DNA from: a virus | Lineage: Duplodnaviria > Caudoviricetes | IMG/VR virus record: IMGVR_UViG_3300035659_000016 | Coordinates: 1 to 55,282 of that record | Length of the DNA stretch: 55,282 nucleotides | Reading direction: 5' to 3' (one strand) | Part shown: positions 1 through 55,282 of the stretch, piece by piece | Layout of the letters: each line of letters starts with the position of its first letter | Position numbering within the stretch: the first letter of the stretch is position 1 | Made by a program: the position numbers and the translations under genes | Notes under the pieces: model-generated | What the model saw: the letters and a program-made list of their open reading frames with translations, nothing else | What the model was told of the DNA's origin: nothing | Databases searched by the model: none

Positions 1-207
1 GCCAGAAGTCCATGTTCGCTGTCTCGGGGTTGGGTGATGCTCTGGGTTGGTTGGTTGGTAAAACGGGTGAGGTGGTGCGCGGCTGGCAAGCCATGGCCAT
101 TGCCAACCAGGCTTACCTCGAGGCTATACGCGAGGGCAAGTCGCATCAAGAGGCCCAGAACATCGCGATTCAAGCTGGCCACGACGTGGTGATGGGCTAC
201 AGTCAGG
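1..207. repeat. Terminal direct repeat (copy 1), most likely assembly overlap of a circular contig
   Basis: 1-207 equals 55076-55282 except A105/G55180; lies inside the tape-measure ORF. Confidence 0.95.
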
Positions 208-1880
208 CTGTGCAGGACGCGTCCCACCAACTAGTGGTCTTTGCGGACGCGGCAGAGCGGGCGTACGAACGTCTCGCCCCGCTCGACAGTATCTTTGCCT
301 CCATCGCCAACCAGAACGCCGCGATCGATTTGATGGCACAGTTCACGAGTCTATCACACGAGGAAGCGGCCGTCGTTCTAGACGAAGTTAGCAGCCACAA
401 GGAGTTGGCGGGCGAGCTAGCCAAGCAGGTCCAGCTGGTAGAGCAGGACATCATCGCCATCGAGGCCCTGACGGCTGCTGGTATGGACGCCAGCAACGCT
501 ATCTACAATCTGCAGGTCCACACCGAGGCGCTGAACGATGCACTGGCGCAGTTCCGCAACGCCGTAGCTTACGCAGAAGCTCTGGAGGACTTTGCCAAGT
601 TGGCGGAGAACGCAGCCAAGGCTCAGGCCGACATTCTCAAGGCCCAACGCGACACGGACGTAGCTCGTGCGCAGTCACGGCGACAACTCTCGGAGCAATT
701 GGACGAGCTCGCGTTCAGGGACGCCGAGAACGAAATCAAGTATCAGCAGAACGTAGCCAAGGCAAATCGTTCTCTGAACGACGATATCTACAAGGCCAAC
801 CGTGATCTCAGCGATGCCATGGCCGACAATGCCTTGCGCCTAGCAGACTCCGAGTTCGACGCACAGCGAACGCTCACAAACGCCCTCAACGACCTCGCCT
901 ACGACCATCTAAAGGACGAACAAGCGATTGCGCAGGGCATCGTCAACGCGCGCATCAAAGCAGCCGACGACATCGAGAGTGCATGGCGCGATATGTTGGA
1001 GGCCCTGGCGGCGTTGGATTGGCAGACGGGTCAGGACGTCCAGGATGCCAAGACCGCCAACGAGAAAGAGAAGATCCTGGAGCGGGCCACCTTCGAGCGT
1101 GCCCAGGTTCAGCAGAAGTTCGCGGACTCGTTGTTGTCAGCCAACAACGACATCACCAACGCCATGCGGGTTGCGAAAACCAAAGAGGAGTTGGCTGACG
1201 AAGACTATGCCCACCAGATGGATCTCGACACGCGACGCTATAGGGAGCAGCTGGCCGATGCCGAGCGTACCTTCGCGGAAACGACTGCTAGTGCCCAGCG
1301 CAGCAACCGAGAGCAGATCGCGGATGCACAATTGCGCAACGCAGAGCAACTCTCCGACCTACAGCAAAGCCTAGACAACGAAGCGCGCATGCTCGAGCAC
1401 CAACGTATGGTGGTACAACAGAACAATGCCAATCGTCTCTCGGACCTGGATGCGCGTCTGGCCCGCGAGATGGAAGACATCGATGCGCGCTACCAGCACG
1501 AGCGCGATCAAATCTTGGCCACGACTACCTATGCTGAGCAGATGTACCTGTATCTGATTGCGTTTCAGCAAACCCTGGACATCATTGGGGGCGTCATGAA
1601 TTCCCTCTCACCTACGGCTGAAGAGATGACGGGGGGCATGGCGGCCGGAGGTGTCTCGGGCATTCCCTCACGTGACTTGGGAGGTGCGGTGGCTGCAGGA
1701 CAGGCAGTCTATGTGGGCGGGCCCGAAATTTTCGTTCCGCAGACGGCGGGTACCATGGTACCTATGAACAATGTGCGTTCGGTTACTGGAAACACTTTCA
1801 ACTTTATGATACCGGCGACCAACCCTCAGGCCTACGCGGAAGCGGTTCGCGTAGTAATGGAGCAGGAGGTGTGGCATTGA
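1..1880 (+). CDS. Tape measure protein, C-terminal part (continues from 54268 across the origin; ~895 aa total)
   Basis: Ala/Gln/Asp-rich helical sequence; C-terminal GG.V..G....VGGPEIFVP motif typical of TMPs; in frame with ATG 54268; follows the tail chaperone. Confidence 0.85.
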   Translation, partial: QKSMFAVSGLGDALGWLVGKTGEVVRGWQAMAIANQAYLEAIREGKSHQEAQNIAIQAGHDVVMGYSQAVQDASHQLVVFADAAERAYERLAPLDSIFASIANQNAAIDLMAQFTSLSHEEAAVVLDEVSSHKELAGELAKQVQLVEQDIIAIEALTAAGMDASNAIYNLQVHTEALNDALAQFRNAVAYAEALEDFAKLAENAAKAQADILKAQRDTDVARAQSRRQLSEQLDELAFRDAENEIKYQQNVAKANRSLNDDIYKANRDLSDAMADNALRLADSEFDAQRTLTNALNDLAYDHLKDEQAIAQGIVNARIKAADDIESAWRDMLEALAALDWQTGQDVQDAKTANEKEKILERATFERAQVQQKFADSLLSANNDITNAMRVAKTKEELADEDYAHQMDLDTRRYREQLADAERTFAETTASAQRSNREQIADAQLRNAEQLSDLQQSLDNEARMLEHQRMVVQQNNANRLSDLDARLAREMEDIDARYQHERDQILATTTYAEQMYLYLIAFQQTLDIIGGVMNSLSPTAEEMTGGMAAGGVSGIPSRDLGGAVAAGQAVYVGGPEIFVPQTAGTMVPMNNVRSVTGNTFNFMIPATNPQAYAEAVRVVMEQEVWH

Positions 1881-2314
1881 TTTGGCTAGGGGGACACGGA
1901 TTTCACGTCGATCGCACAGGTTACAGCGACCCTCCGGTAGCCTTGGCCGCCAAGGCGGTTGGGCTGACGGGGGCTTTGCTGACCCTTGAGACTACTAAGT
2001 TCAAGCACGAACTGAGCATCACTCTGAACGTCTCGCAACCGGAGTACGAACTGCTGAAGACCCTGTTCAGTTACTGCCACTACTATCCCACAGGCTTTTT
2101 GGACTTTGTGGATGCCACCGGCGTGCAATGGCTAGTCGCTGCGGGAGTAGATACGATTACCAAGCGATTCAGTACCGGGGTGTGGTTCGATTCGTTAGGG
2201 GACGCACGGGCAGCTACGGAGGCGCTGTTCGACCCTGCTGACAGTGTACTCTGGGACCCACACCGTCGCTTCACCACCACACTGCGATTGACCATCAACG
2301 AGAGTGACCTATGA
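1871..2314 (+). CDS. Putative distal tail (Dit-like) protein
   Basis: 147 aa directly after TMP with overlapping start and GGAG RBS; positional call only. Confidence 0.5.
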   Translation: MALIWLGGHGFHVDRTGYSDPPVALAAKAVGLTGALLTLETTKFKHELSITLNVSQPEYELLKTLFSYCHYYPTGFLDFVDATGVQWLVAAGVDTITKRFSTGVWFDSLGDARAATEALFDPADSVLWDPHRRFTTTLRLTINESDL

Positions 2315-5300
2315 GAACCGGGGTAGTCGAAGCCCGTATCCATGCTGCGGCCACGAGTGGTCATGCGACGCTCACGACGCTGCCTAATCAGGCACTGCTC
2401 AACGACTGGCGTCTGCGCGGATTTGCAGCGACAGTGCTAGGTGGGGCTTGGGCTGCCCCGACAACTGTGTATAGCATTGTCGCCGATGCAGGTCTAGGGG
2501 ACCACATTGAGAAGGGTGGGGTGCCCTGGAATCTGGGTTACCAGGACTTGGGACACAACACCCCAGTCACCCTACCGGATGGCACAACCGACGCCACGTC
2601 GCCTGTTTCCTCTGTGGCCCTCTCGGTGACCGAAGACCTGATTTGCTTTTACGCCAACCATTTGCTGAATGACTTTTATACCGGTGTTTATGTGATGCGC
2701 GTCAAGGACGATGGCGCGGGACACATCTATTGGGGCGATCCGATACCTGTGCCACCCCTGTGCGACGCGATTGACGATCTAAATGCACTGTCCCAGTTCT
2801 TCGTCACGTTCCCACGCTTGCAGGTTATAAACGGCGAGTACTGGATTCTTGCCCTCGAAGCGTCGCGACAGTCGAACATTATCACGTACCACCTGTGCTA
2901 CTTCCACTCGAGTGATGGTGAGCACTGGTCGGACCGTGAATATCTGGTGGGGGTCTCAAACGATCCGGCGGAGACGAACGTCGGCATCAACTCGCACTTG
3001 GTGGTTGGGACACCCACACCCTTTGTTCTGAACAACCTACGGCACGCGTACCTCTACATCGATGTCGCCGGGATGTATTGCTATATTGTCAGCAAGTTGG
3101 GGGCGTCGAACTTCCGCTGCCCAGCAACAACACTAGTAGGTGTCACGAACCCGTCCCTACAACAAGACCTAACTGCGGATATCCTTAGTCGTAACCCGTC
3201 CACACCTGCAGCACCTTCGGCGATGCAGGGTAACTATCCGCTGTTCAACAGCGCTGGGAAATACAATGCACACCCCTTACTCGTCCCTGGTGCGCAGATC
3301 ATTAGTAAGGCGGGCTATAATAGCGACCTGATAACGATCGGAACGGAGTTGATCGACGAAACGCGACAGGTGACCGCTGTAGACGCAAATGGTGTAGCAC
3401 AAAACGCTCTCGCGTTGCAGATGATTGACCTGACGGGGTATCTACGCGATTGGTTCGCAGACACCTTCATTGAGTACGACTCGCCCAAGCAGGCGGTCTA
3501 TGACCTCCTTTGCGACTTCACTGGGCTGACACTGATCAATCAAGCGGGCTTTTCGATTGACAACAGTGCCAACTTGCGGGTCAACATGATCGACCCAAAC
3601 TCACCGACACCCGACAACTTAGCCTTCATTCACGTTGTCCGAACAGTCAATGGAATGATGGAGTTGCAGTGGCGCATTACGCAGTCGCTAACTGATCACT
3701 ACGTCTACATCTCTTTGCAGGGGACGGAGCAATGTAATGATTACTACGCTGTCGTCTATGACGGCAACTCGCAAACCTTCCAACTGTGGCGGGCCACTCC
3801 GTCAACACAACCCTATAAGATTTTGGAGTATGGAGCGTCGCTACAAACATCAGGGGTCGTAGCACTGAACCCCGACGTAGATTACTGGCTGCGCGCGGCA
3901 CAGTTCCACAACCGTGTAGTGGCGTGGCACTCGTCGGACCGCATCACTTGGACGAAGGTCATCGACTACGCAGGCGTCACAGCGAACAAGGGCTACTGGG
4001 GTCTCGGTGGCAAGGCGACGGGTCTAATCGCACCCGCCATTGGTAACAGCGATGCCTATGGTGGTGCCCAACCGCTCTACAGTGGTGCGAACCCGATCAT
4101 GGTGGCCCTGCGAGTGCAGACGGGTGCCTTCCCTTCGAGCCTCATTGCACTGGGTGCTATCGTGGGCCAGACGGGCAACCCCGGCAACCTAGTGATCGGG
4201 CTGGGAGCGGATAATGGGGCGGGAACGTATCCAGCGAACCTGACGAACGACGCTAACGTAGTATGGCGGGGGGAGCTAGCCTCCACGTTGGTATCCGACC
4301 CTCTGTACCCTGCTTGGGGACCCGCCGTAGGTCCTGACACGGATGTGGAACTTGCCACCTCTACCTACTTCTGGGTCTACTTGACGTTTGAGGGCACCCT
4401 GGGGGTTGGACAGGTGTGGGACTGGTTCACGCAAGACCCCGATACACTGCCGTATGGAAGTGGTCTTACCAAAGTGTCGACCGACGGTGGGGCCACGTGG
4501 AGCGACGCGGCTAGTTCGGTGGCATTAGCGGCGCTACTCTTTGTGGCCTATGATTACGGCCACCCCCGCTTTGCTTCTTTCTATTGGTCTAGTGGCGAAA
4601 TGCCGCGCGATCTAGAGTACATTGCCAAGGCCATTGCAGCCCAAGCGAGTATCCTGACGGCAACACCGGACTCGTTTTTGGTTACGGCAGATTTGGTCTT
4701 GGGAGGAGACAGCATCCTATGGCAACCCACGGTCTACGGAATGCTAGGGGACTTCACGCTAGATGCTGATGGGGTGATTGATAACGGGTGGGTGGGGGAA
4801 GTTCTCTTTCGTGCCAGTGCGATTGGCGGAGGTGTAGGAAACGGCTACCGTGTGCGACTTATACCCGCCACACAAAAAATCGAGATTTACGAGCCGAGCG
4901 CGGTGTTGGCTCTGAGTGTGGACTCACTACAGTACATCCCAGTAGGGGTAGCATTTCATCTAACCCTAGTCAACTGGGCGAAATGGATCTACATCTACAT
5001 TAACGGTTGCCTAGCCACGACGTGCTATAATGAAAACCTGACGACGCTGGGTTACTTCGGACTACTGCACACACACACAGCCTGGACGAATGTAAGGATA
5101 CCTGATATGCTACCCATCAAGCCGCTCTTCAACATCAACGCCAACGCCAACGCGCTGACCGCCCTGGCGGACTTGTTTGCCAAGACCAAATACCGCTATT
5201 TCATCCGCTACGATGGCAGCCTACGGATGGGCTCGTTCCCCAACCGTACCAGCGTAGCTACGTACTCCGCCACTCTGACCCAAGCGGAAAAGGTAGAAAC

Positions 5301-5673
5301 GGCACGGTACGCGTTCAGCCATCTTCGTGCCCAGGGAGGCCAGTACGCCGACCGGTTCTCCGCAGCTGCATTAGACAAGCAGGGTCGACGTCGCTTTCAA
5401 GTGGTCGACTTTACCTCCTCGTTCAGTAACGAAGACGCCTACCGCGACAGCGACTTGGCTCTGCGGCAGGCTGCGGAGAAGGATTCGCAGTTGACCATGG
5501 ACATGTATCTAGTTGACTTTTGCCTGGAGCGCGAGGACCGCATTACGGTAGTGGATCCCAGTTCGGGTGTCAGTGCAGACTACGTCGTCAACGATATTGC
5601 GGTGCCGCAATTGCAAGTCTCGCCCAAGCCCAGTGCTGCCGGCCAGGTGGGGTTGAGGAAGTTCGTAACATGA
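2311..5673 (+). CDS. Large tail tip/hub protein with inserted beta-rich (lectin-like) domains
   Basis: 1120 aa, ATGA overlap; Asp-box-like SSDGEHW and STDGGATW; C-terminal LEREDRITV hub-like segment. Confidence 0.6.
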   Translation: MRTGVVEARIHAAATSGHATLTTLPNQALLNDWRLRGFAATVLGGAWAAPTTVYSIVADAGLGDHIEKGGVPWNLGYQDLGHNTPVTLPDGTTDATSPVSSVALSVTEDLICFYANHLLNDFYTGVYVMRVKDDGAGHIYWGDPIPVPPLCDAIDDLNALSQFFVTFPRLQVINGEYWILALEASRQSNIITYHLCYFHSSDGEHWSDREYLVGVSNDPAETNVGINSHLVVGTPTPFVLNNLRHAYLYIDVAGMYCYIVSKLGASNFRCPATTLVGVTNPSLQQDLTADILSRNPSTPAAPSAMQGNYPLFNSAGKYNAHPLLVPGAQIISKAGYNSDLITIGTELIDETRQVTAVDANGVAQNALALQMIDLTGYLRDWFADTFIEYDSPKQAVYDLLCDFTGLTLINQAGFSIDNSANLRVNMIDPNSPTPDNLAFIHVVRTVNGMMELQWRITQSLTDHYVYISLQGTEQCNDYYAVVYDGNSQTFQLWRATPSTQPYKILEYGASLQTSGVVALNPDVDYWLRAAQFHNRVVAWHSSDRITWTKVIDYAGVTANKGYWGLGGKATGLIAPAIGNSDAYGGAQPLYSGANPIMVALRVQTGAFPSSLIALGAIVGQTGNPGNLVIGLGADNGAGTYPANLTNDANVVWRGELASTLVSDPLYPAWGPAVGPDTDVELATSTYFWVYLTFEGTLGVGQVWDWFTQDPDTLPYGSGLTKVSTDGGATWSDAASSVALAALLFVAYDYGHPRFASFYWSSGEMPRDLEYIAKAIAAQASILTATPDSFLVTADLVLGGDSILWQPTVYGMLGDFTLDADGVIDNGWVGEVLFRASAIGGGVGNGYRVRLIPATQKIEIYEPSAVLALSVDSLQYIPVGVAFHLTLVNWAKWIYIYINGCLATTCYNENLTTLGYFGLLHTHTAWTNVRIPDMLPIKPLFNINANANALTALADLFAKTKYRYFIRYDGSLRMGSFPNRTSVATYSATLTQAEKVETARYAFSHLRAQGGQYADRFSAAALDKQGRRRFQVVDFTSSFSNEDAYRDSDLALRQAAEKDSQLTMDMYLVDFCLEREDRITVVDPSSGVSADYVVNDIAVPQLQVSPKPSAAGQVGLRKFVT

Positions 5674-7631
5674 GACGCACCCTAGCCGACATACAGAAGC
5701 AGTTCGTTCAGAGGAATCTGCCACAGGTTAATACCTACTGGGCGCAGATAACCCAAGTGTTGTTCCCTGCGCATGCGTTCAAAGTCAACGCCAGTGGCTA
5801 CTCGGGGCCGAGTGTTGTGTATGCCGATGCTTCCATCGACTTTGGGACTTTACAACAACCCAAAGTCTTTCGCGGTAACAAGTGTAAGATCGAACGCGAT
5901 ACCCTGACGGGTGATTGGCACGCCTCCGCGTATAGTGTGGCGGAGAATTGTGCGCCGACGACCATTCCAGGACCGCCGAACGTGCCACTGCCAGTCTACG
6001 TACCGCCCTACACTCCGATTCCGGTTCCGCCGTTTCCACCGCTGCCACCGCTACCACCGTTCCCTCCGTGGCCGCCGATACCCACACCCAAGCCAAAACC
6101 GCCACCGACACCACCACCCACCCCAGGCAAGGGTGACTTGCTCTATGCGACCAGTGACAAGAGAGGCGTCGCAAAGTGTGTGCTGGCATATTCAGGGACA
6201 CCTGTTTGGTCGTCGATATGTACGACGAGATTGATTTCCGCGATTCCGACGGCGGAAATTATTCAAACGCTTGATATCGTGAATGGTGCGGATACGGCAT
6301 TTCTTACCGACCTAGCGATTGGTGACCGCATCGTCAGTACCTCGGGAGCCATTGACGGCAATGTAACGAATATCGCTACAGATACGGAGTGTACTGTTGA
6401 CTCAACGGGTAATCATGGTGCCGAGACATTTGTGATGTACAAACTGAAAGCGAATTTGTTGAATCCCAATGCTCTCAAAATTCGTGCTTTCAATCTTGAC
6501 CCCTGGTCAGTTTCGGGTGACCATTTTACGCGGGCATGGGCATTGACCGATGATGGTATCTACCGATGCGATGGCTTGCCCAACGCAGGCGTATGGACGC
6601 GGAAACTGTCGCGCGCGGAAATAGCGACACTGACCGGCAAACCAATTGGCGAACTATGTTTTCCGCGTTCACTGTTACTGAGCGTTCGATTGTCGGGGCT
6701 CGTGGCGATTTTAGTAAAGTGGTGGAATGGAGGCCCATCTACGCCGTCACAAATATACACCATCTACTCACTTGATTCTGGCACGACCTGGGCCTGCAAC
6801 AAGACGAAATACATCTTGTCCGGCTGGGGTTTTGACCTCAACGGTTCTTTTTTGCACGCATCATTTCATTTGGACAATATGTACTATATGGTGGGACAGA
6901 TGTGGGGCAATGAGGGTGGATTTTTCCCGAAAGGGTCTTATGCCGGGATTGCCGTGGTCAAGTCTAATGACCTACAATCTTGGAGTGCCGCGCAGCAACT
7001 CTACTCGCCGCTAAACTACGAGTGGGGGACCGAACTTGCACAACCTTATTGTGACTCAAGTGGAAACTTCTACGCAGATGACAAGAGGATGTACGTGTTT
7101 GGCATGGAGTATGGCAATGGCACACATGCCCTGAGAAAATATATATCGTTCTGTGACCCTCCTTATCCTGCTGTTCCACCACCCACAGTGGCTGTGATTG
7201 GCAATGCGGCAATGGACTGGGGACATTCAAGTTTCGGTGATCTTCCCTGTCCGTACAAGTTATTCATCCACATGTTCAACGAGAACCGGATGGTGAGCAT
7301 TGGGCAGCATGGCACTGCGCCCGTCCCGATTTGGACATCACTCAACGGCGGCGGGGCATGGACGCAGATTGCCGCACCCGTTATTGCGGGACGAACATCT
7401 GGTGTGCCAACCAGTCTGTTTATGATTCCATGTGAACAACCAACGTTTTTCGCCGTCGCGCCTGTAGCCGCTGGCGGTGGCTTCGCCATGCCAATGATGA
7501 CGAAAAACTTTGGTGCAAATTGGACAGACATCTCGCGCGTGGGTTTCGCTGATGGCATGGATACCGTGTTGGGACTCACCGCGGGCAATATGAATGCTTC
7601 ATTCATTATCATTGATTATTATAAAGTATGA
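5670..7631 (+). CDS. Tail-associated receptor-binding protein: Pro-rich linker plus BNR/Asp-box propeller
   Basis: ATG 5670 overlaps previous stop; PPFPPLPPLPP linker; SLDSGTTW, SLNGGGAW, TKNFGANW Asp-boxes. Confidence 0.6.
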   Translation: MRRTLADIQKQFVQRNLPQVNTYWAQITQVLFPAHAFKVNASGYSGPSVVYADASIDFGTLQQPKVFRGNKCKIERDTLTGDWHASAYSVAENCAPTTIPGPPNVPLPVYVPPYTPIPVPPFPPLPPLPPFPPWPPIPTPKPKPPPTPPPTPGKGDLLYATSDKRGVAKCVLAYSGTPVWSSICTTRLISAIPTAEIIQTLDIVNGADTAFLTDLAIGDRIVSTSGAIDGNVTNIATDTECTVDSTGNHGAETFVMYKLKANLLNPNALKIRAFNLDPWSVSGDHFTRAWALTDDGIYRCDGLPNAGVWTRKLSRAEIATLTGKPIGELCFPRSLLLSVRLSGLVAILVKWWNGGPSTPSQIYTIYSLDSGTTWACNKTKYILSGWGFDLNGSFLHASFHLDNMYYMVGQMWGNEGGFFPKGSYAGIAVVKSNDLQSWSAAQQLYSPLNYEWGTELAQPYCDSSGNFYADDKRMYVFGMEYGNGTHALRKYISFCDPPYPAVPPPTVAVIGNAAMDWGHSSFGDLPCPYKLFIHMFNENRMVSIGQHGTAPVPIWTSLNGGGAWTQIAAPVIAGRTSGVPTSLFMIPCEQPTFFAVAPVAAGGGFAMPMMTKNFGANWTDISRVGFADGMDTVLGLTAGNMNASFIIIDYYKV

Positions 7632-7814
7632 CCACACTCACAGCCAGCCGGCACTGCCGGCTACGCATTGCCATGTTTCACCCCAAACCTGGGTACTACC
7701 TTGATTGATATTTCCTGCGCAGGCACAGCAGGTGCATTGGACGCGTTACTGGGACTGACGCAGGTAGCCGATATGGATAATTCAACGATATTCGTGGATT
7801 ACTATAACCCCTAG
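7632..7814 (+). pseudogene. Start-less in-frame paralogous copy of the last ~55 aa of the 5670-7631 protein
   Basis: Translates GYALPCFTPNLGTTLIDISCAGTAGALDALLGLTQVADMDNSTIFVDYYNP* versus GFAMPMMTKNFGANWTDISRVGFADGMDTVLGLTAGNMNASFIIIDYYKV*. Confidence 0.75.
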
Positions 7815-7822
7815 GGGATGAC

Positions 7823-10120
7823 ATGGGTGCGATCTACTACGACATTAGCCAAAGGATGTCGCTTTACCAGCAGGACATCTATCAGCGTTCGCTGACGACT
7901 TTGCGTGCACATGCGCAGACCGTGCCAGACCTAACGCTATACATTGACGCGGGTGCGGTCAACATCATGGGTCGTCACTTCGAGTGGGACGGCGGGAACT
8001 CACCACCCTTCGTTCCACCTGTCTCTGCTGGTATGGCGCGGATTGACGTCCTGTATATGGCTTATGATGGACTGTTCCATATCATCACGGGGACGGAAGT
8101 GCCAACCCCCTTCACCCCCCCTGTGCCTACCGCGCCCGACAGTGTACTACTGCTGGCTGAAGTCCAGCTGTACTATGGTCAAACGGAGATTGTAGAGAGC
8201 GACATCGTTTTCGACCCACGCGAATTTTTGTCGGTAGCAAATGGCGTCATCGAAACGTGGTCCTACGCTAACGCAGCAGCGCGCACGGGTGCAACGGGCT
8301 TTGTAGCAAACGATGTGGGTCGTGTTGCGTATCAGCAGGACAACACCACGTACTGGCGACTCACGGCAGTAACACCAACGTGGGTACAGATCGCGGGCGC
8401 CGTAGGCATTGCGCACAACATTTTTTCGGCGACGCACAGCGACACATTGGCAGGTTCGGTACTCGATGGTGACATCCCGATTGGCAACGTCACGCCGAAA
8501 TTGTCACGGCTCGCGATTTCGATTCCTGCCGCGAATGTGCGGAACGTGCTAGGTGTAGACAATGCCGAACTGCGTCCGTCGTGGAAGACCACACTGGACG
8601 CAACAAATCCGACGACTATCGCGGCGGGTGCAAGTGCGGCTCCGGGAACATCACTTATCTTTTCGCATCGCGATCACACACACGGCGCGCCGGCAACATG
8701 GCCGGCGACTGCACACGCAATTGATGGCGCGACGCATACCGTTGCAGGGCTCACAGCAGGTCAAGTCCTTCGTGCTACTGCGGCGGCTACGTTTGGGTGG
8801 TCAACGGCAACCTATCCTGATACGGTCGCGAAGGGCGCGTTGGTGGTTGCAACTGATGCAAATGTTCTCGGTGCGCTCGCGGTTGGATTGACAACGGAAA
8901 TCTTGGTCGGTGGTGGCGCGGCAACCGTACCGGCATGGACAACCGCAACAGGTTCGGGCGCGCCAGTACGCGCGACTACGCCAACGCTCATCACGCCCTT
9001 GCTCGGCACGCCCACATCAGGCGTATTGACGAATTGCACGGGACTGCCGATGACAACGGGTGTCACGGGAATTCTACCCTCCGCCAATGGCGGAACGGGT
9101 GTCAACAACGCCGGGACTTTAACAAATGCAACTGCCACAACCATCACGGGCGGCGGCACGCTTGCACTGGGCGGATTCACACTGACATGTCCCGCGACGG
9201 GTACGGTGGCGATGCTCAACCAAGCCAACTCGTTCACGCTGATCAACCCACTGACCACGCTTGCCGAATCGTGGATTGGGCCATCCCCAACTGCCGGTAT
9301 TTATTTCAAGGGCGGCAAATACGGCTTCGGAACGGTGGATCCACAAGCTTTTCTCGACGTGGGAGGAAATCTCATAGGCTCAAACATAGCGACCCCCATC
9401 GCTTTCTTTTCATCGGATACCAACTCCATATCCGGCACAGACGGACGTAACATAAGCAGCGGGACTGCAGCGGAGTTTCGTTTTAGCGTATCGGACAACC
9501 TCGGAACGTCCGGCGACCGCATTCTATTCTCTATGCCGAGTACCGGAAACACAGCGACCCTTTTTGGGCTAACCCGCTCTACATTAGCGTCACTGATAAC
9601 CGTGACCCAGACAGGAGGCAATGGAAGGATTTTTGCAATCGGCACATATAACAACAATGCTGTTCTGTTTGGCACAAATAATGTAGAACGTGTGAGAATT
9701 ACAAGCGGCGGCAACGTCGTGATCGGGGCGACGGTGGCTGCCGGTCTTCTCACGCTTGGCTCGATTCTCGCGCCCGGCATTGGAACGACGCATTTCAGTT
9801 TGCATGATGGAGTAATGGGAGAGCGTTCGTGGTCTATGTCTGGGATAGGTGCAGCCCCACAAACAATCATTGCTGATGGAGTTGGAGATGTTTTACGCAG
9901 AGTTGCAATATGGCTGGTTTGGTATTCGACCGACGGCACGTCTGAGCAAGTAAGTACTACTAGCCTCACTCCCGGAGGAGCAACTGCTGGATATTTTCAA
10001 GATGCAGATGGAGATACGTGGGGATTAACGTGTAGTGCTGGCGGCGCGGTAACAATTGCGCGCACTGGAACCGTTGGGGGACATACGGCTACTGTTGCAA
10101 TTAGATTGATTTGGTTGTAA
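7823..10120 (+). CDS. Tail fibre protein
   Basis: 765 aa, Gly/Thr/Ala-rich; RIDVLY N-terminal motif, HRDHTH, ANGGTG, GFGTVDP and ERVRITSGGNVVIG fibre repeats. Confidence 0.8.
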   Translation: MGAIYYDISQRMSLYQQDIYQRSLTTLRAHAQTVPDLTLYIDAGAVNIMGRHFEWDGGNSPPFVPPVSAGMARIDVLYMAYDGLFHIITGTEVPTPFTPPVPTAPDSVLLLAEVQLYYGQTEIVESDIVFDPREFLSVANGVIETWSYANAAARTGATGFVANDVGRVAYQQDNTTYWRLTAVTPTWVQIAGAVGIAHNIFSATHSDTLAGSVLDGDIPIGNVTPKLSRLAISIPAANVRNVLGVDNAELRPSWKTTLDATNPTTIAAGASAAPGTSLIFSHRDHTHGAPATWPATAHAIDGATHTVAGLTAGQVLRATAAATFGWSTATYPDTVAKGALVVATDANVLGALAVGLTTEILVGGGAATVPAWTTATGSGAPVRATTPTLITPLLGTPTSGVLTNCTGLPMTTGVTGILPSANGGTGVNNAGTLTNATATTITGGGTLALGGFTLTCPATGTVAMLNQANSFTLINPLTTLAESWIGPSPTAGIYFKGGKYGFGTVDPQAFLDVGGNLIGSNIATPIAFFSSDTNSISGTDGRNISSGTAAEFRFSVSDNLGTSGDRILFSMPSTGNTATLFGLTRSTLASLITVTQTGGNGRIFAIGTYNNNAVLFGTNNVERVRITSGGNVVIGATVAAGLLTLGSILAPGIGTTHFSLHDGVMGERSWSMSGIGAAPQTIIADGVGDVLRRVAIWLVWYSTDGTSEQVSTTSLTPGGATAGYFQDADGDTWGLTCSAGGAVTIARTGTVGGHTATVAIRLIWL

Positions 10121-10158
10121 TATTCAATTTAGGTTAACTCGAAAAGGAGGAGAGTACA

Positions 10159-10542
10159 ATGGAAATCAAGGTTAGGCTTTCGGACATTGTGAACGCAGGC
10201 GCAGCACTGAATGACTTGGACGCGCAACGTCCAATTGCACGAGCCGGTCATCTGGTCGCACGAGCGCTCAATGTCATTGTCAAGGAGTTGGAGACGTATG
10301 ACGCGACGCGGCGAGCATTGGCGAAAAAGCATGGTGGCAAGGCGAATCCACAAACAAACCGGTTTGATTTTCCCGAGGGAGCAGAGAACGCGTTCAATGA
10401 CGAACTCCAAGAACTACTCGGAACAGAAATCACGCTGAGCGTGGACAAGGTCAAACGGGACGATTTGGCAGAGTGCAAGCCGTTGGTTGCTACGTGGAGG
10501 CAACTTGCGTGGCTGATTGATGAAAGACCGGTCGCAGAATGA
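10159..10542 (+). CDS. Small helical protein after the fibre (possible fibre chaperone, DUF1617-like)
   Basis: Strong AGGAGG RBS; position after fibre. Confidence 0.45.
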   Translation: MEIKVRLSDIVNAGAALNDLDAQRPIARAGHLVARALNVIVKELETYDATRRALAKKHGGKANPQTNRFDFPEGAENAFNDELQELLGTEITLSVDKVKRDDLAECKPLVATWRQLAWLIDERPVAE

Positions 10543-10622
10543 AGTGGCTGGTCTTGCTTATCTTGTTTCTCGTTTGGTGGATGTGGCGGGAGATCAAGTT
10601 TCGGTCCGAATACGACCGATAA
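10539..10622 (+). CDS. 27-aa single-TM peptide MKWLVLLILFLVWWMWREIKFRSEYDR
   Basis: ATGA overlap with previous stop; fills the gap; below the ORF-track cutoff. Confidence 0.5.
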   Translation: MKWLVLLILFLVWWMWREIKFRSEYDR

Positions 10623-10638
10623 GAAAAAAGAGGTTTCG

Positions 10639-11160
10639 ATGGAACAACAACAGTTTGACACATTGACGGCGGGTAGCGGCGCCGTCTACGCTCCTTTCGC
10701 GGGAACGGGCCCGCACTACGAACTAGCCGCTATCACATTGGTGTGGGGAAAGGAGTACAACGACCAAATTCACGTCACCGTGCTGAACGGGGATGGCACG
10801 CCTGCGTTTAACGTTTGGGTGCGCCATAACTACGGGGATGAGGGAGGTCAGGAACGCTTCCCGTTCATGGGAGGGAAAGGCGTTGAGTTCAACTTGGGTC
10901 CAGGTAGTCATTATTCCAGACCTAAACCCCCGCCTGACCGTATCTTGATTGAAGGTGGAGCATCCGATGAGGTCTGGGTGGGCAATGGGGATATCATCGG
11001 TTTCACCCACATCCAATGCCAGATGACGTTCCAGATGGTCTCCACCGCACCCCAGCCTCCACCACCATCGGGAGACGCAGTCACACATGGGGAGTTCCGG
11101 GGCCTGCTAGTCAGCACGCTGGCTGACGTTCTAGCAAAGGAAGTAACATGCCATCACTAG
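10639..11160 (+). CDS. Hypothetical protein in lysis region (beta-rich domain plus Pro linker)
   Basis: GAGG RBS, 173 aa. Confidence 0.55.
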   Translation: MEQQQFDTLTAGSGAVYAPFAGTGPHYELAAITLVWGKEYNDQIHVTVLNGDGTPAFNVWVRHNYGDEGGQERFPFMGGKGVEFNLGPGSHYSRPKPPPDRILIEGGASDEVWVGNGDIIGFTHIQCQMTFQMVSTAPQPPPPSGDAVTHGEFRGLLVSTLADVLAKEVTCHH

Positions 11161-11945
11161 CGGGACTCACTTACACTGCCCACGGCCTACCTGTATACCA
11201 GGGACACGTCTTCGCCCGCCTGAAGGCGCCAGAGTACCACAGGTTACTCAAACCTTTGGGCCCTTACATCACCCCAGAGCAGAGAGCGTTGGCGGCGACC
11301 CTCACCAAAAAGGCGTGGGTGATGCCCAAGATCCTCGATCAGGACTGGAAAAAGCCCACGCCTCACTGTGTGGGCTTTGCCTGGGACGGGTGGGGGATCT
11401 GCGAGCCGATCTTCGATAACTGGGACAACCAGAAGGGTGACGACATCTATTACGCCTGTAAGGTGATAGATGGTGAGCCTGGAGCGGAGGACGGTTCCTT
11501 CACCGAGAGTGGGGCGAAGGTAATGCAGAGCTACGGTCGCCTGAAGGACTACGCCTTCGCGACCACGTGGGACGACATGGTGGTCTGGCTGTTGACTATG
11601 GGACCATTGGTGGTTGGTACCAACTGGTACACTGACATGATGCAGCCTGATGCCGACGGCGTTGTCCATGTCGGCGGATATTTTGTGGGTGGCCATGATT
11701 GGCTGGTCCGCGGGATAGACGTGGACATCGAGAAAGCCCTGGGCGCGCAGTCTTGGGATGATTGGGGACCGTTCCATGGCTTCTTTTCTATGTCGTTTGA
11801 AGACATGATCGGGCTGCAAAAAGATAACGGCGACGCGTGCACGGCTGCGGAACTACCACTGGTTCCCGAGCCACCCACACCGCCGCCACAGCCAGACGGG
11901 TGCAGGAAACTTATCGAGCGAACGTTTCGTTTAGGGAGGGGATGA
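11148..11945 (+). CDS. Papain-like (C1) cysteine peptidase
   Basis: ILDQ...HCVGFA (Gln/Cys), GGHDWL (His), QSWDDWG..G.F in place of NSWG..WG..GY. Confidence 0.75.
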   Translation: MPSLAGLTYTAHGLPVYQGHVFARLKAPEYHRLLKPLGPYITPEQRALAATLTKKAWVMPKILDQDWKKPTPHCVGFAWDGWGICEPIFDNWDNQKGDDIYYACKVIDGEPGAEDGSFTESGAKVMQSYGRLKDYAFATTWDDMVVWLLTMGPLVVGTNWYTDMMQPDADGVVHVGGYFVGGHDWLVRGIDVDIEKALGAQSWDDWGPFHGFFSMSFEDMIGLQKDNGDACTAAELPLVPEPPTPPPQPDGCRKLIERTFRLGRG

Positions 11946-13237
11946 TGTCAAGTAAACTATCGTTCCACATAAGCCGCGCGGACGGCTTTGATGACAAGAT
12001 TTTCGGACTACTTGAGCAGATGCAACCGAGTGTGGTCAAGGTCTTCGAAATGAACAGCGAGATGAACATAGACGAGATCCGACGGCGATGTCCCGGGACG
12101 CTAATCGTCTACCGGCAGTACACCGATCTGGGTCTGGACAGCACAGCCGATGCGTTCGTTGCCGAGATGGATGCCCAGGGCACTCTAGCCAAGCTGGGAA
12201 GGCGCGGCGTCATCTTCGAGGGTCTCAACGAACCGATCCTAAAGACCCTTGCTGATGCGCAGAAATGCAACAAGTGGTTTGCTCGGTTCGCCAAGATCCT
12301 GCACGATCGCGGGGAGAAGGTGGGTACATTCTCGTTCTCCACAAGTAACCCGCCCCCCGCACTTGTGCCTGCACTCGCGGAGGCGGCTGCTATGGCCGAC
12401 TACCACACGTTACACGAGTACAAGGATCCCGTCTACGGCGGCGGGTTGCTGGGCTACCGCGCTTTCTGGGCTGCAATGCCGGCGTACGCACGGAGACCCA
12501 TCATCATCACTGAGGGACCCGGGATAGACGATGGCGGCAACAACGGGTGGCTGAAGTACCTTACGGTAGAGCAGTATATGGCCCTCATAGCCGCTTACGA
12601 CGCCGAGGCACTCAGGAATGACTATATGCTAGGGGCGACTCAGTTTCAGTACGGCCCAGGCGCGCCCTTCGGAAGCTTCAATGTCATGTCTATCGGTCGG
12701 CAGATCGCTGACTATGTAGTCCGATCCGGTGGTGGCTGGCATGTACCGGTGTTTGTGCCTAACCCTATCCCACCCAAACCCCCGACTCCTCCCGGAGGAG
12801 TGCAGATGGACAACGGCCCTGTGATTGCGCTGCTCCAGGACTTGGAAAAGTTCAGTCCAAAACCCTACAAAGAGCCAAATGGAACTTGGAGCATTGGATA
12901 TGGTCATAACGGAGTCACTGCTGACCATTTCCCGATCACAATAGATGAAGCTTTGGCACAACTCCGAGAAGATGTCAAACCACGTGGACAAGCAGTTGCC
13001 ACTAACGTGAAGGTGAAGCTGACGCTGGAGCAGTACACAGCGCTAGTATCGCTCACGTATAACATCGGTATCGGAGCGTTCAAGGGATCGGAGCTATTGA
13101 TCAAACTCAATCGATCTGACTACGCCGGCGCCGCCGCTGAGTTCGACCGGTGGGTGCATGGTGGTGTGCCTCTGGTCGTACTGCCGGGGCTCGTCTCTCG
13201 CAGAGCACGAGAAAAGAAGCTGTTCTGTACTACGTAA
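11942..13237 (+). CDS. Endolysin: GH-A clan TIM-barrel glycosidase plus C-terminal GH24 lysozyme
   Basis: LNEP / LHEY / IIITE catalytic-type motifs; Pro linker; LE...PY....G.WSIGYGH, ALVSLTYNIG, GLVSRRARE. Confidence 0.85.
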   Translation: MMSSKLSFHISRADGFDDKIFGLLEQMQPSVVKVFEMNSEMNIDEIRRRCPGTLIVYRQYTDLGLDSTADAFVAEMDAQGTLAKLGRRGVIFEGLNEPILKTLADAQKCNKWFARFAKILHDRGEKVGTFSFSTSNPPPALVPALAEAAAMADYHTLHEYKDPVYGGGLLGYRAFWAAMPAYARRPIIITEGPGIDDGGNNGWLKYLTVEQYMALIAAYDAEALRNDYMLGATQFQYGPGAPFGSFNVMSIGRQIADYVVRSGGGWHVPVFVPNPIPPKPPTPPGGVQMDNGPVIALLQDLEKFSPKPYKEPNGTWSIGYGHNGVTADHFPITIDEALAQLREDVKPRGQAVATNVKVKLTLEQYTALVSLTYNIGIGAFKGSELLIKLNRSDYAGAAAEFDRWVHGGVPLVVLPGLVSRRAREKKLFCTT

Positions 13238-13307
13238 CTCGAAGGGTCGCCGTAGGGTGTCTACGGCGCTCGAATCAGTCCTGAAGAGGACAGAAAGGAT
13301 GTGTAAG

Positions 13308-13820
13308 ATGAAGTGGAGGATTTTGGTACGTGTGCTTGCACTCGTTGCGATTTCGTCCCTACTGTTTGCGACGAGTGCACTGGCGGGGTCGGTGCTACTG
13401 CAGGGGCCCTCGCCAGCAGCCGATCTGGGTGCACTGTTGGCCCAGTTAGCAGGGCTAGTGGGCATTACCTCCTTTATCGCGATGCTCGTCAACGCGGGGA
13501 AGGCTTTTGGGCTCGTAACAGATGACTGGGGAGGGATCATCACTACGGGGCTCGACACGATCGCGCTCGTCGGTTTGTGGGTGCTCAACATACTACGGCC
13601 CGAATGGATCGCCAAGATAGACAGTGTGGCGGCCGTTCTGGCGCAACTGGGCATCTACCTAATCACGCTGATCGTCGCGATTGGGGTTAGCAAGTTCACA
13701 CACGCCGTGTTGCGTGGCTTCCCGGTCATTGGCTACTCGTACAGTTACATCAGACGAAAACAACTGTCAGCAGCGTGCTCGGTCGATATGCCACCTGCGA
13801 ACAAGCCTACCTGTAAGTAA
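13308..13820 (+). CDS. Holin-like multi-TM protein with signal-peptide-like N-terminus
   Basis: Three to four hydrophobic segments, basic C-terminal region, follows lysin. Confidence 0.6.
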   Translation: MKWRILVRVLALVAISSLLFATSALAGSVLLQGPSPAADLGALLAQLAGLVGITSFIAMLVNAGKAFGLVTDDWGGIITTGLDTIALVGLWVLNILRPEWIAKIDSVAAVLAQLGIYLITLIVAIGVSKFTHAVLRGFPVIGYSYSYIRRKQLSAACSVDMPPANKPTCK

Positions 13821-13911
13821 GGGAGAGTGTTCACGGGGCGACCTTCACCTTCGGCAAGTGTTGGAGACCCCGCCTCCTTTCGGGGCCCCCTCTTAGTTGC
13901 GCACCTCGCGG

Positions 13912-14349
13912 CTAGGAGGGGGTTTCCTTCTGGAACGGGACCGTCTTGGTTTTGAAGCACAGGTAGTAGAGGAGGTGGCGCGTCGCGTCTAGAGCGTGCT
14001 TGCCACGCACAGAGGGTGCATAGCGCCGCACACGCCCCCGGTAGGAGAAGAAGGCCCGTTGGTTGGCTGGCTGTTCGACTAGTACTAGATGGTGTTGCGC
14101 GCACTCGTGGCGAATGACTCCGATGACCTCGACAGTGCGGAAAGAGGACCCAATCTGTGACGTAGCTTTATGTGGGTACAAGGCAAAACTCTCCACGACG
14201 ACAACGGAGGGGTGGTAGTGCCGTAGCAGCCAAACAACGCGACTGGACAGCGAAAACTCCCCAAAGCCCCGCACAGTACCCTTTAGAGTCATAGCACAGT
14301 AGCCAGTTGTCTCACCAGGATCGAACGACAGGATCACTTTTTGTCGCAT
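13912..14349 (-). CDS. RuvC-like Holliday junction resolvase (RNase H fold)
   Basis: ILSFDPGETTGY, VVVESF, HALDA. Confidence 0.75.
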   Translation of the reverse strand: MRQKVILSFDPGETTGYCAMTLKGTVRGFGEFSLSSRVVWLLRHYHPSVVVVESFALYPHKATSQIGSSFRTVEVIGVIRHECAQHHLVLVEQPANQRAFFSYRGRVRRYAPSVRGKHALDATRHLLYYLCFKTKTVPFQKETPS

Positions 14350-14624
14350 AGGAATCTCCCTAGGCGTCTAGCCGTGGACAACCACGACTCACGTTTTGTT
14401 GCATCAGGCACCACCACCGTAGGTGGCTTCGAAGGCACGATGTGCCAGCGCCCAGTATCGGGGTCGTACACGGACTTGAGTGGGTGCCGTAGTAGGTAAT
14501 TGACCATCGCCTCCCCCCATCGCACCTTAGTCACCTCGACCCTCTCGTCTATGTATGTGTATGGCTCGTTCACGACACACCTCTCTATACTTAATACGGC
14601 CAAGTGCGTAGGTTGACTATCCAA
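14334..14624 (-). CDS. Hypothetical protein (true start probably internal)
   Basis: Tiles between neighbours on the - strand. Confidence 0.4.
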   Translation of the reverse strand: MDSQPTHLAVLSIERCVVNEPYTYIDERVEVTKVRWGEAMVNYLLRHPLKSVYDPDTGRWHIVPSKPPTVVVPDATKRESWLSTARRLGRFLCDKK

Positions 14625-14770
14625 TACCTAGTCTCTTTGTCATAGAGCTCCGGCACGATGAAGAAGTCCGGATAGTCGCGAATGTTGCGATCATCCTGAA
14701 GCTGACATTCGACATCACCGTAGGTGGCTTCGATGGACTGTAATTCCTTGATAAGCACACTCAGTTTCAT
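14591..14770 (-). CDS. Small hypothetical protein MKLSVLIKELQ...
   Basis: ATGA overlap with polymerase stop; common phage MK.SELI..L start. Confidence 0.55.
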   Translation of the reverse strand: MKLSVLIKELQSIEATYGDVECQLQDDRNIRDYPDFFIVPELYDKETRYWIVNLRTWPY

Positions 14771-17145
14771 TTCCTCGTCTCCTTTAGCGAACCCCAACGG
14801 TGTCCGTAGCTGAGGTCCACTTCCCATCGCACAGAACTCCCCAGGGCCATCATGCCCGCGTCGACCATGATCTCCTCCAGTAGGCTCAGCCCTCGACCCT
14901 TCATAGCCTTGGGTACTTCGACCAGGATCGAGTCGTGCACGCTCAACAACAAGTGGCCACCCAACTGGCGAATGGGTTTGGCTAGGCGAATCAACGCCGC
15001 ACTCGTGATGTCGGCAGCAGTGCTTTGAATGCGGAAGTTGATGGCTTGATTACGCCACTCCTTAGCCGAGTCGTAGGTGATCAATCCAAAGCGGCGCCGT
15101 CGGTGGAAAATGGTTTCCAGATAGCCCTTGCTAAACGCTTCCTTTACGGTCTCCTGTTGCCACTCCCTGCACTTAGGCATACGCCTAAAGAAGACGTCGA
15201 CGAAGGACTGGGCCTGCTCGACACTACACTTCAGTTGCAGGGATAGTGAGTAAGCGGTGCGTCCGTAGGCCAAGCCAAAGACTACCATTTTAGCGGCGAT
15301 GCGGTCCTCCTTGGTAAAGTTGTCACCGAACATCATGCGCGCCACTTCGCTATGAATATCCGAACCAGGTTTGCGAAAGATTTCGCGGAGTGTTTCGTCA
15401 CCGCTGTAATAGGCTAGCACACGGAGTTCCGCGCTACGATAGTCCCCCTGTAGCAATACATGGCCCGGCGACGCGACGAAGGCGTCCTTGACGGCTTTGC
15501 CCTCGGGCTCGTTGGAACGAGGGATGTTTAGCAAGTTGGGCCTGTGCGACGAAAGTCGCCCCGTGATAGTTCCGTGTACCAAGAAGTCCGTGTGGATGCG
15601 ACCGTCGCGGTGCGAGAGTTCTAGAAGGGCATCAATGTAGGTCCGTTTCAGTTTGGACAACTTACGGTGGTTCAGTAAGGCTTCCATGAGCTGATCGGGA
15701 CGTAGGTCGTGCAACTTGACCAAGGCTTCTTCGTTGGTCGTCACCTTCCCCGTCTTGGCATACTGCACAGGGTAGCCCCTCTTTGTGTAAAGCTCATTGG
15801 CGACCTGCATCGGCGAATTGGGATTGAAGTCGGCATCGTCGGTCAGGCGACCCAAGGCGCCCCGCAGGCTCTCGAGTTCGGCGGACCACTCCTTCTGTAT
15901 GTGGCGGCAATGACGTTGGTCAATAGCCACTCCGTGGGCTTCGCACTCGGAGAGCACTTGTTGCAAAGGCATCAGCGTGTCCTCGAAGAGAGTCCGGCGA
16001 CCAGGGTCGTGTGCTAGTTCGGCTTCCAGGGTGTGATACAAGCGCATCGTGTAGTCCGCGTCGTACGCGGAGTACTTGGCCAGCTCCTCGCGTGGCACAC
16101 CAGCGAACGAGTCACTCTTGCGTGCCAAGTACTTGAAGATATTGGCTTCATAGTCTGGTGCTTGGTAGTACTGCGCGGCGAGCTGCTTGAGGCTGTGTGT
16201 GCCAGTACGCTCGTCCAAGGCGTAGTGTGCAAGCAACGTGTCGAAGGTCAGATGTCCCTCGACTCCCCACTGCTGACGCAGAAAGCGCAGGTCGAACTTG
16301 GCACTGTGTCCGATCAACTTCAGGTTGGGGGTGTCTAGCAACTTTTGTAAGGCCACGCGGGCCTCCTCGAACTCGTAGAACAACTCCGCGTCGAAGACGC
16401 ATGCATGTTTGGGCCCGTTAGACAGGGCTAGCAACAGGATCGCATCGAGTGCCGCGTCATAGCCCGTCGTCTCGATATCCAAAACCAAATTGGTCGAGGT
16501 CGCTAAGTTGCGGAGCACACTGAGGGCCACTTCGCGGTTCGCGAGACCATAGCGATACACCTTCGTTCCCGGGACCTTTGGGTCGGGCTGCAGGTTGGGG
16601 CGCATCGCCAACTCTAGGTCGTGGCGGAATTCCGGAAACGCATTGTACTGGCGTAGTACATAGGCGGGGTGGTAGCACGGGATGAGCAAAACCAGTCCCT
16701 GCTTTAGGACGTGGCCGTGGCGCTTAGTGATGGTAGCTTCGCCGGGACTGAAAACCCTAGTCGGAACCGAGCCCAAGGCGACGACGCGGTTGATGGAGTG
16801 GCAGCGCAGCTCCGCTGCCAGCCGCTGTCGACAGCACACGATCTCCAAGGCCTCGGGAGCTCTGAAGTGCCCCGTCGGGTCGGTCGGATAACACAACACG
16901 GTGTTAGTGATCCACAGGGGCTCCTCGGCTGCCCCTACTTGAGCCAGAGTCGCTTTCAGAAGACGCCCACTTTGTCCCACGAACGGCTCGCCCTTACGAG
17001 CCTCCTCCGGTCCCGGGGCTTCACCAACGAGTGCGGCGAACTCCCCCTCGCTTCCTGCCGTAGGTCCCCAATGTTTACCCGGCACGAAGGGTGCATCCTT
17101 CAGGGGGCAGCTGTCACATTGGGCTTCAGGGGCTTTGGGATTCAT
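14767..17145 (-). CDS. polA: Family A DNA polymerase with N-terminal family-4 uracil-DNA glycosylase and 3'-5' exonuclease
   Basis: UDG: CxxCPL, VGEAPG, PFVGQSG, TNTVLC, YHPAYVLR; Exo: DIETTG, HSAKFD, YSAYD; Pol motifs A DYRSAELR, B RIAAKMVVFGLAYG, C VHDS. Confidence 0.95.
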   Translation of the reverse strand: MNPKAPEAQCDSCPLKDAPFVPGKHWGPTAGSEGEFAALVGEAPGPEEARKGEPFVGQSGRLLKATLAQVGAAEEPLWITNTVLCYPTDPTGHFRAPEALEIVCCRQRLAAELRCHSINRVVALGSVPTRVFSPGEATITKRHGHVLKQGLVLLIPCYHPAYVLRQYNAFPEFRHDLELAMRPNLQPDPKVPGTKVYRYGLANREVALSVLRNLATSTNLVLDIETTGYDAALDAILLLALSNGPKHACVFDAELFYEFEEARVALQKLLDTPNLKLIGHSAKFDLRFLRQQWGVEGHLTFDTLLAHYALDERTGTHSLKQLAAQYYQAPDYEANIFKYLARKSDSFAGVPREELAKYSAYDADYTMRLYHTLEAELAHDPGRRTLFEDTLMPLQQVLSECEAHGVAIDQRHCRHIQKEWSAELESLRGALGRLTDDADFNPNSPMQVANELYTKRGYPVQYAKTGKVTTNEEALVKLHDLRPDQLMEALLNHRKLSKLKRTYIDALLELSHRDGRIHTDFLVHGTITGRLSSHRPNLLNIPRSNEPEGKAVKDAFVASPGHVLLQGDYRSAELRVLAYYSGDETLREIFRKPGSDIHSEVARMMFGDNFTKEDRIAAKMVVFGLAYGRTAYSLSLQLKCSVEQAQSFVDVFFRRMPKCREWQQETVKEAFSKGYLETIFHRRRRFGLITYDSAKEWRNQAINFRIQSTAADITSAALIRLAKPIRQLGGHLLLSVHDSILVEVPKAMKGRGLSLLEEIMVDAGMMALGSSVRWEVDLSYGHRWGSLKETRK

Positions 17146-17359
17146 TGACGACTCCAACAAGCGTAGCCAGCAACACCATCCCCAAGACGGGAAGGGTGAT
17201 GGGCCAAAAGAACGATACGGCCCAGGCGCCTAACTGTCGAGGGCCTGTCGGCTCTTTGGGGGCTAGGAGCACATAAAGCCCCAGAACTCCTGTAGCGTAG
17301 TACAGACCAAATACCATATACAGCCCCACGATGGCCCAATTGGCATCAGCCATTAACAT
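17126..17359 (-). CDS. Small two-TM membrane protein
   Basis: Two hydrophobic stretches with FFWP; GGAG RBS. Confidence 0.55.
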   Translation of the reverse strand: MLMADANWAIVGLYMVFGLYYATGVLGLYVLLAPKEPTGPRQLGAWAVSFFWPITLPVLGMVLLATLVGVVNESQSP

Positions 17360-18156
17360 TTGCCTAACTCCTTTGGGATCTCTCCCTGTGCCCATGCAAT
17401 GGCACAATCCATATTCCACCTGAGGGCCCGCTCCACGTGGCCCGTGGGTGACGCGTCGTCAAAGTTCAAGTGCTGTTGCGGTCGAGTCTGAGGGTCCAGA
17501 AGGCCCTTGGCTGGGTCTAGAAAGATCCCCGCCAAGGCGAGACGGTAGAAGATCTTGCTGTCCACCCCCTTTACGAAACGACTTAGAACGGGATTGCGGG
17601 CAATCTCCAGAACCTCCAACGGGTTGTCCCAGATACCCAGTAGGTGCATAGGGCGTCTCTGAGGGTCCGCGTCTAGAATCTGGCGCACGGCTTCGAGGCG
17701 CCCTCCTTGGTTCTTGAAGAGGCTCGAGGTCACCTTTGGTACAGCCCAGTAGTGAAACTCTTCTTTGCATAGGTGCGTCACGCAACGCCGCCAATTCTGT
17801 GGCGTGTCGCCTTGTGGCGCAACGGCCAACTCTCCCGGCCACTGCTCGGTCAGCCAGGGTAGCGTCTCGTGGGCCCGTTCAATCGTGCGTGCACTGTCTT
17901 GGAAGACATCGGGGACCACAATAACCTTGGCATGTACTAGCTTGGCGATACCGACGAGGGTCTCTTTTTCCACCACCTCCCCCTCCCACGCACCGTTGTC
18001 TAGGAAGATCTCTTCGTGCAATGCTCCGCGTGTGCGGTAGTAGTCAGCATACTGGTGACTCCGCAGCGCCTGTGGTGCTAGTACTAGATGGTACCCTGTG
18101 TTGACAAACTTACCACTTAGCAAGACCGACGTGGGAAGTATAAAGGCTGTCTTCAT
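17353..18156 (-). CDS. dpdA: TGT-fold (DpdA-like) deazaguanine DNA transglycosylase
   Basis: FLDNGAWE, VPDV, APQG, HLLG, GVDS in TGT/DpdA order; clustered with folE/queE/queD/queC. Confidence 0.7.
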   Translation of the reverse strand: MKTAFILPTSVLLSGKFVNTGYHLVLAPQALRSHQYADYYRTRGALHEEIFLDNGAWEGEVVEKETLVGIAKLVHAKVIVVPDVFQDSARTIERAHETLPWLTEQWPGELAVAPQGDTPQNWRRCVTHLCKEEFHYWAVPKVTSSLFKNQGGRLEAVRQILDADPQRRPMHLLGIWDNPLEVLEIARNPVLSRFVKGVDSKIFYRLALAGIFLDPAKGLLDPQTRPQQHLNFDDASPTGHVERALRWNMDCAIAWAQGEIPKELGKC

Positions 18157-18476
18157 GTGTGCACCTTGACTTCCCCCGGAACGCTACGTGGGAGGGGGCG
18201 GTTGTTTAACCACTCTTCAAGACGACGATCGGCCTCGGCTGCAGCAGCTGCAGCTGCGTCCATGGCACGTAGTTTCAAATAGCGCTCTAGGTACCATATC
18301 GCCTTGCGAATGTCTTCTGTGGGGTCGGGTGTCTTGCGACCCGCGCGGCAGATATACTGCACCGCGAGGGCCAAGTGGAACGAGAGTTCCTGGTCCTCGA
18401 CAAAGTCAATGACTGGAATTTTTCCCACGTTGTAGTGCTTGGGGTGGGTTACGGGATCGTGTCCTGCTATCATCAT
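18153..18476 (-). CDS. DUF3310 protein (T7 gp1.7 nucleotide-kinase-like)
   Basis: DPVTHPKHY, YICRAGRK, EDIRKAIWYL. Confidence 0.85.
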   Translation of the reverse strand: MMIAGHDPVTHPKHYNVGKIPVIDFVEDQELSFHLALAVQYICRAGRKTPDPTEDIRKAIWYLERYLKLRAMDAAAAAAAEADRRLEEWLNNRPLPRSVPGEVKVHT

Positions 18477-19072
18477 ACTCTATTCTCCGTGTGGCGGAAG
18501 AATTCCGCACGTGCACTCTCGGAGGCTAGGAACACTCCAGCGAGAGCACTAGTTGTTGTGACGGCGCCGGGTTTCTCGACACCGCGCATCTCCATGCAAA
18601 GGTGACGGGCGACTAGAACAACCCCGGCACCCATGGGCTCTAGCTCAGCCACTACGCGTTCCAAAACACGCTGGGTGATGACCTCTTGAGAAGACAAGGT
18701 CCGAGCGTAGTAGTCCACTGTGCGTGCCAACTTACTCAGCCCCGCGAGCCAACGCGTGGGCAAGTAGGCTACGTGGGCTATCCCAAAGAAAGGAATGACG
18801 TGATGTGCACACAGCGAGTAGAAGGGAATGTTGGCCACGACGACCATCTGGTCGACGCGGGGGTTTTCGTTAGCGAACTTGGTAAAGGTGAAAACTTCGC
18901 CCACGCTGAGCTCCGTCACCATCATCTCCGCCCAACGCTTTGGAGTGTCGCATAGCGTCTCCGAGTCCGTGTTGTACCCCAAGGTTGTTAGAATACTTGC
19001 CATGTGCTTTTGGAGCTCTGCGACGCGTGTCTCAGCTACGGCACGACATTGGTACTGAACGGTACTACTCAT
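18473..19072 (-). CDS. folE: GTP cyclohydrolase I
   Basis: TPKR, SLCAHH..PFFG (CEHH variant), GLSKLAR, QE, HLCMEMRG. Confidence 0.95.
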   Translation of the reverse strand: MSSTVQYQCRAVAETRVAELQKHMASILTTLGYNTDSETLCDTPKRWAEMMVTELSVGEVFTFTKFANENPRVDQMVVVANIPFYSLCAHHVIPFFGIAHVAYLPTRWLAGLSKLARTVDYYARTLSSQEVITQRVLERVVAELEPMGAGVVLVARHLCMEMRGVEKPGAVTTTSALAGVFLASESARAEFFRHTENRV

Positions 19073-19797
19073 ACTAACCTCACTTTCGGTCCGTGAATTA
19101 GTGCATGTAGCTGTGGCAACACACGCACGTTGTAGCCCGTCAGGCTAGTCGCCAGGCTCTCTAACCAAAGCAGTGCAGCGCGGTACGTCGGAACGCCGGC
19201 AGTCAGAAGGCGACCATCGGGTTGTAGGATGATTGTATTCTCTAGTGGGTTCGGCAGCATCGGCGACTGGAGCAGCTCACGTAGCACCATCCAATCGGTC
19301 ACATCGGTAACGACGAACTTGAGTTGCACATCGCAGGGCTCCCACCGATGGCAGAACTTGGCAATGACGTCTGTGTTCAGAGAACCACTTTGGGCCCCAG
19401 GCAACTTGGGCGACAGACTCCACAGGACCCGCCTCGGTGAACGCACCCCCAGGTCTTTGTCACCTAGATAGTTTGTGGCGTTGGTTTCGATAGTCACGAA
19501 GGTGCCTGTGTGTACCAACAGGTTGGTTAGGAGAGGCAGTTCGGGTTGGAGTGTTGGCTCGCCCCCGGTAAGGATGACAGGCAAGTCGAAAGTCAGCAAC
19601 TCGTTCGCCAGCGCCCCCGCGGGGACGTCCAAGACCTTGGGACCCCCAAAGGCTTCGCGGAAGAAGGGGTTAATGGCGTACTGCGTGTCACACCAGACGC
19701 AGTCTAGGTTGCAGCCGAAGAAGCGGCACAGCACTGACGCTTCGCCGATGCGCACGCCCTCGCCCTGAAAACATTTATAGACTTCGAGTACTTTCAT
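19069..19797 (-). CDS. queE: 7-carboxy-7-deazaguanine synthase (radical SAM)
   Basis: FQGEG...G, CNLDCVWCDT, LTGGEP, IETN, SLSPK, PQLH. Confidence 0.95.
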   Translation of the reverse strand: MKVLEVYKCFQGEGVRIGEASVLCRFFGCNLDCVWCDTQYAINPFFREAFGGPKVLDVPAGALANELLTFDLPVILTGGEPTLQPELPLLTNLLVHTGTFVTIETNATNYLGDKDLGVRSPRRVLWSLSPKLPGAQSGSLNTDVIAKFCHRWEPCDVQLKFVVTDVTDWMVLRELLQSPMLPNPLENTIILQPDGRLLTAGVPTYRAALLWLESLATSLTGYNVRVLPQLHALIHGPKVRLV

Positions 19798-19809
19798 CTT
19801 CTATGCTCC

Positions 19810-20283
19810 TTAACCGTGGGGATAAGAGAACGGCTTGGGCTCGGGTTCGTACGCGGCCATTGAAGATCCGGTTTCCCAGACCTCCACACGATTGACCATC
19901 GGCAGTTGCGGCGCAAGCTGTGCGTAGAACCAAGCTGCCAGTTCTTCTGCCGTAGTGTCCACGACGTCCAGTACCGCACACCACACTTCCGGCAACGTCA
20001 CCGGACAGTTGCTGGGGCCACCGAATAGCACGGAGTCCAACACAGCCACCGTATCACAGTAGTGCCGTGCTAGTAGCACCTTGTGGTCCACCCCCACAAG
20101 TATCGAAGCCATGTAGTGTGCCAAGTCCACAAAGTCCATTACCATGCTTTGGTCGTTTAACACCTGCGCGTGAAGATAAACGACTACTTCGTAGTTGTGC
20201 CCGTGAAGGCGGTTGCACTTTCCAAGGTGGTTGGGCAGAATGTGCGCCGCTTCGAAGGTGAAGCTCTTACTTACGTGCCACAT
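19810..20283 (-). CDS. queD: 6-carboxy-tetrahydropterin synthase
   Basis: FEAAH, CNRLHGHNY, MDF, DHK, TAEELA, VWET; RBS AGGAG. Confidence 0.95.
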   Translation of the reverse strand: MWHVSKSFTFEAAHILPNHLGKCNRLHGHNYEVVVYLHAQVLNDQSMVMDFVDLAHYMASILVGVDHKVLLARHYCDTVAVLDSVLFGGPSNCPVTLPEVWCAVLDVVDTTAEELAAWFYAQLAPQLPMVNRVEVWETGSSMAAYEPEPKPFSYPHG

Positions 20284-20911
20284 TTTCCTTCTCCTTTCTG
20301 TGTGCGAGGAGTCTTGCCAACTCCGGTGGCGGTCTGCGTCTACGGCCCCCAATGTTGCTCATAAGGGGTGTAGGCTCGAAGTGGTACTGTGGTGGTTTGC
20401 CGTCTAGCAAGTTACAGTACTCTCTGACCCAATACTCCGAGGCCATCTGGTGCTCAGCGGTGACCAGATTGTGGTCGCGTGTCATAGTCGTCCCAGTGAG
20501 AATCGCACCCGCCCGCTCTAGCAGTTCACGCGAACGGATGAGGGGAAAGAAACTGACCTTCTTCCCTGCAGTAGCCAAGCGAATGGCTGGTACAGAGCAA
20601 CAGATGGCTGCGATCGGCTTGAGCACGCCGTCCGCTTCTACGACTAGACGCTGGACGTCCTTGTGGTACCACAGAGACTCGGTGTCTTTCATGTTCCCGG
20701 AAACGACCATTAGACCCTCGTAGTCCTGCATCCGCAGTGCGGAGCCCACGAGGGCGGCGACACGTACCTGATCACTCAGGTCTAGTTCATCGGCAATGAT
20801 CGGTTCAGTCGCTGCTACAACGAACGTGTGCCCGCGCTCAAGCAAGACATCCAAAGTCATCCACAGCTCGTGCCCGTTGAAGCGGCGGGCGCAGATGACT
20901 AGGACTTTCAT
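20267..20911 (-). CDS. DJ-1/PfpI family protein (class I glutamine amidotransferase-like fold)
   Basis: MKVLVI....F...EL, DYEGLMVVSG, KPIAAICC, GKKVS.F, LERAGA, DHNLVTA. Confidence 0.85.
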   Translation of the reverse strand: MKVLVICARRFNGHELWMTLDVLLERGHTFVVAATEPIIADELDLSDQVRVAALVGSALRMQDYEGLMVVSGNMKDTESLWYHKDVQRLVVEADGVLKPIAAICCSVPAIRLATAGKKVSFFPLIRSRELLERAGAILTGTTMTRDHNLVTAEHQMASEYWVREYCNLLDGKPPQYHFEPTPLMSNIGGRRRRPPPELARLLAHRKEKENVARK

Positions 20912-21315
20912 CGCGTGAACCCAGCCTTTTGTGCACGATGTCGCTTCACGGTCGTTGCTGACATCTCTGGGACTTCCCCCTCCACAGGGGGCAGAGGTGC
21001 GTCCTCGACCTTGGCTAGGCGGTCGATGTTCAGCTTGGCTGCCTTGGCTGGGGTCTTCGGGTCGGCATCCGTGCGTAGTAGGTAGAGCTGACCACCACGC
21101 GAGAAGAGTTTGACTGGCAAGCCGTGTGAGCGAATGTACGCCGATACCGACGACGTCAGACTCACCAGACTCTGTTGCATGCCGGTGCGATCGATCAGGA
21201 CCAACACGTACCCAGACTCAAGGAACTCCTTAAGAATGGGGTAACTCACACGTCCACGATGGCCCGCGACCAAATCAGGAATCGATGCGGGATCCACCGG
21301 TTTGAGCAATACCAT
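20908..21315 (-). CDS. Hypothetical protein inside the que cluster
   Basis: AGGAGGT RBS before ATG 21315; stop overlaps DJ-1 start. Confidence 0.65.
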   Translation of the reverse strand: MVLLKPVDPASIPDLVAGHRGRVSYPILKEFLESGYVLVLIDRTGMQQSLVSLTSSVSAYIRSHGLPVKLFSRGGQLYLLRTDADPKTPAKAAKLNIDRLAKVEDAPLPPVEGEVPEMSATTVKRHRAQKAGFTR

Positions 21316-21365
21316 TTTCCTTACCTCCTGTTGTTGTGGTACTGTGAGAGCACACACAACAAAAC

Positions 21366-22088
21366 CTAATTTTCGACGCCTGGGAGTCGGGGTTGGTTGG
21401 TCCCCTGAACCCACAAGGCGTCGCCGTTATAAACTGTGGGATCGGCCACCTTGGCCAACTCGAACGCTTCGTGACGCTCCACACAGGTACCACAGCGACC
21501 GCAGTGTGTCGAGCCACCTTTGTAACAACTCCACGTCAACTCGAAGGGAACATGCAAAGCGGCCCCCGCCTTTACAATAGCCGCCTTGGTGTCACGAATG
21601 AACGGAGTGCTGATGCGCACGGGTGGGTCAACCATACCCAGGTTGCCGAGTTGGAACGCATGCTCTAGGGTGTCCATGAAGTCAGGACGGCAGTCGGGAT
21701 AGATGGGATGGTCCCCTGCATGCACACCCACGAAGACGACCTCCGCCTTCTCAGCCACCGCCACGGCATACGCGATACTGAGAAAGACCGCATTGCGGTT
21801 CGGCACCACTGTGATGCGCATCGACGCATCGCGATAGTCGCCTTCAGGTACATCTATCGTGCGGTCTGTCAAGGCCGAACCGCCTAATAGAGCCGCGAGC
21901 GACTTGAGATCGACGACGTTGAGGGGGCACTCCAAGGCATTGCAAATCTGCCCTGCAGAACGAAGTTCACGATGGTGCCGCTGCCCGTAGTTGAAGGCCA
22001 GGGCGTGTACTCTATACCCCGCTTTCAAGGCGTAGTAGAGTGTCACGGTGGAGTCGATGCCTCCACTAGTGAGTACGATCGCTTTCAT
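21366..22088 (-). CDS. queC: 7-cyano-7-deazaguanine (preQ0) synthase
   Basis: SGGIDS PP-loop, NYGQRH, VPNRN, YPDCR, TWSCY...CGRCGTC. Confidence 0.97.
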   Translation of the reverse strand: MKAIVLTSGGIDSTVTLYYALKAGYRVHALAFNYGQRHHRELRSAGQICNALECPLNVVDLKSLAALLGGSALTDRTIDVPEGDYRDASMRITVVPNRNAVFLSIAYAVAVAEKAEVVFVGVHAGDHPIYPDCRPDFMDTLEHAFQLGNLGMVDPPVRISTPFIRDTKAAIVKAGAALHVPFELTWSCYKGGSTHCGRCGTCVERHEAFELAKVADPTVYNGDALWVQGTNQPRLPGVEN

Positions 22089-24600
22089 TTTTACCTCCAG
22101 TGCCTGCGTTGGAGATGACAATTTCAGTGGCGAGTGGCAGCTTGTCGGGCAAGTCTAAATCCGCTCGGCGCGCTTCTTCCAACGAGACTTTATACATCCA
22201 ATAAGTCGCCCCTTTGAGAGTGACCGCTGTGCGACACAGTATGTACTGCCCCACCTGGGGCTTCCTCGGATCGATCAGGCGCTCTTGTAACTGTGCCTTG
22301 AGTGCGGGTAGTTCCAACGCGTCGCGACCGGCACGACGTCGCTCCGTGGCCCACCACGTGTAGGCCGAAGAGATCTGAAAACCCATCGCCGCTTCCCTTG
22401 GAAACCACGCCGCCACATAACGAGGATGGTCGTTGGTAGCCATGTCGTTCACCAACGCTTCGATGAACTCGTCAGCCAACAATGAAGTGCGCCCCGACTT
22501 TTCGACGACATTGAACAATGTTTCCTCAAAGAGACTACGCACGTACTCTGGCGTCAGAAGGGGCTGCCGCAGCCCCAAGCTTTCCAACCACAGTGCTAGG
22601 TGAATCAGCCCATGCACCCCAATAGCCAAGTTCTGTCGCACACGGTCCGGCATGGGCTGGTTCGCGAAAGCGTCTTGAATCGATCGGAGGGCCTCGGTCC
22701 ACTTCAAGGGCGCCTGAAGCGTATACTGGATGTAGGCCGCCGCGATGCGGTTGATCCCCAGGGTATCGATTTGGCGATGTGCTTTCTCGGCTGGTGTACC
22801 TAGGTCGATGGTCTCGGGCATTAGCCGTACTTGCAAGACGCGCTCCTTGAGCGCCGGGTCTACTAACGCATCTTCGCCGTCGACGATCAACGGTGAAGTC
22901 AAGGGATACTCTTGTGTCGTCTGATCCGCTCTACCTCTAGCATCCCGGCCACTATCGTACGCTAGTAACAAATAACGTAGCAGGCGTGGGGTGCTATGCA
23001 ACCGAAACTCACTCAGTGAAACCGGCAAAGCGTTCGTCGCACCTAGCAAGGTCAGTAGGACGAAATTGGTTGTGCCACTGTCGTACGAACGCCCATCGAC
23101 AACCCCCAGTAGGGGCAGCAGCACACGAGTGATCGTAACTGTCTTACCACTACCTCTCGTGCCGAAGATGTTGAGAAGCGGGTAGCGCACATTCAGGTCC
23201 CACAACAGCGGCTTGAAGGGAGCTGAGAAAAGCCAGCCCAGTACGGGGCCCATCACCTCTGGACGATTCAGTTGCCATAGAAGTGGGAACAGTTGTCGTG
23301 CTAAGGCTTTCACTACGGTGGGCTCCACGGTGGCGTAGTGTGTGTGTGGTGCTTCGCGTTGCGCACTCATGTAGTGCACAGGACGTGCGTCGCCTTCGGT
23401 AATCTCCGCGGCTGAAAGGACCTGATCGGTACCCACCCAGTAGTTCTCGAAGCGCCCCAACACACGAGTGGCCTGGATCTTGGGCAACCCTTTGGCTAGG
23501 AGTTGTTGCATTAGGTATGGCAGCAGTGCCCGCAACTGGCGGTCACTGCCTAACCACTGTGCTGCGGCCTGTGGCATCTGGCGGTTGAGATCGCTCACGG
23601 AATTGAAAGCAATCTTGGTAAGCACCTGGCTGGGCCACACAAACCCACTCGCATGCAAAACCCCTAGGAGCGCGTCCACTGCATGTGCGTCGGTGTGCTC
23701 GATAAGGGCCTGCGGCTCAAACGTGAAAGTACTAACTGGTACCTTGTCACCCCGTAGCAAAACAAAGTATTGGTCGTTCTCCATAACGAAGGGCCCTGCT
23801 ACGCACGCGGCTCCGCCCCCAGCAGTCTTGGCTGCTCGTGCTGTCGCGCGCTTCAGTGTATGCTCCCAGTAGTTGCCCCCTTCCCGCATCTTGTTACCAC
23901 ACGGTGCAACAGCGAAGACCTGGGTAGTAGTGTCTACAGAAACCCCAGCGCTCAGCATTGCAGTCACAACGGCCCAATCGCGTTCCGAGCGACTGCGGTG
24001 CCCCGAGTTACCCGATGTGTTCACGGCGTGATGGATCTCCACCGGAATCGCCAGGGCAGCTTGCAAATCGCCCCACGTATAGCGGTTGTCTTCGGCGGTC
24101 ACCAGGTTGCACGGTTTGGGATGTTGGGGGTCTTTGAAGTTTGTCGTCCCTGGCACTCTTAGGATACGTGCAACATCGTGAACCTTTGTGTCGCCACCTA
24201 GCAAGGTTGCGGCTTGCGTCATCCAACCTTCTGCCGCCTCGAAGTCATCGGGGCCCAAGGCCTCTGTCAACAACCAATAGTAGTGATACCCGTTACCGGA
24301 GTCCACGACCAGCGATGGCGGCAACGCAAAAGGGGGAGGCTCACGTGTAGCGTCGACATCTATCCACAGAGACAGCAGACGGCTAACGTTGCGTTTGCTC
24401 CCACCCCCCTTGGCACCCCTTGGTGCCACACCGACGTAGAGGTGCCCTGTGCCCAGAGTAGCTGTCGCCGCTGTCGCTTCGGAAGGGGAATGCACGAAGT
24501 GTGCCTTCATCGTCTTCGAGGCCGGATTGGGTTGATGTCTGAGCTCAATCCTCTCCTTCGCCTTGATCCCTGCAAATAGTAACGAAAAAAAGTCTTCCAC
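22066..24600 (-). CDS. Primase-helicase: RepB-like AEP primase plus DUF927-like P-loop domain
   Basis: WIDVD, DSGNGYHYYW, ARILRVPGT.N.K, SRSERD; Walker A GTRGSGKT. Confidence 0.85.
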   Translation of the reverse strand: MEDFFSLLFAGIKAKERIELRHQPNPASKTMKAHFVHSPSEATAATATLGTGHLYVGVAPRGAKGGGSKRNVSRLLSLWIDVDATREPPPFALPPSLVVDSGNGYHYYWLLTEALGPDDFEAAEGWMTQAATLLGGDTKVHDVARILRVPGTTNFKDPQHPKPCNLVTAEDNRYTWGDLQAALAIPVEIHHAVNTSGNSGHRSRSERDWAVVTAMLSAGVSVDTTTQVFAVAPCGNKMREGGNYWEHTLKRATARAAKTAGGGAACVAGPFVMENDQYFVLLRGDKVPVSTFTFEPQALIEHTDAHAVDALLGVLHASGFVWPSQVLTKIAFNSVSDLNRQMPQAAAQWLGSDRQLRALLPYLMQQLLAKGLPKIQATRVLGRFENYWVGTDQVLSAAEITEGDARPVHYMSAQREAPHTHYATVEPTVVKALARQLFPLLWQLNRPEVMGPVLGWLFSAPFKPLLWDLNVRYPLLNIFGTRGSGKTVTITRVLLPLLGVVDGRSYDSGTTNFVLLTLLGATNALPVSLSEFRLHSTPRLLRYLLLAYDSGRDARGRADQTTQEYPLTSPLIVDGEDALVDPALKERVLQVRLMPETIDLGTPAEKAHRQIDTLGINRIAAAYIQYTLQAPLKWTEALRSIQDAFANQPMPDRVRQNLAIGVHGLIHLALWLESLGLRQPLLTPEYVRSLFEETLFNVVEKSGRTSLLADEFIEALVNDMATNDHPRYVAAWFPREAAMGFQISSAYTWWATERRRAGRDALELPALKAQLQERLIDPRKPQVGQYILCRTAVTLKGATYWMYKVSLEEARRADLDLPDKLPLATEIVISNAGTGGKNESDRTH

Positions 24601-24627
24601 GACTACCTCGGGTTGTTATAAGTAAGG

Positions 24628-24660
24628 GTGCCTTGGGAGACCGCCACACTCCCAAGGCAC
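24628..24660. terminator. 12-bp perfect hairpin between SSB and primase
   Basis: gtgccttgggag-N9-ctcccaaggcac; weak U-tract. Confidence 0.5.
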
Positions 24661-24677
24661 GTATTCGACACTACGGA

Positions 24678-25130
24678 CTACACAGAGAGGGCTTCGGTCG
24701 CTTGCTCGGGTGTAACGTAGCGTGCGATGTTGTTGCGCATCTCGCCATTGTACTCGCGCTGCACAACAATCACCCCGACTTGCTCACCTACGTGCTGGCC
24801 GGTTGAGATCGTCACGCGACCTTCGACTTCTTCCCCTAGGGCTGTCAAGACTTGCTTGACACGGAAGGCGGCTTGCTGTTGCAAGGAAGGGTTGTCGAAG
24901 AGCTTGCGGCCCTGCATCTCCCGCGGCTTGTCGACGACCAAGTTGATCTCCAACTTGGGCTTGAGGGCTTTGGAGGTTCCGACTTCCCACTTGCTGATAG
25001 TCGCAACGTACGCACCTGCAGGAAGCGGTTCGAACCCCGCCACTTCGGACAGGTCGAGAACGAGGGAGCCCATGGTGGTGGGGGCTACGCTGGCTCTCTT
25101 TGCGATTGCTTTCTTCGGTTGGATTGGCAT
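24678..25130 (-). CDS. DUF669-like single-stranded DNA-binding protein
   Basis: FEPLPAGAY.A.I, GRKLFD, EYNGEMRNNI; follows AAA recombinase. Confidence 0.75.
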   Translation of the reverse strand: MPIQPKKAIAKRASVAPTTMGSLVLDLSEVAGFEPLPAGAYVATISKWEVGTSKALKPKLEINLVVDKPREMQGRKLFDNPSLQQQAAFRVKQVLTALGEEVEGRVTISTGQHVGEQVGVIVVQREYNGEMRNNIARYVTPEQATEALSV

Positions 25131-25196
25131 GATCTGCTCCTTCGACCCTAAAAAGGGTCGTGTGAGATTGACTGACATTGCTTGACTCGGGTTGGG

Positions 25197-25931
25197 TTAT
25201 TTGTTACGGCGTGCACCTCCTTTGCTTGGAAAGTAGAAGTCGTAGAGCTCTTGCATCGTTGGCGAGTCCATGACTCCAGGAATCTTGGCCTCACGATCCT
25301 TAGTCAGGTGTTGATAAAGGACTTCGGTGTGGAGCTCCACCACGCTCTCGCGGCTTACCTCCAAACAACCGACGAGGGCGAAGAAGGCCCCCACTTCACG
25401 GTTCAGCCGTCCACTGATCATCGGACCGGAACCTTTGGGCTCTTGAGTAACTGGATCGTAGTCCACCCCTCGTTGAGCCGTAGCAATGAAATGAACTGGC
25501 GCATCACGTAGCATACGCAGGATGCGTCGCATCCACTCATGTGCCCGAAGGTAATCCGCCTGCTCTGCAATGTCGGGGTCGCTTTCGGGTCTCTTGAGGC
25601 GACGCACACGTGAGGACTCGCCCAGCAGAAAGCGGTACAGCTCGGTGAGCGTGTCGAGAATGACTGTCTTGAACTTGCCACTCGCAGCCAAGTTGATGGC
25701 CGGGGTGATCTGTTTGAAGTCGACCACCGAGATCTGCTTGATGGGCCAGTCGACCGAGCCTGTGCCACGATCGAAGTCGAGAAGCAGGGCTGGAGCCATC
25801 TGGGGTACTTTTTGTGAACTCGCTGACAGGCGGGTCTTGCCTGTGCCTGTGTCACCGTAGATGAGCATTCTGAGGAACGGGGACTGCTCACTGTCCTCTA
25901 GCACTTGTAGTGCTGGTACAGTTTTTTGCAT
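25197..25931 (-). CDS. AAA_24 / Sak4-like ATPase recombinase
   Basis: LIYGDTGTGKT, LLDFDRG, TVILDTLT, HFIATA, KDR. Confidence 0.85.
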   Translation of the reverse strand: MQKTVPALQVLEDSEQSPFLRMLIYGDTGTGKTRLSASSQKVPQMAPALLLDFDRGTGSVDWPIKQISVVDFKQITPAINLAASGKFKTVILDTLTELYRFLLGESSRVRRLKRPESDPDIAEQADYLRAHEWMRRILRMLRDAPVHFIATAQRGVDYDPVTQEPKGSGPMISGRLNREVGAFFALVGCLEVSRESVVELHTEVLYQHLTKDREAKIPGVMDSPTMQELYDFYFPSKGGARRNK

Positions 25932-25958
25932 CTTTGCCTCCTGAGCAATGATAACTCT

Positions 25959-25990
25959 ATTATAAAACACCAAGGTGAATAACAAATGAA
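25959..25990 (-). promoter_or_regulatory. Class-2 promoter: TTCAT-TTGTTA-TTCAC-N10-TATAAT
   Basis: Same architecture and spacing as 30078-30109. Confidence 0.65.
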
Positions 25991-26019
25991 AATAAGATGA
26001 GTATTTTCTAACACACCTC

Positions 26020-27099
26020 CTAGGGTCCGGGTTCCAATAGGGGAACGTACTGCCGATCCTGCCCCGCCGGTTGGTAGAGTGTCTTCAATAGAACCTCGTA
26101 ATTGTCCCCACGTGACATGGCAATGCAGGGCTCCCTAAAGCCACACAGGCGACAGCCCACCAAGTCGGGGGTGGGGTACAGAACGGGTTCGCTTAGCATC
26201 ATCCGAGCCAACTGGTGGATTCGTTGTTCCGCCTCACGTAGCTCATGCTCGTTGCGTGTCACCACGCGTCGCCACACAAACGGGTTCTCCATCCCACTGA
26301 ACTCCTTGTCCTTCAGGTCCGCGATGACAGTACGTAGCGAACCTGCCCTCTCCGGCCACTTCTTTTCTACCTCGGGCAGCAGTTCCTTCAGACTCAGCCA
26401 ATCGGTGACGGCGTTGCCAATGATCTTTCCGTTAGCGTTCGGCACCGCGGGTACCTTCTTGCGAATTAGGGTGTAAACAACGCCTCGCACAGTGTAGTCT
26501 TTCAGGATATGACTCGCGGCCCACATGTAGAAGGACGCCTGCTCTGCGAGTGTCAGGTTGTCATCCGCGAGTTGCGCCATCGTCTTGATCTCGTGGATGA
26601 AGACGTCGCGCGGGCTTGCAGATGCTCTGTAGGTGCAGAGGCCGTCGATCCGTCCTGAGTAGACCACCTTGGCCCCGTTAAACAATGCGTTGAAACCTTC
26701 GAGGGGGACAGTGAACGGGGTCTCCGTAGCTAGGGACTTGAAACTTTGCAACGGGTCGTTGAAAGACGACCACAGCACGTAATGACGTAGCATACCCGTG
26801 CCGAGTTCGAGGAGTTCGTCGTACTGCTCCGCAGTGAGTGCCGCAGCCCCCTTTCTAGCCCAAGCCTTGAAGACCTTTACGGGATCGGAGCCGCGGCGGT
26901 AGTAGGCCTCCAAGGCCTTGTGAACTCCTTCACCCAGCCACAACGGGCCCGCCGTAGTTAGTGGGCGCAGGTTGCGTTGCAATGGCGACGTAAAGTACCA
27001 CTGTCGACGGCACTTGCGGAACTGTGTCATGTCACTGTAGTGAATTTGAATCGCTTGGGGTTGGGTTGCTTCGAGTTGCTGTGCTTGCTCGTTTGTCAT
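26020..27099 (-). CDS. PD-(D/E)XK Cas4/RecB-like exonuclease
   Basis: N-terminal C.R.W, G..VH..LE, GRIDG...HEIKT, Q...Y, C-terminal CRLCGFREPC. Confidence 0.85.
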   Translation of the reverse strand: MTNEQAQQLEATQPQAIQIHYSDMTQFRKCRRQWYFTSPLQRNLRPLTTAGPLWLGEGVHKALEAYYRRGSDPVKVFKAWARKGAAALTAEQYDELLELGTGMLRHYVLWSSFNDPLQSFKSLATETPFTVPLEGFNALFNGAKVVYSGRIDGLCTYRASASPRDVFIHEIKTMAQLADDNLTLAEQASFYMWAASHILKDYTVRGVVYTLIRKKVPAVPNANGKIIGNAVTDWLSLKELLPEVEKKWPERAGSLRTVIADLKDKEFSGMENPFVWRRVVTRNEHELREAEQRIHQLARMMLSEPVLYPTPDLVGCRLCGFREPCIAMSRGDNYEVLLKTLYQPAGQDRQYVPLLEPGP

Positions 27100-28562
27100 T
27101 TTCCTTGTCTCCTTACCATTGCGGTGGTGGCGAGGTTCTGGTAGAGCTGCTTGACCAGAGTCTCGTCGTTCACCTTGGTTTTGTTCTTCAGATTGGTCCA
27201 GATGACCTCATCGATTGTGTCGCGCGCTAGGATAAATGTGACCTGGACAGAACTGTGCTTGGAAGTGCCTCTGTGGATGCGGTTCACCAACTGCTCCAAC
27301 TGAATCGAGGACCACGGCAAGTCAGTGAGGATGAGGTGCTGTGCCATCTCTAGGTTGATGCCCTCGCCCCCCGTCTGTGCCGTCATCACCAATGTGTTCA
27401 CCTTGGGGTCGTGACGAAAGGCATTTACTGTTCCCGCGAGTTGCAGTTGTGCCATGCCGCCGACAAGGGAAACCACCCCCCGCCCGAGAGCCTCAAGCTT
27501 GGGCACCACCCGGTTGGCGACCTGCCGAAAGTAGGAGGCCACAACCCCTTTGTACTCAGGGGGCCAATTTCCTATCAACTCCATAACGGTGTCGACCTTG
27601 GTGGACACTTGCGGACCCCCAAACACGGCGGCACAGGTGGCGAGTTGTTTGAGTCGTGTCATCTGTGCCAAAGCGATGGGCGCGACAACCGTTGTGTTCG
27701 CGTCTAAGTAGGCGAGCATTGCGTTGGCCATCTCCAAGTACCACGTCCGTTCCTGGGTCGAGAGGTCCACCCACAATTCACGCCGCACCAGGCGGGGCAG
27801 TTGCGGTAGCACGTCCTGTTTGAGACGCCGTAGGCTCCAATAAGATAACAAGTTCTTTAGGGCCTTGACCTCTGCGGGATTGGGACACACGTAGGCGAAG
27901 CGGGTAAAGTAGTTCTGTTCATAGATACAGAAGCGTCGAGCGAAGGCCCAGAAACTCGCGAACCCGTTAGGCTGCATCCAGCGAAACATGGGCCACAGTT
28001 CGTAAGGCTTACCGTCCATGGGTGTCGCCGTTAGGGCCCACTGAATCGGCGCTTGCAGGGCGAGCAGCGCTCGTGTGTACGAAGACCTACGGTCGCGAAA
28101 GTGGTGTGCTTCGTCGGCAACCACTGCGGCCCAGGGAATGGAGCGCAACACAGGAAGCACAGGGTAGGTAGGCCCTTTGCGCGGGATCGGCTTGCCGGTC
28201 GCTTTGTCTTTGTGGCGCGTGGTGGTACTCACGGAAAGCGCTTCGCGATTCAGCAACACCCACCCGTGCCCGTCACTAAGCACTGCAGCCAGCCGCTCGC
28301 GACGTGTGGGTCCTGACCTGCCTAGCGTAATAATGTTCTCGGAGAGGTTGGGGGCCCAAAGCCGAATAGTGTCTGCCCATTCTCCCATTAAAGCTCGGGA
28401 GCACAGAACCAACTTAGGTCCCTTAACGCGCAAGCGTTCCAGAGCAGTAACAACCTGCACGGTCTTGCCGAGCCCCAAGTCATCGAAGAGTAGTCCGTGC
28501 GGGTGAGTCATCAACCACTGCACGCCGTCTTCCTGGAACGGCTTCCAGAGTTGTGGTGTCAC
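27096..28562 (-). CDS. SNF2-family helicase
   Basis: DDLGLGKT, DEAH, LTATP, LRRLK.DV...LP, GGEGINL, Q...RIHR. Confidence 0.92.
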   Translation of the reverse strand: MTPQLWKPFQEDGVQWLMTHPHGLLFDDLGLGKTVQVVTALERLRVKGPKLVLCSRALMGEWADTIRLWAPNLSENIITLGRSGPTRRERLAAVLSDGHGWVLLNREALSVSTTTRHKDKATGKPIPRKGPTYPVLPVLRSIPWAAVVADEAHHFRDRRSSYTRALLALQAPIQWALTATPMDGKPYELWPMFRWMQPNGFASFWAFARRFCIYEQNYFTRFAYVCPNPAEVKALKNLLSYWSLRRLKQDVLPQLPRLVRRELWVDLSTQERTWYLEMANAMLAYLDANTTVVAPIALAQMTRLKQLATCAAVFGGPQVSTKVDTVMELIGNWPPEYKGVVASYFRQVANRVVPKLEALGRGVVSLVGGMAQLQLAGTVNAFRHDPKVNTLVMTAQTGGEGINLEMAQHLILTDLPWSSIQLEQLVNRIHRGTSKHSSVQVTFILARDTIDEVIWTNLKNKTKVNDETLVKQLYQNLATTAMVRRQGK

Positions 28563-28819
28563 TAGGACTCCTGAGTTGGCGTCGCGACCTCCCGACGTAC
28601 CACCGTACCGACGTACGGCTCTGATAGAGAAACAGGAGGCTCGTCGGTGTGTAGGTGCAACGTAGTGGGCCCCATTCGGATGGTCTTGCTCCAGTACTTG
28701 TGTCCGTGGATTACGCTAGCGTTCCCCCCCACGGAGGGGAAACTGTCAAACTGTCGGCGCGACAGGTCGCTAAGACTGATCGAGCATCCCTGGTTCACTG
28801 AGATCGAAAATGTGGTCAT
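28562..28819 (-). CDS. Hypothetical protein
   Basis: AAGGAG RBS; tiles the operon. Confidence 0.5.
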   Translation of the reverse strand: MTTFSISVNQGCSISLSDLSRRQFDSFPSVGGNASVIHGHKYWSKTIRMGPTTLHLHTDEPPVSLSEPYVGTVVRREVATPTQES

Positions 28820-28980
28820 GGTTCGTTCTCCTTGTCGTCGTCGAGCTGGGCCTGTAGTTCATCAAAGGCCATTTGGTCGGCTAGACACTCGGGACAAAGG
28901 GTCTCGTCATCCTGTGGCGTGAAGAAGACACGGCACTCCGAGCAGCGGATCATTTTCTTGGTCTTCTTTGGCTTGGCCAT
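28816..28980 (-). CDS. 54-aa zinc-ribbon protein (CSEC...CPEC)
   Basis: MAKPKKTKKMIRCSECRVFFTPQDDETLCPECLADQMAF...; overlaps both neighbours; not in the ORF track. Confidence 0.7.
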   Translation of the reverse strand: MAKPKKTKKMIRCSECRVFFTPQDDETLCPECLADQMAFDELQAQLDDDKENEP

Positions 28981-29411
28981 CATTTACCCCTCCGCTTCTG
29001 GAACTCCGCGAGTCCCTCAGCCGTAAAGAGCCACACGCCAGTCGCATTCGAAGACCCTGGGACGTTCCCGCTCATCGCGAGTTTGCGTAGGTACTGGCGA
29101 TGCAGCCCGACTAGGGTCGCCGCGGCCCGTATCCCATAGGTTCCGTCTGCCGCTGGGCCGTCTGAGGGAGGGCGCAGAGGTGAGGCTGTGGCTCTGTGGC
29201 GCATGCTGGAGGGCGGTAGCCAATGCTTCGGTCCTCGATTCTTTTCAGGGATGGGTTGGTCGCTGAGACTCTCCTCGGGGATCCACGCCCCAATTTTCTT
29301 GAGGGGGAAGAAGACATCATAGAGTTTCACATCGGCTTCCAATCGGTGACCCCGAACCTTGCCCTCGCCGTAGTGGCGATGGTACACCATCTGCCGTAGA
29401 TTGAATGACAT
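28980..29411 (-). CDS. SH3/KOW-like N-domain plus excisionase-type HTH_17 protein
   Basis: VYHRHYGEGKV; YGIRAAATLVGLHRQYLRKLAMSG...G.WLF. Confidence 0.7.
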   Translation of the reverse strand: MSFNLRQMVYHRHYGEGKVRGHRLEADVKLYDVFFPLKKIGAWIPEESLSDQPIPEKNRGPKHWLPPSSMRHRATASPLRPPSDGPAADGTYGIRAAATLVGLHRQYLRKLAMSGNVPGSSNATGVWLFTAEGLAEFQKRRGK

Positions 29412-29441
29412 TTGTCGTGTCTCCTGATAAAAGAGATAGAG

Positions 29442-29483
29442 ACGGATCCGTTGATTGTTTTGGGATCAGATCAACGGATCCGT
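29442..29483. terminator. 14-bp inverted repeat after the 29494-29784 gene
   Basis: acggatccgttgat ... atcaacggatccgt. Confidence 0.55.
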
Positions 29484-29493
29484 TCGGCGAAGC

Positions 29494-29784
<291 letters not shown>

Positions 29785-29829
29785 TTCTGTTCACCTCCTT
29801 TCGGGTTAGGATTGTCGAACGAAATTGGA

Positions 29830-30071
29830 TTGCAGCGCACTCGGCAGACTATTGTCAGCACACTACGCCGATACGCCAGGTTTCTGATGTAGCAAGGCGT
29901 ATGTTTGGCCCACCGAGTGCGGAGGCGCCGCCGCTCGCCTGTTGTGATGAGCAGGGGCAGCTCAGCAGTCACTTGACCTAGGCCTTCCTGCCACCTGAGA
30001 CGAACGACGGCGCCAGTAAGTAAGGCCGCCCGCGCTCGCTCGAGAAGGGAGGACAGGAAGCCCTTACCTAC
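29830..30071 (-). ncRNA. Candidate structured RNA / long 5' leader with loop-loop pseudoknot
   Basis: Five helices of 7-17 bp, four with G-U pairs valid only on the - strand; starts 7 nt after a TATAAT. Confidence 0.65.
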
Positions 30072-30077
30072 ACCCCT

Positions 30078-30109
30078 ATTATAGTGGGTGAAAGTGAATA
30101 ACAGGTGAA
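30078..30109 (-). promoter_or_regulatory. Class-2 promoter: TTCAC-CTGTTA-TTCAC-N10-TATAAT
   Basis: Matches 25959-25990. Confidence 0.65.
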
Positions 30110-30116
30110 TGTAAGG

Positions 30117-30392
30117 TTAGAACTTTCTCACTCTCTTCCGGTTCCAAAAGATGGGCCGGCCACACACAAGGCTACGTGAGCGCGACTGTTCCTCGGCAGC
30201 CACAATGGTTTTGTAGTTGAAGGGTCCCTTTGCGAACTCGTTGTGTCGGAAGAGACCCTTCTCCACAATGACAGAACCGTCGACACTTACCCAGATGGAC
30301 GTGGCCCCCCTGAAGAGGCGCTTTAGGAAGGCCACGTCGTTGTCCGTCCGATGTTGTCCCAAGGAGTCCCAGAGCGGATCGCTAGGCATCAC
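30117..30392 (-). CDS. Hypothetical protein
   Basis: GGGGAG RBS; overlaps upstream stop. Confidence 0.5.
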   Translation of the reverse strand: MMPSDPLWDSLGQHRTDNDVAFLKRLFRGATSIWVSVDGSVIVEKGLFRHNEFAKGPFNYKTIVAAEEQSRSRSLVCGRPIFWNRKRVRKF

Positions 30393-30634
30393 AACAACTC
30401 CCCGTTCACGAATAGGCTCACCTGACAGAACTCTTCTACTAGGCGGAACGAAGAGTCTTCTAGTGGGGCACGCAGAGCCTCATGCAGGTTTCGTATCTGC
30501 GCACGCTTCCAGGCTGCTCGGGCCCCTGGCGTGTACTCCCGGAATCTCTCGGTGAAGGCGGGATCCGTCGGGGCTGTCACAAAGCACTTGATGACCACTT
30601 CACAGGTTGGTGCATTCATCGAATCTCCCCTCAC
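30389..30634 (-). CDS. Hypothetical protein
   Basis: Tiles the operon. Confidence 0.45.
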   Translation of the reverse strand: MRGDSMNAPTCEVVIKCFVTAPTDPAFTERFREYTPGARAAWKRAQIRNLHEALRAPLEDSSFRLVEEFCQVSLFVNGELL

Positions 30635-30906
30635 CAGGGAACGCCGGTAGCAGGCCTCTCGGACTCGCGAGGGGCCTCATCCTTGAGTAGCGCTGCGACG
30701 GCTCGACAGAACTGCAACAGGGTCGCAACCGGAACTTGTGCCAAGATTGGGTAACGGCCCCCTCGGGGTCCAAAGCCGACGAGGCTGACTGTGCCCTCGG
30801 CGACATCGATTGCTATCTCGACACGCTCGACGCGACGTGTGGCTTCGTGGTACTTGTTCTGGGCGACCGTGACGGTCCCCTGCATGGGCAAACTTGTGTC
30901 TTGCAT
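30631..30906 (-). CDS. Hypothetical protein
   Basis: AGGAGG RBS directly after TopIB. Confidence 0.55.
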   Translation of the reverse strand: MQDTSLPMQGTVTVAQNKYHEATRRVERVEIAIDVAEGTVSLVGFGPRGGRYPILAQVPVATLLQFCRAVAALLKDEAPRESERPATGVPW

Positions 30907-30909
30907 GGT

Positions 30910-32319
30910 CTAACCTCCTTCCACTGTAGCAAGGGCCCAGGCAAACTTTGCCCGGAGCGCTTTGCTGTAAATCTTCAACCAAGACCCTGTTGGGTCCCAG
31001 TCGACGAACACACGGGGGTCAATGTAGGACTTCAGCGACGTGCCGAGATTGTAGTCTTGTGCGGCGACTAGGAACTCTTTCTCGCGGCTGGGTTGCTTCT
31101 TGGCGAGCCGCTCTTCCCAGTTCTTGGGCAGTGTGCGACGATGATTCAACCGCTGCGCTGCGGCTAAGTTGGCGTACTTCGCTGTTAGCACAGTGTCGCC
31201 TTTCAGGTCCCGCCCTTGAGTAGGTCCGCTACATCCCTTCAAGAACTCGCGGGCCGCTGCCGTGCCGTGCATCGTGCGGAATGTCTTGGCTGTCAACCCC
31301 CCCATCTGTGCTTTCAGGAAGCGGTTGATGTCCTGAGCACTCACGTGTGGGAACAATGGCTCGTCGCCCTGAGCCGAGTCGAGTCGCGTGACGATCGCGT
31401 TGAAGATCGCTCGCGGTGGAATGAACGTCACTTCGAGCCTCACACTGTCCTTGCCCAAGAAGTCCAACGACACCTCTTGGCTGTCGAGTTCGTAACTCAC
31501 GTGCTCGCATCGCAATGTGCAAACGCCTACTGTGTCGGCTGCGTCCTCGCCCTTCTCGTCGCCGACGCGCAGGGCGAGATTGTCAAGCAAGTACATCGCG
31601 GTGCGAAACTCCGGAGAGTATAGGCCCGACGCATACAACTCGCGAATACGCTCGATGTCCCTTGTGAGTGCGAGTGCCTTGTCGTACTTGGCTTTGTCCT
31701 TGCTTTGGCGTGGCGCTGCGGTCTCGGCGACCCACAGGTACTTGCGACCGTGCTGACCGAGTGGTTTGGGCCAACTAGCAATCCAGTACTGGTCACGCAT
31801 CTCGACGATGTGACGCCACTTCCCCAGTGGGATCGGTGCCTTGGCGTCCAAGTTGAGTGTGACGTCTTCTGCCGTGATGCGATCTTTCCAACGACCACGC
31901 AACGGGTGGTCGCCACGACCGATGAAGATGCCCGGCGGCTCGATGCCGTACTGACAGGGTGTCTTGACCCCATCAATTGTAGCAAAACCAAAGTTGGCCT
32001 TGGTTGCCTGCTGTCGCATCTTGCGGAGCTTGCGTTCTTCGGGCGACAGCTCCTTCAACGTTGGCGGCAACTTAATGACTAGGTCGAACGGCCAGTCACG
32101 TAGCTCACGGTCGCTCGCCTTCGACATCATGTTGAGGTCGTGTACGAAGTTGGTCTTGAAGACCTTGTCCTTGCGGCGTTCTTCGGGCTGGCGCCACCAA
32201 GCGACGAGCATCTCTTCCGCTAGGGGCGACAACCACGACTGGCCCGTAGCCTTGAACGGCTCTGGAAAGACGACGCCGTTGTGTCGGAATGTCTTCCATG
32301 GCTGTGTCATTTGTCTCAC
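30910..32319 (-). CDS. top1: Type IB DNA topoisomerase, large eukaryote/Thaumarchaeota-like form
   Basis: WKTFRHNGVVFP, EPPGIFIGRGDHP, KYDKA..L, ALRVGDEK...ADTVG.CTLR.EH, LDFLGKDS, GLTAKTFRT, NHRR, NLGTSLKSYIDPR, KFAWA. Confidence 0.95.
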   Translation of the reverse strand: MRQMTQPWKTFRHNGVVFPEPFKATGQSWLSPLAEEMLVAWWRQPEERRKDKVFKTNFVHDLNMMSKASDRELRDWPFDLVIKLPPTLKELSPEERKLRKMRQQATKANFGFATIDGVKTPCQYGIEPPGIFIGRGDHPLRGRWKDRITAEDVTLNLDAKAPIPLGKWRHIVEMRDQYWIASWPKPLGQHGRKYLWVAETAAPRQSKDKAKYDKALALTRDIERIRELYASGLYSPEFRTAMYLLDNLALRVGDEKGEDAADTVGVCTLRCEHVSYELDSQEVSLDFLGKDSVRLEVTFIPPRAIFNAIVTRLDSAQGDEPLFPHVSAQDINRFLKAQMGGLTAKTFRTMHGTAAAREFLKGCSGPTQGRDLKGDTVLTAKYANLAAAQRLNHRRTLPKNWEERLAKKQPSREKEFLVAAQDYNLGTSLKSYIDPRVFVDWDPTGSWLKIYSKALRAKFAWALATVEGG

Positions 32320-32325
32320 CTCCTT

Positions 32326-32517
32326 TCAAACATCTAGGCGGAGTACACGTAGGACAAACCGTGCCAGGTCTGTGTCGTCCCCCTTGTAGTCTACGATGAA
32401 CCTGGCTGCGAATAATCCGTCGTTCGTGGGCATCAGGTGGACTAGACCGACCAGAAACTCTCTGGGCGTAATGAGGCCCCGGCGATACTTGTCGACTAGG
32501 GTCTGTGTTTTGTCCAC
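32326..32517 (-). CDS. Small hypothetical early protein
   Basis: AAGGAG RBS. Confidence 0.55.
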   Translation of the reverse strand: MDKTQTLVDKYRRGLITPREFLVGLVHLMPTNDGLFAARFIVDYKGDDTDLARFVLRVLRLDV

Positions 32518-32592
32518 GTAGTCTCCTTTCTCTGCCGTGCTTGTGGGCTGGCAGTCACCCCGTTACACTGTTGTGTGACGGGGTCTGGTCCG

Positions 32593-32820
32593 CTATCCCA
32601 TTAGCGCCATTTCACGCTTAGTCACCTCCCTCCTATGGGTGACTTGGACGCGCGCCTCCTCTCGAACGAAGTGATACGTGATGCGTTTGCCGTCTGAGAA
32701 CAGGACGGATAGCGTCCGCCGTGCTCGATCCATCCGGGCTGACTTGGGGTTGCCGTGCTCAATGGTGCCTAGAAGGAACGCGGCGTCCCACTGAGCCCCT
32801 GTGCTAACTGTCTTAGGCAT
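32593..32820 (-). CDS. Small hypothetical early protein
   Basis: GAGGAGG RBS. Confidence 0.55.
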   Translation of the reverse strand: MPKTVSTGAQWDAAFLLGTIEHGNPKSARMDRARRTLSVLFSDGKRITYHFVREEARVQVTHRREVTKREMALMG

Positions 32821-33082
32821 TGTGTGCCTCCTCTAGTTTGACAACGGCGAAGCGGCTGGCAGCCTTGGTCAGGATGGCGCCGCTGCCATTTGGGTCGAAC
32901 AGAGTGAAGACCAGTTCCGTAGAGCCGTCGTCGAATTGATACAACCAGGTAGCTAGGACTCGGAAGTTTGCGTCGCCCCTCAGCCGGGTCATGTCGTAGA
33001 TGCCGGAGCCAGCGCTCTGATCCGCGACCACGACCGTTAGGCCTCGGAAGTGCGTCTGGACGTTACCGACGTGCTTTGTCAT
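32813..33082 (-). CDS. Small hypothetical early protein
   Basis: AAGGAGGT RBS. Confidence 0.6.
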   Translation of the reverse strand: MTKHVGNVQTHFRGLTVVVADQSAGSGIYDMTRLRGDANFRVLATWLYQFDDGSTELVFTLFDPNGSGAILTKAASRFAVVKLEEAHNA

Positions 33083-33160
33083 AGTGAACCTCCTTTCTTA
33101 GGTTGGCACTCAGGGCCCTAGGTGAGATGAAGAGAGCCTAGGACCCCGTGGTCCGTTATC

Positions 33161-33349
33161 CTAAGGCGTGGCGTCTACCACGTGGACCTCTAGGATGTCG
33201 TAGTCGGCAATGAGGGCGAGCGGCTCTAGGACGGCTACTAGGTTCTCGCGGGCTATGCGTCCCGCCAGTAGGTCCTCGGCACCTTCTGCCACGACAATCG
33301 GGTCGTTGGCGAACCATCTCTTGCCCATTTCCACGGTCGCGTCGTCCAT
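33161..33349 (-). CDS. Small hypothetical early protein (start uncertain)
   Basis: ORF downstream of promoter 33429-33458. Confidence 0.4.
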   Translation of the reverse strand: MDDATVEMGKRWFANDPIVVAEGAEDLLAGRIARENLVAVLEPLALIADYDILEVHVVDATP

Positions 33350-33428
33350 GGGCTGATTGACACGATGTCCAGATGGAATGTAACTCGCTTGGCGTTCATG
33401 CTGTGTCCTCCTTTCATTTTACAAACTA

Positions 33429-33458
33429 ATTATACTACAAGACAGGTGTCTTTTTCAC
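33429..33458 (-). promoter_or_regulatory. Class-1 promoter GTGAAA-N18-TATAAT with GACACCTGTC box in the spacer
   Basis: One of four related copies. Confidence 0.7.
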
Positions 33459-33515
33459 TGGGGACAACCTTAAAGTTTTGATTCAAATTAGACTGTCTGT
33501 GTGCTAAAGAGACCA

Positions 33516-33545
33516 ATAGCCCGTCTCGACTTGAGGCGGGCTATC
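33516..33545 (-). terminator. Hairpin after HTH gene
   Basis: atagcccgtctc...gaggcgggctat on the + strand. Confidence 0.5.
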
Positions 33546-33554
33546 GGCTGTCGG

Positions 33555-33962
33555 TCACGCTGCGGGCTCGGGTAGGAGCTCGACGAAACCGCTGGCGTCG
33601 CTTGGCTCGGTCGTGACGACCACGGCCCCCTGGACGAATCCTTTGTCTTCCAGATCGGGCGTAGCAACCGGCACCTTGGGCTGGCGCGGCTTGCGGGTCT
33701 TGCGCTGCTTCGGTGCGTTGCCGGGCGAGTCGATGTTCGCCGTGACAGCGCCGTAGGTCGGTGCCTGCGCCTTGCGTGCGTCGCGGGTCGTCTTGTACTC
33801 CGTGAGGGACGCGACCGAAATCATTGTCCGGTTGTCCTCTTTCACGGTGTCCAAGCGGCGCTCCCAGAGCAACTTGCGGACTCTGTGGACGGAGACGCCC
33901 AGGAAGTCTTGTGCTTCCTTAACCGACATGTAGCTCTTCGCGGCTGACAGTTTCTTCGACAT
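33555..33962 (-). CDS. HTH_17 DNA-binding protein, paralog A (normal composition)
   Basis: YMSVKEAQDFLGVSVHRVRKLLWERRLD; AAGGAGG RBS. Confidence 0.85.
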   Translation of the reverse strand: MSKKLSAAKSYMSVKEAQDFLGVSVHRVRKLLWERRLDTVKEDNRTMISVASLTEYKTTRDARKAQAPTYGAVTANIDSPGNAPKQRKTRKPRQPKVPVATPDLEDKGFVQGAVVVTTEPSDASGFVELLPEPAA

Positions 33963-34128
33963 TTTGGCCTCCTTAGCCTATTCGCTCCTCACGCCCAAGC
34001 GACGGGCCTGGGTGCGAGTGAGACTCTTTGTTAAGCTGCGGCTGACAGTCACCCTGCCTTGCCTTACTGGCACTGGCACTGGCAGGGTCTGGTTCGTTAT
34101 CCGCTATAGGATGCTATGTTGCTATGCC

Positions 34129-34371
34129 CTAGGCTTCCACGAGCGTAATGGTAATGCCGTCTGGGACTTCGTAGACTCTGGACACCGGGTTGTCATTCAG
34201 GTCTGTGACGTAACGAATCGAGGTGGCGGGGTAGCCCATAGCCTCGGCCACCAACCGCGCCGCGCCTCGCGGTGTCGCACTACGAAAGCGAAAGGTGTGT
34301 GGCTTGCTTGGGTCGGTTGGTCGTGGCCACTGTTCCTCTACGACCGCTGTGTAGACTTCTGTCTTTGGCAT
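34129..34371 (-). CDS. Small hypothetical early protein
   Basis: AAGGAGGTG RBS. Confidence 0.6.
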   Translation of the reverse strand: MPKTEVYTAVVEEQWPRPTDPSKPHTFRFRSATPRGAARLVAEAMGYPATSIRYVTDLNDNPVSRVYEVPDGITITLVEA

Positions 34372-34443
34372 GTGTCTCACCTCCTTTCTTTGTTCTGTCT
34401 GGGCTGACAGTCCAGGCGTCGGCACTCGGCGCCTGCTGGTTCG

Positions 34444-34671
34444 TTATCCCAGTCTTGCAATGGCAATGTCTCGCGCCTCCACAACGTCGTGTCGCTTGCT
34501 GTAGGCGACCAAGAAAATGCCGAGATACTTGTAGGTGGCCGCCATGAAGTGCTTGGCCATCCACGCGGCGACGTCGTCGGCTGTCTTGCAGTCTGCGTAC
34601 TCTTTAGCTGCAACGGCTAGGCCGGTCGCGATCTTGTCTTTGGCTTCCTCTGACAGTGGCACTTGTCTCAC
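34444..34671 (-). CDS. Small helical hypothetical early protein
   Basis: AAGGAGGTG RBS; downstream of promoter 34733. Confidence 0.6.
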   Translation of the reverse strand: MRQVPLSEEAKDKIATGLAVAAKEYADCKTADDVAAWMAKHFMAATYKYLGIFLVAYSKRHDVVEARDIAIARLG

Positions 34672-34732
34672 CTCCTTTCATGCCCAGATTGTTGTGTGTC
34701 TCTATAGGCAATGGTTGTCTTTCTTCAATTTT

Positions 34733-34762
34733 ATTATACTACAGGACAGGTGTCGTTTGCAC
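34733..34762 (-). promoter_or_regulatory. Class-1 promoter GTGCAA-N18-TATAAT
   Basis: Spacer acgacacctgtcctgtag. Confidence 0.75.
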
Positions 34763-34846
34763 TACGACACACCTTAAATTTTTTGTTCAGTTGTCGGCTG
34801 GCAGTCAGGGCGCCGTTGGCATGGCGCCCCCTGGTTCGTGATCCGA

Positions 34847-35077
34847 CTACACTTTGATGTCTGCTGCGGCCGCTTTGCTGTCTGTCTCGGCGCAATCTAC
34901 GATGTCCTGATGTGACATCGGTGTCCTTTCTGGCACCTTGATGTCGTAGGTCGCGTCTTCTAGACACGCTTGTGCATCCGTGTCGTCTTCAAAAATGGTC
35001 TTGCAGAGCCATTCGTGAAGCGTTTCTGGCGTGACGTCGCCGTCTACCACGAACTTGACGTTGTAGGCTCGAGCCAT
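34847..35077 (-). CDS. Small acidic early protein
   Basis: AAGGAG RBS; Asp/Glu-rich. Confidence 0.6.
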   Translation of the reverse strand: MARAYNVKFVVDGDVTPETLHEWLCKTIFEDDTDAQACLEDATYDIKVPERTPMSHQDIVDCAETDSKAAAADIKV

Positions 35078-35111
35078 GTTTCTCCTTTCGTTGTTCGTTG
35101 TTCGCTGGTCG

Positions 35112-35393
35112 CTAGGTTTTTGTGTCTTGCCACTTTCGAATCTTGATCATTGTCCAATTCGGTCGTAGGAGCGGGTCGCCTAGTGAAACTAAGCTGGCGT
35201 GTCCGGTCGGCGGTTGTGTGTCCCATGCAATGTCGCCTGTCGGTGGCCACGGTTTGCTAATTGCGATACCGTTGGCTAGAAACGCTTGCCTGGCTTCTGG
35301 CGAATCTTCAATGTAGACACCCGCTTGTTTCGCCCACAACCACTTTCGTGTCTGGCGAACTGCCTTGTTCAGACTGGTGTTTGTTTGTGACAC
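35112..35393 (-). CDS. Small hypothetical early protein
   Basis: AAGGAGG RBS; first gene after promoter 35432. Confidence 0.6.
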   Translation of the reverse strand: MSQTNTSLNKAVRQTRKWLWAKQAGVYIEDSPEARQAFLANGIAISKPWPPTGDIAWDTQPPTGHASLVSLGDPLLRPNWTMIKIRKWQDTKT

Positions 35394-35431
35394 TGTGTCC
35401 TCCTTAGAAGGATTGTTAAGGTTCTAATTAT

Positions 35432-35461
35432 ATTATATTACAGGACACCGGTCGTTTGCAA
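35432..35461 (-). promoter_or_regulatory. Class-1 promoter TTGCAA-N18-TATAAT
   Basis: Spacer acgaccggtgtcctgtaa. Confidence 0.75.
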
Positions 35462-35504
35462 GGGGTCGCAGTGTGCCAATTTTGTTGTCGAGTGGCGCGC
35501 TTGG

Positions 35505-35872
35505 CGATTCTAAAATTAGGTTTGGTTTGGCTAGCCTAGCAAACGGTCAATTCGTTTTTGGATTCGGAAATTCGAAAATTCTGTGCTCGACATTGAACCA
35601 TGTGGGCTACCCTCTGCTGACACCTTGTCATGGGGGAGCACAAAAAGTGATCCAAAGGTGACCCAAAAAACCTAATTTTCGAATCGCAAAACGCAAAAAC
35701 GAATCCTCCGTCCACTCGCGAAATCTCGTTGTTTTTCAAGCTGGAATCGCTGTGGGTCCATGGAAGAATTAGAAAATTAGAAAAAATGTTTTGGATAGAT
35801 TACTTATTTAGTTCTTTCTAGCAAAGATGATTTATCGCTCTCTATTCGATTCTGAAGCTAATTTTCGAATCG
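35505..35872. repeat. CTAATTTTCGAATCG boxes, left cluster (35672, 35858; inverted 1-mismatch copy at 35505)
   Basis: Direct reading; same box at 37860 and 37913. Confidence 0.85.
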
Positions 35873-36381
35873 CGTCGATTTTTCGTGTTCAGGAGCACTG
35901 TTTTTGTGTTCAGGGGCGATACCCTAGATGGTCTTCGTCGCATCCGAACAAGCCTCGTTGTCACAGAATCTAGTACTACCACGACACGAAGGCTGACCGG
36001 ACACCCAGCGGTGCGTCGCATGTAGCTGCAGGGTCGTGGCCGGAGGAAACCCCACGGCGACTCCCCCTGTGCCTCCACCGCGGGGCTGGGCCAGACTGGA
36101 CAGGCTGATGTAGCAGCATGTCGGGTCACGGAAGGACGTAGCGGCTAGGGCGTGTCCAGATTCGACGTAGCGGCATGTCCGGACGTAACAACGTGGCACG
36201 TAGCGACCCTGGCGTGTCCAGATGGGACACAGGACGTACTGGGCAGGGCCAGACACGCCAGGGGAGATTGCGGGGGCGAGGCGGGACACGACTACTCATA
36301 GGCAGGTGGGGCCTCGGACTCTTTCTTCAGAGGAGACGCCAGCGTGTCGTGGCGCGCTGGCGCTCCTGTCTCCTGTCGCGA

Positions 36382-36708
36382 CTAGGCTACTTTGTCGTAG
36401 TCTTCGATGAACCAGTCTCCGATGTCGACATTGTGTCTCTTCGCGAACTTTTGAATCGCTCCGAGATACGCTTCGATGTTTGTCGGCGCCTGCACCTTGT
36501 CGTACATAGCGTGCAGTTCGACGAAGACTTCGTTCCGCTTCTTTGTCGGATCATCGGTGTTATGTGTCGGCAGTGTGATGTGTATTGCTTCGGTGAATTG
36601 TCCGCTCGAGAACGACCCGTAGGCGTTGCCTAACTTGAATGCGTCGGCTGTCGATAGGTGTTTCATGTCTCGCTTAACCTCCTTGTAGACTTGTTGTGTT
36701 GTCTTCAA
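36382..36708 (-). CDS. Hypothetical early protein (start probably ATG ~36666)
   Basis: AAGGAGGT RBS before MKHL; follows promoter 36713. Confidence 0.6.
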   Translation of the reverse strand: MKTTQQVYKEVKRDMKHLSTADAFKLGNAYGSFSSGQFTEAIHITLPTHNTDDPTKKRNEVFVELHAMYDKVQAPTNIEAYLGAIQKFAKRHNVDIGDWFIEDYDKVA

Positions 36709-36712
36709 TTAT

Positions 36713-36742
36713 ATTATATTACAGAACACCTGTCGTTTGCAA
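36713..36742 (-). promoter_or_regulatory. Class-1 promoter TTGCAA-N18-TATAAT
   Basis: Spacer acgacaggtgttctgtaa. Confidence 0.75.
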
Positions 36743-37012
36743 GGGGTCCTTCCCCGCCAATTTTTGGCACGTAGCGACCGTGTCGTAGCGGGACACGACG
36801 TAGTGGCACGTAGCGACTGGGTCGGGGTCGAACACGACGCAGCGGCATGTCGGCGCAGCGGCATGTCGAGACAGGACACATTGCGTCGGGGGCAGGGCCA
36901 GATTCGATGTAGCGACTGTGGCACGTAGCGACCGTGTCTTATCCAGACAGGACAAGGGGACCCCCCAATACGAACAGTACTTGTTGTTCAATACGAACAG
37001 TACTTGTTAGTC

Positions 37013-37045
37013 AAAAAAAAACTTGACAACGTTGTTGTCAAGTTT
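37013..37045 (-). terminator. Intrinsic terminator closing the island transcript
   Basis: 12-bp stem aaacttgacaac/gttgtcaagttt ending in a run of 9 T on the - strand. Confidence 0.85.
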
Positions 37046-37056
37046 CTTTTAGTGTG

Positions 37057-37134
37057 TTAGAAGATTCTCACACAACTGAAGAATACAGTAAACACACTAA
37101 ACACGAACAAGATCGCTAACACCAACTCTTTCAT
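37057..37134 (-). CDS. 25-aa hydrophobic peptide MKELVLAILFVFSVFTVFFSCVRIF
   Basis: Purine-rich leader, TM-like, lies between two hairpins; not in the ORF track. Confidence 0.6.
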   Translation of the reverse strand: MKELVLAILFVFSVFTVFFSCVRIF

Positions 37135-37198
37135 TTTCTTCACTCTTTCTTGTAAAGTAGTTGATGTCTTTCGACATCAACTACTTCACAAACGTTTG

Positions 37199-37453
37199 TC
37201 AACTTTCTTGAACTTCTAGTTGTGAAGATTCGTTCACAACTTCCTCAAGTTTGTTGCTTGTGTGGTAGGTAGGAGACTTGACCATTCGGTTGTCTCTTAC
37301 CTTCTTGTACTTTGTGAGAGATTCGATCGTAATCATTGTACGACCATCGACCTTTTGTGAGTCAAGTTTCCTCTCCCACAAAAGTTTACGAACTCGATGA
37401 ACCGAAACTCCCAAAAACACCATACTCTCTTTCACATTCAAAAACTTCTTCAT
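37199..37453 (-). CDS. HTH_17 DNA-binding protein, paralog B (alanine-free)
   Basis: FLNVKESMVFLGVSVHRVRKLLWERKLD; AAGGAG RBS; no Ala in 84 aa. Confidence 0.85.
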   Translation of the reverse strand: MKKFLNVKESMVFLGVSVHRVRKLLWERKLDSQKVDGRTMITIESLTKYKKVRDNRMVKSPTYHTSNKLEEVVNESSQLEVQES

Positions 37454-37556
37454 CTCGAACTCCTTTTTGAACTTTTTGATGAAACGAGTTTGAATGAGAC
37501 CAAGTTGGTCTCATTCATTCAATTTCATATTTGTTAAAGTTCAATTCTACAAACTC

Positions 37557-37585
37557 ATCATACAACAAGTTCAATAAAAAGTCAA
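37557..37585 (-). promoter_or_regulatory. Near-consensus sigma70 promoter TTGACT-N17-TATGAT
   Basis: Direct reading; drives paralog B. Confidence 0.85.
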
Positions 37586-37848
37586 CACATATTCACATAT
37601 TCGTTGATGTCTATATGTTTGTTATATTTCAAACTAACACTAATTGTTTGTGTTGGTGAATACTAATTGTTAGTCGGTACTAACATAATGAGACTAGGTT
37701 AGTCTCGTTTAACGTTTGATGTTAGTACATACTAATTGTTAGTATGTACTAACAATTTTGAATAGTCCACCCTACCCCTCAAAAAAGGCACGATCAGGTT
37801 CCACGGACGCTACGCTACTTTTCCACCCGATAGGGTCCCCTCGATACG

Positions 37849-37927
37849 CGAATCCGAACCTAATTTTCGAATCGAAATCAACCTGCTGGTTGCTGGCCAC
37901 ACGAATCCGAACCTAATTTTCGAATCG
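37849..37927. repeat. Two perfect 26-bp direct repeats CGAATCCGAACCTAATTTTCGAATCG, 53-bp period
   Basis: 37849-37874 and 37902-37927, just upstream of the terS promoter. Confidence 0.9.
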
Positions 37928-37936
37928 CCCCGACTC

Positions 37937-37966
37937 TTGCAAGGGCTCCCCGAAGGGTTGTATAAT
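37937..37966 (+). promoter_or_regulatory. Late-operon promoter TTGCAA-N18-TATAAT
   Basis: ttgcaagggctccccgaagggttgtataat upstream of terS. Confidence 0.7.
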
Positions 37967-38003
37967 GAGGTAGACTTAGCGGATGTAATCAAGGACACAC
38001 ACA

Positions 38004-38735
38004 ATGCGATCCAAACCAATAACCACAGCGGGTCGCCCACGCGACCAAGACCTAGAGGTACTCGACCCCGAACTCGAAGACGACGCTGTGCGAGAGGATG
38101 TCGCCGCGATGCCCGTAGCAGTCAATGGCCCGGCGCCCGCGACGACGTTGGCGGCAGTATTTCCCGTCGAGACCCTAACCGGTCGACATCAGCAAGGCAA
38201 GCCCCGCTCCGGAGCCAAGAACTTTCGCCATACCAAGTTCCAGCGTAAGATGGGGCGTGCCGAGCGACTTAAGAACGTCGCCGCCTGGTTGCACGCTGGG
38301 CTGACCCAAACCGAGATGGCAGAGCGTGCGGGTGTTAGTCAACCCATGATTAGCCTAGACCTAATACTCCTAGGCAAAAAGTTTCACGAACAGGCCGGAC
38401 AAAGCACGAGTGAATGGGTGGGCCGCGAGCTAGCCTACGCACTCGAACGCCGCGCCGAACACCTCGGGGTAGCACAAAAGGGTGCCGACCTCAACACAAT
38501 GAAGCACTACACTCTGGTCTTGAAGTGGACCGAGCGGGTCGCCATGTTGCTGGGCTTGGACGCGCCGAGCAAAGTCGACAACTGGACCGATAAGGACTGG
38601 AAGAAGTTCCTAGAAGAGAATGGACTAGAGGAAGCCGATGCTATCCGAGAGGCAGAGCTCATTATCAACTCAGCAAAAAGCGGGCCTGCTTTACTTGCAG
38701 CAGGTCCTGGCTCCGAAGCTACGCGAGTCGCTTGA
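38004..38735 (+). CDS. terS: Terminase small subunit (HTH)
   Basis: GLTQTEMAERAGVSQPMISLDL HTH; ERVAMLLGLDAP; precedes terL. Confidence 0.8.
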   Translation: MRSKPITTAGRPRDQDLEVLDPELEDDAVREDVAAMPVAVNGPAPATTLAAVFPVETLTGRHQQGKPRSGAKNFRHTKFQRKMGRAERLKNVAAWLHAGLTQTEMAERAGVSQPMISLDLILLGKKFHEQAGQSTSEWVGRELAYALERRAEHLGVAQKGADLNTMKHYTLVLKWTERVAMLLGLDAPSKVDNWTDKDWKKFLEENGLEEADAIREAELIINSAKSGPALLAAGPGSEATRVA

Positions 38736-40185
38736 CGGTCATAGTCGTAGCAAGTACGAGTTCCGCGGAGTCGCCTTCACCCTCCAGACCGCGCAGGACC
38801 GCGAAATCGTTCTTACAGGGGCCACGCGCACTGGCAAGTCTCTAGCCGCCCTTTACAAATTGCATCGCTGTGCACTCAAGTATCCAGGATTCAGAGGACT
38901 GATTATCCGTAAGACGCGCGAGTCGCTGAACGAGTCCGGCCTCCTGACGTTCGAGCGAGACGTACTTGGTAGTCGGTCCTCTCTCCTGAGCGGAGCGCGG
39001 CGCGCCAGTCGCCATTCGTACATCTACCCCAACGGGGCGGAGATTGTTGTTGGTGGGCTGGTAGCCAATGGTCGTGACCAGATAGCCAAGATCATGTCTA
39101 CGGAATACGACATGATCTTCGCACAAGAGTGCACCGAGCTAGCCGAGACCGAGTGGCAACAGTTGCTGACACGGCTGTCCAACTACAGGATGCCCTACCA
39201 GCAGATCATTGGTGACTGCAACCCGAACGTACCCACGCACTGGGTGCGACGGCGCTCCTTGAGCAAGCGCCTCCTGTTGTGGGAGATGTTCTTCCACGAC
39301 AACCCGCGCTGGTGGGTCATTGACGAGTTGGACCTCAGTGGTGAGGGCGGGCACTGGACAACTGAGGGCATGGCACTGATGGCCAACCTCAAGACCCTTA
39401 CTGGCCTATCACGTCAGCGACTAGTATTGGCACAGTGGGTGCAAGCAGAGGGCGCCATCTTCAACGAGGTCTGGGACGAGTCACGCGGTAGCATTAGCGA
39501 AGGCGCCCTCTTCGAAAAGGACGCCGGGGAGATCTATTGGGCCGCAGATGACGGGTACTCAGCGGGTTCGGCAGCCCTAACCGGTGGCCGCGACGCGGAG
39601 ACAGGATACTACGCCGCCGATGCGCATCCGCGCGTCTTCCTAGTCTGCCAGCTCAAGCCAGACGGTCACATCGACGTCCTGTGCGAAAGCTATGCGTGTC
39701 TGAAACTCACCGACGACCACATCGCCGAAGTCCTAGCGCTGCCGAAGACGTTGGAGGATGTGCAGACCCGGCTTCAGTCCAGCCCGCTACATGGTGACAA
39801 ATGGCTCGAAGCCAATCCCAACAAGGTGACGCAGGTGCGTGAGGTGCGGGACATGCACCCGGATTGGTTCTACGACGAGCCGACCATTGTCTCCTTTGGG
39901 CCCGGCAGCGCAGAGTTCAGGGGACGCCTTTACGCCGCGCAGCTGGTACCGCACCAATGTACCGAACGCGTGGACACATCACTACAAGAACTTCGGAGTT
40001 GGCTGTCCGCGGATGCCAACACCTTCCGGCGGATTAGAGTAAATCCGTCGTGTGTGAACTTACGAATGCAAATGGTAGAGTACTCTACCGACGAGGCCAC
40101 CCAAAAGCCACGCAAGGCGTTTGACGACGGGCCAGACGCCCTTCGTGGTCTGGTTTGGGTACTCAGAGGAATGGTTAATGCCTAA
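38638..40185 (+). CDS. terL: Terminase large subunit
   Basis: Walker A GATRTGKS, IIRKT..SL, Walker B MIFAQE, DCNP, DNP, nuclease WAADDG and DDGPDALR. Confidence 0.9.
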   Translation: MLSERQSSLSTQQKAGLLYLQQVLAPKLRESLDGHSRSKYEFRGVAFTLQTAQDREIVLTGATRTGKSLAALYKLHRCALKYPGFRGLIIRKTRESLNESGLLTFERDVLGSRSSLLSGARRASRHSYIYPNGAEIVVGGLVANGRDQIAKIMSTEYDMIFAQECTELAETEWQQLLTRLSNYRMPYQQIIGDCNPNVPTHWVRRRSLSKRLLLWEMFFHDNPRWWVIDELDLSGEGGHWTTEGMALMANLKTLTGLSRQRLVLAQWVQAEGAIFNEVWDESRGSISEGALFEKDAGEIYWAADDGYSAGSAALTGGRDAETGYYAADAHPRVFLVCQLKPDGHIDVLCESYACLKLTDDHIAEVLALPKTLEDVQTRLQSSPLHGDKWLEANPNKVTQVREVRDMHPDWFYDEPTIVSFGPGSAEFRGRLYAAQLVPHQCTERVDTSLQELRSWLSADANTFRRIRVNPSCVNLRMQMVEYSTDEATQKPRKAFDDGPDALRGLVWVLRGMVNA

Positions 40186-41725
40186 GGCTAGAGGTAACGG
40201 CGGAGCGCCAGACACCCCAGCGCTCGAGCCCACCGTAGTGGACCTGGGGGTCGCCGAAGATCGTGATCTCCTAAGGCACTCCGTCCAGAGGGAAGACACC
40301 GTCAAGTACGAAGGTGGCGGTGTTGTTCAATTTTTGATTCCCGTCTATGGCGGGGCGTATTTGCTAGGTAGCCTTCCCACCGAACTCCCTCCGGTCTCCA
40401 CCCTGACGCCGTATAGTAAGGCTCGCGACACCCTTACTAGTCTGACTCCGCGTGCCGAGGGTATGTGGGCTAGTGCGATGCACGTGGCGATCGCCAAGCT
40501 GATCACACGCACGCCGCACTTTGAAGGTCCCGACCCCGACCAAGTCGAAGACATGAACATCCTCTTCCGGCTGTGCGACGGACGTCGTGGCTGGGCCAAG
40601 TTCCTAGAGCGACACCTACAGGACTTTTTCTTGTGCTCTAACGGGGCGTGGATTGAGATCGAGCGAGCAGCACGCCATCCCGCGGCACGCATCACCTCGT
40701 TCCACCACCTCGACTCTTTGCGTGTGTGGCGCACGGGTGATCCCGAGACGCCTGCCATCTATTGGGACTTGCGTGGTACCTACCACGAACTCAAATGGTG
40801 GGAATGCATCAACATTACCGACCTCGAGGCCCCACGTGCCGGCTGGTGGTACGGGGGTGAGTGTGCTGCAGAGCGTGCCTACCGCGACATCCGCGCCGTC
40901 GCTGCGATGACGCAGTTCTTCGACGAAGCTATCACGGGCGGCGGCTATACCTCAATCGAGTTCGTTCCAGGAATCACCGCCAAGCAAATTCTGGAAGCTA
41001 AGAAGGCGTCTTCTGAAGAACTCAAGTCCAAGGGCATCGTCTACATGAACGGCAAGCTGATCATACCGATCTACGGCGACGTGGTGCAGCCCGGATACTC
41101 TGTACAACTCAAAGGTCTGCCGCAAGACTGGGATCGCCGTATGGAAGACCAACTGCGACTGCTACGTTACGCCAAGGCTTTGGGCATTGTACCGCAAGAC
41201 TTGGACCCGCAGCTCACGGCACGCGGTGCCATGGGTGTGGGTAAGCAGGCGGTCATTTTGGACGAAAATGAGAAGGGCTACGGCTCTGGAACATTCGAGC
41301 AGAAGTTACTATCCGCGTTCAATCTGATGGTGTTGCCTAGCAAGGTCACGATGACCCTTACAGCCACGGACCTGCGGGAAGACGAACAGAAAGGTCGCAA
41401 TGCCCTGACCCGTTCGCAGGAGCTGAAAGCCTACGTCGACGCGCGGGTATTGACGCCCGAGGCAGCGCTCTACGTGGCTATCACACGCGGCGATTTGCCA
41501 CGCGAACTAGCACAACCAAAGGCCCCTGTGCAAGCCAGCCTTACGGTAAATCAAAAGCCGGAGAGCAACGAGCCGGAACTGCACTTTGACGCCGATTTGA
41601 TGCACCGTTCGACGCCCGCGACACAGCCCGACGGCCAACCAGCGCCTACACAGGGCGGGGCACGACCAAGTGCTGCAGTGGCTGGAAGGCGACCGCGTAG
41701 TCCTGATCACGTACGTCGCACTTAG
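40178..41725 (+). CDS. Portal protein
   Basis: Follows terL; DFFLCSNGAWIEIER HK97-portal-like motif; ~515 aa. Confidence 0.8.
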   Translation: MPKARGNGGAPDTPALEPTVVDLGVAEDRDLLRHSVQREDTVKYEGGGVVQFLIPVYGGAYLLGSLPTELPPVSTLTPYSKARDTLTSLTPRAEGMWASAMHVAIAKLITRTPHFEGPDPDQVEDMNILFRLCDGRRGWAKFLERHLQDFFLCSNGAWIEIERAARHPAARITSFHHLDSLRVWRTGDPETPAIYWDLRGTYHELKWWECINITDLEAPRAGWWYGGECAAERAYRDIRAVAAMTQFFDEAITGGGYTSIEFVPGITAKQILEAKKASSEELKSKGIVYMNGKLIIPIYGDVVQPGYSVQLKGLPQDWDRRMEDQLRLLRYAKALGIVPQDLDPQLTARGAMGVGKQAVILDENEKGYGSGTFEQKLLSAFNLMVLPSKVTMTLTATDLREDEQKGRNALTRSQELKAYVDARVLTPEAALYVAITRGDLPRELAQPKAPVQASLTVNQKPESNEPELHFDADLMHRSTPATQPDGQPAPTQGGARPSAAVAGRRPRSPDHVRRT

Positions 41726-41764
41726 CCACCCAGCAACTAACAGATGACCGATGACCGATGACCG

Positions 41765-42229
41765 ATGATACGAGTCATTCTACCCAACCAATGCGTCCTG
41801 TCACAAGAGATGGTAGACGAACTGCATAGTGAGATGCAGCGTATCGCCGCTCTGATGTCTGTGGACTTGCGAGAGCCAGCCTCGACTTGGGCCGAGCGAG
41901 TGGAGTTCATCATCGACCATCCCGATCCGTGGGCCGTGCGAGTGTATACGGAGAACGCGATTTACAACTGGGTGAACGATGGTACTGCACTACACGACAT
42001 CCCCATAACACCCCACGCGTTGCGCTTTTTCACCGGAGGCACGCCGAAGACGCAACCCATGTCGTTGTCCGCGGGCTCAGGGAGCATCGGCACTACCGAA
42101 GTTATCAGGGGCCACGTACAGCAGAGTATCACCGCACGCCACTTTGATGAAGTCGTCGCTACCAAGTGGGAGTCGCAAATCGATGACTTGCTCCAGATAG
42201 TCGTCGATCGCACAGCGCCACAAGACTAA
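41765..42229 (+). CDS. HK97 gp10-like neck/minor virion protein
   Basis: IYNWVNDGTALHDI...ALRF resembles YA..VE.GT..H.I....ALRF. Confidence 0.5.
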   Translation: MIRVILPNQCVLSQEMVDELHSEMQRIAALMSVDLREPASTWAERVEFIIDHPDPWAVRVYTENAIYNWVNDGTALHDIPITPHALRFFTGGTPKTQPMSLSAGSGSIGTTEVIRGHVQQSITARHFDEVVATKWESQIDDLLQIVVDRTAPQD

Positions 42230-42249
42230 CCAGAGGAGACACCTTAACA

Positions 42250-42552
42250 ATGGACCTTACGCAACCGTTCTCTCAATGGCTCATCACACAGGTTGGGTTG
42301 GCTGGCATCGCCTCCGTCGCCTTGTGGCTGATGTCACGATTCTTCAATCAGATGGTCACTGTCACTGCCCTATTGGTAGACGTGGCCACCAAGTCGGCTG
42401 CCGCGATCGCGACGAGCACGGAGTTGCAACGTCAACTAGTGGAACTACTCAGCGACCTCAAGCCCATCATGCAGGGCTGTATTGTCGCTCAGCAACTATC
42501 GCGTGGTGGGCGCGAACCAAAGGAAGAGAGGGCGACGAATGAGTCAGGCTAG
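42250..42552 (+). CDS. Small membrane protein (holin-like)
   Basis: N-terminal TM helix plus coiled segment; GAGGAG RBS. Confidence 0.5.
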   Translation: MDLTQPFSQWLITQVGLAGIASVALWLMSRFFNQMVTVTALLVDVATKSAAAIATSTELQRQLVELLSDLKPIMQGCIVAQQLSRGGREPKEERATNESG

Positions 42553-42727
42553 GAAGTTACGGCGGCAGTTAGAACGGGTTCGACAACAGTCCATGAAGCA
42601 GCACCTACGCAAGCAGCAGCAGCAGGCTCAGCGACAGCCCACGGCGATTGTAGTGCCAGACAGACACGACGGACCAAAGATATGGCCCACGGGTGGTAGC
42701 GATGGCTCGTGGGGTGCTGGAGAATAA
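42539..42727 (+). CDS. Small basic Gln-rich protein
   Basis: MSQARKLRRQLER...; tiles the operon. Confidence 0.45.
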   Translation: MSQARKLRRQLERVRQQSMKQHLRKQQQQAQRQPTAIVVPDRHDGPKIWPTGGSDGSWGAGE

Positions 42728-42730
42728 ACC

Positions 42731-44374
42731 ATGCCCTACTTGAAGGTCGGTAATTGCGTGTACAAAAAGAACCCAGATGGGTCGCGTGGCGAGAAGGTGG
42801 GGTGCACCTCCGGCGACATCAACAAGTACATGGCAGCCCTCCAAATGAATGCAAAGTCCGTAAGCGCCGCACCCGGTGGTGGTGCAATGCTTCACGGCCC
42901 GGGCTCGCTATTAGGTGTCCAGGGTCTCGCTGGTCAACCTGCCCCCAGAGGCCCCAGCAAGAAGCGAGTGCGGCGTAAGGAAGCACACCTGATGGACTGG
43001 CTTATGCCCAGTGAGGGTCACGGTGTCAAAGAGACACCGGCCGATTTAGCCCTGACCAAGGACGCTGGCGGTCGGTGGGTTTGGGTTATGTTTACGTCCA
43101 GTACCTTTGTGGACAGGGACGGTGACGTCCTTAGTAAGCGGGCTCAGGACGCCGATACCGACCATATGAATCGCACCAAGGAGTTCGGGAAGCTGGTGTG
43201 GTGGCACGTGGGCACACCGACAAATGAGGACCGCTATCCCACGACCCCGCAGTTGATCCTAGGGGATTGTCTCTTCTCCGCTATGCACGGGAAGATTCGG
43301 GTCGAAGCCGGACACTTCCGCGACGAGCGAGTAGGAGAGGCCTTTAACATACACTCGAAAGAGCTGTCGGCCAGCCTAGCTTTCGCATATCCGCTAACGG
43401 AGCCAGACGCGACAGGAACGTTTTGGGACATCCGCACGCTCGAGCGCTCCGTACTACCCAAGGAGCACGCTGCGAACGTTTTGGCGGGACTTTTCACTCA
43501 CAAGGAGAAACCTATGCAACTAGATGCAATGAAAACCAAGGAACTGGAAAAGCTGCTGGGCCCCACAGGGCCTGCGGTGGTCGAGAAGCTGCTCGCCGAT
43601 GCGGACCAGCGAGTCTTCTTGGCCAATCTTTTGCAGATCCGTAACAAAGAGGCTGCCGCGGCGGCCACGGCGGGACATGCACACTCGAACTTCGCACACC
43701 TCCACACCGTGAAGGGCACAGACGTGCCTTCGAGCCATGCACACAACGTCATGCACGACCATGCGTTCAAGGATGGCGAGGCGGCGGACGCACATGCACA
43801 TCCCGGGGAGCCACCGCTGATGCAGCATGACCACCCCATCGAAACACCAGCCGAAGAAGTGGCCGAGGAAGCCAAGGCCAAGGCCCTAGCAACCAAGGCC
43901 AAAGGCGCCAAGACCAAGGAAGGGGAAGGCTTGGGTACAAAGGTGGTTCGCACAGCAGAGGAGTTGTTAGCCTGGCTTACCAAAGCCAAGGAAGCATCCA
44001 AGGACCCCGACCAGGCATTGCTCACTGCTCTCAGGATGGAAGAGTTCAACACTACGCTGTCCGAGATGCAGGCGGCCATGGAGACCCATGCGGAGCCCAC
44101 TCCTGAACTGGTGGCTTTCAAGGAAGCTCAGGTCGCACAGGGCAAGCGCATGGACACCATCATGACACTGCTCACAGAGTTGATGGGCGGTGTGCCAGAA
44201 GGTCTCCGCCCCGCACTACCTGGTGAACGCCCTAGCCAGAGCGACAAGACGGCGCTAGGTGGTGACAACACCCTGGTCGCTGCCATCGAAGCGGCACGGA
44301 CTAAAGAAGCCGATGGCGGCCCAGATCGCCTCACGGATTGGCTCTTGAACAACCCGTACAAACCGGCCGTCTAG
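42731..44374 (+). CDS. Prohead protease-scaffold fusion with nested scaffold start at 43514
   Basis: VDRDGDVL, WWH, LSASLAF, ERSVLP...AAN (HK97-type protease); AAGGAG-N6-ATG at 43514. Confidence 0.8.
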   Translation: MPYLKVGNCVYKKNPDGSRGEKVGCTSGDINKYMAALQMNAKSVSAAPGGGAMLHGPGSLLGVQGLAGQPAPRGPSKKRVRRKEAHLMDWLMPSEGHGVKETPADLALTKDAGGRWVWVMFTSSTFVDRDGDVLSKRAQDADTDHMNRTKEFGKLVWWHVGTPTNEDRYPTTPQLILGDCLFSAMHGKIRVEAGHFRDERVGEAFNIHSKELSASLAFAYPLTEPDATGTFWDIRTLERSVLPKEHAANVLAGLFTHKEKPMQLDAMKTKELEKLLGPTGPAVVEKLLADADQRVFLANLLQIRNKEAAAAATAGHAHSNFAHLHTVKGTDVPSSHAHNVMHDHAFKDGEAADAHAHPGEPPLMQHDHPIETPAEEVAEEAKAKALATKAKGAKTKEGEGLGTKVVRTAEELLAWLTKAKEASKDPDQALLTALRMEEFNTTLSEMQAAMETHAEPTPELVAFKEAQVAQGKRMDTIMTLLTELMGGVPEGLRPALPGERPSQSDKTALGGDNTLVAAIEAARTKEADGGPDRLTDWLLNNPYKPAV

Positions 44375-44407
44375 CACGGCCCATGAACTAGCTGTAGGAG
44401 AGAATCT

Positions 44408-45886
44408 ATGGTACAACCTTACCCACTGTCTAAGACCCAAGAGCAGGACGTACGGGCAAAGTTCGGCGAAGCGGCTCTGGACGCCCTCGTCGACGTACTC
44501 CTCTCTCGGGCTCAAGCCAAAACCAAGGCAGTCTCGGCAACCGCGAGCTATGCCTACCTCCACGGTCCTGGGTCGTTGCTGGGTGTTCTGGGCTTGCCCC
44601 AAGCGTTCCGCAACGCTATGATCCTACCCGTGAAGGGACTTCAAACTGAACTGCAGTACATGCGCTCGGACTTTGAGAACGAGCTCTTTACGATCATGAC
44701 AGGGCAGACGGCTAGTACGGGTACAGAGCCGACTGCGAACTGCATGGACAGCACAGAGCCCGGCGCCTTGAAGATCTGCAGTCAGGTCTGGCCCTTTGGT
44801 CGGTTGCAGAAGGACTCTCAGGTGCTCGATGTGACGATGACGAATCGCCTCATCAACCGTGGGGAGTTCATCGATCCCACGATCGTCGGCAACCCCTTCC
44901 AGGACCTGCTTCCCAAGGGCCTTCCGGTCAATCCGCTGGCGGCTTTCAAGGACGACGCTTCCAAAAAGTTGACCGAGCTCTTCGTGGCTATGTATCGTGA
45001 CTACGGCCACGTCAACTACGACGGCAACCCCGGGAACACTGGTGCAAGCACTGGTGGTTACCTTGAATGGAACGGGCTAGACCGCCTCTTCAACACCGGC
45101 TATCAGGACGCGATTTCAGGCAAGCCGTGTCCCGCAGCCGACAGCATGGTGCGCAGTTTCAACAATCTCCTGATGAACACAAACGCGTTGGCGTTGGTTC
45201 AAGAGATCAGTGAGATGATCCGCGCACAGAAGTATCTCGCGGAGAGAACAGGACAAGCGCCCGTGGAGTATGCCTTCAACATGCGCTACAGTGCGTTCCT
45301 CGTTCTCACCGAGGTGTGGCCGTGCGCCTACTTCACGGTCATGTGCACCAACTTGCAGACCGGCGCTCGGGACTTTGTGAATGCGGAGCGCCAGCTGCAA
45401 CTGCGCAACGAGATGCGTGAAGGAATGTACATCGTCACGGTCTTCGGGGACAAAATCCCCGTCATCATCGACGATTTCATCATCGAGAACAACCCACTCC
45501 CCGGTACGTTCCAATCCGACATCTACTTGCTGCCCAAGGTCGCTGGGGGCCGCCCGGCCACGTACTTCCAGTTCTTCAACTGGGATGGCCCGGCAGCCGC
45601 AGTCGAAATCGGCAACCTGTTAGCCCCACCTGGTACCTTCACTACAGCCGCGGGTGGGCGTTACTTGATGGTTAAGAAAATGCCCAACAACACCTGCGTG
45701 CAGGTTCAAGCCATCGAGAAGAAACGGCTCATTTGTGAAACGCCCTTCTTGGCGGCACGCCTTACCAACTGCCGCTACACCGTGACGATCCACGAGCGAG
45801 AGCCGCTGACAACCGCGCCGTACTTCGTAGACGGTGGCCAGTACTACAACTACCCACCGTACTTCTACCCCGCCTATCCTGGCTAA
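44408..45886 (+). CDS. Major capsid protein
   Basis: Follows protease/scaffold; G.......LEWNGL and IPVIIDDFI motifs typical of HK97-fold MCPs. Confidence 0.8.
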   Translation: MVQPYPLSKTQEQDVRAKFGEAALDALVDVLLSRAQAKTKAVSATASYAYLHGPGSLLGVLGLPQAFRNAMILPVKGLQTELQYMRSDFENELFTIMTGQTASTGTEPTANCMDSTEPGALKICSQVWPFGRLQKDSQVLDVTMTNRLINRGEFIDPTIVGNPFQDLLPKGLPVNPLAAFKDDASKKLTELFVAMYRDYGHVNYDGNPGNTGASTGGYLEWNGLDRLFNTGYQDAISGKPCPAADSMVRSFNNLLMNTNALALVQEISEMIRAQKYLAERTGQAPVEYAFNMRYSAFLVLTEVWPCAYFTVMCTNLQTGARDFVNAERQLQLRNEMREGMYIVTVFGDKIPVIIDDFIIENNPLPGTFQSDIYLLPKVAGGRPATYFQFFNWDGPAAAVEIGNLLAPPGTFTTAAGGRYLMVKKMPNNTCVQVQAIEKKRLICETPFLAARLTNCRYTVTIHEREPLTTAPYFVDGGQYYNYPPYFYPAYPG

Positions 45887-45962
45887 AAGGTAAAAGTAAA
45901 GGAGATCAGAACCAAAATGGGGGTTGCTCGACAAAGCAACCCCCATTAACCCAAAGGAGCAA

Positions 45963-47174
45963 ATGCAAGCCAAGCCGTGGGTCACAATAATCACCCCCGT
46001 AGCCGAGCCGCACGTGGTGCTACTGTCACAGGCCGTATCTTCAGTCGAGGCCCAGACGGTTGGGGGGTGGCAAGTTTTGATCGTTAACGACACAGGTCGC
46101 AAGCTAGACCCTATGCGACCCACAGACAGCCGGATCCAGATAGTGTCTACAAAGGGAGGCACTGGATCCGCACACTCCCGCAATGTGGGTGTGGACAAGG
46201 CGACTACGCCGTTTGTGGCCTTTTTGGACGCCGACGACCTCCTAGTACACACGGCACTTGAAGTTATGGTGCGGGGGTTCGCTTCGCCCCCAGACATCTC
46301 GTACACCTACGGAGACCATTTCGAGCTGACTGCGTCCAAAGAGGTCAAGTACTTCACGACATCATCGTATGATCGCGTAGAGATACTCAAGCACAGTCTT
46401 CATGCGGTCACTACACTCATTCCGAAATCTGTCGTTCTGGCCGCAGGGGGTTTTGACGAGCAATACAAAGGGTGGGAGGACTGGGAGTTCTATCTACGCC
46501 TAGCCCTCAAGGGGTACTGTGGTCTGAAGGTTCCGTCACCCACAATCGTCTACCGCCTGGCGAGCTCGCTCAACCGTGAACGCCACAACGCCGACGGGCC
46601 CGCACAACGAATGACTATTATCCGCAAGTACGCGGATTGGTTCGAAGGGAGGAAACAACCTATGGGATGCTGCCCCCAAGATCCAGAAGCGCTTAGGGTG
46701 GCGCAGGAAATGATTGACGCCCTGCCGAAGGCGAAGGGTGGCAAAGTACTACTGGAGTACATCGGGTCCGCAAAGGGCACAATACCCTTCAGAGGTCCCA
46801 GCGGTTCCACGTATGTTGGGGCACGCGATGGCATCAACGCTTTTGTTCAAGCGGACCCCAAGGACGTAGCACACCTAATCGACACACAGCAATGGCGCCA
46901 GTCAGTACAGGCGGCAACACCCACTGTCGAGCCCAAGCCCGCCGAAGTCGCCCTACCTGCCACCTTCAGTCGGCCCGAAGCCGCAGACGCCCCTCGCGCA
47001 GAGTTTACAGCGCAGCCCGGGGCTACAGTAGTCCCGCCGGGTGACGGAGAGATGCCACAGATGACATCACCGTTCTTGCCCGACGCTGTCGTAGTCACCC
47101 CGACGCCCAAGACCCGCACGCCTCGCAAACCCAAGGTGACGACGACAGTTGGAGGGCCCCCCGATGCTGTATGA
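45963..47174 (+). CDS. GT2 glycosyltransferase fused to a C-terminal small domain and Pro-rich tail
   Basis: VTIITP, LIVND, SRNVG, FLDADD, GGFDE...WEDWEFYLRL. Confidence 0.9.
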   Translation: MQAKPWVTIITPVAEPHVVLLSQAVSSVEAQTVGGWQVLIVNDTGRKLDPMRPTDSRIQIVSTKGGTGSAHSRNVGVDKATTPFVAFLDADDLLVHTALEVMVRGFASPPDISYTYGDHFELTASKEVKYFTTSSYDRVEILKHSLHAVTTLIPKSVVLAAGGFDEQYKGWEDWEFYLRLALKGYCGLKVPSPTIVYRLASSLNRERHNADGPAQRMTIIRKYADWFEGRKQPMGCCPQDPEALRVAQEMIDALPKAKGGKVLLEYIGSAKGTIPFRGPSGSTYVGARDGINAFVQADPKDVAHLIDTQQWRQSVQAATPTVEPKPAEVALPATFSRPEAADAPRAEFTAQPGATVVPPGDGEMPQMTSPFLPDAVVVTPTPKTRTPRKPKVTTTVGGPPDAV

Positions 47175-47940
47175 TTGCTTTCTTTTTAGCGGTCTAGGTG
47201 CCGAGCAAGTACTACTAGACATTCGCTTGCGGGAGCTGCACGACGTAGTCGAGCACTTTGTGCTAGTGGAGGCGACCAAGACCTTCACAGGCCAATCCAA
47301 GCCAATTTACATGGGCGATCACCACAAAGCCGTACGCAATTTGCGCTACGTGGTGGTCAACGATATGCCTGAAACCCAAAACCCGTGGGAGCGCGAAGCC
47401 TTCCAACGCAATGCGATCCTGCGGGGACTAACGGACGCGAAAGACGATGACTTGGCGCTGATGTCTGACGTGGACGAGATTCCGAGGGCCGAGACCCTAC
47501 CTCGCATTCTAGCACATGGAACCCTACTCGCCTTTGAGCAGGAGTTCTTCTACTACAATTTCAACACTCGAGCCAGAGGAAAGTGGTTAGGAACGCGGAT
47601 GTGTTCTGTGGGCGACTTGCGGCGCTGGTCACCCCAAGAAGCCCGCCGCCGCTTTACTGACAAGGTGGCTCGCGGAGGTTGGCACCTCACATGGTTCGGT
47701 AGTGACGAGGACACCGCCACGAAAATTAGGTCTTTTTCACACCAGGAATACAACAAGCCCGAGTTTACCGACCTGGAGCAGATTAGTGCACGCCGCCAGA
47801 AGGGGGCCGACCTGTTCGATCGACCCGTCATGCAGTTCGAACGAGTCAACGGCAACCTATCGCACCTACCACAGTGTGTTCAGTTACATCCTGATTGGTA
47901 CCAGCAGTTCTTTGCCACCCAAGCGGAAGGGGTGCCGTGA
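47164..47940 (+). CDS. GT17 (MGAT3-like beta-1,4-GlcNAc transferase) family protein
   Basis: YDCFLF, LDIRLREL..VV.HFVLVEA..TFTG..KP, WEREAFQRN, SDVDEIP, GGWHLTW, KIRSFSHQE. Confidence 0.9.
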   Translation: MLYDCFLFSGLGAEQVLLDIRLRELHDVVEHFVLVEATKTFTGQSKPIYMGDHHKAVRNLRYVVVNDMPETQNPWEREAFQRNAILRGLTDAKDDDLALMSDVDEIPRAETLPRILAHGTLLAFEQEFFYYNFNTRARGKWLGTRMCSVGDLRRWSPQEARRRFTDKVARGGWHLTWFGSDEDTATKIRSFSHQEYNKPEFTDLEQISARRQKGADLFDRPVMQFERVNGNLSHLPQCVQLHPDWYQQFFATQAEGVP

Positions 47941-48542
47941 AGATCGATCTCAACCCCTATCCAGGAAGGGATAAAGAGCCCCTCAATGCCCACCCGCAGG
48001 ACGGGCTTGAAGAGTACCAAAGAGCCTGGGAGATTGAGACCCTGGAAGACCTTTACATCGCCAAAGCACCCAAGCGGGTGTGTGAGATCGGCATCTTTCA
48101 GGGTGGTACCCTCAAGCGCTGGCTGCAGCATGCCGCTTTCGGGGCCATCGTTGTGGCTGTGGACATCGATCTCGTGCCGTTGCGGAAACACCCTTACAGT
48201 GAATGGGTCAAGCCGTCCACCACCCTAAAAATTATCCAGGGGGGTACCGAGCACGCCTCGACGTTCGACGCCGTGCGCGAGGCCGTAGGTGGACAGCTAG
48301 ACTGGTTGTGGATCGATGGGGATCACACCTACAACATGACGAAGAGTGACTTGGCCCGCTACGGCCCTCTGGTGGTCGAAGGGGGCCTTATCGCCATGCA
48401 CGACATTAACCTACCCGGAATCGCAGCCGTGTGGGACGAGGTACAGAAGGCCGGTTACCTTACCCGCGAGTTGCAGTCGCAGTTCGTAGCTCCTGACGAA
48501 GGGGTGGCAAAGGGTACTGGGATTGGAGTTATCTATGTATAA
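47937..48542 (+). CDS. Class I SAM-dependent methyltransferase (Methyltransf_24-like)
   Basis: EIGIFQGG, AVDI, DWLWIDGDHTY, GGLIAMHD. Confidence 0.9.
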   Translation: MKIDLNPYPGRDKEPLNAHPQDGLEEYQRAWEIETLEDLYIAKAPKRVCEIGIFQGGTLKRWLQHAAFGAIVVAVDIDLVPLRKHPYSEWVKPSTTLKIIQGGTEHASTFDAVREAVGGQLDWLWIDGDHTYNMTKSDLARYGPLVVEGGLIAMHDINLPGIAAVWDEVQKAGYLTRELQSQFVAPDEGVAKGTGIGVIYV

Positions 48543-49068
48543 CCCCATCGTTGGGGAGCCGTGGGGGAGCCTCCTACCCAAGCTACGAGAACACCCGAGC
48601 GTAATCGTCACAGGGCCCTCGCGCTCTGGCACGACCGTCGCCGCCCGCATCCTAGCGGATGCACTAGGTTATAAATACGTCGACGAAAACGATTTCGGGA
48701 TCGGAAACGTCGTACGCGCCAGGGGCTTCGTTGCACAGCAGCATGTAGTGTTGCAAGCTCCCGGGCTGTGCCATGCAGCACACCGCCTGGGGTGCGCTGT
48801 AGTGATAATGCGACGCAACCTAGAGGCGATCCACGCCAGCGAGCGTCGCATCCCTAAATGGATAGAAGAACAAGAGCCACAAGAGTCCCAGAAGTACGGT
48901 GGCGTTATCCTGACCCACTTGGCGGAACTGAAGTACTTTTGTTGGGACCTGGAACAGAAGTTCAAGTGCATCTCGTTCGATCTGGACTACGAGTCGCTGC
49001 GGACGCACCCCATGTGGATCGACCCTGAAAAGCGCAAAGGCTTTGGAGTACGCCAATGGAAACTTTAG
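48535..49068 (+). CDS. Sulfotransferase-like P-loop protein
   Basis: VIVTGPSRSGTT (5'-PSB-like), MRRNLEAIHAS (R-x7-S 3'-PB-like), LDYESL. Confidence 0.7.
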   Translation: MYNPIVGEPWGSLLPKLREHPSVIVTGPSRSGTTVAARILADALGYKYVDENDFGIGNVVRARGFVAQQHVVLQAPGLCHAAHRLGCAVVIMRRNLEAIHASERRIPKWIEEQEPQESQKYGGVILTHLAELKYFCWDLEQKFKCISFDLDYESLRTHPMWIDPEKRKGFGVRQWKL

Positions 49069-49706
49069 CCATACTACCAGTGAAAGGACGTGTGCGCGAG
49101 ACCGTCGAGCTGATCCCTCGCTTGCTCCGTACCGCAGGGGCCCCGATGAATCTGGTCGTAGTAGTCAATGACGACCCCGAGCTGGCAGCAGCCTTGCAAA
49201 ATCCGGTGCCAGTTGGGTTCCGGTTGGCCATCAATCAGGCCAACCACACTTATTGGGACACGCTGCGTCAGACCTTGCGGGCCATACCTGAAGGAGACCT
49301 CATCGTCAACCTAGCCAATGATCTACTACCAGGACGCAGTTGGTTGGAACGGGCCCTGGCAGCCTACACCAGGACCTTCGGTAAAGGCGAAGGTATCATC
49401 GGCTTCAACGATGGAGTGCATTCCGGGGAGACCGCTGCACACTTTGTGGCACATCGTGACCTGCTAAAGCAGTTCTACGGTAACGACTATTTCCCACAAC
49501 ACTACCAACACAATTTCGGTGACACCGAACTGATTCTACGGGCCCAAGCCCAGCAGAAGTTCGGGGTGGCGATTTTCGCGATTCTGTATCACAACCACCC
49601 CGCTACAGGCAGACAGCCTACAGACTACGTCTACCAAACGGGCTTTGCTTCGTGGCGGCAGGACCAAGAGACCTTCGTACAGCGTAAGGCGGCGGGGTGG
49701 CCCTAG
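49056..49706 (+). CDS. GT-A fold (GT2-like) glycosyltransferase
   Basis: AILPVKGR, VVVVNDD, NLANDL, Y.HNFGDTEL, HNHP. Confidence 0.75.
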   Translation: METLAILPVKGRVRETVELIPRLLRTAGAPMNLVVVVNDDPELAAALQNPVPVGFRLAINQANHTYWDTLRQTLRAIPEGDLIVNLANDLLPGRSWLERALAAYTRTFGKGEGIIGFNDGVHSGETAAHFVAHRDLLKQFYGNDYFPQHYQHNFGDTELILRAQAQQKFGVAIFAILYHNHPATGRQPTDYVYQTGFASWRQDQETFVQRKAAGWP

Positions 49707-50011
49707 TGCTAGTCCTAACACTCGAAGTGCGACTGATCTTGGCCGCGCTCGCAACCTATCGCGTCTCACACGCCCTGGCACTAGAGAAGGGTCCCTTCGC
49801 GGTCTGCGAGCGCTTGCGGGGGTGGGTCTCTGACCACTTCGGTGCGGCGAGTTGGGTCTTCGAAGGCCTAACTTGCCCCCTGTGCCTTTCCGTGTGGGTG
49901 GTCTGGCCCTTCATCGTGGTGGTGGTGTTTCCCACACCCGTGGGCGACCTGGGACTGATGTGGTTAGGACTAAGCGGCGTAGCATCGTTTCTGTACAAAG
50001 TTGAGAGGTAA
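49697..50011 (+). CDS. DUF1360-like membrane protein
   Basis: LATYRVS......GPF...R, LTCPLCLSVW. Confidence 0.75.
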   Translation: MALVLVLTLEVRLILAALATYRVSHALALEKGPFAVCERLRGWVSDHFGAASWVFEGLTCPLCLSVWVVWPFIVVVVFPTPVGDLGLMWLGLSGVASFLYKVER

Positions 50012-50012
50012 C

Positions 50013-50324
50013 ATGGCGACATTTCCAACGAGTCCTGGGGCTGGCGCTGCAATTCCGGCTGTGTTAGCTTCCCCCGACCAAGTGCAAGGAAACCATGCCT
50101 TCCCGGCGTATCTCCTAGTGGGGCCTTGGGATGACGGGCGGCCGGATCAAGGGATGCCACCGACACACGTGTGGCCGATCAACATGTGGGACTTGGTCGA
50201 GTTCGGGGGCAAGTACTCGCTCGTAGGAGAGGTTATGGCTCTGCCCATCCGCCCGTCCTACGCCCCGATAGTGACAGGAGACAAGGCCATAGCGATTCTT
50301 ATCGTGAACCTCGGAGGCAACTAA
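50013..50324 (+). CDS. Hypothetical virion-region protein
   Basis: GAGG RBS, tiles the operon. Confidence 0.55.
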   Translation: MATFPTSPGAGAAIPAVLASPDQVQGNHAFPAYLLVGPWDDGRPDQGMPPTHVWPINMWDLVEFGGKYSLVGEVMALPIRPSYAPIVTGDKAIAILIVNLGGN

Positions 50325-50602
50325 TGCTACTGCTCTGGGCTGCACTTGGTTGGACCTTCGTCGTGCTCGTTCTCTCGCAGGTCCTGGTTCTGGCGATGGT
50401 AATCATCGTGTGGAGGTTTGAAATGAATCTGTACGAGAAAATCGGCGCTGTGCTAAAAGCAGCAGCAGCTCGCGAAGCACAGCTAACCGCCCTGCAGCAG
50501 CAGTTCGCGGGACTGAACTACGCACTCAACAAGTTGGTTGAGGGGCTCGCCGCCATCTACGGAGTGTCTCTCGAGTCCCTAGGGCAAAAGAAGGTCAAGT
50601 GA
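50324..50602 (+). CDS. Small coiled-coil protein (alternative start 50423 has a GGAGG RBS)
   Basis: TM segment then coiled coil. Confidence 0.5.
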   Translation: MLLLWAALGWTFVVLVLSQVLVLAMVIIVWRFEMNLYEKIGAVLKAAAAREAQLTALQQQFAGLNYALNKLVEGLAAIYGVSLESLGQKKVK

Positions 50603-51921
50603 GCCTACTTTCGCTTGAACAATTTAGAGTGGAGTTGCACTACAATCCCTTCCACTTCTGGGGCTGGGCGAACGCTAAGGTCCCCGTGAACTCCCAGTGT
50701 AATACGGTGATCCAGCAGCACGCATGGCAAGATGCGGATCGCTCGGGTCGCAATGAATTGCAGGAAGCTCTGGACATCGCCGAGAGCCGTCTCAAAAACT
50801 TCTTGGGCTATTCGGTGGCCCCACATTATCGCTCTGACGATATACAGGACTACCCACGCTATCGCGACCCGCAGTTGATCGCGATCTGGCCTACGGACAT
50901 TACGGGGTACTGGAAGAGTGTTTTGACCGACGAGGGCTACGTCCAGATGATGGGGGTCGAGAAGCTGACTCTGCTGGGGACAGCTCCCTTTGTCGCCCCA
51001 TTTCCATACACGGGTTACACTCCAGCCCTGCCTTACCTGATCTATTTAGACACGGACGGCGACGGCTTGGTGGACACCTTCGAAATTGCCTTAAACACGA
51101 CTGTCACTGTTCCCACCCAGATCGAAGTCTACTTTGCGGCGGCGGATCGAACAGTACTACGCAGTGATTGGCGTATTCACCCCGTAAGTGTGACGATTAG
51201 TGGGGGTATTGCGACCATTCGTGGGCGTTCGTGGATGCTGGGTCGACCCATTCTCTACGAGTCGGCACTCGCCCCGTCGGTGCAACTCAATCCCGACACG
51301 GTTGCCAACTATGCACAGTCCTTGGAAGTCTACCAACATGTTTGCGACCCGACGGGCATCACCCTGACGACGTCACAGGGAGAGTTCATTTGGGATTCGG
51401 TACCCTATCCCTCTTTTTGGGGCATCCTGCAAGGCAGTCCTAGTCTCGCAGGCGAGACGGATCCTGGATCCAACGCCTACTCGCTCGCGCGCGTGGGTAT
51501 TCGTGAGGCGGTGATAGGTGTGGTGTTCCCCGGGGAGGCTCTCTACAACGCCACAACCGGATTGTGGAACATGACAATACCGCCGTGGACAACCAACATC
51601 TGCCGTCCGCCCGATCGTGTGCTACTGCGATATCGCGCGGGTTACCCTTTAGAAGCGGACGGCCAAATGAATCGCCGTCTGCGCACCGTCGTATCCCGAC
51701 TGGCTATGGCGGAGTTGACCAATCGCATCGCGGCGTGTGACGAAGCCAATCGCACACTATACTTTTGGCAACGTGACCGGAGTCAGGTTGCTGACAAGAC
51801 AGAGCAGTACGCCATCAGTCGTGAGGACCTCAACAATCCTTACGGTACCAAAAAGGGACAGATTTTCGCGTGGCACGAAACGAAACTGCTCCGGCTATTA
51901 CGTGCAGTGCCCAACTATTAG
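50599..51921 (+). CDS. Head-tail adaptor (gp6/gp15-like) with large insertion
   Basis: N-terminal LLSLEQFR..L and AE.RLKNFLG; C-terminal V.LRYRAGY....RLRTVVSRLA. Confidence 0.55.
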   Translation: MSLLSLEQFRVELHYNPFHFWGWANAKVPVNSQCNTVIQQHAWQDADRSGRNELQEALDIAESRLKNFLGYSVAPHYRSDDIQDYPRYRDPQLIAIWPTDITGYWKSVLTDEGYVQMMGVEKLTLLGTAPFVAPFPYTGYTPALPYLIYLDTDGDGLVDTFEIALNTTVTVPTQIEVYFAAADRTVLRSDWRIHPVSVTISGGIATIRGRSWMLGRPILYESALAPSVQLNPDTVANYAQSLEVYQHVCDPTGITLTTSQGEFIWDSVPYPSFWGILQGSPSLAGETDPGSNAYSLARVGIREAVIGVVFPGEALYNATTGLWNMTIPPWTTNICRPPDRVLLRYRAGYPLEADGQMNRRLRTVVSRLAMAELTNRIAACDEANRTLYFWQRDRSQVADKTEQYAISREDLNNPYGTKKGQIFAWHETKLLRLLRAVPNY

Positions 51922-51942
51922 TGGTTTGGAGGAAGAGTAAAA

Positions 51943-53493
51943 ATGGGAATTCCAAATGCTGACCAGATCGTAACCACCCGACACATCCGGGACTTCATCC
52001 AGTTTCACGGGCCTAGCCCGCGCAACAAGCCTCAGTTCTACGGGCAAGATGCGCAGTACATGCTCGTGAGCTCTTTGGCGATTCCGGAAGTGGGCACGAT
52101 CGCGCCCGTGTGGGCCCCCGATCCGCAAAGCCCGGCTGGGTACTACTATCTGGTAAACAAGACCATTGCAGCGCCCGGGACGTTGCCGAAAGCAACGATA
52201 ACGCTCTTGGAGCGGCATGGTGCAGTTCCACGTCACCTTGGTCGCGTGGGTGAGTTCAACCTCTACGAAGTCGTCGGCAACGCTGCGGACCTCAGTGACT
52301 TCGCACGTGGCTGGACAGACTATGTCATGATCTACGCCAATGGCATGGTCGAGACCAAGACGCCTGGAGCTCGTGGCAACTGGAACACCGACAAAGAAGC
52401 CCTCGACCAACTCGCGGCCACCTTCAGTGCGATCTATGGCATTGGGCCGCTTGGCTTGGGCGAAGTCGTGTTGCCGACCTACGAGGTCTTGGATGTCACG
52501 TACGGTTCGTTTCGGAGACGCGGCGACATCGGTCCGTACGACGATGGTACGCAAGCGATCTATGCCTGCACCAAGCATGGTGGTGGTGCCGGTGGCTTTG
52601 TCAAGTACAGCCTCGACGGCGGGGGTACGTGGACTACCTTGACCGTCACAGGCATCGGTGCGACCGAAGACCTCACGTGCATCCGCATCATGGGGGAGTA
52701 CTTGGTAGTCATGGGTAACATTGCAGTGGGCCACTACTACATCGAAATCAACCCCCTCACGGGTGCACCAGTCGGGTCGACGTGGACCAAGGTCACCGGC
52801 GGCTACGTGGCCGCCAAGTACCCGAAGAGCATGTGGATCTCCAACCCCCGTGAGGCGTTCATCTGCGCTGTGGGCGGCTACATCTACAAGATGACAGATC
52901 CCACCGCCGCGGTAACGGTCGCGAATGCGGGTGTGGCGACCACCGAAGATCTCAATCGCATCGACGGTCAGAACGGCTTGATCGTAGCCGTTGGGGATGC
53001 GGCAACTGTTGTCGTCTCCTCGAACTACGGGCTGTCCTGGGCCCCGACTGCGACGGATCCTGGTGCCGATGACGTGAAAGGTGTTGCCATCGTCAACCCC
53101 GCTACCTACTGGGTCTGCGATGGTGCTGGGGACGTCTACTGGACAGACGACAGTGGGGCGGTCTGGCACGCGCTCGCTGCCCTGCCCAACCTGGACTGCG
53201 CCAACGACATCGTCTTTGCCACGCCCGAGGTGGGCTATGTCGTTGGTGACAACGGCAGTGCCTTAGGCCTGATCTTTGCTACCTGGAACGGTGGTGAAAC
53301 TTGGGTGCAGGCCTTACGCGGGCCGCGGTTGATGAACGCCCTGACAGTTCAGGGGGTCAACTCGATCGCTGTGCCACGTGTGAGTGCCTCCGACCCAGAA
53401 GTGGCTGCAGACAATGTGGCTCTGGCGTGCCTGTCTTCTGGCTATCTAGCCACGACAGGCTCGGTTGTCTTGGGTCGCACTGCACACTTGTAA
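51943..53493 (+). CDS. Probable major tail protein with C-terminal BNR/Asp-box beta-propeller
   Basis: Directly precedes hairpin, chaperone and TMP; SLDGGGTW, SSNYGLSW, TDDSGAVW, TWNGGETW. Confidence 0.6.
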   Translation: MGIPNADQIVTTRHIRDFIQFHGPSPRNKPQFYGQDAQYMLVSSLAIPEVGTIAPVWAPDPQSPAGYYYLVNKTIAAPGTLPKATITLLERHGAVPRHLGRVGEFNLYEVVGNAADLSDFARGWTDYVMIYANGMVETKTPGARGNWNTDKEALDQLAATFSAIYGIGPLGLGEVVLPTYEVLDVTYGSFRRRGDIGPYDDGTQAIYACTKHGGGAGGFVKYSLDGGGTWTTLTVTGIGATEDLTCIRIMGEYLVVMGNIAVGHYYIEINPLTGAPVGSTWTKVTGGYVAAKYPKSMWISNPREAFICAVGGYIYKMTDPTAAVTVANAGVATTEDLNRIDGQNGLIVAVGDAATVVVSSNYGLSWAPTATDPGADDVKGVAIVNPATYWVCDGAGDVYWTDDSGAVWHALAALPNLDCANDIVFATPEVGYVVGDNGSALGLIFATWNGGETWVQALRGPRLMNALTVQGVNSIAVPRVSASDPEVAADNVALACLSSGYLATTGSVVLGRTAHL

Positions 53494-53501
53494 CTCGAAG
53501 A

Positions 53502-53531
53502 GGACCAGCCACCCCGTTGGATGGCTGGTCC
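53502..53531 (+). terminator. Hairpin after tail protein gene
   Basis: ggaccagccacc...gatggctggtcc. Confidence 0.5.
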
Positions 53532-53563
53532 ACTCAAAAGACCGAAGGGAGAATCAAACGAAA

Positions 53564-54085
53564 ATGAGCAAGAACAATGATGGGCTGTTTGATTACACAT
53601 GCCCAGACACAGGGAGGGTACTGAAGTTGCGCAAAGTGCCTTTCACTGTGACAGAAGCGTTTTACCAAACCTTCAAGACGTCGCACCCCGAGCCGAAGCC
53701 CCCGATGCAAACGGTGGACTACGGGGAAAACGAGAAAATCGTCGAGCCCAACGAAGCACACCCTGCCTATCAACGGCGTCTTCAGGAGTGGCAGATCCAA
53801 CGCAACATTTGGGTCAACGACCAAGTACGTCGCTTCTTCGCCAAGGCAGCCATCGAGTGCGAGGTGGACAAGGGAGCCGTCAAGACCCTGCGCGATCAAA
53901 TTCGAGACGCCGGGGGGGCCGAGCTCGATCCAGACGACAAGTTCGTTTACATTTGGATGATCTGTGTCGGAACCCTCGAAGGCGTCAACGATCTGATGAC
54001 GGCGATCCAACGACGTAGCAAACCTACGGAGGAGGCAGTCGCCACGGCGCGCGACTTGTTTCGCAGCCAAGTACCAAAGGCGTGA
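53564..54085 (+). CDS. Tail assembly chaperone (gpG-like)
   Basis: Between tail tube and TMP; GGAG RBS. Confidence 0.7.
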   Translation: MSKNNDGLFDYTCPDTGRVLKLRKVPFTVTEAFYQTFKTSHPEPKPPMQTVDYGENEKIVEPNEAHPAYQRRLQEWQIQRNIWVNDQVRRFFAKAAIECEVDKGAVKTLRDQIRDAGGAELDPDDKFVYIWMICVGTLEGVNDLMTAIQRRSKPTEEAVATARDLFRSQVPKA

Positions 54086-54284
54086 CGTCTTCCGCTGGAA
54101 AGTAGCGCAGTCCGGAGTCACTTATAGTACGGCATATCTCTGGTTCGAGGCGGCTCGCCATGCCGGCTATCGTTGGACCGACTTCCTCGATCTAGATGGG
54201 GAAGTCCAGAGCCTCCTTGTGGCGGCTTTCCAAACAGACAATCAGATTCAGGGTGTACTAGCGCGATATGGCAGAAAATCTTAG
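54060..54284 (+). CDS. Start-less +1-frame extension of the tail chaperone (gpT-like)
   Basis: 74 sense codons FAAKYQRRDVFRWK...YLWFEAARHAGYRWTDFLDLD...; begins at TTT-CGC. Confidence 0.65.
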   Translation, partial: FAAKYQRRDVFRWKVAQSGVTYSTAYLWFEAARHAGYRWTDFLDLDGEVQSLLVAAFQTDNQIQGVLARYGRKS

Positions 54285-55282
54285 ACAAGTTGGCGTTCAG
54301 CTCGTCGCTCTGGGTGGCAGTGAGTACGTTGCCGCCCTGAATGCGGCTGCGCAGGCTGAGGCGCAACTCACAGCCTCCCTGGTCCCACTGGCCAACAGCG
54401 AGAAGGCACTTTCGACGGCTCTCGTGCCGATTGTGTCTTCCCTCCAAGAGGCCACGAAGGGTTACCAGGACACTGCGAGGGCCGTCAACGCGGACGAGGT
54501 AGCCGAAGCCTCGAAGATCCAGATCGCTCTACAGCAACTGGCTGTCTTCCAGCAACTCAATGCAGAGTTCAACCAGACGAACGTCACTGTCACCTCGAAT
54601 ACCGATGTCCTGAACATTAACACCAAGGCCGCGGCCGCGGCCTCCCAACACACTGGCTCCTTCGTCGCTGCAGTGCGAGGTATGCGCTTCGCCTTGATGG
54701 AGGGTATCGCGGTCCTGGCTATGTACCAGATAGCCATCGGTGAGACGCTGCCCCAGGCTGCACGCGAAGCCAGCCGCGCCATGATGATCGTAGGTGACTC
54801 GATCATGGCCGCAGCGATGGTTAGTGCCACCGCCGCCTCCGTGGGGATCGGTGCCCTCGTCGGCGTCGTGTTAGCCCTTGGGGTAGCTTCGCTGACGGTT
54901 GACGAGGACCTATCTGCTCTGAACAAGCAGCTAGACTCTCTAGCCAAGCACGACGCTGCTACGGAAGGGCTGAGGAACCTGGCCGCCGTCGAGGCTGACG
55001 TTGCCGCCAATGCCCTCGAGTGGATGAAGCTCCACCCAGAGCTGGCCGCAGAACTCCAAGACATGGAGAAGCTCAGCCAGAAGTCCATGTTCGCTGTCTC
55101 GGGGTTGGGTGATGCTCTGGGTTGGTTGGTTGGTAAAACGGGTGAGGTGGTGCGCGGCTGGCAAGCCATGGCCATTGCCGACCAGGCTTACCTCGAGGCT
55201 ATACGCGAGGGCAAGTCGCATCAAGAGGCCCAGAACATCGCGATTCAAGCTGGCCACGACGTGGTGATGGGCTACAGTCAGG
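54268..55282 (+). CDS. Tape measure protein, N-terminal part
   Basis: MAENLRQVGVQLVALG...; open to the window end and in frame with ORF 12-1880. Confidence 0.85.
   Translation, partial: MAENLRQVGVQLVALGGSEYVAALNAAAQAEAQLTASLVPLANSEKALSTALVPIVSSLQEATKGYQDTARAVNADEVAEASKIQIALQQLAVFQQLNAEFNQTNVTVTSNTDVLNINTKAAAAASQHTGSFVAAVRGMRFALMEGIAVLAMYQIAIGETLPQAAREASRAMMIVGDSIMAAAMVSATAASVGIGALVGVVLALGVASLTVDEDLSALNKQLDSLAKHDAATEGLRNLAAVEADVAANALEWMKLHPELAAELQDMEKLSQKSMFAVSGLGDALGWLVGKTGEVVRGWQAMAIADQAYLEAIREGKSHQEAQNIAIQAGHDVVMGYSQ
55076..55282. repeat. Terminal direct repeat (copy 2)
   Basis: Matches 1-207. Confidence 0.95.

What the first reader, a model, noticed from the sequence alone, without database searches (positions are those of the whole stretch)
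29830..30071. Candidate novel pseudoknotted RNA (~240 nt) ahead of a histone-like HTH gene
Seen on the - strand, starting 7 nt after TATAAT: P1 30071-30062/30025-30016 (GUAGGUAAGG/CCUUACUUAC); P2 30014-29998/29940-29924 (17 bp, 3 G-U); a 9-bp loop-loop pairing 30060-30052/29992-29984 that crosses P1 and P2; P3 29920-29908/29849-29837 (13 bp, 3 G-U) enclosing P4 29902-29896/29877-29871. The 5' end can alternatively pair with 29886-29897 (CCUUGCUACAUC), which excludes P1 and P4. Imperfections within these helices are G-U on this strand, as expected for RNA-level selection. I cannot match it to a known family. Inference: a switch-like leader, ribozyme or protein-decoy RNA.
Basis: partly seen in the sequence, partly recalled or inferred. 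Interest (0 to 1): 0.75.

Follow-up and report, generated by a model that had tools for sequence, protein, structure and literature searches.

The report
Three-hairpin leader RNA in a phage
A 240-base gap between two genes of an uncultured sediment phage is predicted to fold, right after a promoter, into three unusually stable RNA hairpins that most likely form a structured leader for the next gene, but no relative could be found to confirm this.

Summary
The helices are in the sequence as described. The - strand RNA folds far better than shuffles: z -5.54, 0 of 200 as stable. The + strand gives z -1.48. It is one of the two most structured 240-nt stretches of this 55-kb phage record.

The fold is three independent hairpins, H1 to H3. 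The 9-bp "pseudoknot" complementarity is at chance level: 18.75% of 2000 shuffles reach it. The "alternative 5' pairing" is only 4+4 bp.

The TATAAT lies in an ~80-90-nt promoter block with a second copy at 26 kb. The core motif occurs 2 times in the window and 0 times in 100 shuffles. H1 starts at the inferred +1. No terminator separates H3 from the strong ribosome site of an HTH_17 gene with a lysine-rich tail.

Best reading: a structured 5' leader acting in cis, as an mRNA stabiliser or processing element. No Rfam family matches.

No homologue was found in any collection, so covariation is untested, and no RNA run holds the stretch. This is a credible but unverified singleton of moderate interest.

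The parts
30073..30150 (-). Promoter block. The -10 TATAAT is at 30083-30078. A conserved box TGTTATTCAC is at 30103-30094, about -31 to -22. Further conserved DNA reaches into the end of the upstream ORF.
   Evidence: It aligns with a second copy at 25957-26040; the 110-column alignment of the two ~100-nt stretches has a mean column identity of 77%. The core motif has 2 exact copies in the window and 0 in 100 shuffles. The generic sigma-70 scan finds no -35 here. The best -35-like hexamer sits at a 15-nt spacing (read).
30016..30071 (-). Hairpin H1, 56 nt and 23 bp, interrupted by three 1x1 loops and one bulge. The 5' arm is pyrimidine-rich. Its first base is the inferred transcription start.
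   Evidence: MFE -26.1 kcal/mol; z -2.62 on the - strand and -0.40 on the + strand. P1 was checked. The start site is inferred from the -10 spacing only.
29924..30014 (-). Hairpin H2, 91 nt. A 17-bp G+C-rich base with 3 G-U is extended by 4+5+3+4 bp. An 11-nt bulge lies on the 3' side.
   Evidence: MFE -54.7 kcal/mol; z -5.95 on the - strand and -1.36 on the + strand; the MFE structure holds 52% of the ensemble. P2 was checked.
29836..29921 (-). Hairpin H3, 86 nt. It has a 9-bp perfect inverted repeat at its base, then G-U pairs, and encloses P4 and a small apical stem.
   Evidence: MFE -38.6 kcal/mol; z -4.36 on the - strand and -3.46 on the + strand, so it is nearly symmetric. The inverted repeat is listed. 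A 157-nt contig of run X4 matches 29857-29923 with 6 other letters and 1 gap, then diverges at the H2/H3 boundary.
29785..29835 (-). Unremarkable 3' part of the leader, with the Shine-Dalgarno AAGGAGGUG at 29800-29792. There is no U-tract terminator.
   Evidence: The local fold has z -1.56. The AGGA of the SD and the AUG are mostly paired in the ensemble, but the opening cost of 12.2 kcal/mol is rank 20 of 78 starts. No terminator-like site lies on the - strand here.
29494..29784 (-). Downstream gene of 96 aa: an HTH_17 domain, then a Lys/Ala/Gly-rich basic tail and an acidic end.
   Evidence: Pfam PF12728, E 1.7e-9; translation. The only full-length look-alike is P0121, 41% identical with the same architecture.
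25957..26040 (-). Paralogous promoter block, followed after about 20 nt by the ribosome site and ATG (25931) of an AAA_24 gene. This is the same promoter without the hairpin leader.

Best explanation
The stretch is the promoter-proximal part of a ~287-nt 5' leader. Transcription is inferred to start at about 30071, and the AUG is at 29784. The leader belongs to the operon that begins with the HTH_17 gene carrying a basic tail.

Transcription starts from a phage promoter of a second class: a perfect -10, a conserved box near -30 and no proper -35. This class is probably activator-dependent and 'middle'. The same promoter drives the replication and preQ0 module at 26 kb.

The nascent RNA folds into three independent, very stable hairpins. 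The first begins at +1.

I read them as a cis-acting mRNA element, not a switch. A 5'-terminal hairpin plus two long, nearly continuous helices would shield the message from 5'-end-dependent decay. In read-through transcripts from the upstream early promoters they would serve as double-strand-specific (RNase III-type) processing and stability sites. Together with a very strong ribosome site this would secure high output of an abundant DNA-binding protein.

Shown: the helices, their statistical excess, the strand bias, the duplicated promoter block, and the absence of a terminator, an ORF or a known family.

Inferred: the transcription start, transcription itself, and the stabiliser or processing role.
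For: Structure:
- z -5.54, 0 of 200 shuffles as stable.
- The three hairpins persist when the leader is extended to 317 nt: z -5.02, 0 of 100.
- It is in the top two of the genome-wide scan.

RNA rather than DNA:
- With RNA parameters the - strand gives z -5.54 against -1.48 for the + strand.
- With DNA parameters the values are only -2.97 and -1.92.
- 15 of 88 pairs are G-U although the stretch has no base skew.
- The favoured strand is the coding strand of all genes from 13.9 to 37.4 kb.

Promoter:
- The duplicated block and motif occur 2 times in the window and 0 times in shuffles.
- At 26 kb the same block is followed directly by a gene.

Leader, not a separate RNA:
- No terminator-like site lies between H3 and the gene.
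- This phage does have a canonical hairpin-plus-U9 terminator elsewhere.
- There is no AUG in the 287 nt, where 3.5 are expected.
- The SD is the strongest in my set of 78 starts.

Not a switch:
- H2's MFE structure holds 52% of its ensemble.
- The alternative pairing is weak.

Helix lengths: 23 bp in H1. In H2, a 21-nt run on the 5' strand pairs without a break, which fits double-strand-specific nucleases (read; the enzyme requirements are recalled, not tested).
Against: - There is no comparative support at all. No homologue of the RNA, of the HTH gene or of the upstream ORF could be fetched.
- The strains seen in four runs show no difference in the hairpin region, so nothing covaries.
- Transcription, the start site and any cleavage are unobserved.
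- The -35 is poor, and the generic promoter scan does not call the site.
- A strand difference in MFE of this size occurs in 24 of 1377 windows.
- H3 folds almost as well on the + strand. Part of it turns up in another sequence context, which fits a DNA-level or mobile palindrome as well as an RNA.
- The stabiliser or processing role rests on analogy only.
- The host, and so its RNases, are unknown.
Confidence: 0.4

Rival explanations
1. It is a protein- or ligand-responsive regulatory leader. The hairpins would be bound by a phage protein, most simply the HTH protein encoded just downstream, as an autoregulator that acts on its own mRNA. Alternatively a small molecule would bind them. Either way translation or elongation would be controlled.
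For: - The arrangement is promoter, then hairpins in the 5' UTR, then an HTH gene.
- It is the arrangement described for the phage anti-CRISPR regulators Aca2 and Aca1, whose HTH domains bind hairpins in their own 5' UTRs (PMC13551039, passages read).
- The AGGA of the SD and the AUG are mostly paired in the predicted ensemble.
- The phage carries preQ0 synthesis genes, so a metabolite link is conceivable.
Against: - The cost of opening the ribosome site is ordinary: 12.2 against 10.1 +/- 3.9 kcal/mol, rank 20 of 78.
- No strong mutually exclusive structure exists.
- No inverted repeat in the promoter DNA resembles the RNA stems.
- No riboswitch family matches.
- The hairpins lie 35 nt or more upstream of the SD and are far larger than known HTH-bound RNA motifs.
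Confidence: 0.2
2. It is a stand-alone or processed trans-acting RNA: a decoy, a ribozyme or a small regulatory RNA of a new class, released from the leader.
For: - The size and stability are typical of stable non-coding RNAs. Each hairpin is significant on its own.
- It has its own promoter.
- It matches no known family.
- Part of H3 occurs in a second context.
Against: - No terminator or defined 3' end lies before the gene.
- No tertiary-contact signal rises above chance.
- No second copy exists in the window, and no copy in 86 fetched loci or in 5 whole viral records.
- Nothing suggests a catalytic core.
Confidence: 0.1
3. It is a DNA-level element. The palindromes would work as single-stranded DNA hairpins (a priming or single-strand initiation signal) or as protein-binding or mobile palindromes, not as RNA.
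For: - H3 is nearly strand-symmetric and has a perfect 9-bp inverted repeat.
- A contig in run X4 carries an H3-like piece joined to different DNA exactly at the H2/H3 border.
- The stretch lies inside the replication gene cluster.
Against: - With DNA parameters the excess is modest: z -2.97 and -1.92.
- H1 and H2 depend on G-U pairs, and their excess over shuffles is nearly lost on the other strand.
- A much better origin candidate lies at 36.1-38 kb, with six copies of a ~37-nt repeat, AT-rich DNA and the GC-skew turn.
Confidence: 0.1
4. The spacer has no selected function. It would be a chance-structured G+C-rich gap left by module shuffling between two gene cassettes.
For: - It is a singleton with no conservation evidence.
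- It was picked by eye from 55 kb.
- One other locus folds as well in the scan.
Against: - A residual of -4.2 sd among about 460 independent half-overlapping windows is not expected by chance.
- Three separate hairpins are each significant.
- Phage genomes of this kind are tightly packed, and most neighbouring genes here overlap or abut.
- There is no AUG where 3.5 are expected.
Confidence: 0.2

Closest known systems
5'-terminal stabiliser hairpins and RNase III processing hairpins of phage and bacterial mRNAs (for example the intercistronic RNase III sites of T7 early mRNA and the ompA-type 5' stem-loops). Recalled from general knowledge; no paper was read.
   Same: Long, imperfect but nearly continuous helices lie in an intergenic gap of a long same-strand phage operon. 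One hairpin starts at the inferred 5' end. They are cis-acting and need no conserved primary sequence.
   Different: There are three large hairpins (56, 91 and 86 nt) in tandem, which is more than those examples have. Cleavage, 5' ends and the host RNases are all unknown here. No sequence or model match was possible because these elements have no Rfam-type family that hit.
Aca2 and Aca1 5'-UTR hairpin motifs of phage acr-aca operons (PMC13551039; abstract and passages read)
   Same: A phage promoter is followed by hairpins in the 5' UTR and then an operon that encodes a small HTH regulator. In those systems the HTH binds both the promoter DNA and the RNA hairpins.
   Different: Those motifs are one or two short hairpins close to the ribosome site, and they resemble the DNA operator. 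Here the hairpins are much larger and lie 35 nt or more from the SD. The promoter has no matching inverted repeat. The protein is an HTH_17 with a basic tail, not a known Aca family (no PADLOC or Aca test was run). Binding is untested.
Candidate structured RNAs of viruses and phages found by comparative genomics of IMG/VR (Fremin et al. 2023, PMC10690425; abstract and outline read)
   Same: Same data source: the window is an IMG/VR record. Same kind of object: cis-regulatory structures consistently placed upstream of genes.
   Different: That catalogue needs several homologues that covary, and this locus has none that I could find.
Processive antitermination RNAs placed just after phage promoters (HK022 put, lambda nut). 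Recalled; not read.
   Same: Stem-loops are transcribed immediately downstream of a promoter at the head of a long operon.
   Different: Terminator-like sites downstream are not in excess: 21 found against 17.3 +/- 3.6 in shuffles. No sequence comparison was made. The sizes differ.

Membership tests
Any Rfam 15 family (riboswitches, ribozymes, phage RNAs, large ornate RNAs, 6S-like RNAs and others) | Covariance-model score at or above the family's gathering score | tested here: not met
   There were 0 matches over the whole window at gathering score. The permissive scans of 1101 nt and 331 nt gave only E >= 0.6 hits to animal miRNA or lncRNA models, 7.9-18.3 bits against cut-offs of 50-90. ARAGORN found no tRNA or tmRNA.
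Intrinsic (Rho-independent) terminator or attenuator | A G+C-rich hairpin with a short loop, followed directly by a U-tract | tested here: not met
   No terminator-like site lies on the - strand in 28500-31500. H1 to H3 are followed by no U run. The same phage has a canonical 13-bp stem plus U9 near 37.04 kb.
   The 9-bp pairing exists. However, 18.75% of 2000 shuffles reach a run of 9 or more. Both partners are paired locally in the MFE fold. Covariation is untestable because there are no homologues.
Riboswitch or other switch-like leader | Two mutually exclusive structures of similar stability, one of which controls a terminator or the ribosome site | tested here: not met
   The alternative 5' pairing is only 4+4 bp. 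H2's MFE structure holds 52% of its ensemble. The ribosome-site opening cost is rank 20 of 78. There is no terminator.
Riboswitch or other switch-like leader | Ligand-dependent structural change | not testable with these tools
   This needs in-line or SHAPE probing with candidate ligands.
5' leader (5' UTR) of the HTH operon | A promoter upstream, no terminator and no ORF between it and the start codon, on the same strand as the gene | tested here: met
   The promoter block is duplicated in the genome. There is no terminator. No ORF of 30 aa or more lies in 29973-30116, and the only overlapping - strand ORF is an Arg/Cys-rich 67-aa frame that runs into the HTH start. There is no AUG in the 287 nt. 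The start site itself is inferred.
5' leader (5' UTR) of the HTH operon | Observed transcript with a 5' end at about 30071 | not testable with these tools
   None of the 5 listed runs is on record as RNA, and Logan contigs cannot show RNA ends.
RNase III-type processing site or 5' stabiliser hairpin | About two turns of nearly continuous double helix; for a stabiliser, a hairpin at the very 5' end | tested here: inconclusive
   H1 has 23 bp with three 1x1 loops and starts at the inferred +1. In H2 a 21-nt run on the 5' strand pairs without a break. The length criterion is recalled. Cleavage and half-life were not tested.
Aca-type HTH-bound 5'-UTR RNA motif | RNA hairpin that resembles the regulator's DNA operator in the promoter and lies next to the ribosome site | tested here: not met
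   No inverted repeat in 30073-30170 and no repeat shared between promoter and hairpins was found. The hairpins end 35 nt before the SD.

The most novel reading that the evidence does not exclude
The three hairpins are the first seen member of a new class of modular phage RNA. It would be a stable ~240-nt transcript, or units processed from it, that acts beyond its own mRNA, for example as a decoy for a host nuclease, a defence sensor or the phage's own basic HTH protein. Single hairpin modules such as H3 would be exchanged between phages, as hinted by the X4 contig that carries an H3-like piece in a different context and breaks exactly at the H2/H3 border.
Probability: 0.12. Interest if true: 0.65.

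Novelty: new member of a known kind. Interest (0 to 1): 0.36.

Why it matters
If it is real, it is an unusually large and stable leader in a phage lineage with almost no sequenced relatives. The nearest SNF2 helicase is 40% identical. The HTH gene and the upstream ORF are orphans among 5.8 billion clusters.

The phage also carries a eukaryotic-type topoisomerase IB and a preQ0 (7-deazaguanine) pathway. The leader would show how such a phage secures or times expression of a histone-like DNA-binding protein.

The paired promoters give a natural with-and-without comparison for experiments: the same promoter at 26 kb lacks the leader.

As it stands this is a single in-silico case without covariation or expression data, so its value is as a well-defined candidate, not a result.

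Tried and rejected
Searches for homologues:
- blastn (distant mode) of 29400-30500 against 50,697 phage records: no match.
- HTH protein by tblastn against phages: none. Against viral contigs: 57 pattern hits, 0 relatives. Against metagenome contigs: 599 pattern hits, 0 relatives. Against 5.8 billion protein clusters: only itself.
- phmmer of the HTH protein against 1.84 billion representatives: 82 hits at E <= 0.001, and all but the query itself are generic HTH_17 matches.
- P0121 has the same architecture. Its locus was not found in viral contigs or in metagenome contigs.
- Upstream ORF91: only itself.
- SNF2 helicase: nearest hits are 40% and 38% identical. Their contigs are in no collection open to me.
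- The SNF2 alignment A1 brought 59 viral loci, all <= 29% identical, and 10 genomic loci, all <= 34%.
- The single-protein scans with SNF2 and with the DNA polymerase found none.
- Topoisomerase: 2 loci at 34-35% identity. One of them, L002, is not syntenic.
- SNF2 by tblastn against phages: 942 records, all below 60% identity and at best 28.5%, mostly actinobacteriophages.

Covariance model R1, built from the single sequence plus its MFE structure:
- Over the window plus 71 loci (791 kb) the best foreign hit is 19.5 bits.
- 0 of 5 whole viral records match.
- Over the 15 loci found with the H3-arm pattern the best hit is 14 bits. Fifteen pattern hits are about what chance gives.
- Promoter motif in viral contigs: 0.

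Expression:
- No RNA holder is listed among the 5 runs.

Variation:
- Contigs of runs X3 and X4 covering 29752-30241 and 29978-30128 are identical to the window.
- Outside a variable patch at 29206-29421 the strains differ by at most about 1 letter per contig, so nothing can be learned about covariation.

Ideas dropped:
- Ribosome-site sequestration as a designed feature: the cost is ordinary. My start-site set for that test is crude.
- Repetition of the bases around the -10 elsewhere in the genome, as a family of phage-specific promoters would show: the 14-nt word around it has 6 matches at <= 3 mismatches against 2.16 expected, none convincing.
- Antitermination: terminator-like sites are not in excess.
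- Origin of replication: a better candidate lies at 36-38 kb.
- Protein-coding: no credible ORF.

Tools that gave nothing:
- Supplements of PMC10690425 are closed, so I could not see whether this IMG/VR locus is in that catalogue.

Full report
**Context**

- The window is a whole IMG/VR virus record of 55,282 bp.
- Its first and last 207 nt are identical, so the genome is probably complete and circularly assembled.
- Genes run on the + strand at 1-13.8 kb and at 38-55 kb. The terminase is at 38.6 kb.
- Genes run on the - strand from 37.4 kb down to 13.9 kb.
- The - strand block holds:
  - a eukaryotic-type topoisomerase IB at 30910-32319 (Pfam E 1e-48);
  - an SNF2 helicase, an exonuclease and a primase;
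  - the preQ0 genes FolE, QueE, QueD and QueC;
  - a family-A DNA polymerase.
- Most genes in this block abut or overlap. The 332-nt gap at 29785-30116 is an exception, and the finding lies in it.
- The gap lies between an orphan 91-aa ORF and a 96-aa gene with an HTH_17 domain (E 1.7e-9), a Lys/Ala/Gly-rich tail and an acidic end.

**The observation**

| Helix | Length | G-U pairs |
|---|---|---|
| P1 | 10 bp | 1 |
| P2 | 17 bp | 3 |
| P3 | 13 bp | 3 |
| P4 | 7 bp | 0 |
| Loop-loop pairing | 9 bp | 1 |

RNAfold joins the helices into three independent hairpins: H1 (30071-30016), H2 (30014-29924) and H3 (29921-29836).

| Fold | MFE (kcal/mol) | z-score | Shuffles as stable |
|---|---|---|---|
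| 242 nt, - strand, RNA | -122.5 | -5.54 | 0 of 200 |
| 242 nt, + strand, RNA | -96.1 | -1.48 | 13 of 200 |
| 317 nt (to 29755), - strand, RNA | -138.9 | -5.02 | 0 of 100 |
| 242 nt, - strand, DNA | -54.5 | -2.97 | 1 of 200 |
| 242 nt, + strand, DNA | -49.4 | -1.92 | 7 of 200 |

The shuffle mean for the 242-nt - strand RNA is -94.8 +/- 5 kcal/mol. The three hairpins persist in the 317-nt fold.

Each hairpin alone:

| Hairpin | z, - strand | z, + strand |
|---|---|---|
| H1 | -2.62 | -0.40 |
| H2 | -5.95 | -1.36 |
| H3 | -4.36 | -3.46 |

- 15 of the 88 pairs are G-U, although the stretch has no base skew.
  - The exact window lies 4.2 sd below the GC regression.
  - The only comparable locus is at 37.0 kb, at -4.39 sd.
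- The raw strand difference in MFE, -26.4 kcal/mol, is matched in size by 24 of 1377 windows. Taken alone it is suggestive, not extreme.

**What did not hold**

- The "pseudoknot" is not above chance.
  - 18.75% of 2000 shuffles of the two loop regions contain a complementary run of at least 9.
  - 97.75% give an equal or better duplex energy.
  - Both partners are paired locally in the MFE fold.
- The "alternative 5' pairing" is 4+4 bp around an internal loop.
- H2's MFE structure holds 52% of its ensemble.
- I see no sign of a switch.

**Promoter and transcript**

- TATAAT sits at 30083-30078, 7 nt before the first base of H1.
- It is part of an ~80-90-nt block that recurs at 25957-26040. 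The 110-column alignment of the two ~100-nt stretches has a mean column identity of 77%.
- The core, a 10-nt box near -30 plus TATAATAG, has 2 exact copies in the window and none in 100 shuffles.
- The similarity runs into the ends of two unrelated upstream ORFs, in different reading frames (read). It is therefore DNA-level conservation.
- The best -35-like hexamer lies at a 15-nt spacing, and the generic sigma-70 scan does not call the site.
- In contrast, three to four copies of a consensus-like TTGCAA-N17-TATAAT promoter lie at 33.4-36.7 kb.
- I infer two promoter classes: early host-type promoters, and a second, probably activator-dependent class at 30.1 and 26.0 kb.
- At 26.0 kb the block is followed after about 20 nt by the ribosome site and ATG of an AAA_24 gene. 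At 30.1 kb it is followed by the three hairpins.
- Between H3 and the gene there is no terminator-like site. This phage does have a textbook 13-bp hairpin plus U9 terminator near 37.04 kb.
- The 287-nt leader holds no AUG, where 3.5 are expected.
- It ends in the strongest Shine-Dalgarno sequence of my 78-start set.
- The most economical reading is a 5' leader.
- The AGGA of the SD and the AUG are predicted to be mostly paired. The opening cost of 12.2 kcal/mol is ordinary: mean 10.1 +/- 3.9, rank 20 of 78.

**Known families**

- Rfam 15 gives nothing at gathering score over the whole window.
- Two permissive scans give only noise.
- ARAGORN finds no tRNA or tmRNA.

**Relatives**

This is where the case stays open.

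- Neither DNA nor protein searches found a usable relative.
- The nearest SNF2 proteins are 40% and 38% identical. They sit on contigs that I could not fetch.
- A covariance model of the single sequence found nothing in the 71 loci, the 5 whole viral records or the 15 pattern-derived loci.
- Five sediment-metagenome runs hold the stretch, and none is on record as RNA.
- Laid contigs from two other studies are identical across the hairpins. The strains differ almost only in a variable patch at 29206-29421, so there is no variation to test.
- One 157-nt contig in run X4 matches 29857-29923, most of H3, with 6 differences and one gap. It then diverges exactly at the H2/H3 border. This hints that H3 is a module that also exists elsewhere. 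I could not see its letters.

**Mechanism**

I commit to a cis-acting structured leader that stabilises or processes the message, with confidence 0.4.

- A hairpin starts at +1.
- Two further long helices are of the kind that double-strand-specific RNases cut and that block exonucleases.
- They sit at the head of an operon whose first product is a small basic DNA-binding protein, likely needed in quantity.
- This rests on analogy with phage T7 RNase III sites and with 5' stabiliser hairpins (recalled, not read).

The rivals, with my confidence in each:

| Rival | Confidence | Main point |
|---|---|---|
| Protein- or ligand-responsive leader | 0.2 | The Aca2/Aca1 precedent of HTH proteins binding hairpins in their own 5' UTR is in PMC13551039 (passages read) |
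| Trans-acting RNA | 0.1 | Stable, own promoter, no known family |
| DNA-level palindromes | 0.1 | Best argued for H3 |
| No selected function | 0.2 | Singleton, no conservation evidence |

**Verdict**

- The structure is real in the sequence and statistically unusual.
- The promoter context is good.
- The pseudoknot and switch claims fail.
- Novelty is limited to a new, unclassified member of the known kind "structured phage mRNA leader".

Noticed in passing
window 1-207 and 55076-55282: The two ends of the record are identical over 207 nt. The contig is therefore probably a complete, circularly assembled or terminally redundant genome of about 55,075 bp, although IMG/VR lists it as linear and 83% complete.
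   Followed up: no
window 36131-36954 and 37000-38000: Six copies of a ~37-nt repeat that shares the core GGCACGTAGCGAC lie next to a 38% G+C stretch. That stretch holds two 35-nt near-palindromes (37651-37685 and 37720-37754) and the turn of the cumulative GC skew. This is a candidate origin or control region between the divergent gene blocks.
   Followed up: partly
window 36960-37260, - strand: This is the most structured stretch of the genome (z -5.99, 0 of 100 shuffles). It has a 20-bp perfect hairpin with a GAAA loop and a canonical terminator of a 13-bp stem plus U9. No Rfam family matches it.
   Followed up: partly
window 33423-33464, 34727-34768, 35426-35467, 36707-36748: Four copies of a 42-nt block read, on the - strand, as a near-consensus TTGCAA-N17-TATAAT promoter with a conserved spacer. 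They are likely early promoters.
   Followed up: partly
window 18473-22121, - strand: There is a full preQ0 pathway: GTP cyclohydrolase I, a radical-SAM QueE-like gene, a PTPS/QueD gene and QueC. A DJ-1/PfpI-type protein and DUF3310 lie with it. The phage probably replaces guanine in its DNA with a 7-deazaguanine.
   Followed up: no
window 30910-32319, - strand: A phage-borne topoisomerase IB of the eukaryotic type has all three Pfam domains: N-terminal DNA-binding, catalytic core and C-terminal (E 1e-48, 1e-32 and 2e-11). The nearest viral relatives are only 34-35% identical.
   Followed up: no
window 29206-29421 (inside the 143-aa ORF 28980-29411): This is a variable patch between strains: 14 differences plus 2 indels in 151 nt (run X3) and 9 in 151 nt (run X4). 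The flanking contigs differ by 0-1 letters.
   Followed up: no
window 29762-29800: The SD and start-codon region of the HTH gene matches, with 5 differences in 39 nt, a short contig with the same flanks in all 4 runs laid. Its depth is 84.7 in X3, far above the phage's. It may be a translation-start region of an abundant organism, possibly the host.
   Followed up: no
window 28980-29411, 29494-29784, 33555-33962, 37199-37453, - strand: The - strand block has four separate HTH_17-domain genes. Those at 33.6 and 37.2 kb lie in the early region and are candidates for the activator of the second promoter class.
   Followed up: no
window 53161-53560 (+ strand) and 45721-46040 (- strand): These are further 240-nt windows with strong folding residuals, -3.0 to -3.7 sd. 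Both lie in regions covered by long ORFs.
   Followed up: no

Follow-up and report, generated by a model that had tools for sequence, protein, structure and literature searches.

A GpC-poor cassette and an alanine-free paralogue of a predicted winged-helix regulator in a Caudoviricetes phage genome

In vertebrate genomes CpG, a self-complementary dinucleotide, is selectively missing relative to the expectation from base composition, as methyl-CpG decay erodes it. In phages, the first-step-transfer DNA of T5 has been said to be devoid of sites that come under attack elsewhere in the genome (bioRxiv 10.1101/866236), and a Type I system is evaded by Murciavirus phages when its motif is missing from the first-injected region (PMC12455610); in both cases, defined restriction motifs spanning 4-7 bases are the targets, first entry of the region is established and the target-free part carries very early functions. 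Among phages that insert 7-deazaguanines, the specificity of the DNA guanine transglycosylase DpdA extends over two to three bases, with GA and GGC described for CAjan (PMC7544227) and GA for phage iggy (PMC10484667), and GpC as such is not known to be a DpdA target.

The locus described here lies in a Caudoviricetes record of IMG/VR (IMGVR_UViG_3300035659_000016), which was analyzed over its whole length of 55,282 bp, referred to below as the window. The record is probably complete, since its two ends join in frame to form a 964-aa open reading frame. One island holds 2 GpC in 859 bp, compared with 4373 in the 55,282 bp of the genome. As in T5 and Murciavirus, a target that abounds in the rest of the genome is thus missing from one short and defined part; unlike in those phages, the target is a bare dinucleotide and its avoidance appears to have altered the composition of a protein. 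As in vertebrates, a single self-complementary dinucleotide is selectively depleted, whereas the polarity is the reverse of that of CpG islands, with a small desert in an otherwise normal genome, the dinucleotide is a different one and, unlike in the vertebrate case, a cytosine methylase was searched for and not found.

Predicted winged-helix paralogues with and without alanine

Two genes of the window, designated copy A and copy B (Table 1), encode proteins that align without gaps over 62 residues, of which 39 are identical (63%; BLASTP E 2e-29). They share the 16-residue recognition stretch FLGVSVHRVRKLLWER, followed by R or K and then by LD, which bears out the paralogy first proposed from the sequence. 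A strong ribosome-binding site (AAGGAGG) lies just 5' of gene A, and AAGGAG is found 7 nt 5' of the gene B ATG. Copy A extends into a C-terminal tail of ~65 aa that is absent from B, and its DNA has a normal composition (43 GpC observed versus 40.6 expected). With the curated Pfam gathering cut-off of 27 bits as the criterion for HTH_17 (PF12728) membership, copy A scores above it (31.4 bits) and copy B below it (23.2 bits, E 8.4e-5), B being tied to the HTH_17-scoring A through their 63% identity. At the nucleotide level the genes are 58% identical and third codon positions agree at only 22 of 62 sites; hence the copies are old. A search against 1.84 billion cluster representatives returned a close family (E < 1e-30) comprising A, B and one metagenome protein only, with the next match at 1.2e-9, in agreement with the earlier view that B is native and not a foreign insert.

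An AlphaFold2 model of copy B, built from 18 sequences (pLDDT 86; at least 89 over residues 1-60), found its best PDB fold match in Pukovnik Xis (4j2n; TM 0.80, rmsd 1.6 A), with RacA, RdfS and BldC ranking next, and a PDB profile search matched B to the same Xis structure (8.4e-9). B is thus modeled as a winged helix of the Xis/BldC/RacA type that ends in a disordered acidic tail, and it has the strand, helix 1, recognition helix 2, beta-hairpin wing and helix 3 of that group of small MerR-like proteins (Pukovnik Xis 4j2n, BldC 6ama, RacA 5i44). The pair is best explained as two paralogues of long standing, each a small DNA-binding protein with an Xis/BldC-like winged helix; as the recognition helix is shared, the DNA sites that they read are probably shared too. 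Xis and BldC multimerise on repeats; short-repeat arrays adjoin gene B, as expected of such proteins. The identification of B as an excisionase (recombination directionality factor) was considered and rejected, because neither PF00589 nor PF00239 matched an integrase in any of the six frames of the record, while the control genomes gave matches.

Copy A contains 15 alanines in its 135 aa, five of them within the aligned 62 aa. The original prediction had stated that every aligned alanine of A is replaced in B and that B has none at all. Both observations hold: the five positions read S, E, N, V and S in B, exactly as listed, and none of its 84 aa is alanine. Only two of the 264 six-frame open reading frames of at least 60 aa lack alanine, and the one other than B (19794-19979, minus strand) appears, from its coordinates, to overlap the QueD gene out of frame. 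Across the same 264 frames, the GpC observed/expected ratio is by far the lowest in B (0.10), the next value being 0.55. Unlike its Xis/BldC/RacA relatives, and besides falling below the Pfam cut-off, B is the sole alanine-free member of the 35 proteins returned by a profile search, the other 34 having at least one. By itself, the absence of alanine is nevertheless weak, borderline evidence, because six homologues with a low-GC style composition contain only 23 alanines in 684 aa (3.4%; 1.4-5.1% individually), a rate at which no alanine would be seen in 84 aa with a probability of ~0.055. In helix 1, where the family consensus is EAA, A and 12 of 15 distant homologues have alanine at the first alanine position, where B and the protein P0003 read Ser-Met.

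GpC depletion across the B cassette

Table 1. Coordinates of the features of the window discussed in the text.
Feature	Positions	Strand	Description
preQ0 (7-deazaguanine) genes	18473..22121	minus	FolE, QueE, QueD, DJ-1/PfpI-like, 168-aa unknown, QueC
Candidate divergent DpdA (DNA guanine transglycosylase)	17353..18156	minus	267 aa; weak matches and synteny
Copy A	33555..33962	minus	135 aa, HTH_17 winged-helix regulator (predicted); open reading frame confirmed
Promoter	35432-35461	minus	TTGCAA-18-TATAAT; GpC in -35 box
Promoter	36713..36742	minus	TTGCAA-18-TATAAT; GpC in -35 box
GpC-poor island	36929..37787	n/a	859 bp, 36% GC, 2 GpC versus 26.9 expected
Hairpin with T-run on both sides	37014..37050	n/a	Predicted bidirectional terminator
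Putative hydrophobic mini-ORF	37057..37143	minus	28 codons, 3' of B
Hairpin, 19-bp stem	37150..37191	n/a	Between gene B and the small ORF; inverted repeat, 95% complementary
Copy B	37199..37453	minus	84 aa, alanine-free paralogue; open reading frame confirmed
Island promoter	37557..37585	minus	TTGACT-17-TATGAT; consensus scan
Operator-like repeats	37633..37754	n/a	ACTAATTGTTAGT x3; half-site TGTTAGT x6; long palindromes
Promoter	37937-37966	plus	TTGCAA-18-TATAAT; GpC in -35 box

The features assigned to the island would form a self-contained B cassette, ordered as operator-like repeats, near-consensus promoter, structured leader, gene B, hairpin, 28-codon hydrophobic open reading frame and terminator, the entire 859 bp of which would have been purged of GpC. 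Of the four near-consensus promoters in the region, that of the cassette alone has no GpC in the -35 box, and it is kept in the L006 haplotype as TTGACT-17-TATAAT. A seventh island copy of the TGTTAGT half-site lies at 37005-37011, and 7 of the 10 genome-wide matches to this sequence fall inside the island; the segment 37625-37770 has a predicted fold with a z of -6.2. The operator-like repeats may be bound by B or A. In the X2 haplotype, the stem of the hairpin next to gene B is retained with its loop replaced, and the mini-ORF, which holds one of the two remaining GpC in an alanine codon, is intact with 2 residue changes. The T-flanked hairpin is likely a bidirectional terminator closing the B transcription unit.

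The depletion of the island corresponds to a Poisson P of 8e-10, and the minimum over 20,000 shuffles was 11 GpC; the two remaining instances are at positions 37115 and 37256. The island joins end to end the genome's three longest GpC-free gaps (532, 187 and 141 bp), the next anywhere being 114 bp. CpG is normal (24), GG/CC, AT and TA are moderately low, and AC (1.51) and GT (1.56) are the most enriched dinucleotides, at about 1.5-fold. Low GC content by itself does not account for this pattern, since the AT-rich stretch 35400-35900 contains 24 GpC (21.7 expected) and all other AT-rich or low-GC windows of the same genome have normal ratios (0.69-1.35). Each of three sub-regions is depleted (P < 1e-3), with 0 GpC versus 7.9 expected in the non-coding DNA 5' of B, 1 versus 9.8 within the gene and 1 versus 9.5 3' of it. 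The original prediction had attributed the loss of alanine to a pressure against GpC in the DNA, under which AGC, TGC, GGC and CGC codons and G|C codon junctions might be avoided as well. Both are: gene B has one AGC codon and no GGC, CGC or TGC, and its junctions create 0 GpC versus 4.3 expected (permutation P 0.0037). With non-coding DNA, gene and junctions all depleted, a pressure at the DNA (or RNA) level is upheld.

Variation in the island was assessed in assembled contigs from short-read sediment metagenomes, in which variants from other samples are likewise poor in GpC. The island part of the L006 haplotype contains 0 GpC versus 9.1 expected, and X2 still has 2, with an intact and alanine-free B open reading frame. 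None of 36 substitutions in the two other haplotypes creates a GpC (3.9 expected), a modest result (P 0.012) from a test that took the 20 best-supported X2 differences of a longer list. Polymorphism is higher in the island than in the left arm, and recombination has made the region a mosaic within the population, with breakpoints near 37097, 37329 and 37786 and a right arm that is just 82-86% identical.

Weighing the origin of the GpC desert

On balance, we consider it somewhat more likely than not that a purge of GpC, acting at the nucleic-acid level and maintained by selection, explains the alanine-free paralogue. Such a purge would act on nucleic acid and not on protein, removing the GCN codons of alanine, NGC codons, G|C junctions and non-coding GpC alike; because all of these are hit, the missing alanines of B would be a side effect, extending to the helix-1 alanine that most distant homologues keep. 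The maintenance of the GpC-poor state in the population would then reflect selection hiding the cassette from an agent that acts on GpC. Against this reading, GpC is present in the other promoters and in every other early gene, so that it cannot be generally harmful. The earlier idea that one copy is readable before and the other after DNA processing is unsupported, those early genes being rich in GpC. If the desert is indeed selected, it is a rare case of a DNA or RNA constraint overriding protein sequence, with an entire amino acid removed from a conserved regulator.

The agent could also come from outside. A GC-site nuclease of host or phage, a GC-cutting endoribonuclease or a GpC intercalator such as actinomycin might act on a cassette that is the first to be exposed or expressed, like leading regions without restriction sites, although we regard this as rather unlikely. 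An RNA-level agent would fit the GpC-free span, which approximates the B transcription unit and the structured region 5' of it. MqsR-type RNases, which are GCU-specific, would fit as well. No nuclease is known to be specific for a bare dinucleotide, which weighs against this class of agents. The T5 and Murciavirus precedents favor an outside agent, as do the intercalation of actinomycin D at GpC (PMC3627577) and TerL and QueC matches, which point to an actinobacterial host; however, the record ends join and thus mark no physical or leading end, and it may be asked why only 859 bp would be protected when the rest of the genome holds 4371 GpC.

Two further readings dispense with an agent that is being evaded. 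The B cassette may have come from, or long been kept in, a low-GC relative, its missing GpC being inherited and its alanine poverty a matter of AT-rich coding. The saturated synonymous sites and low nucleotide identity of A and B, the scarcity of alanine in low-GC-style homologues and the mosaic structure with its divergent right arm are in line with such a history, which we nonetheless judge distinctly unlikely: the AT-rich stretch of the same genome has normal GpC, new substitutions still avoid the dinucleotide, the closest relative of B among the 1.84 billion representatives, bar one metagenome protein, is A, and a BLAST search of 50,697 phage records with the island as query returned no match. 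We know of no genome in the dinucleotide-signature literature with a GpC observed/expected ratio near 0.08. Local mutational bias, in turn, could mimic selection if a GpC-targeted lesion or deamination preferentially affected this AT-rich control region, which would often be melted or highly transcribed; the enrichment of AC and GT, to which transitions convert GpC, and the higher polymorphism of the island are in keeping with this. Yet, in 15 cases compared, GpC positions of A correspond to GT in B only twice and never to AC, although the comparison is saturated; the island boundaries are sharp, CpG, GG and CC are far less affected than GpC, and a deaminase or C5-methylase was searched for and not found. 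The depletion is moreover as deep in gene B as in non-coding DNA and took the conserved helix-1 alanine, which pure mutation pressure is unlikely to remove, since purifying selection would be expected to keep such a residue. Mutational decay is therefore very unlikely.

The 7-deazaguanine pathway as candidate agent

For a purge maintained by selection, the leading candidate agent would be the phage's own 7-deazaguanine insertion system, with the G in GpC as its target. Pfam matches to FolE (E 1.8e-52), QueD (PTPS; 2.2e-31), QueC (3.2e-67) and QueE (radical SAM; 2.3e-07) indicate that a preQ0 biosynthesis set is present, the NCBIfam QueE models giving E-values of 3e-18 to 2e-11, under their cut-offs. 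The DJ-1/PfpI-like protein of the cluster has an amidotransferase fold, and QueC shares 51% identity with its counterpart in Arthrobacter phage Sonali. The same four biosynthetic genes occur in CAjan (Queuovirinae), and the replication module closely resembles that of CAjan in comprising PolA, a gene in the dpdA slot, FolE, QueD/E/C, a DJ-1/FtrA-like protein, helicase, Cas4-like nuclease, DUF669 and a Sak4-like ATPase. The DpdA candidate is the gene in that slot, between PolA and FolE. Unlike in Queuovirinae, the putative transglycosylase is missed by curated models: it has no Pfam DpdA or TGT match and reaches no curated threshold, the match to TIGR00449 tgt (E 0.0017) being under its cut-off. 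It matches CAjan DpdA locally around the FLD-x-GA motif (E 0.012), 21 of its 30 named ESM-Atlas matches are in clusters labelled Pfam DpdA, and 17% of the members of its top cluster (score 0.96) carry that domain. Unlike in known 7-deazaguanine phages, the motifs of which are GA and GGC, the missing sequence here is GpC. Neither CAjan nor Sonali has a comparable island, the longest gap being 81 bp without GA in CAjan and 84 bp without GpC in Sonali; hence, a modification-free cassette is not a general trait of 7-deazaguanine phages.

It is possible, if doubtful, that the cassette is kept free of the phage's own 7-deazaguanine modification, in which case, with the G in GpC as target, it would be the sole part of the genome never to carry the modified base. 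This would offer a handle on the sequences targeted by transglycosylases in 7-deazaguanine phages and on whether modification-free zones serve regulation, and a cheap genome-wide screen for local deserts of single dinucleotides could flag modification or defense targets in uncultured phages. A fuller scheme, in which GpC is the target of the divergent DpdA, the cassette a modification-blind control module, modification a timing signal and the paralogues two regulators with one reading head, is speculative and, in our estimation, improbable. Under this scheme, ~28% of all G would be 7-deazaguanine, by arithmetic from 4373 GpC per strand. The TTGACT promoter, the operators and gene B would work equally on modified virion DNA and on new unmodified DNA, and the TTGCAA promoters, with the target in their -35 box, would sense the modification state.

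Paralogous HTH_17 proteins A and B

The 135-aa protein A and the 84-aa protein B form a gap-free alignment of 62 residues with 63% identity (E 2e-29) and have FLGVSVHRVRKLLWER in common, unchanged, in agreement with the pairing and the shared stretch put forward in the original prediction. The accompanying claim that every aligned alanine of A is replaced in B also held, with the five aligned positions reading S, E, N, V and S in B and the total alanine count standing at 15 in A and 0 in the 84 aa of B. Both hit the Pfam HTH_17 model, A over and B under its curated cut-off. The two genes share 58% of their nucleotides, with third codon positions equal at 22 of 62 sites; judging from these sequences, the split is old and the common protein sequence is held by purifying selection. 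A structural model of B, computed from 18 sequences, has high confidence across residues 1-60 and superposes best on the Xis protein of mycobacteriophage Pukovnik, followed by RacA, RdfS and BldC, and the family sequence profile also matches Pukovnik Xis. Because the record encodes neither a tyrosine nor a serine integrase, however, A and B are taken here for regulators or architectural DNA-binding proteins and not for excisionases. Two more HTH_17 genes are found in the left arm, within DNA of normal composition, bringing the genes of this fold in the genome to four in all.

When 1.84 billion cluster representatives were searched with a family profile, 35 proteins came back, among which only A, B and P0003, a 113-aa metagenome protein, scored below 1e-30, the next match lying at 1.2e-9. 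P0003, encoded on a 1051-bp contig, is 68% identical to B; the five alanine positions read S, K, N, T and S in it, and one alanine occurs elsewhere in its core. In 15 of the 32 remaining proteins, picked for single-domain length, the consensus of helix 1 is EAA, and its first alanine position is kept in 12 of these 15 as well as in A. Both B and P0003 present Ser-Met at the two helix-1 alanines. Of all 35 proteins, B alone is devoid of alanine. The six homologues whose composition has a low-GC style contain 23 alanines in 684 residues, corresponding to a probability of about 0.055 of finding none in 84; by itself, the absence of alanine is suggestive, not compelling, evidence. In light of the family search, B looks like a native copy rather than a foreign insert, as had been proposed. 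Relatives of A and B were found neither in IMG/VR nor in GTDB genomes, and GenBank phages gave no match to B by tblastn or to the region and the island by blastn.

GpC depletion within and beyond gene B

The GpC-poor island containing gene B spans 859 bp at 36% GC and presents 2 GpC dinucleotides versus 26.9 expected from base composition (Poisson P 8e-10), the lowest count among 20,000 shuffles being 11. Its GpC-free gaps of 532, 187 and 141 bp are contiguous and constitute the three longest in the genome, followed by one of 114 bp. CpG occurs at a normal level (24 observed). A moderate shortage is seen for GG/CC, AT and TA, and an approximately 1.5-fold excess for AC/GT. Depletion is seen in the downstream non-coding DNA together with the mini-ORF, a 28-codon ORF located 3' of B (1 GpC versus 9.5 expected), in gene B (1 versus 9.8) and in the upstream non-coding DNA (0 versus 7.9; P < 1e-3 for each). 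Within B, the avoidance of NGC codons and G|C junctions that was to be checked is apparent: a single AGC is the only NGC codon, and codon junctions reading G|C number 0 versus 4.3 expected under codon-order permutation (P 0.0037). Across 264 six-frame ORFs of at least 60 aa, B has the lowest GpC ratio (0.10, the next being 0.55). Low GC content is ruled out as the cause, since other AT-rich windows show normal GpC: the stretch at 35400-35900 has 24 GpC versus 21.7 expected, and the ratio is 0.69-1.35 in all other windows below 48% GC. The GpC purge is real, reaches beyond gene B and explains the missing alanine. The core of the earlier notion, that pressure on GpC rewrote the protein, is thereby supported; candidate causes are discussed below. 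A limited search of the literature on GpC depletion in bacteriophages found no description of a comparable island.

The stretch is present, whole or in part, in six sediment runs from six studies, four of which (X2-X5) were compared across 33000-39000. No RNA run was among those listed with the island. A sequencing or assembly artefact was rejected on the grounds that the island also occurs in contigs of five further sediment runs, from different studies, and in one JGI contig, L006. The latter aligns to 37379-38785 at 86% identity, and its island portion has 0 GpC versus 9.1 expected. Run X2 contributes a 27.5-kb contig that differs from 33000-37874 at 22 places, 19 of these within 37098-37328, and whose right arm shows only about 86% identity. 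The ORF of gene B is intact in X2; 5 amino-acid changes and 3 synonymous codon changes have left it free of alanine, and both the hairpin stem and the mini-ORF are retained. The best-supported 20 differences of X2, drawn from a longer list, and 16 substitutions of L006 yield 0 GpC in either haplotype versus 3.9 expected if changes of a matched spectrum fell at random (P 0.012, a modest test). One adjacent double change avoids GpC where either single change would create it.

In variability the island stands between the two arms, exceeding the near-identical left arm and falling short of the right arm. L006, at 95.6% in the island versus 82-84% in the flank, might suggest a mobile or extra-conserved element, but this conservation holds only relative to the divergent right arm, the island being more variable than the left, and the candidate was rejected. 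The population appears as a mosaic, with 2 differences over some 4.1 kb of the left arm in X2 and only 82-86% identity across runs in the right arm from about 37790, where three runs have 78 other letters in place of the 72 bp at 38087-38158.

Genome layout and anatomy of the cassette

The record is a whole IMG/VR virus entry of 55,282 bp with approximately 57% GC. Since the open end ORFs at 54268-55282 and 1-1880 fuse in frame into a single 964-aa ORF, the record, labelled 'linear, 83% complete', is probably a complete, circularly closed or permuted assembly. The large terminase shares 30-40% identity with its counterparts in Streptomyces and Thermobifida phages, and QueC shares 51% with the QueC of Arthrobacter phage Sonali; these matches make an actinobacterial host likely. 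No TerL relatives were found in IMG/VR, no tRNA genes were found in the record, and Rfam gave chance-level matches only. A, B and the island lie at or near the point where the leftward and rightward arms diverge.

Features of the cassette and of its genomic setting.
Feature	Position	Strand	Details
Leftward arm	14767-37453	-	replication and early functions
Rightward arm	from 38004	+	terminase and structural functions
Gene A	33555-33962	-	HTH_17
GpC-poor island	36929-37787		
Promoter TTGACT-17-TATGAT	37585-37557	-	near-consensus; consensus scan
Leader with strong hairpin	upstream of B	-	z -4.9
AAGGAG	7 nt before B ATG	-	
Gene B	37199-37453	-	
Hairpin, 19-bp stem	after B		
Mini-ORF, hydrophobic	37057-37143	-	after the 19-bp-stem hairpin
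Hairpin with T-runs on both sides	after the mini-ORF		
Duplicated 42-nt promoter cassette	35426-35467; 36707-36748		TTGCAA-18-TATAAT plus flanks; 95% identity
CGTAGCGRC direct-repeat arrays	36137-36207; 36770-36932	+	GC-rich; immediately left of island
CTAATTTTCGAATCG copies	35505-35872; 37860-37927	both	4 exact, several degenerate
HTH_17 gene	28980-29411	-	E 0.0019
HTH_17 gene	29494-29784	-	E 1.7e-9
Topoisomerase IB, 469 aa	30910-32319	-	DNA-binding fragment (N-terminal) 1.2e-32; catalytic core 1.1e-48; C-terminal domain 2.3e-11
DNA polymerase, family A	14767-17160	-	N-terminal uracil-DNA-glycosylase-superfamily domain, 5.6e-22
DpdA candidate, 267 aa	17353-18156	-	tgt match, E 0.0017
Glycosyltransferases (GT2, GT17), methyltransferase (Methyltransf_24/CmcI-like)	45924-48542	+	within structural arm

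Upstream of B, the cassette contains three copies of ACTAATTGTTAGT and long palindromes; 7 of the 10 genome-wide copies of the half-site TGTTAGT fall within the island, and the repeat region folds far better than its shuffles (z -6.2). These repeats are putative binding sites of B and, because the recognition helix is identical, also of A. Three other near-consensus promoters nearby use the -35 box TTGCAA, each with a GpC.

Several further repeats surround the island. The duplicated promoter cassette stands in front of two small leftward genes, and a third TTGCAAGGG copy at 37937 drives the rightward operon. All 6 exact genome copies of CGTAGCGRC, plus 5 with one mismatch, lie on one strand in its two arrays, which may be iterons or regulator arrays; contigs of X3 and X5 have an extra 170-bp unit there, and X3 also a 38-bp replacement. 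The CTAATTTTCGAATCG copies bracket a 2.4-kb control region (10 matches with up to 3 mismatches versus 0.7 expected), and other samples' assemblies break at the right-hand copies.

Elsewhere, the topoisomerase gene matches all three Pfam domains of the eukaryotic-type enzyme, and a nuclear-type topoisomerase IB seems unusual in a phage. The DNA polymerase gene adjoins the 7-deazaguanine genes. Virion glycosylation occurs in some actinophages, and the glycosyltransferases and methyltransferase of the structural arm may, by analogy, serve this function.

Candidate causes of the GpC purge

A simple conversion of GpC to GpT or ApC, through deamination or through a modified G being misread, was rejected: the GpC positions of A become GT in 2 of 15 cases and AC in none. 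In B their place is taken by GA, AG, GT, AA and others, neither GT nor AC being in excess. The alignment thus bears no apparent trace of such a process, within a test limited by saturated third positions. Selection on alanine itself, for instance through depletion of tRNA-Ala, was likewise discarded, since non-coding DNA, NGC codons and junctions are equally purged and the mini-ORF retains an alanine. The rationale originally offered, that one copy is kept readable before and the other after DNA processing, was without support.

Three explanations remain as rivals of the leading candidate, which is described last. The island may hide from an outside agent, such as a nuclease, an RNase or a GpC intercalator, in analogy with first-injected regions lacking restriction sites; this is weakened by the unplaced physical ends of the genome and by the finding that actinomycin D was not active against the phages assayed in E. 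coli. A composition inherited from a low-GC donor fits poorly with the normal GpC of neighbouring AT-rich DNA and is weakened by the family search and by the continued avoidance of GpC in new substitutions. Local mutational decay is weakened by the equal depletion of coding DNA and by the loss of a conserved alanine. Among the ORFs scanned there was no nuclease tied to the island region, and no C5 methylase was found.

The phage's own 7-deazaguanine system is the leading, tentative candidate for the agent behind the purge, held at low confidence. The left arm encodes FolE, QueE, QueD and QueC, together with a DJ-1/PfpI-like protein; they make up the preQ0 pathway, which is described as being used by phages to swap DNA guanine for 7-deazaguanines (PMC10516641). 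The genes follow the same order as in coliphage CAjan, whose dpdA, for a DNA guanine transglycosylase, lies between the polymerase module and folE; the DpdA candidate occupies the corresponding slot in this phage. The tgt match of the DpdA candidate is weak; 21 of its 30 named ESM-Atlas matches are DpdA-labelled clusters, and it aligns locally, over a short stretch, with CAjan DpdA (E 0.012). It did not match the Pfam DpdA/TGT models, a word-index search found no homologues, and its single-sequence AlphaFold model (pLDDT 41) was not used. DpdA enzymes are described as acting at GA and GGC (PMC7544227) and at GA only (PMC10484667), so that dinucleotide-level specificity is normal for the family; GpC as a target would be new. 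Under a 7-deazaguanine mechanism, the G in GpC would be the predicted target and the cassette the only part of the genome never modified. The two other genomes compared count against a modification-free cassette: the longest GA-free stretch of CAjan is 81 bp, and in Sonali, with two annotated transglycosylases, the longest GpC-free stretch is 84 bp. The longest GpC-free gap of CAjan (NC_028776) measures 241 bp (50193-50434) and falls inside the locally AT-rich, 630-bp non-coding gap from gp65 to gp66.

Follow-up and report, generated by a model that had tools for sequence, protein, structure and literature searches.

Why should about 0.83 kb of a phage genome be almost devoid of the dinucleotide GpC, and why should the regulatory protein encoded there contain no alanine? 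The window analysed here is the whole stretch of 55,282 nucleotides from the viral record. Its assembly is circular, with an ORF in frame across the window ends and agreement among the sizes of the strain contigs. The AT-rich island in question (36955–37787, assigned to neither strand) makes up 1.5% of the genome, has a G+C content of 36% against 56% for the genome, and lies at the meeting point of the two divergent arms.

Extent of the GpC depletion

The number of GC dinucleotides in 36930–37787 (858 bp; A 261, C 177, G 130, T 290) was determined to be 2 (at 37115 and 37256), whereas 26.8 would be expected (ratio 0.07; Poisson P = 9e-10). None of 20000 mononucleotide shuffles of this 858-bp segment had 2 or fewer, and the shuffle minimum was 12. 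CG is nearly normal (23, ratio 0.86), and the values for GG and CC are 12 (0.61) and 28 (0.77). The earlier note had counted 2 GC and 23 CG by hand, which is exact, and the depletion that it reported is real, with a GC odds ratio far outside the shuffled range. It had also described sharp edges, and the island is indeed bounded by a final GC leftward at 36928 and a first GC rightward at 37788.

The GC-free runs inside the island are 532, 187, and 141 bp long, and the longest run elsewhere in the genome is 114 bp. Among 80 TerL-related loci with a total of 822,679 bases, GpC-free runs reach 201 bp at most. The sliding-window comparison that had been proposed shows the island to be unique in this genome; its GC ratio of 0.11 compares with a mean of 1.00 (sd 0.12, minimum 0.70) for the genome's own 600-bp windows, giving z = −7.6. 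Low G+C content is not the cause, as the earlier note had maintained, because windows at 35301–35901 with 41–45% G+C have GC ratios of 0.89–1.09. The GpC depletion is genuine and unusual.

Genome-wide avoidance of restriction sites was rejected as the cause, since there is no such signal and the purge is local and at the level of a dinucleotide. Among 6-mers, none is under-represented genome-wide beyond z = −2.0. The lowest 4-mers genome-wide are AGCT (0.70), TTAA (0.73), and CCGG (0.75), and GCGC and GGCC are mildly under-represented (0.81). As far as the literature was searched, a local dinucleotide purge that is kept by selection in such a small fraction of a genome is undescribed, and this would hold even if the purge were driven by a nuclease; the available portions of PMC10484667 and PMC7544227 contain no mention of one.

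The cassette and its regulator

The island contains a full transcription unit on the minus strand. A consensus scan located a sigma70-type promoter, TTGACT-17-TATGAT, at 37557–37585 (10 of 12 matches; the −10 box is TATAAT in the L006 allele). It is followed by a 5′-UTR hairpin at 37491–37517 (−17.5 kcal/mol, z = −6.6) and by a Shine-Dalgarno sequence, read as AAGGAG at 37460–37465, 6 nt ahead of the ATG. The ORF at 37199–37453 encodes an alanine-free, HTH_17-like protein of 84 aa, assigned by Pfam profile and paralogy. A 20-bp hairpin with a GAAA loop (37150–37191; −29.1 kcal/mol, z = −9.4) separates it from the ORF of a small peptide (37057–37143; 28 aa if it starts at a GTG, 25 aa if at the ATG of 37134), whose translation shows a hydrophobic core; an alanine codon of this ORF holds one of the island's two GpC. 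The unit ends at 37014–37050 with a stable 17-bp stem (−16.7 kcal/mol, z = −4.9) and a run of U9, the form of an intrinsic terminator. This terminator is without GpC, as are all four strong hairpins of the island. The complete unit that the earlier note had described was thus located in all of its parts (promoter, HTH ORF, hairpin, peptide ORF, and terminator). Its GAAA-capped hairpin is present, but the loop is not conserved and is inverted in the X2 strain allele (37168–37172). A scan against Rfam gave no match near any gathering score.

Upstream of the promoter, TGTTAGT/ACTAACA sites and palindromes (I3, I7, and I10; −19.7 kcal/mol) occupy 37633–37760, with no strand assigned. Seven of the 10 ACTAACA heptamers of the genome are inside the island, and TTAGT/ACTAA pentamers number 10 in 37633–37754. 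The array is probably an operator for the HTH protein or a set of iterons.

The HTH protein scored 23.2 bits (E = 8.4e-5) against PF12728 (HTH_17), a helix-turn-helix family of the MerR/excisionase type, and is thus below the cut-off of 27. A paralog of 135 aa, encoded by a GC-rich resident gene at 33555–33962 (minus strand), scored 31.4 bits and is above the cut-off. Because the two proteins are 63% identical over the domain (39 of 62 residues, E = 2e-29), the membership of the island protein in HTH_17 would follow by transitivity. The nucleotide identity of the paralogs is 58%. By this comparison, the island HTH gene and the phage's own regulator are paralogs, of which the island gene is the recoded one.

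Over the 62 aligned residues, the resident paralog has 5 alanines, and the corresponding 186 nt contain 15 GpC; the island copy has no GpC there, and its protein has no alanine at all. GCN codons are the sole codons for alanine, and avoidance of GpC therefore eliminates all alanine. The whole HTH gene has 1 GpC against 9.8 expected, and not one of its 24 G-ending codons precedes a codon that starts with C. The contrast between the alanine-free protein and its alanine-containing, GpC-rich resident paralog argues that the constraint is long-standing and local. The 15 GpC of the paralog became GA (5), AG, GT, and AA (2 each), and TT, GG, CA, and TC (1 each) in the island copy; recent hypermutation of GpC to GpT or ApC was rejected because these fates are scattered.

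The HTH family is tiny. Among 1.84 billion representatives there were 9 matches at E ≤ 0.001, including the protein's own record; at E ≤ 1e-9, just 3 relatives remain. One homolog, P0002, is 68% identical and has one alanine in its core. No match was found by tblastn against phages, and no relatives were found by an alignment search of IMG/VR and GTDB genomes or by single-protein locus searches of IMG/VR with TerL, the HTH protein, and P0123.

The purge could in principle act on RNA. Messenger RNA interferases that recognize short motifs exist, and a transcript devoid of GC would resist an endoribonuclease toxin that cuts GC-containing motifs. The transcribed part of the island, with 2 GpC against 17.2 expected, is in keeping with this idea, but the untranscribed 261 bp are purged equally (0 against 7.6 expected, P = 5e-4), and we consider selection on the transcript to be highly improbable. 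Since the untranscribed parts, the codon junctions, and the hairpins are likewise purged, the constraint is at the level of DNA rather than of RNA or protein.

Flanks, strain alleles, and genome ends

Beyond the terminator, two 23-nt direct repeats and a related AGTACTTGTTAGT site, identified by a pattern search, are found at 36966–37011 (plus strand; repeat families D10 and D6). The left flank is a GC-rich array of GTAGCGAC-type repeats at 36764–36954 (families D1, D2, D5, and D9; no strand). The array recurs at 35980–36290, its copy number differs between strains, and a "goes back 170" joint occurs in its left-flank copy in X3 and X4. The right flank carries two CGAATCCGAACCTAATTTTCGAATCG repeats at 37848–37930 (families D3 and D4; no strand), which are also present at 35497–35900. 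It is a mosaic breakpoint between strains, for the X2 contig is 99.5% identical leftward and about 10% divergent rightward. The promoter scan placed the terS promoter, TTGCAA-18-TATAAT, at 37937–37966 (plus strand), next to the island as the earlier note had stated. This promoter contains GpC; apart from the island promoter, the phage has three sigma70-type promoters, and the −35 box TTGCAA brings GpC into each. The probable small terminase (38004–38735, plus strand) has a weak HTH_3 match, and the large terminase (38638–40185, plus strand) matches Terminase_6N and phrog_979; of other TerL proteins, the nearest has 50% identity.

The strain alleles were taken from assembled contigs of short-read runs. 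In the two other alleles of the island, none of 36 distinct SNPs creates a GpC, against 4.95 expected (P = 0.005). The 129 SNPs of the flanks comprise 26 gains and 28 losses of GpC. Since the island SNPs make no GpC while those of the flanks both gain and lose it, the purge is still being maintained. Taken together, these results speak for a present-day constraint that acts locally, at the level of the DNA, and maintains the absence of GpC.

Could the cassette instead have come from an AT-rich relative and simply retain the composition of its donor, with no constraint in the present genome? The morons of lambdoid phages are autonomous promoter-gene-terminator units of foreign composition, and the island resembles them in that promoter (sigma70-type) and terminator are its own and in having an atypical G+C content and sharp edges. 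It also sits between two repeat families that adjoin each other at 35497–36290, and recombination does move alleles here, as a patch of 19 SNPs within an otherwise identical 3.9 kb attests. A purge of one dinucleotide throughout a genome is possible as well; the phage contig L041, of the same TerL family, is nearly CpG-free throughout (27 CpG against 1152 expected). In L041, as here, one self-complementary dinucleotide is almost gone, but the present purge is confined to the island, and it concerns GpC and costs all alanine codons.

A GpC-free donor would thus require an alanine-free proteome. The gene differs from that of a moron, which is a foreign accessory gene, in being a paralog of a resident regulator, its family is tiny, its composition is actively maintained in the population as the SNPs indicate, and the cassette is carried by all three alleles seen (X2, X3, and L006). 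Relatives lacking the cassette were not found. Searches of phages, IMG/VR, JGI metagenomes, and GTDB genomes revealed no donor: megablast of 36000–39000 against phages and a search of IMG/VR for the operator-pair DNA pattern gave no match, and the JGI metagenomes yielded only one near-identical strain contig, L006. Import is for us quite improbable, and the AT-rich donor avoiding GpC genome-wide that the earlier note had entertained is unlikely in view of the lost alanine codons and the resident paralog.

Avoidance of a host nuclease at the leading end, as in T5, deserves more weight, though it too is unlikely. The DNA exposed first or for the longest time would have been purged of GpC, the core of a nuclease's site, because any cut would be fatal until some protective function took effect; the deazaguanine system of the phage would either have nothing to do with this or serve to protect the remaining genome alone. 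The purge is uniform across promoter, UTR, coding sequence, hairpins, and operators, which is easier to reconcile with a threat that is lethal at any site than with disturbed binding. The island adjoins terS, a frequent site of physical ends; TerL relatives in cultured actinophages lie 1–2 kb from the start of the record; and the island promoter is directed inward, to the early arm. The breaks of contigs at 37874 and 37902, however, are attributable to 27-nt repeats. We know of no bacterial nuclease with bare GpC specificity, the 23 CpG that were kept speak against a general avoidance of GC-rich sites, and profile searches of the cassette proteins revealed no recognizable anti-restriction protein.

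In T5-like phages, according to the available part of PMC10644984, restriction and CRISPR defences are effective only with sites in the region that is transferred first, and the lack of such sites there decides the outcome of infection. The first-step-transfer region of T5 is, like the island, a short privileged segment that combines small early genes with promoters of the host type. It differs in covering 8% of the genome, in lying in the terminal repeat, and in missing particular 6-bp sites, whereas the 0.83 kb described here misses a whole dinucleotide. Protection in T5 is afforded by a pre-early protein; here, the remaining genome is probably guarded by base modification.

The 7-deazaguanine genes and islands in other phages

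The earlier note had ascribed guanine hypermodification to this phage. The synthesis genes are present: Pfam matches identified, at 18473–22121 on the minus strand, FolE (PF01227, E = 1.8e-52), QueE (PF04055, 2.3e-07), QueD (PF01242, 2.2e-31), a DJ-1/PfpI-like protein (4.1e-11), an ORF with no assignment, and QueC (PF06508, 3.2e-67). The phage thus has FolE, QueD, QueE, and QueC, the set for preQ0 synthesis in phage 7-deazaguanine DNA modification. The transglycosylase is less certain, and the ORF at 17353–18156 (minus strand) is a weak candidate for DpdA. Its match to TIGR00449 is weak (E = 0.0017), PF23859 (DpdA) is found on 17% of the members of an Atlas look-alike cluster, which is again a weak signal, and a short, weak match of an FLDxGA motif (E = 0.03) pairs its FLDNGAW with VFLDSGAF in the DpdA of iggy. 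The ORF adjoins PolA and FolE, the same placement as for DpdA in JenP2, CAjan, and iggy. The profiles for TGT (PF01702) and DpdA (PF23859) did not match it; a word-based homolog search returned only the protein itself, a PDB sequence search only a chance match, and tblastn a single weak match to a hypothetical protein. The single-sequence AlphaFold model (pLDDT 41) was unusable. A phage-encoded C5-cytosine methyltransferase was rejected as the GpC enzyme, with no match to PF00145.

The explanation that we tentatively favor is that the island is a control cassette and that GpC is the context of a DNA-acting enzyme, the best candidate being the phage's own 7-deazaguanine transglycosylase. The host-type promoter, small HTH regulator, membrane peptide, terminator, and TGTTAGT sites would form an autonomous cassette of the early type. 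The guanines followed by C, about 28% of those in the genome (8746 of 31223), would be swapped by modification, and the 0.83 kb would stay chemically ordinary. In support, 0.1–30% of guanines are reported to be modified in DpdA1 phages (bioRxiv 10.1101/2023.04.13.536721). On this view, modification of the remaining genome, present or absent, would make no difference to the behavior of the promoter, the operator array, or the first transcript.

Several observations weigh against this reading. The −35 boxes of the other promoters contain GpC, the under-representation of AGCT, GCGC, and GGCC is unexpected if GpC guanines are protected, and a purged coding part would be unneeded if protein binding alone mattered. 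That GpC is the modification context, as the earlier note had supposed, also departs from the published DpdA motifs, which are only GA and GGC (GA and GGC for CAjan; strictly GA for iggy, by experiment, in PMC10484667). In CAjan, cutting was seen at sites whose G stands before C. Counted over both strands, the island contains 115 GA. The earlier note's interpretation is thus partly supported; its further suppositions, that this segment enters first and that its HTH product opens the modified genome, found no support.

Indirect support for GpC as the modification context is provided by iggy, which has GA as its motif. Both iggy and CAjan resemble the present phage in having FolE, QueD, QueE, and QueC beside the DNA polymerase and in their two-armed genomes; the present candidate transglycosylase differs in being too divergent for the Pfam TGT or DpdA profile. 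At the arm junction of iggy, an island of roughly 700 bp (59.9–60.6 kb) is poor in iggy's own motif: it has 16 GA/TC where 85.9 would be expected. Its ratio is thus 0.19, against 0.43 for the window that comes next and 0.78 genome-wide. It differs from the GpC island in being non-coding and, overall, not AT-rich. A junction island of the Burkholderia phage BcepGomr (49.2–49.9 kb) is poor in AC/GT (18 against 74.1 expected), and CAjan has a weaker GA-poor stretch at 50001–50400 (17 against 39.6, ratio 0.33 in 400 bp). Thirteen other QueC-carrying phages were scanned. A non-repetitive island with a ratio below 0.3 was found in only 2 of them (iggy and BcepGomr), VspDsh_1 (0.36) and CAjan (0.33) were borderline, and the 8 with no island weigh against the modification reading. 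A GA/TC-poor window in Vid5 was rejected as coding sequence of low complexity, built of CTG repeats and containing a large inverted duplication. Among background loci (807,926 bases), TA was the only dinucleotide class with any 700-bp window below 0.35. By z-score, the islands of iggy (−4.6) and BcepGomr (−4.1) are matched by milder depletions of different dinucleotides in further genomes, and the non-coding island of iggy may be a place where a genome-wide GA-poor pressure runs unconstrained.

It is possible, though somewhat doubtful, that GpC is a new DpdA specificity and that DpdA phages keep an unmodified control island at the arm junction, from which the dinucleotide that their own enzyme targets has been purged. 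Here, the alanine-free recoded copy of the regulator would have ordinary DNA both as its template and as its site of action. The specificity of the enzyme could then be read from the dinucleotide that is missing: GA in iggy (proven), GpC here, and GT in BcepGomr (predicted). If the purge marks the modification target, this would be the first phage to reserve an unmodified window inside a hypermodified genome, DpdA specificity would be predictable from sequence, and a DNA-level constraint would be strong enough to remove alanine from a protein. With its published nanopore data, iggy is one of two cultured phages that make the idea directly testable; BcepGomr, for which GT is predicted, is the other.

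A functional variant of the favored explanation is that the island is an origin or a pac region, where iterons, an AT-rich stretch, hairpins, and a transcription unit occur together and recognition or unwinding must be undisturbed by base exchange. The TGTTAGT array, the palindromes, and the 25–32% G+C of 37500–37700 would suit such a role. The GA-poor stretch of CAjan is likewise rich in iterons, with a core of 17–27% G+C, and the island of iggy has ACCAGG repeats and an AT-rich core. The cumulative GC skew has its maximum at about 36.5 kb, a weak signal that is confounded by gene orientation, and the placement of an origin from it was rejected. We regard an origin or pac region as rather improbable, since the island encodes no initiator-like protein and its coding sequence is purged too.

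GpC depletion and organization of the junction cassette

The segment at 36930-37787 was found to contain two GC dinucleotides (at 37115 and 37256), compared with 26.8 expected from base composition. The observed counts of CG, GG, and CC were 23, 12, and 28, against expectations of 26.8, 19.7, and 36.5, respectively. The earlier note had reported 2 GC and about 23 CG, and this description proved correct in every detail. None of 20000 shuffles contained two or fewer GC (the lowest count was 12), and the Poisson probability is 9e-10. The GC ratio of the island is 0.11, and the other 600-bp windows of the genome have a mean of 1.00, a standard deviation of 0.12, and a minimum of 0.70 (z = -7.6). 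The comparison of GpC odds with shuffles and sliding windows, conducted as had been proposed, thus places the island outside the shuffled range. GC-free runs of 532, 187, and 141 bp, the longest three in the window, all lie inside the island; the fourth is 114 bp, and the longest among 80 IMG/VR loci with related large terminases (822,679 bases) is 201 bp. The depletion is not due to low G+C, as had also been argued before, since GC ratios of 0.89-1.09 were obtained for 35301-35901, where the G+C content is 41-45%.

The island carries a compact minus-strand unit. A promoter (TTGACT-17-TATGAT, 37585-37557) precedes a 5'-UTR hairpin (37517-37491, -17.5 kcal/mol) and the sequence AAGGAG, located 6 bases 5' of the ATG at 37453 that opens an 84-aa helix-turn-helix (HTH) ORF (PF12728, E = 8.4e-5, slightly below the Pfam cut-off). 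These are followed by a 20-bp hairpin (37191-37150, -29.1 kcal/mol), an ORF for a hydrophobic peptide of 25 or 28 aa (37134/37143-37057), and a terminator (37050-37014, -16.7 kcal/mol) ending in U9. TGTTAGT/ACTAACA sites and palindromes form an array upstream of the promoter at 37633-37760, two related 23-nt repeats are found past the terminator at 36966-37011, and 7 of the 10 ACTAACA heptamers of the genome are inside the island. No match to an Rfam family was found. In the allele from another sediment run (X2), five adjacent changes (37168-37172) invert the loop of the 20-bp hairpin, so that the GAAA loop lies on the opposite strand. The pattern suggests template switching, not conservation of an RNA tetraloop. 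The cassette is similar in form to a moron and possibly to a pre-early, first-transfer segment.

The genes to the left are on the minus strand and those to the right are on the plus strand, so the island sits exactly where two divergent arms meet. The right arm contains the terS promoter, the terminase genes, and the genes for the virion and for lysis. To the left is a 108-aa gene (36382-36708, minus strand) with the promoter TTGCAA-18-TATAAT, and further left are many small genes, a eukaryote-type topoisomerase IB, an SNF2 helicase, a PD-(D/E)XK exonuclease, a primase, QueC, a DJ-1/PfpI-like protein, QueD, QueE, FolE, a candidate transglycosylase, and a family-A DNA polymerase with a UDG-like domain. 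The 469-aa topoisomerase (30910-32319, minus strand; Topoisom_I_N, Topoisom_I, and Topo_C_assoc, E = 1e-32, 1e-48, and 2e-11) is unusual in a tailed phage, and the N-terminal domain of the polymerase (14767-17160, minus strand) belongs to the uracil-DNA-glycosylase superfamily. A third HTH protein, of the excisionase/MerR type (96 aa, 29494-29784, minus strand), matches phrog_66 at 6e-8. No integrase was found in the subset of ORFs scanned.

Two repeat families flank the island, GTAGCGAC-type arrays and CGAATCC...TTTTCGAATCG units, and they adjoin each other at 35497-36290. The GC-rich GTAGCGAC arrays (36768-36937 and 36260-36299) differ among strains: contigs from two other sediment runs (X3 and X4) return by 170 bp at a joint, which indicates an extra repeat copy, and X3 also has a 38-bp skip. 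A 42-nt repeat, 95% identical between 35426-35467 and 36707-36748, carries two leftward TTGCAA-18-TATAAT promoters, whose hexamers recur in the terS promoter. The ORFs running off the two window ends (54268-55282 and 1-1880) join in frame over 965 codons with no stop, and the source-run contigs of 46,914 and 8,205 bp sum to about the window length. The window, which spans an entire IMG/VR virus record of 55,282 bp, is thus likely to represent a complete circular map, although the record is classed as "linear, 83% complete".

Selection against GpC at the DNA level

The purge could have arisen at the RNA level, and the transcribed 537 bp do contain only 2 GpC against 17.2 expected. However, the untranscribed 261 bp are also purged (0 against 7.6 expected, P = 5e-4), which makes such a cause unlikely. 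Diverged alleles of the island were found in three other sediment runs and in one JGI contig. Outside a 19-SNP patch at 37098-37328, the X2 contig shares 99.5% identity with 34000-37874. In the JGI contig, 17 of 409 island positions differ with 0 GpC there, and 129 of 968 positions differ on the terS side. None of the 36 distinct island SNPs creates a GpC, where 4.95 were expected given that 17% of the possible transitions and 9% of the possible transversions would do so (P = 0.005), but these SNPs are clustered and appear recombination-borne, and five adjacent ones are one loop inversion, so that the effective number is nearer 32. The 129 flank SNPs include 26 gains and 28 losses of GpC. The constraint on GpC acts on the DNA and is still at work. 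A strain mosaic breakpoint is found at 37875-37902, in 27-nt CGAATCC...CGAATCG repeats; at this point X2 is 99.5% identical on the left and approximately 10-13% divergent on the terS/terL side. These repeats account for the contig breaks at 37874 and 37902.

A protein search of 1.84 billion representatives returned only a handful of relatives of the island HTH protein. One cluster (P0123/P0130) corresponds to a 135-aa HTH gene of the phage itself (33555-33962), with 39 of 62 residues shared (E = 2e-29) and 58% nucleotide identity; it is through this paralog that the island gene can be tentatively assigned to the HTH_17 family. The two proteins probably read the same DNA sites, because they share the identical stretch GVSVHRVRKLLWER. 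Over the aligned 186 nt the resident copy (60% G+C) has 15 GpC and the island copy has none, and the five alanines of the resident protein in the aligned 62 residues are replaced by S, E, N, V, and S. The whole island protein lacks alanine, and none of its 24 G-ending codons precedes one that begins with C. A homolog on another contig (P0002, 68% identity) has one alanine in the core. Since alanine is encoded only by GCN codons, the purge is bearable for a small tolerant protein and hardly for a whole proteome. An AT-rich donor avoiding GpC genome-wide, which the earlier note had listed as a possible refutation, is thus unlikely.

GpC as a candidate modification target

We tentatively propose that this is a junction control cassette kept GpC-free by DNA-level selection, most likely because the purge lets it escape the phage's own guanine-swapping enzyme. 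Protein recognition of a control region (promoter, operator/iteron array, perhaps ori or pac) would then be independent of modification state. The uniform purge of coding and non-coding parts favors a reading in which any site is harmful over binding interference alone. The earlier interpretation is partly supported; nothing was found in favor of its suggestions that this segment enters the cell first and that it encodes a factor opening the modified genome. 7-Deazaguanine alters the major groove but leaves base pairing unchanged, so a block of transcript elongation is not expected.

The candidate DpdA (7-deazaguanine DNA transglycosylase) was identified by weak signals and synteny only, and nothing was obtained from Pfam TGT and DpdA models, a homolog search, or a single-sequence fold. 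Guanines in GpC number 8746 of 31223, so with GpC as the context 28% of guanines would be modified, inside the 0.1-30% given for DpdA1 phages (bioRxiv 10.1101/2023.04.13.536721). Against GpC as the target, it occurs in the phage's other promoters (TTGCAA), and genome-wide counts of AGCT, GCGC, and GGCC are mildly reduced. Published DpdA motifs are limited to GA plus GGC (CAjan) and GA (iggy), and CAjan DNA is still cut by enzymes whose sites place G in a GC context (PMC7544227 and PMC10484667). The island shows no avoidance of GA (46 GA and 69 TC) and would thus be heavily modified by a GA-type enzyme.

Two other readings would also fit the data. First-exposed DNA may have been purged of a nuclease target, by analogy with the T5 first-step-transfer region, where defenses act only if their sites lie there (PMC10644984), or an early unit may resemble host DNA and be shut off along with host transcription. 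Ordinary restriction-site avoidance would be genome-wide and site-specific, unlike the purge of the cassette, and was rejected from the 4-/6-mer survey of the genome.

Depleted islands in other QueC-carrying phages

In the Pseudomonas phage iggy (MN029011), the only one of these phages whose GA motif is strict and experimentally proven, no dinucleotide class is more strongly depleted in any 700-bp window than GA/TC. The region at 59901-60628 (~700 bp), a largely non-coding junction of two arms at the record end, has 16 GA/TC against 85.9 expected (ratio 0.19, P = 2.6e-20; next-lowest window 0.43), and it is not mentioned in the passages searched of the iggy paper. The Burkholderia phage BcepGomr (NC_009447) has 18 AC/GT against 74.1 expected in 600 bp at ~49200-49900, a divergent arm junction with four tiny ORFs and two TTCTATAAT promoter-like boxes. 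A weaker, iteron-rich, non-coding case is CAjan 50001-50400 (GA/TC 17 against 39.6 expected), and a borderline GA/TC dip (ratio 0.36) occurs at the record end of VspDsh_1. Nothing comparable was found in 8 of the 13 other QueC-carrying genomes (JenP2, Sonali, Sour, DoCa3, Quinobequin-P09, MaInes, a Stenotrophomonas phage, and Dp-1), and a match in Vid5 was excluded as a low-complexity repeat. In the TerL-related background (79 loci, 807,926 bases, not sorted by dpdA), no class except TA has a 700-bp window below 0.35; the most extreme other 600-bp windows have ratios of 0.40-0.56. Since the island z-scores (-4.6 for iggy and -4.1 for BcepGomr) are not uniquely extreme and iggy is GA-poor across its whole genome (0.78), the cross-phage comparison that had been proposed yields suggestive but not conclusive support for GpC as the target.

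Target avoidance in a privileged segment is known, and the cassette is probably a variant of it; literature searches, including searches directed at passages of the iggy and CAjan papers, turned up no account of an island lacking a dinucleotide or motif within a modified phage genome. It is less likely than not that DpdA phages follow a general rule of unmodified control islands and that the cassette reveals a new GpC specificity. If the rule holds, the modification context in BcepGomr would be G followed by T.

A separate IMG/VR contig with the same large-terminase family (14,753 of 34,453 bases) is nearly CpG-free throughout. It has 27 CG against 1152 expected at 57% G+C, scattered with no island, with TG (1.66) and CA (1.71) in excess and TA, AC, and GT depleted.
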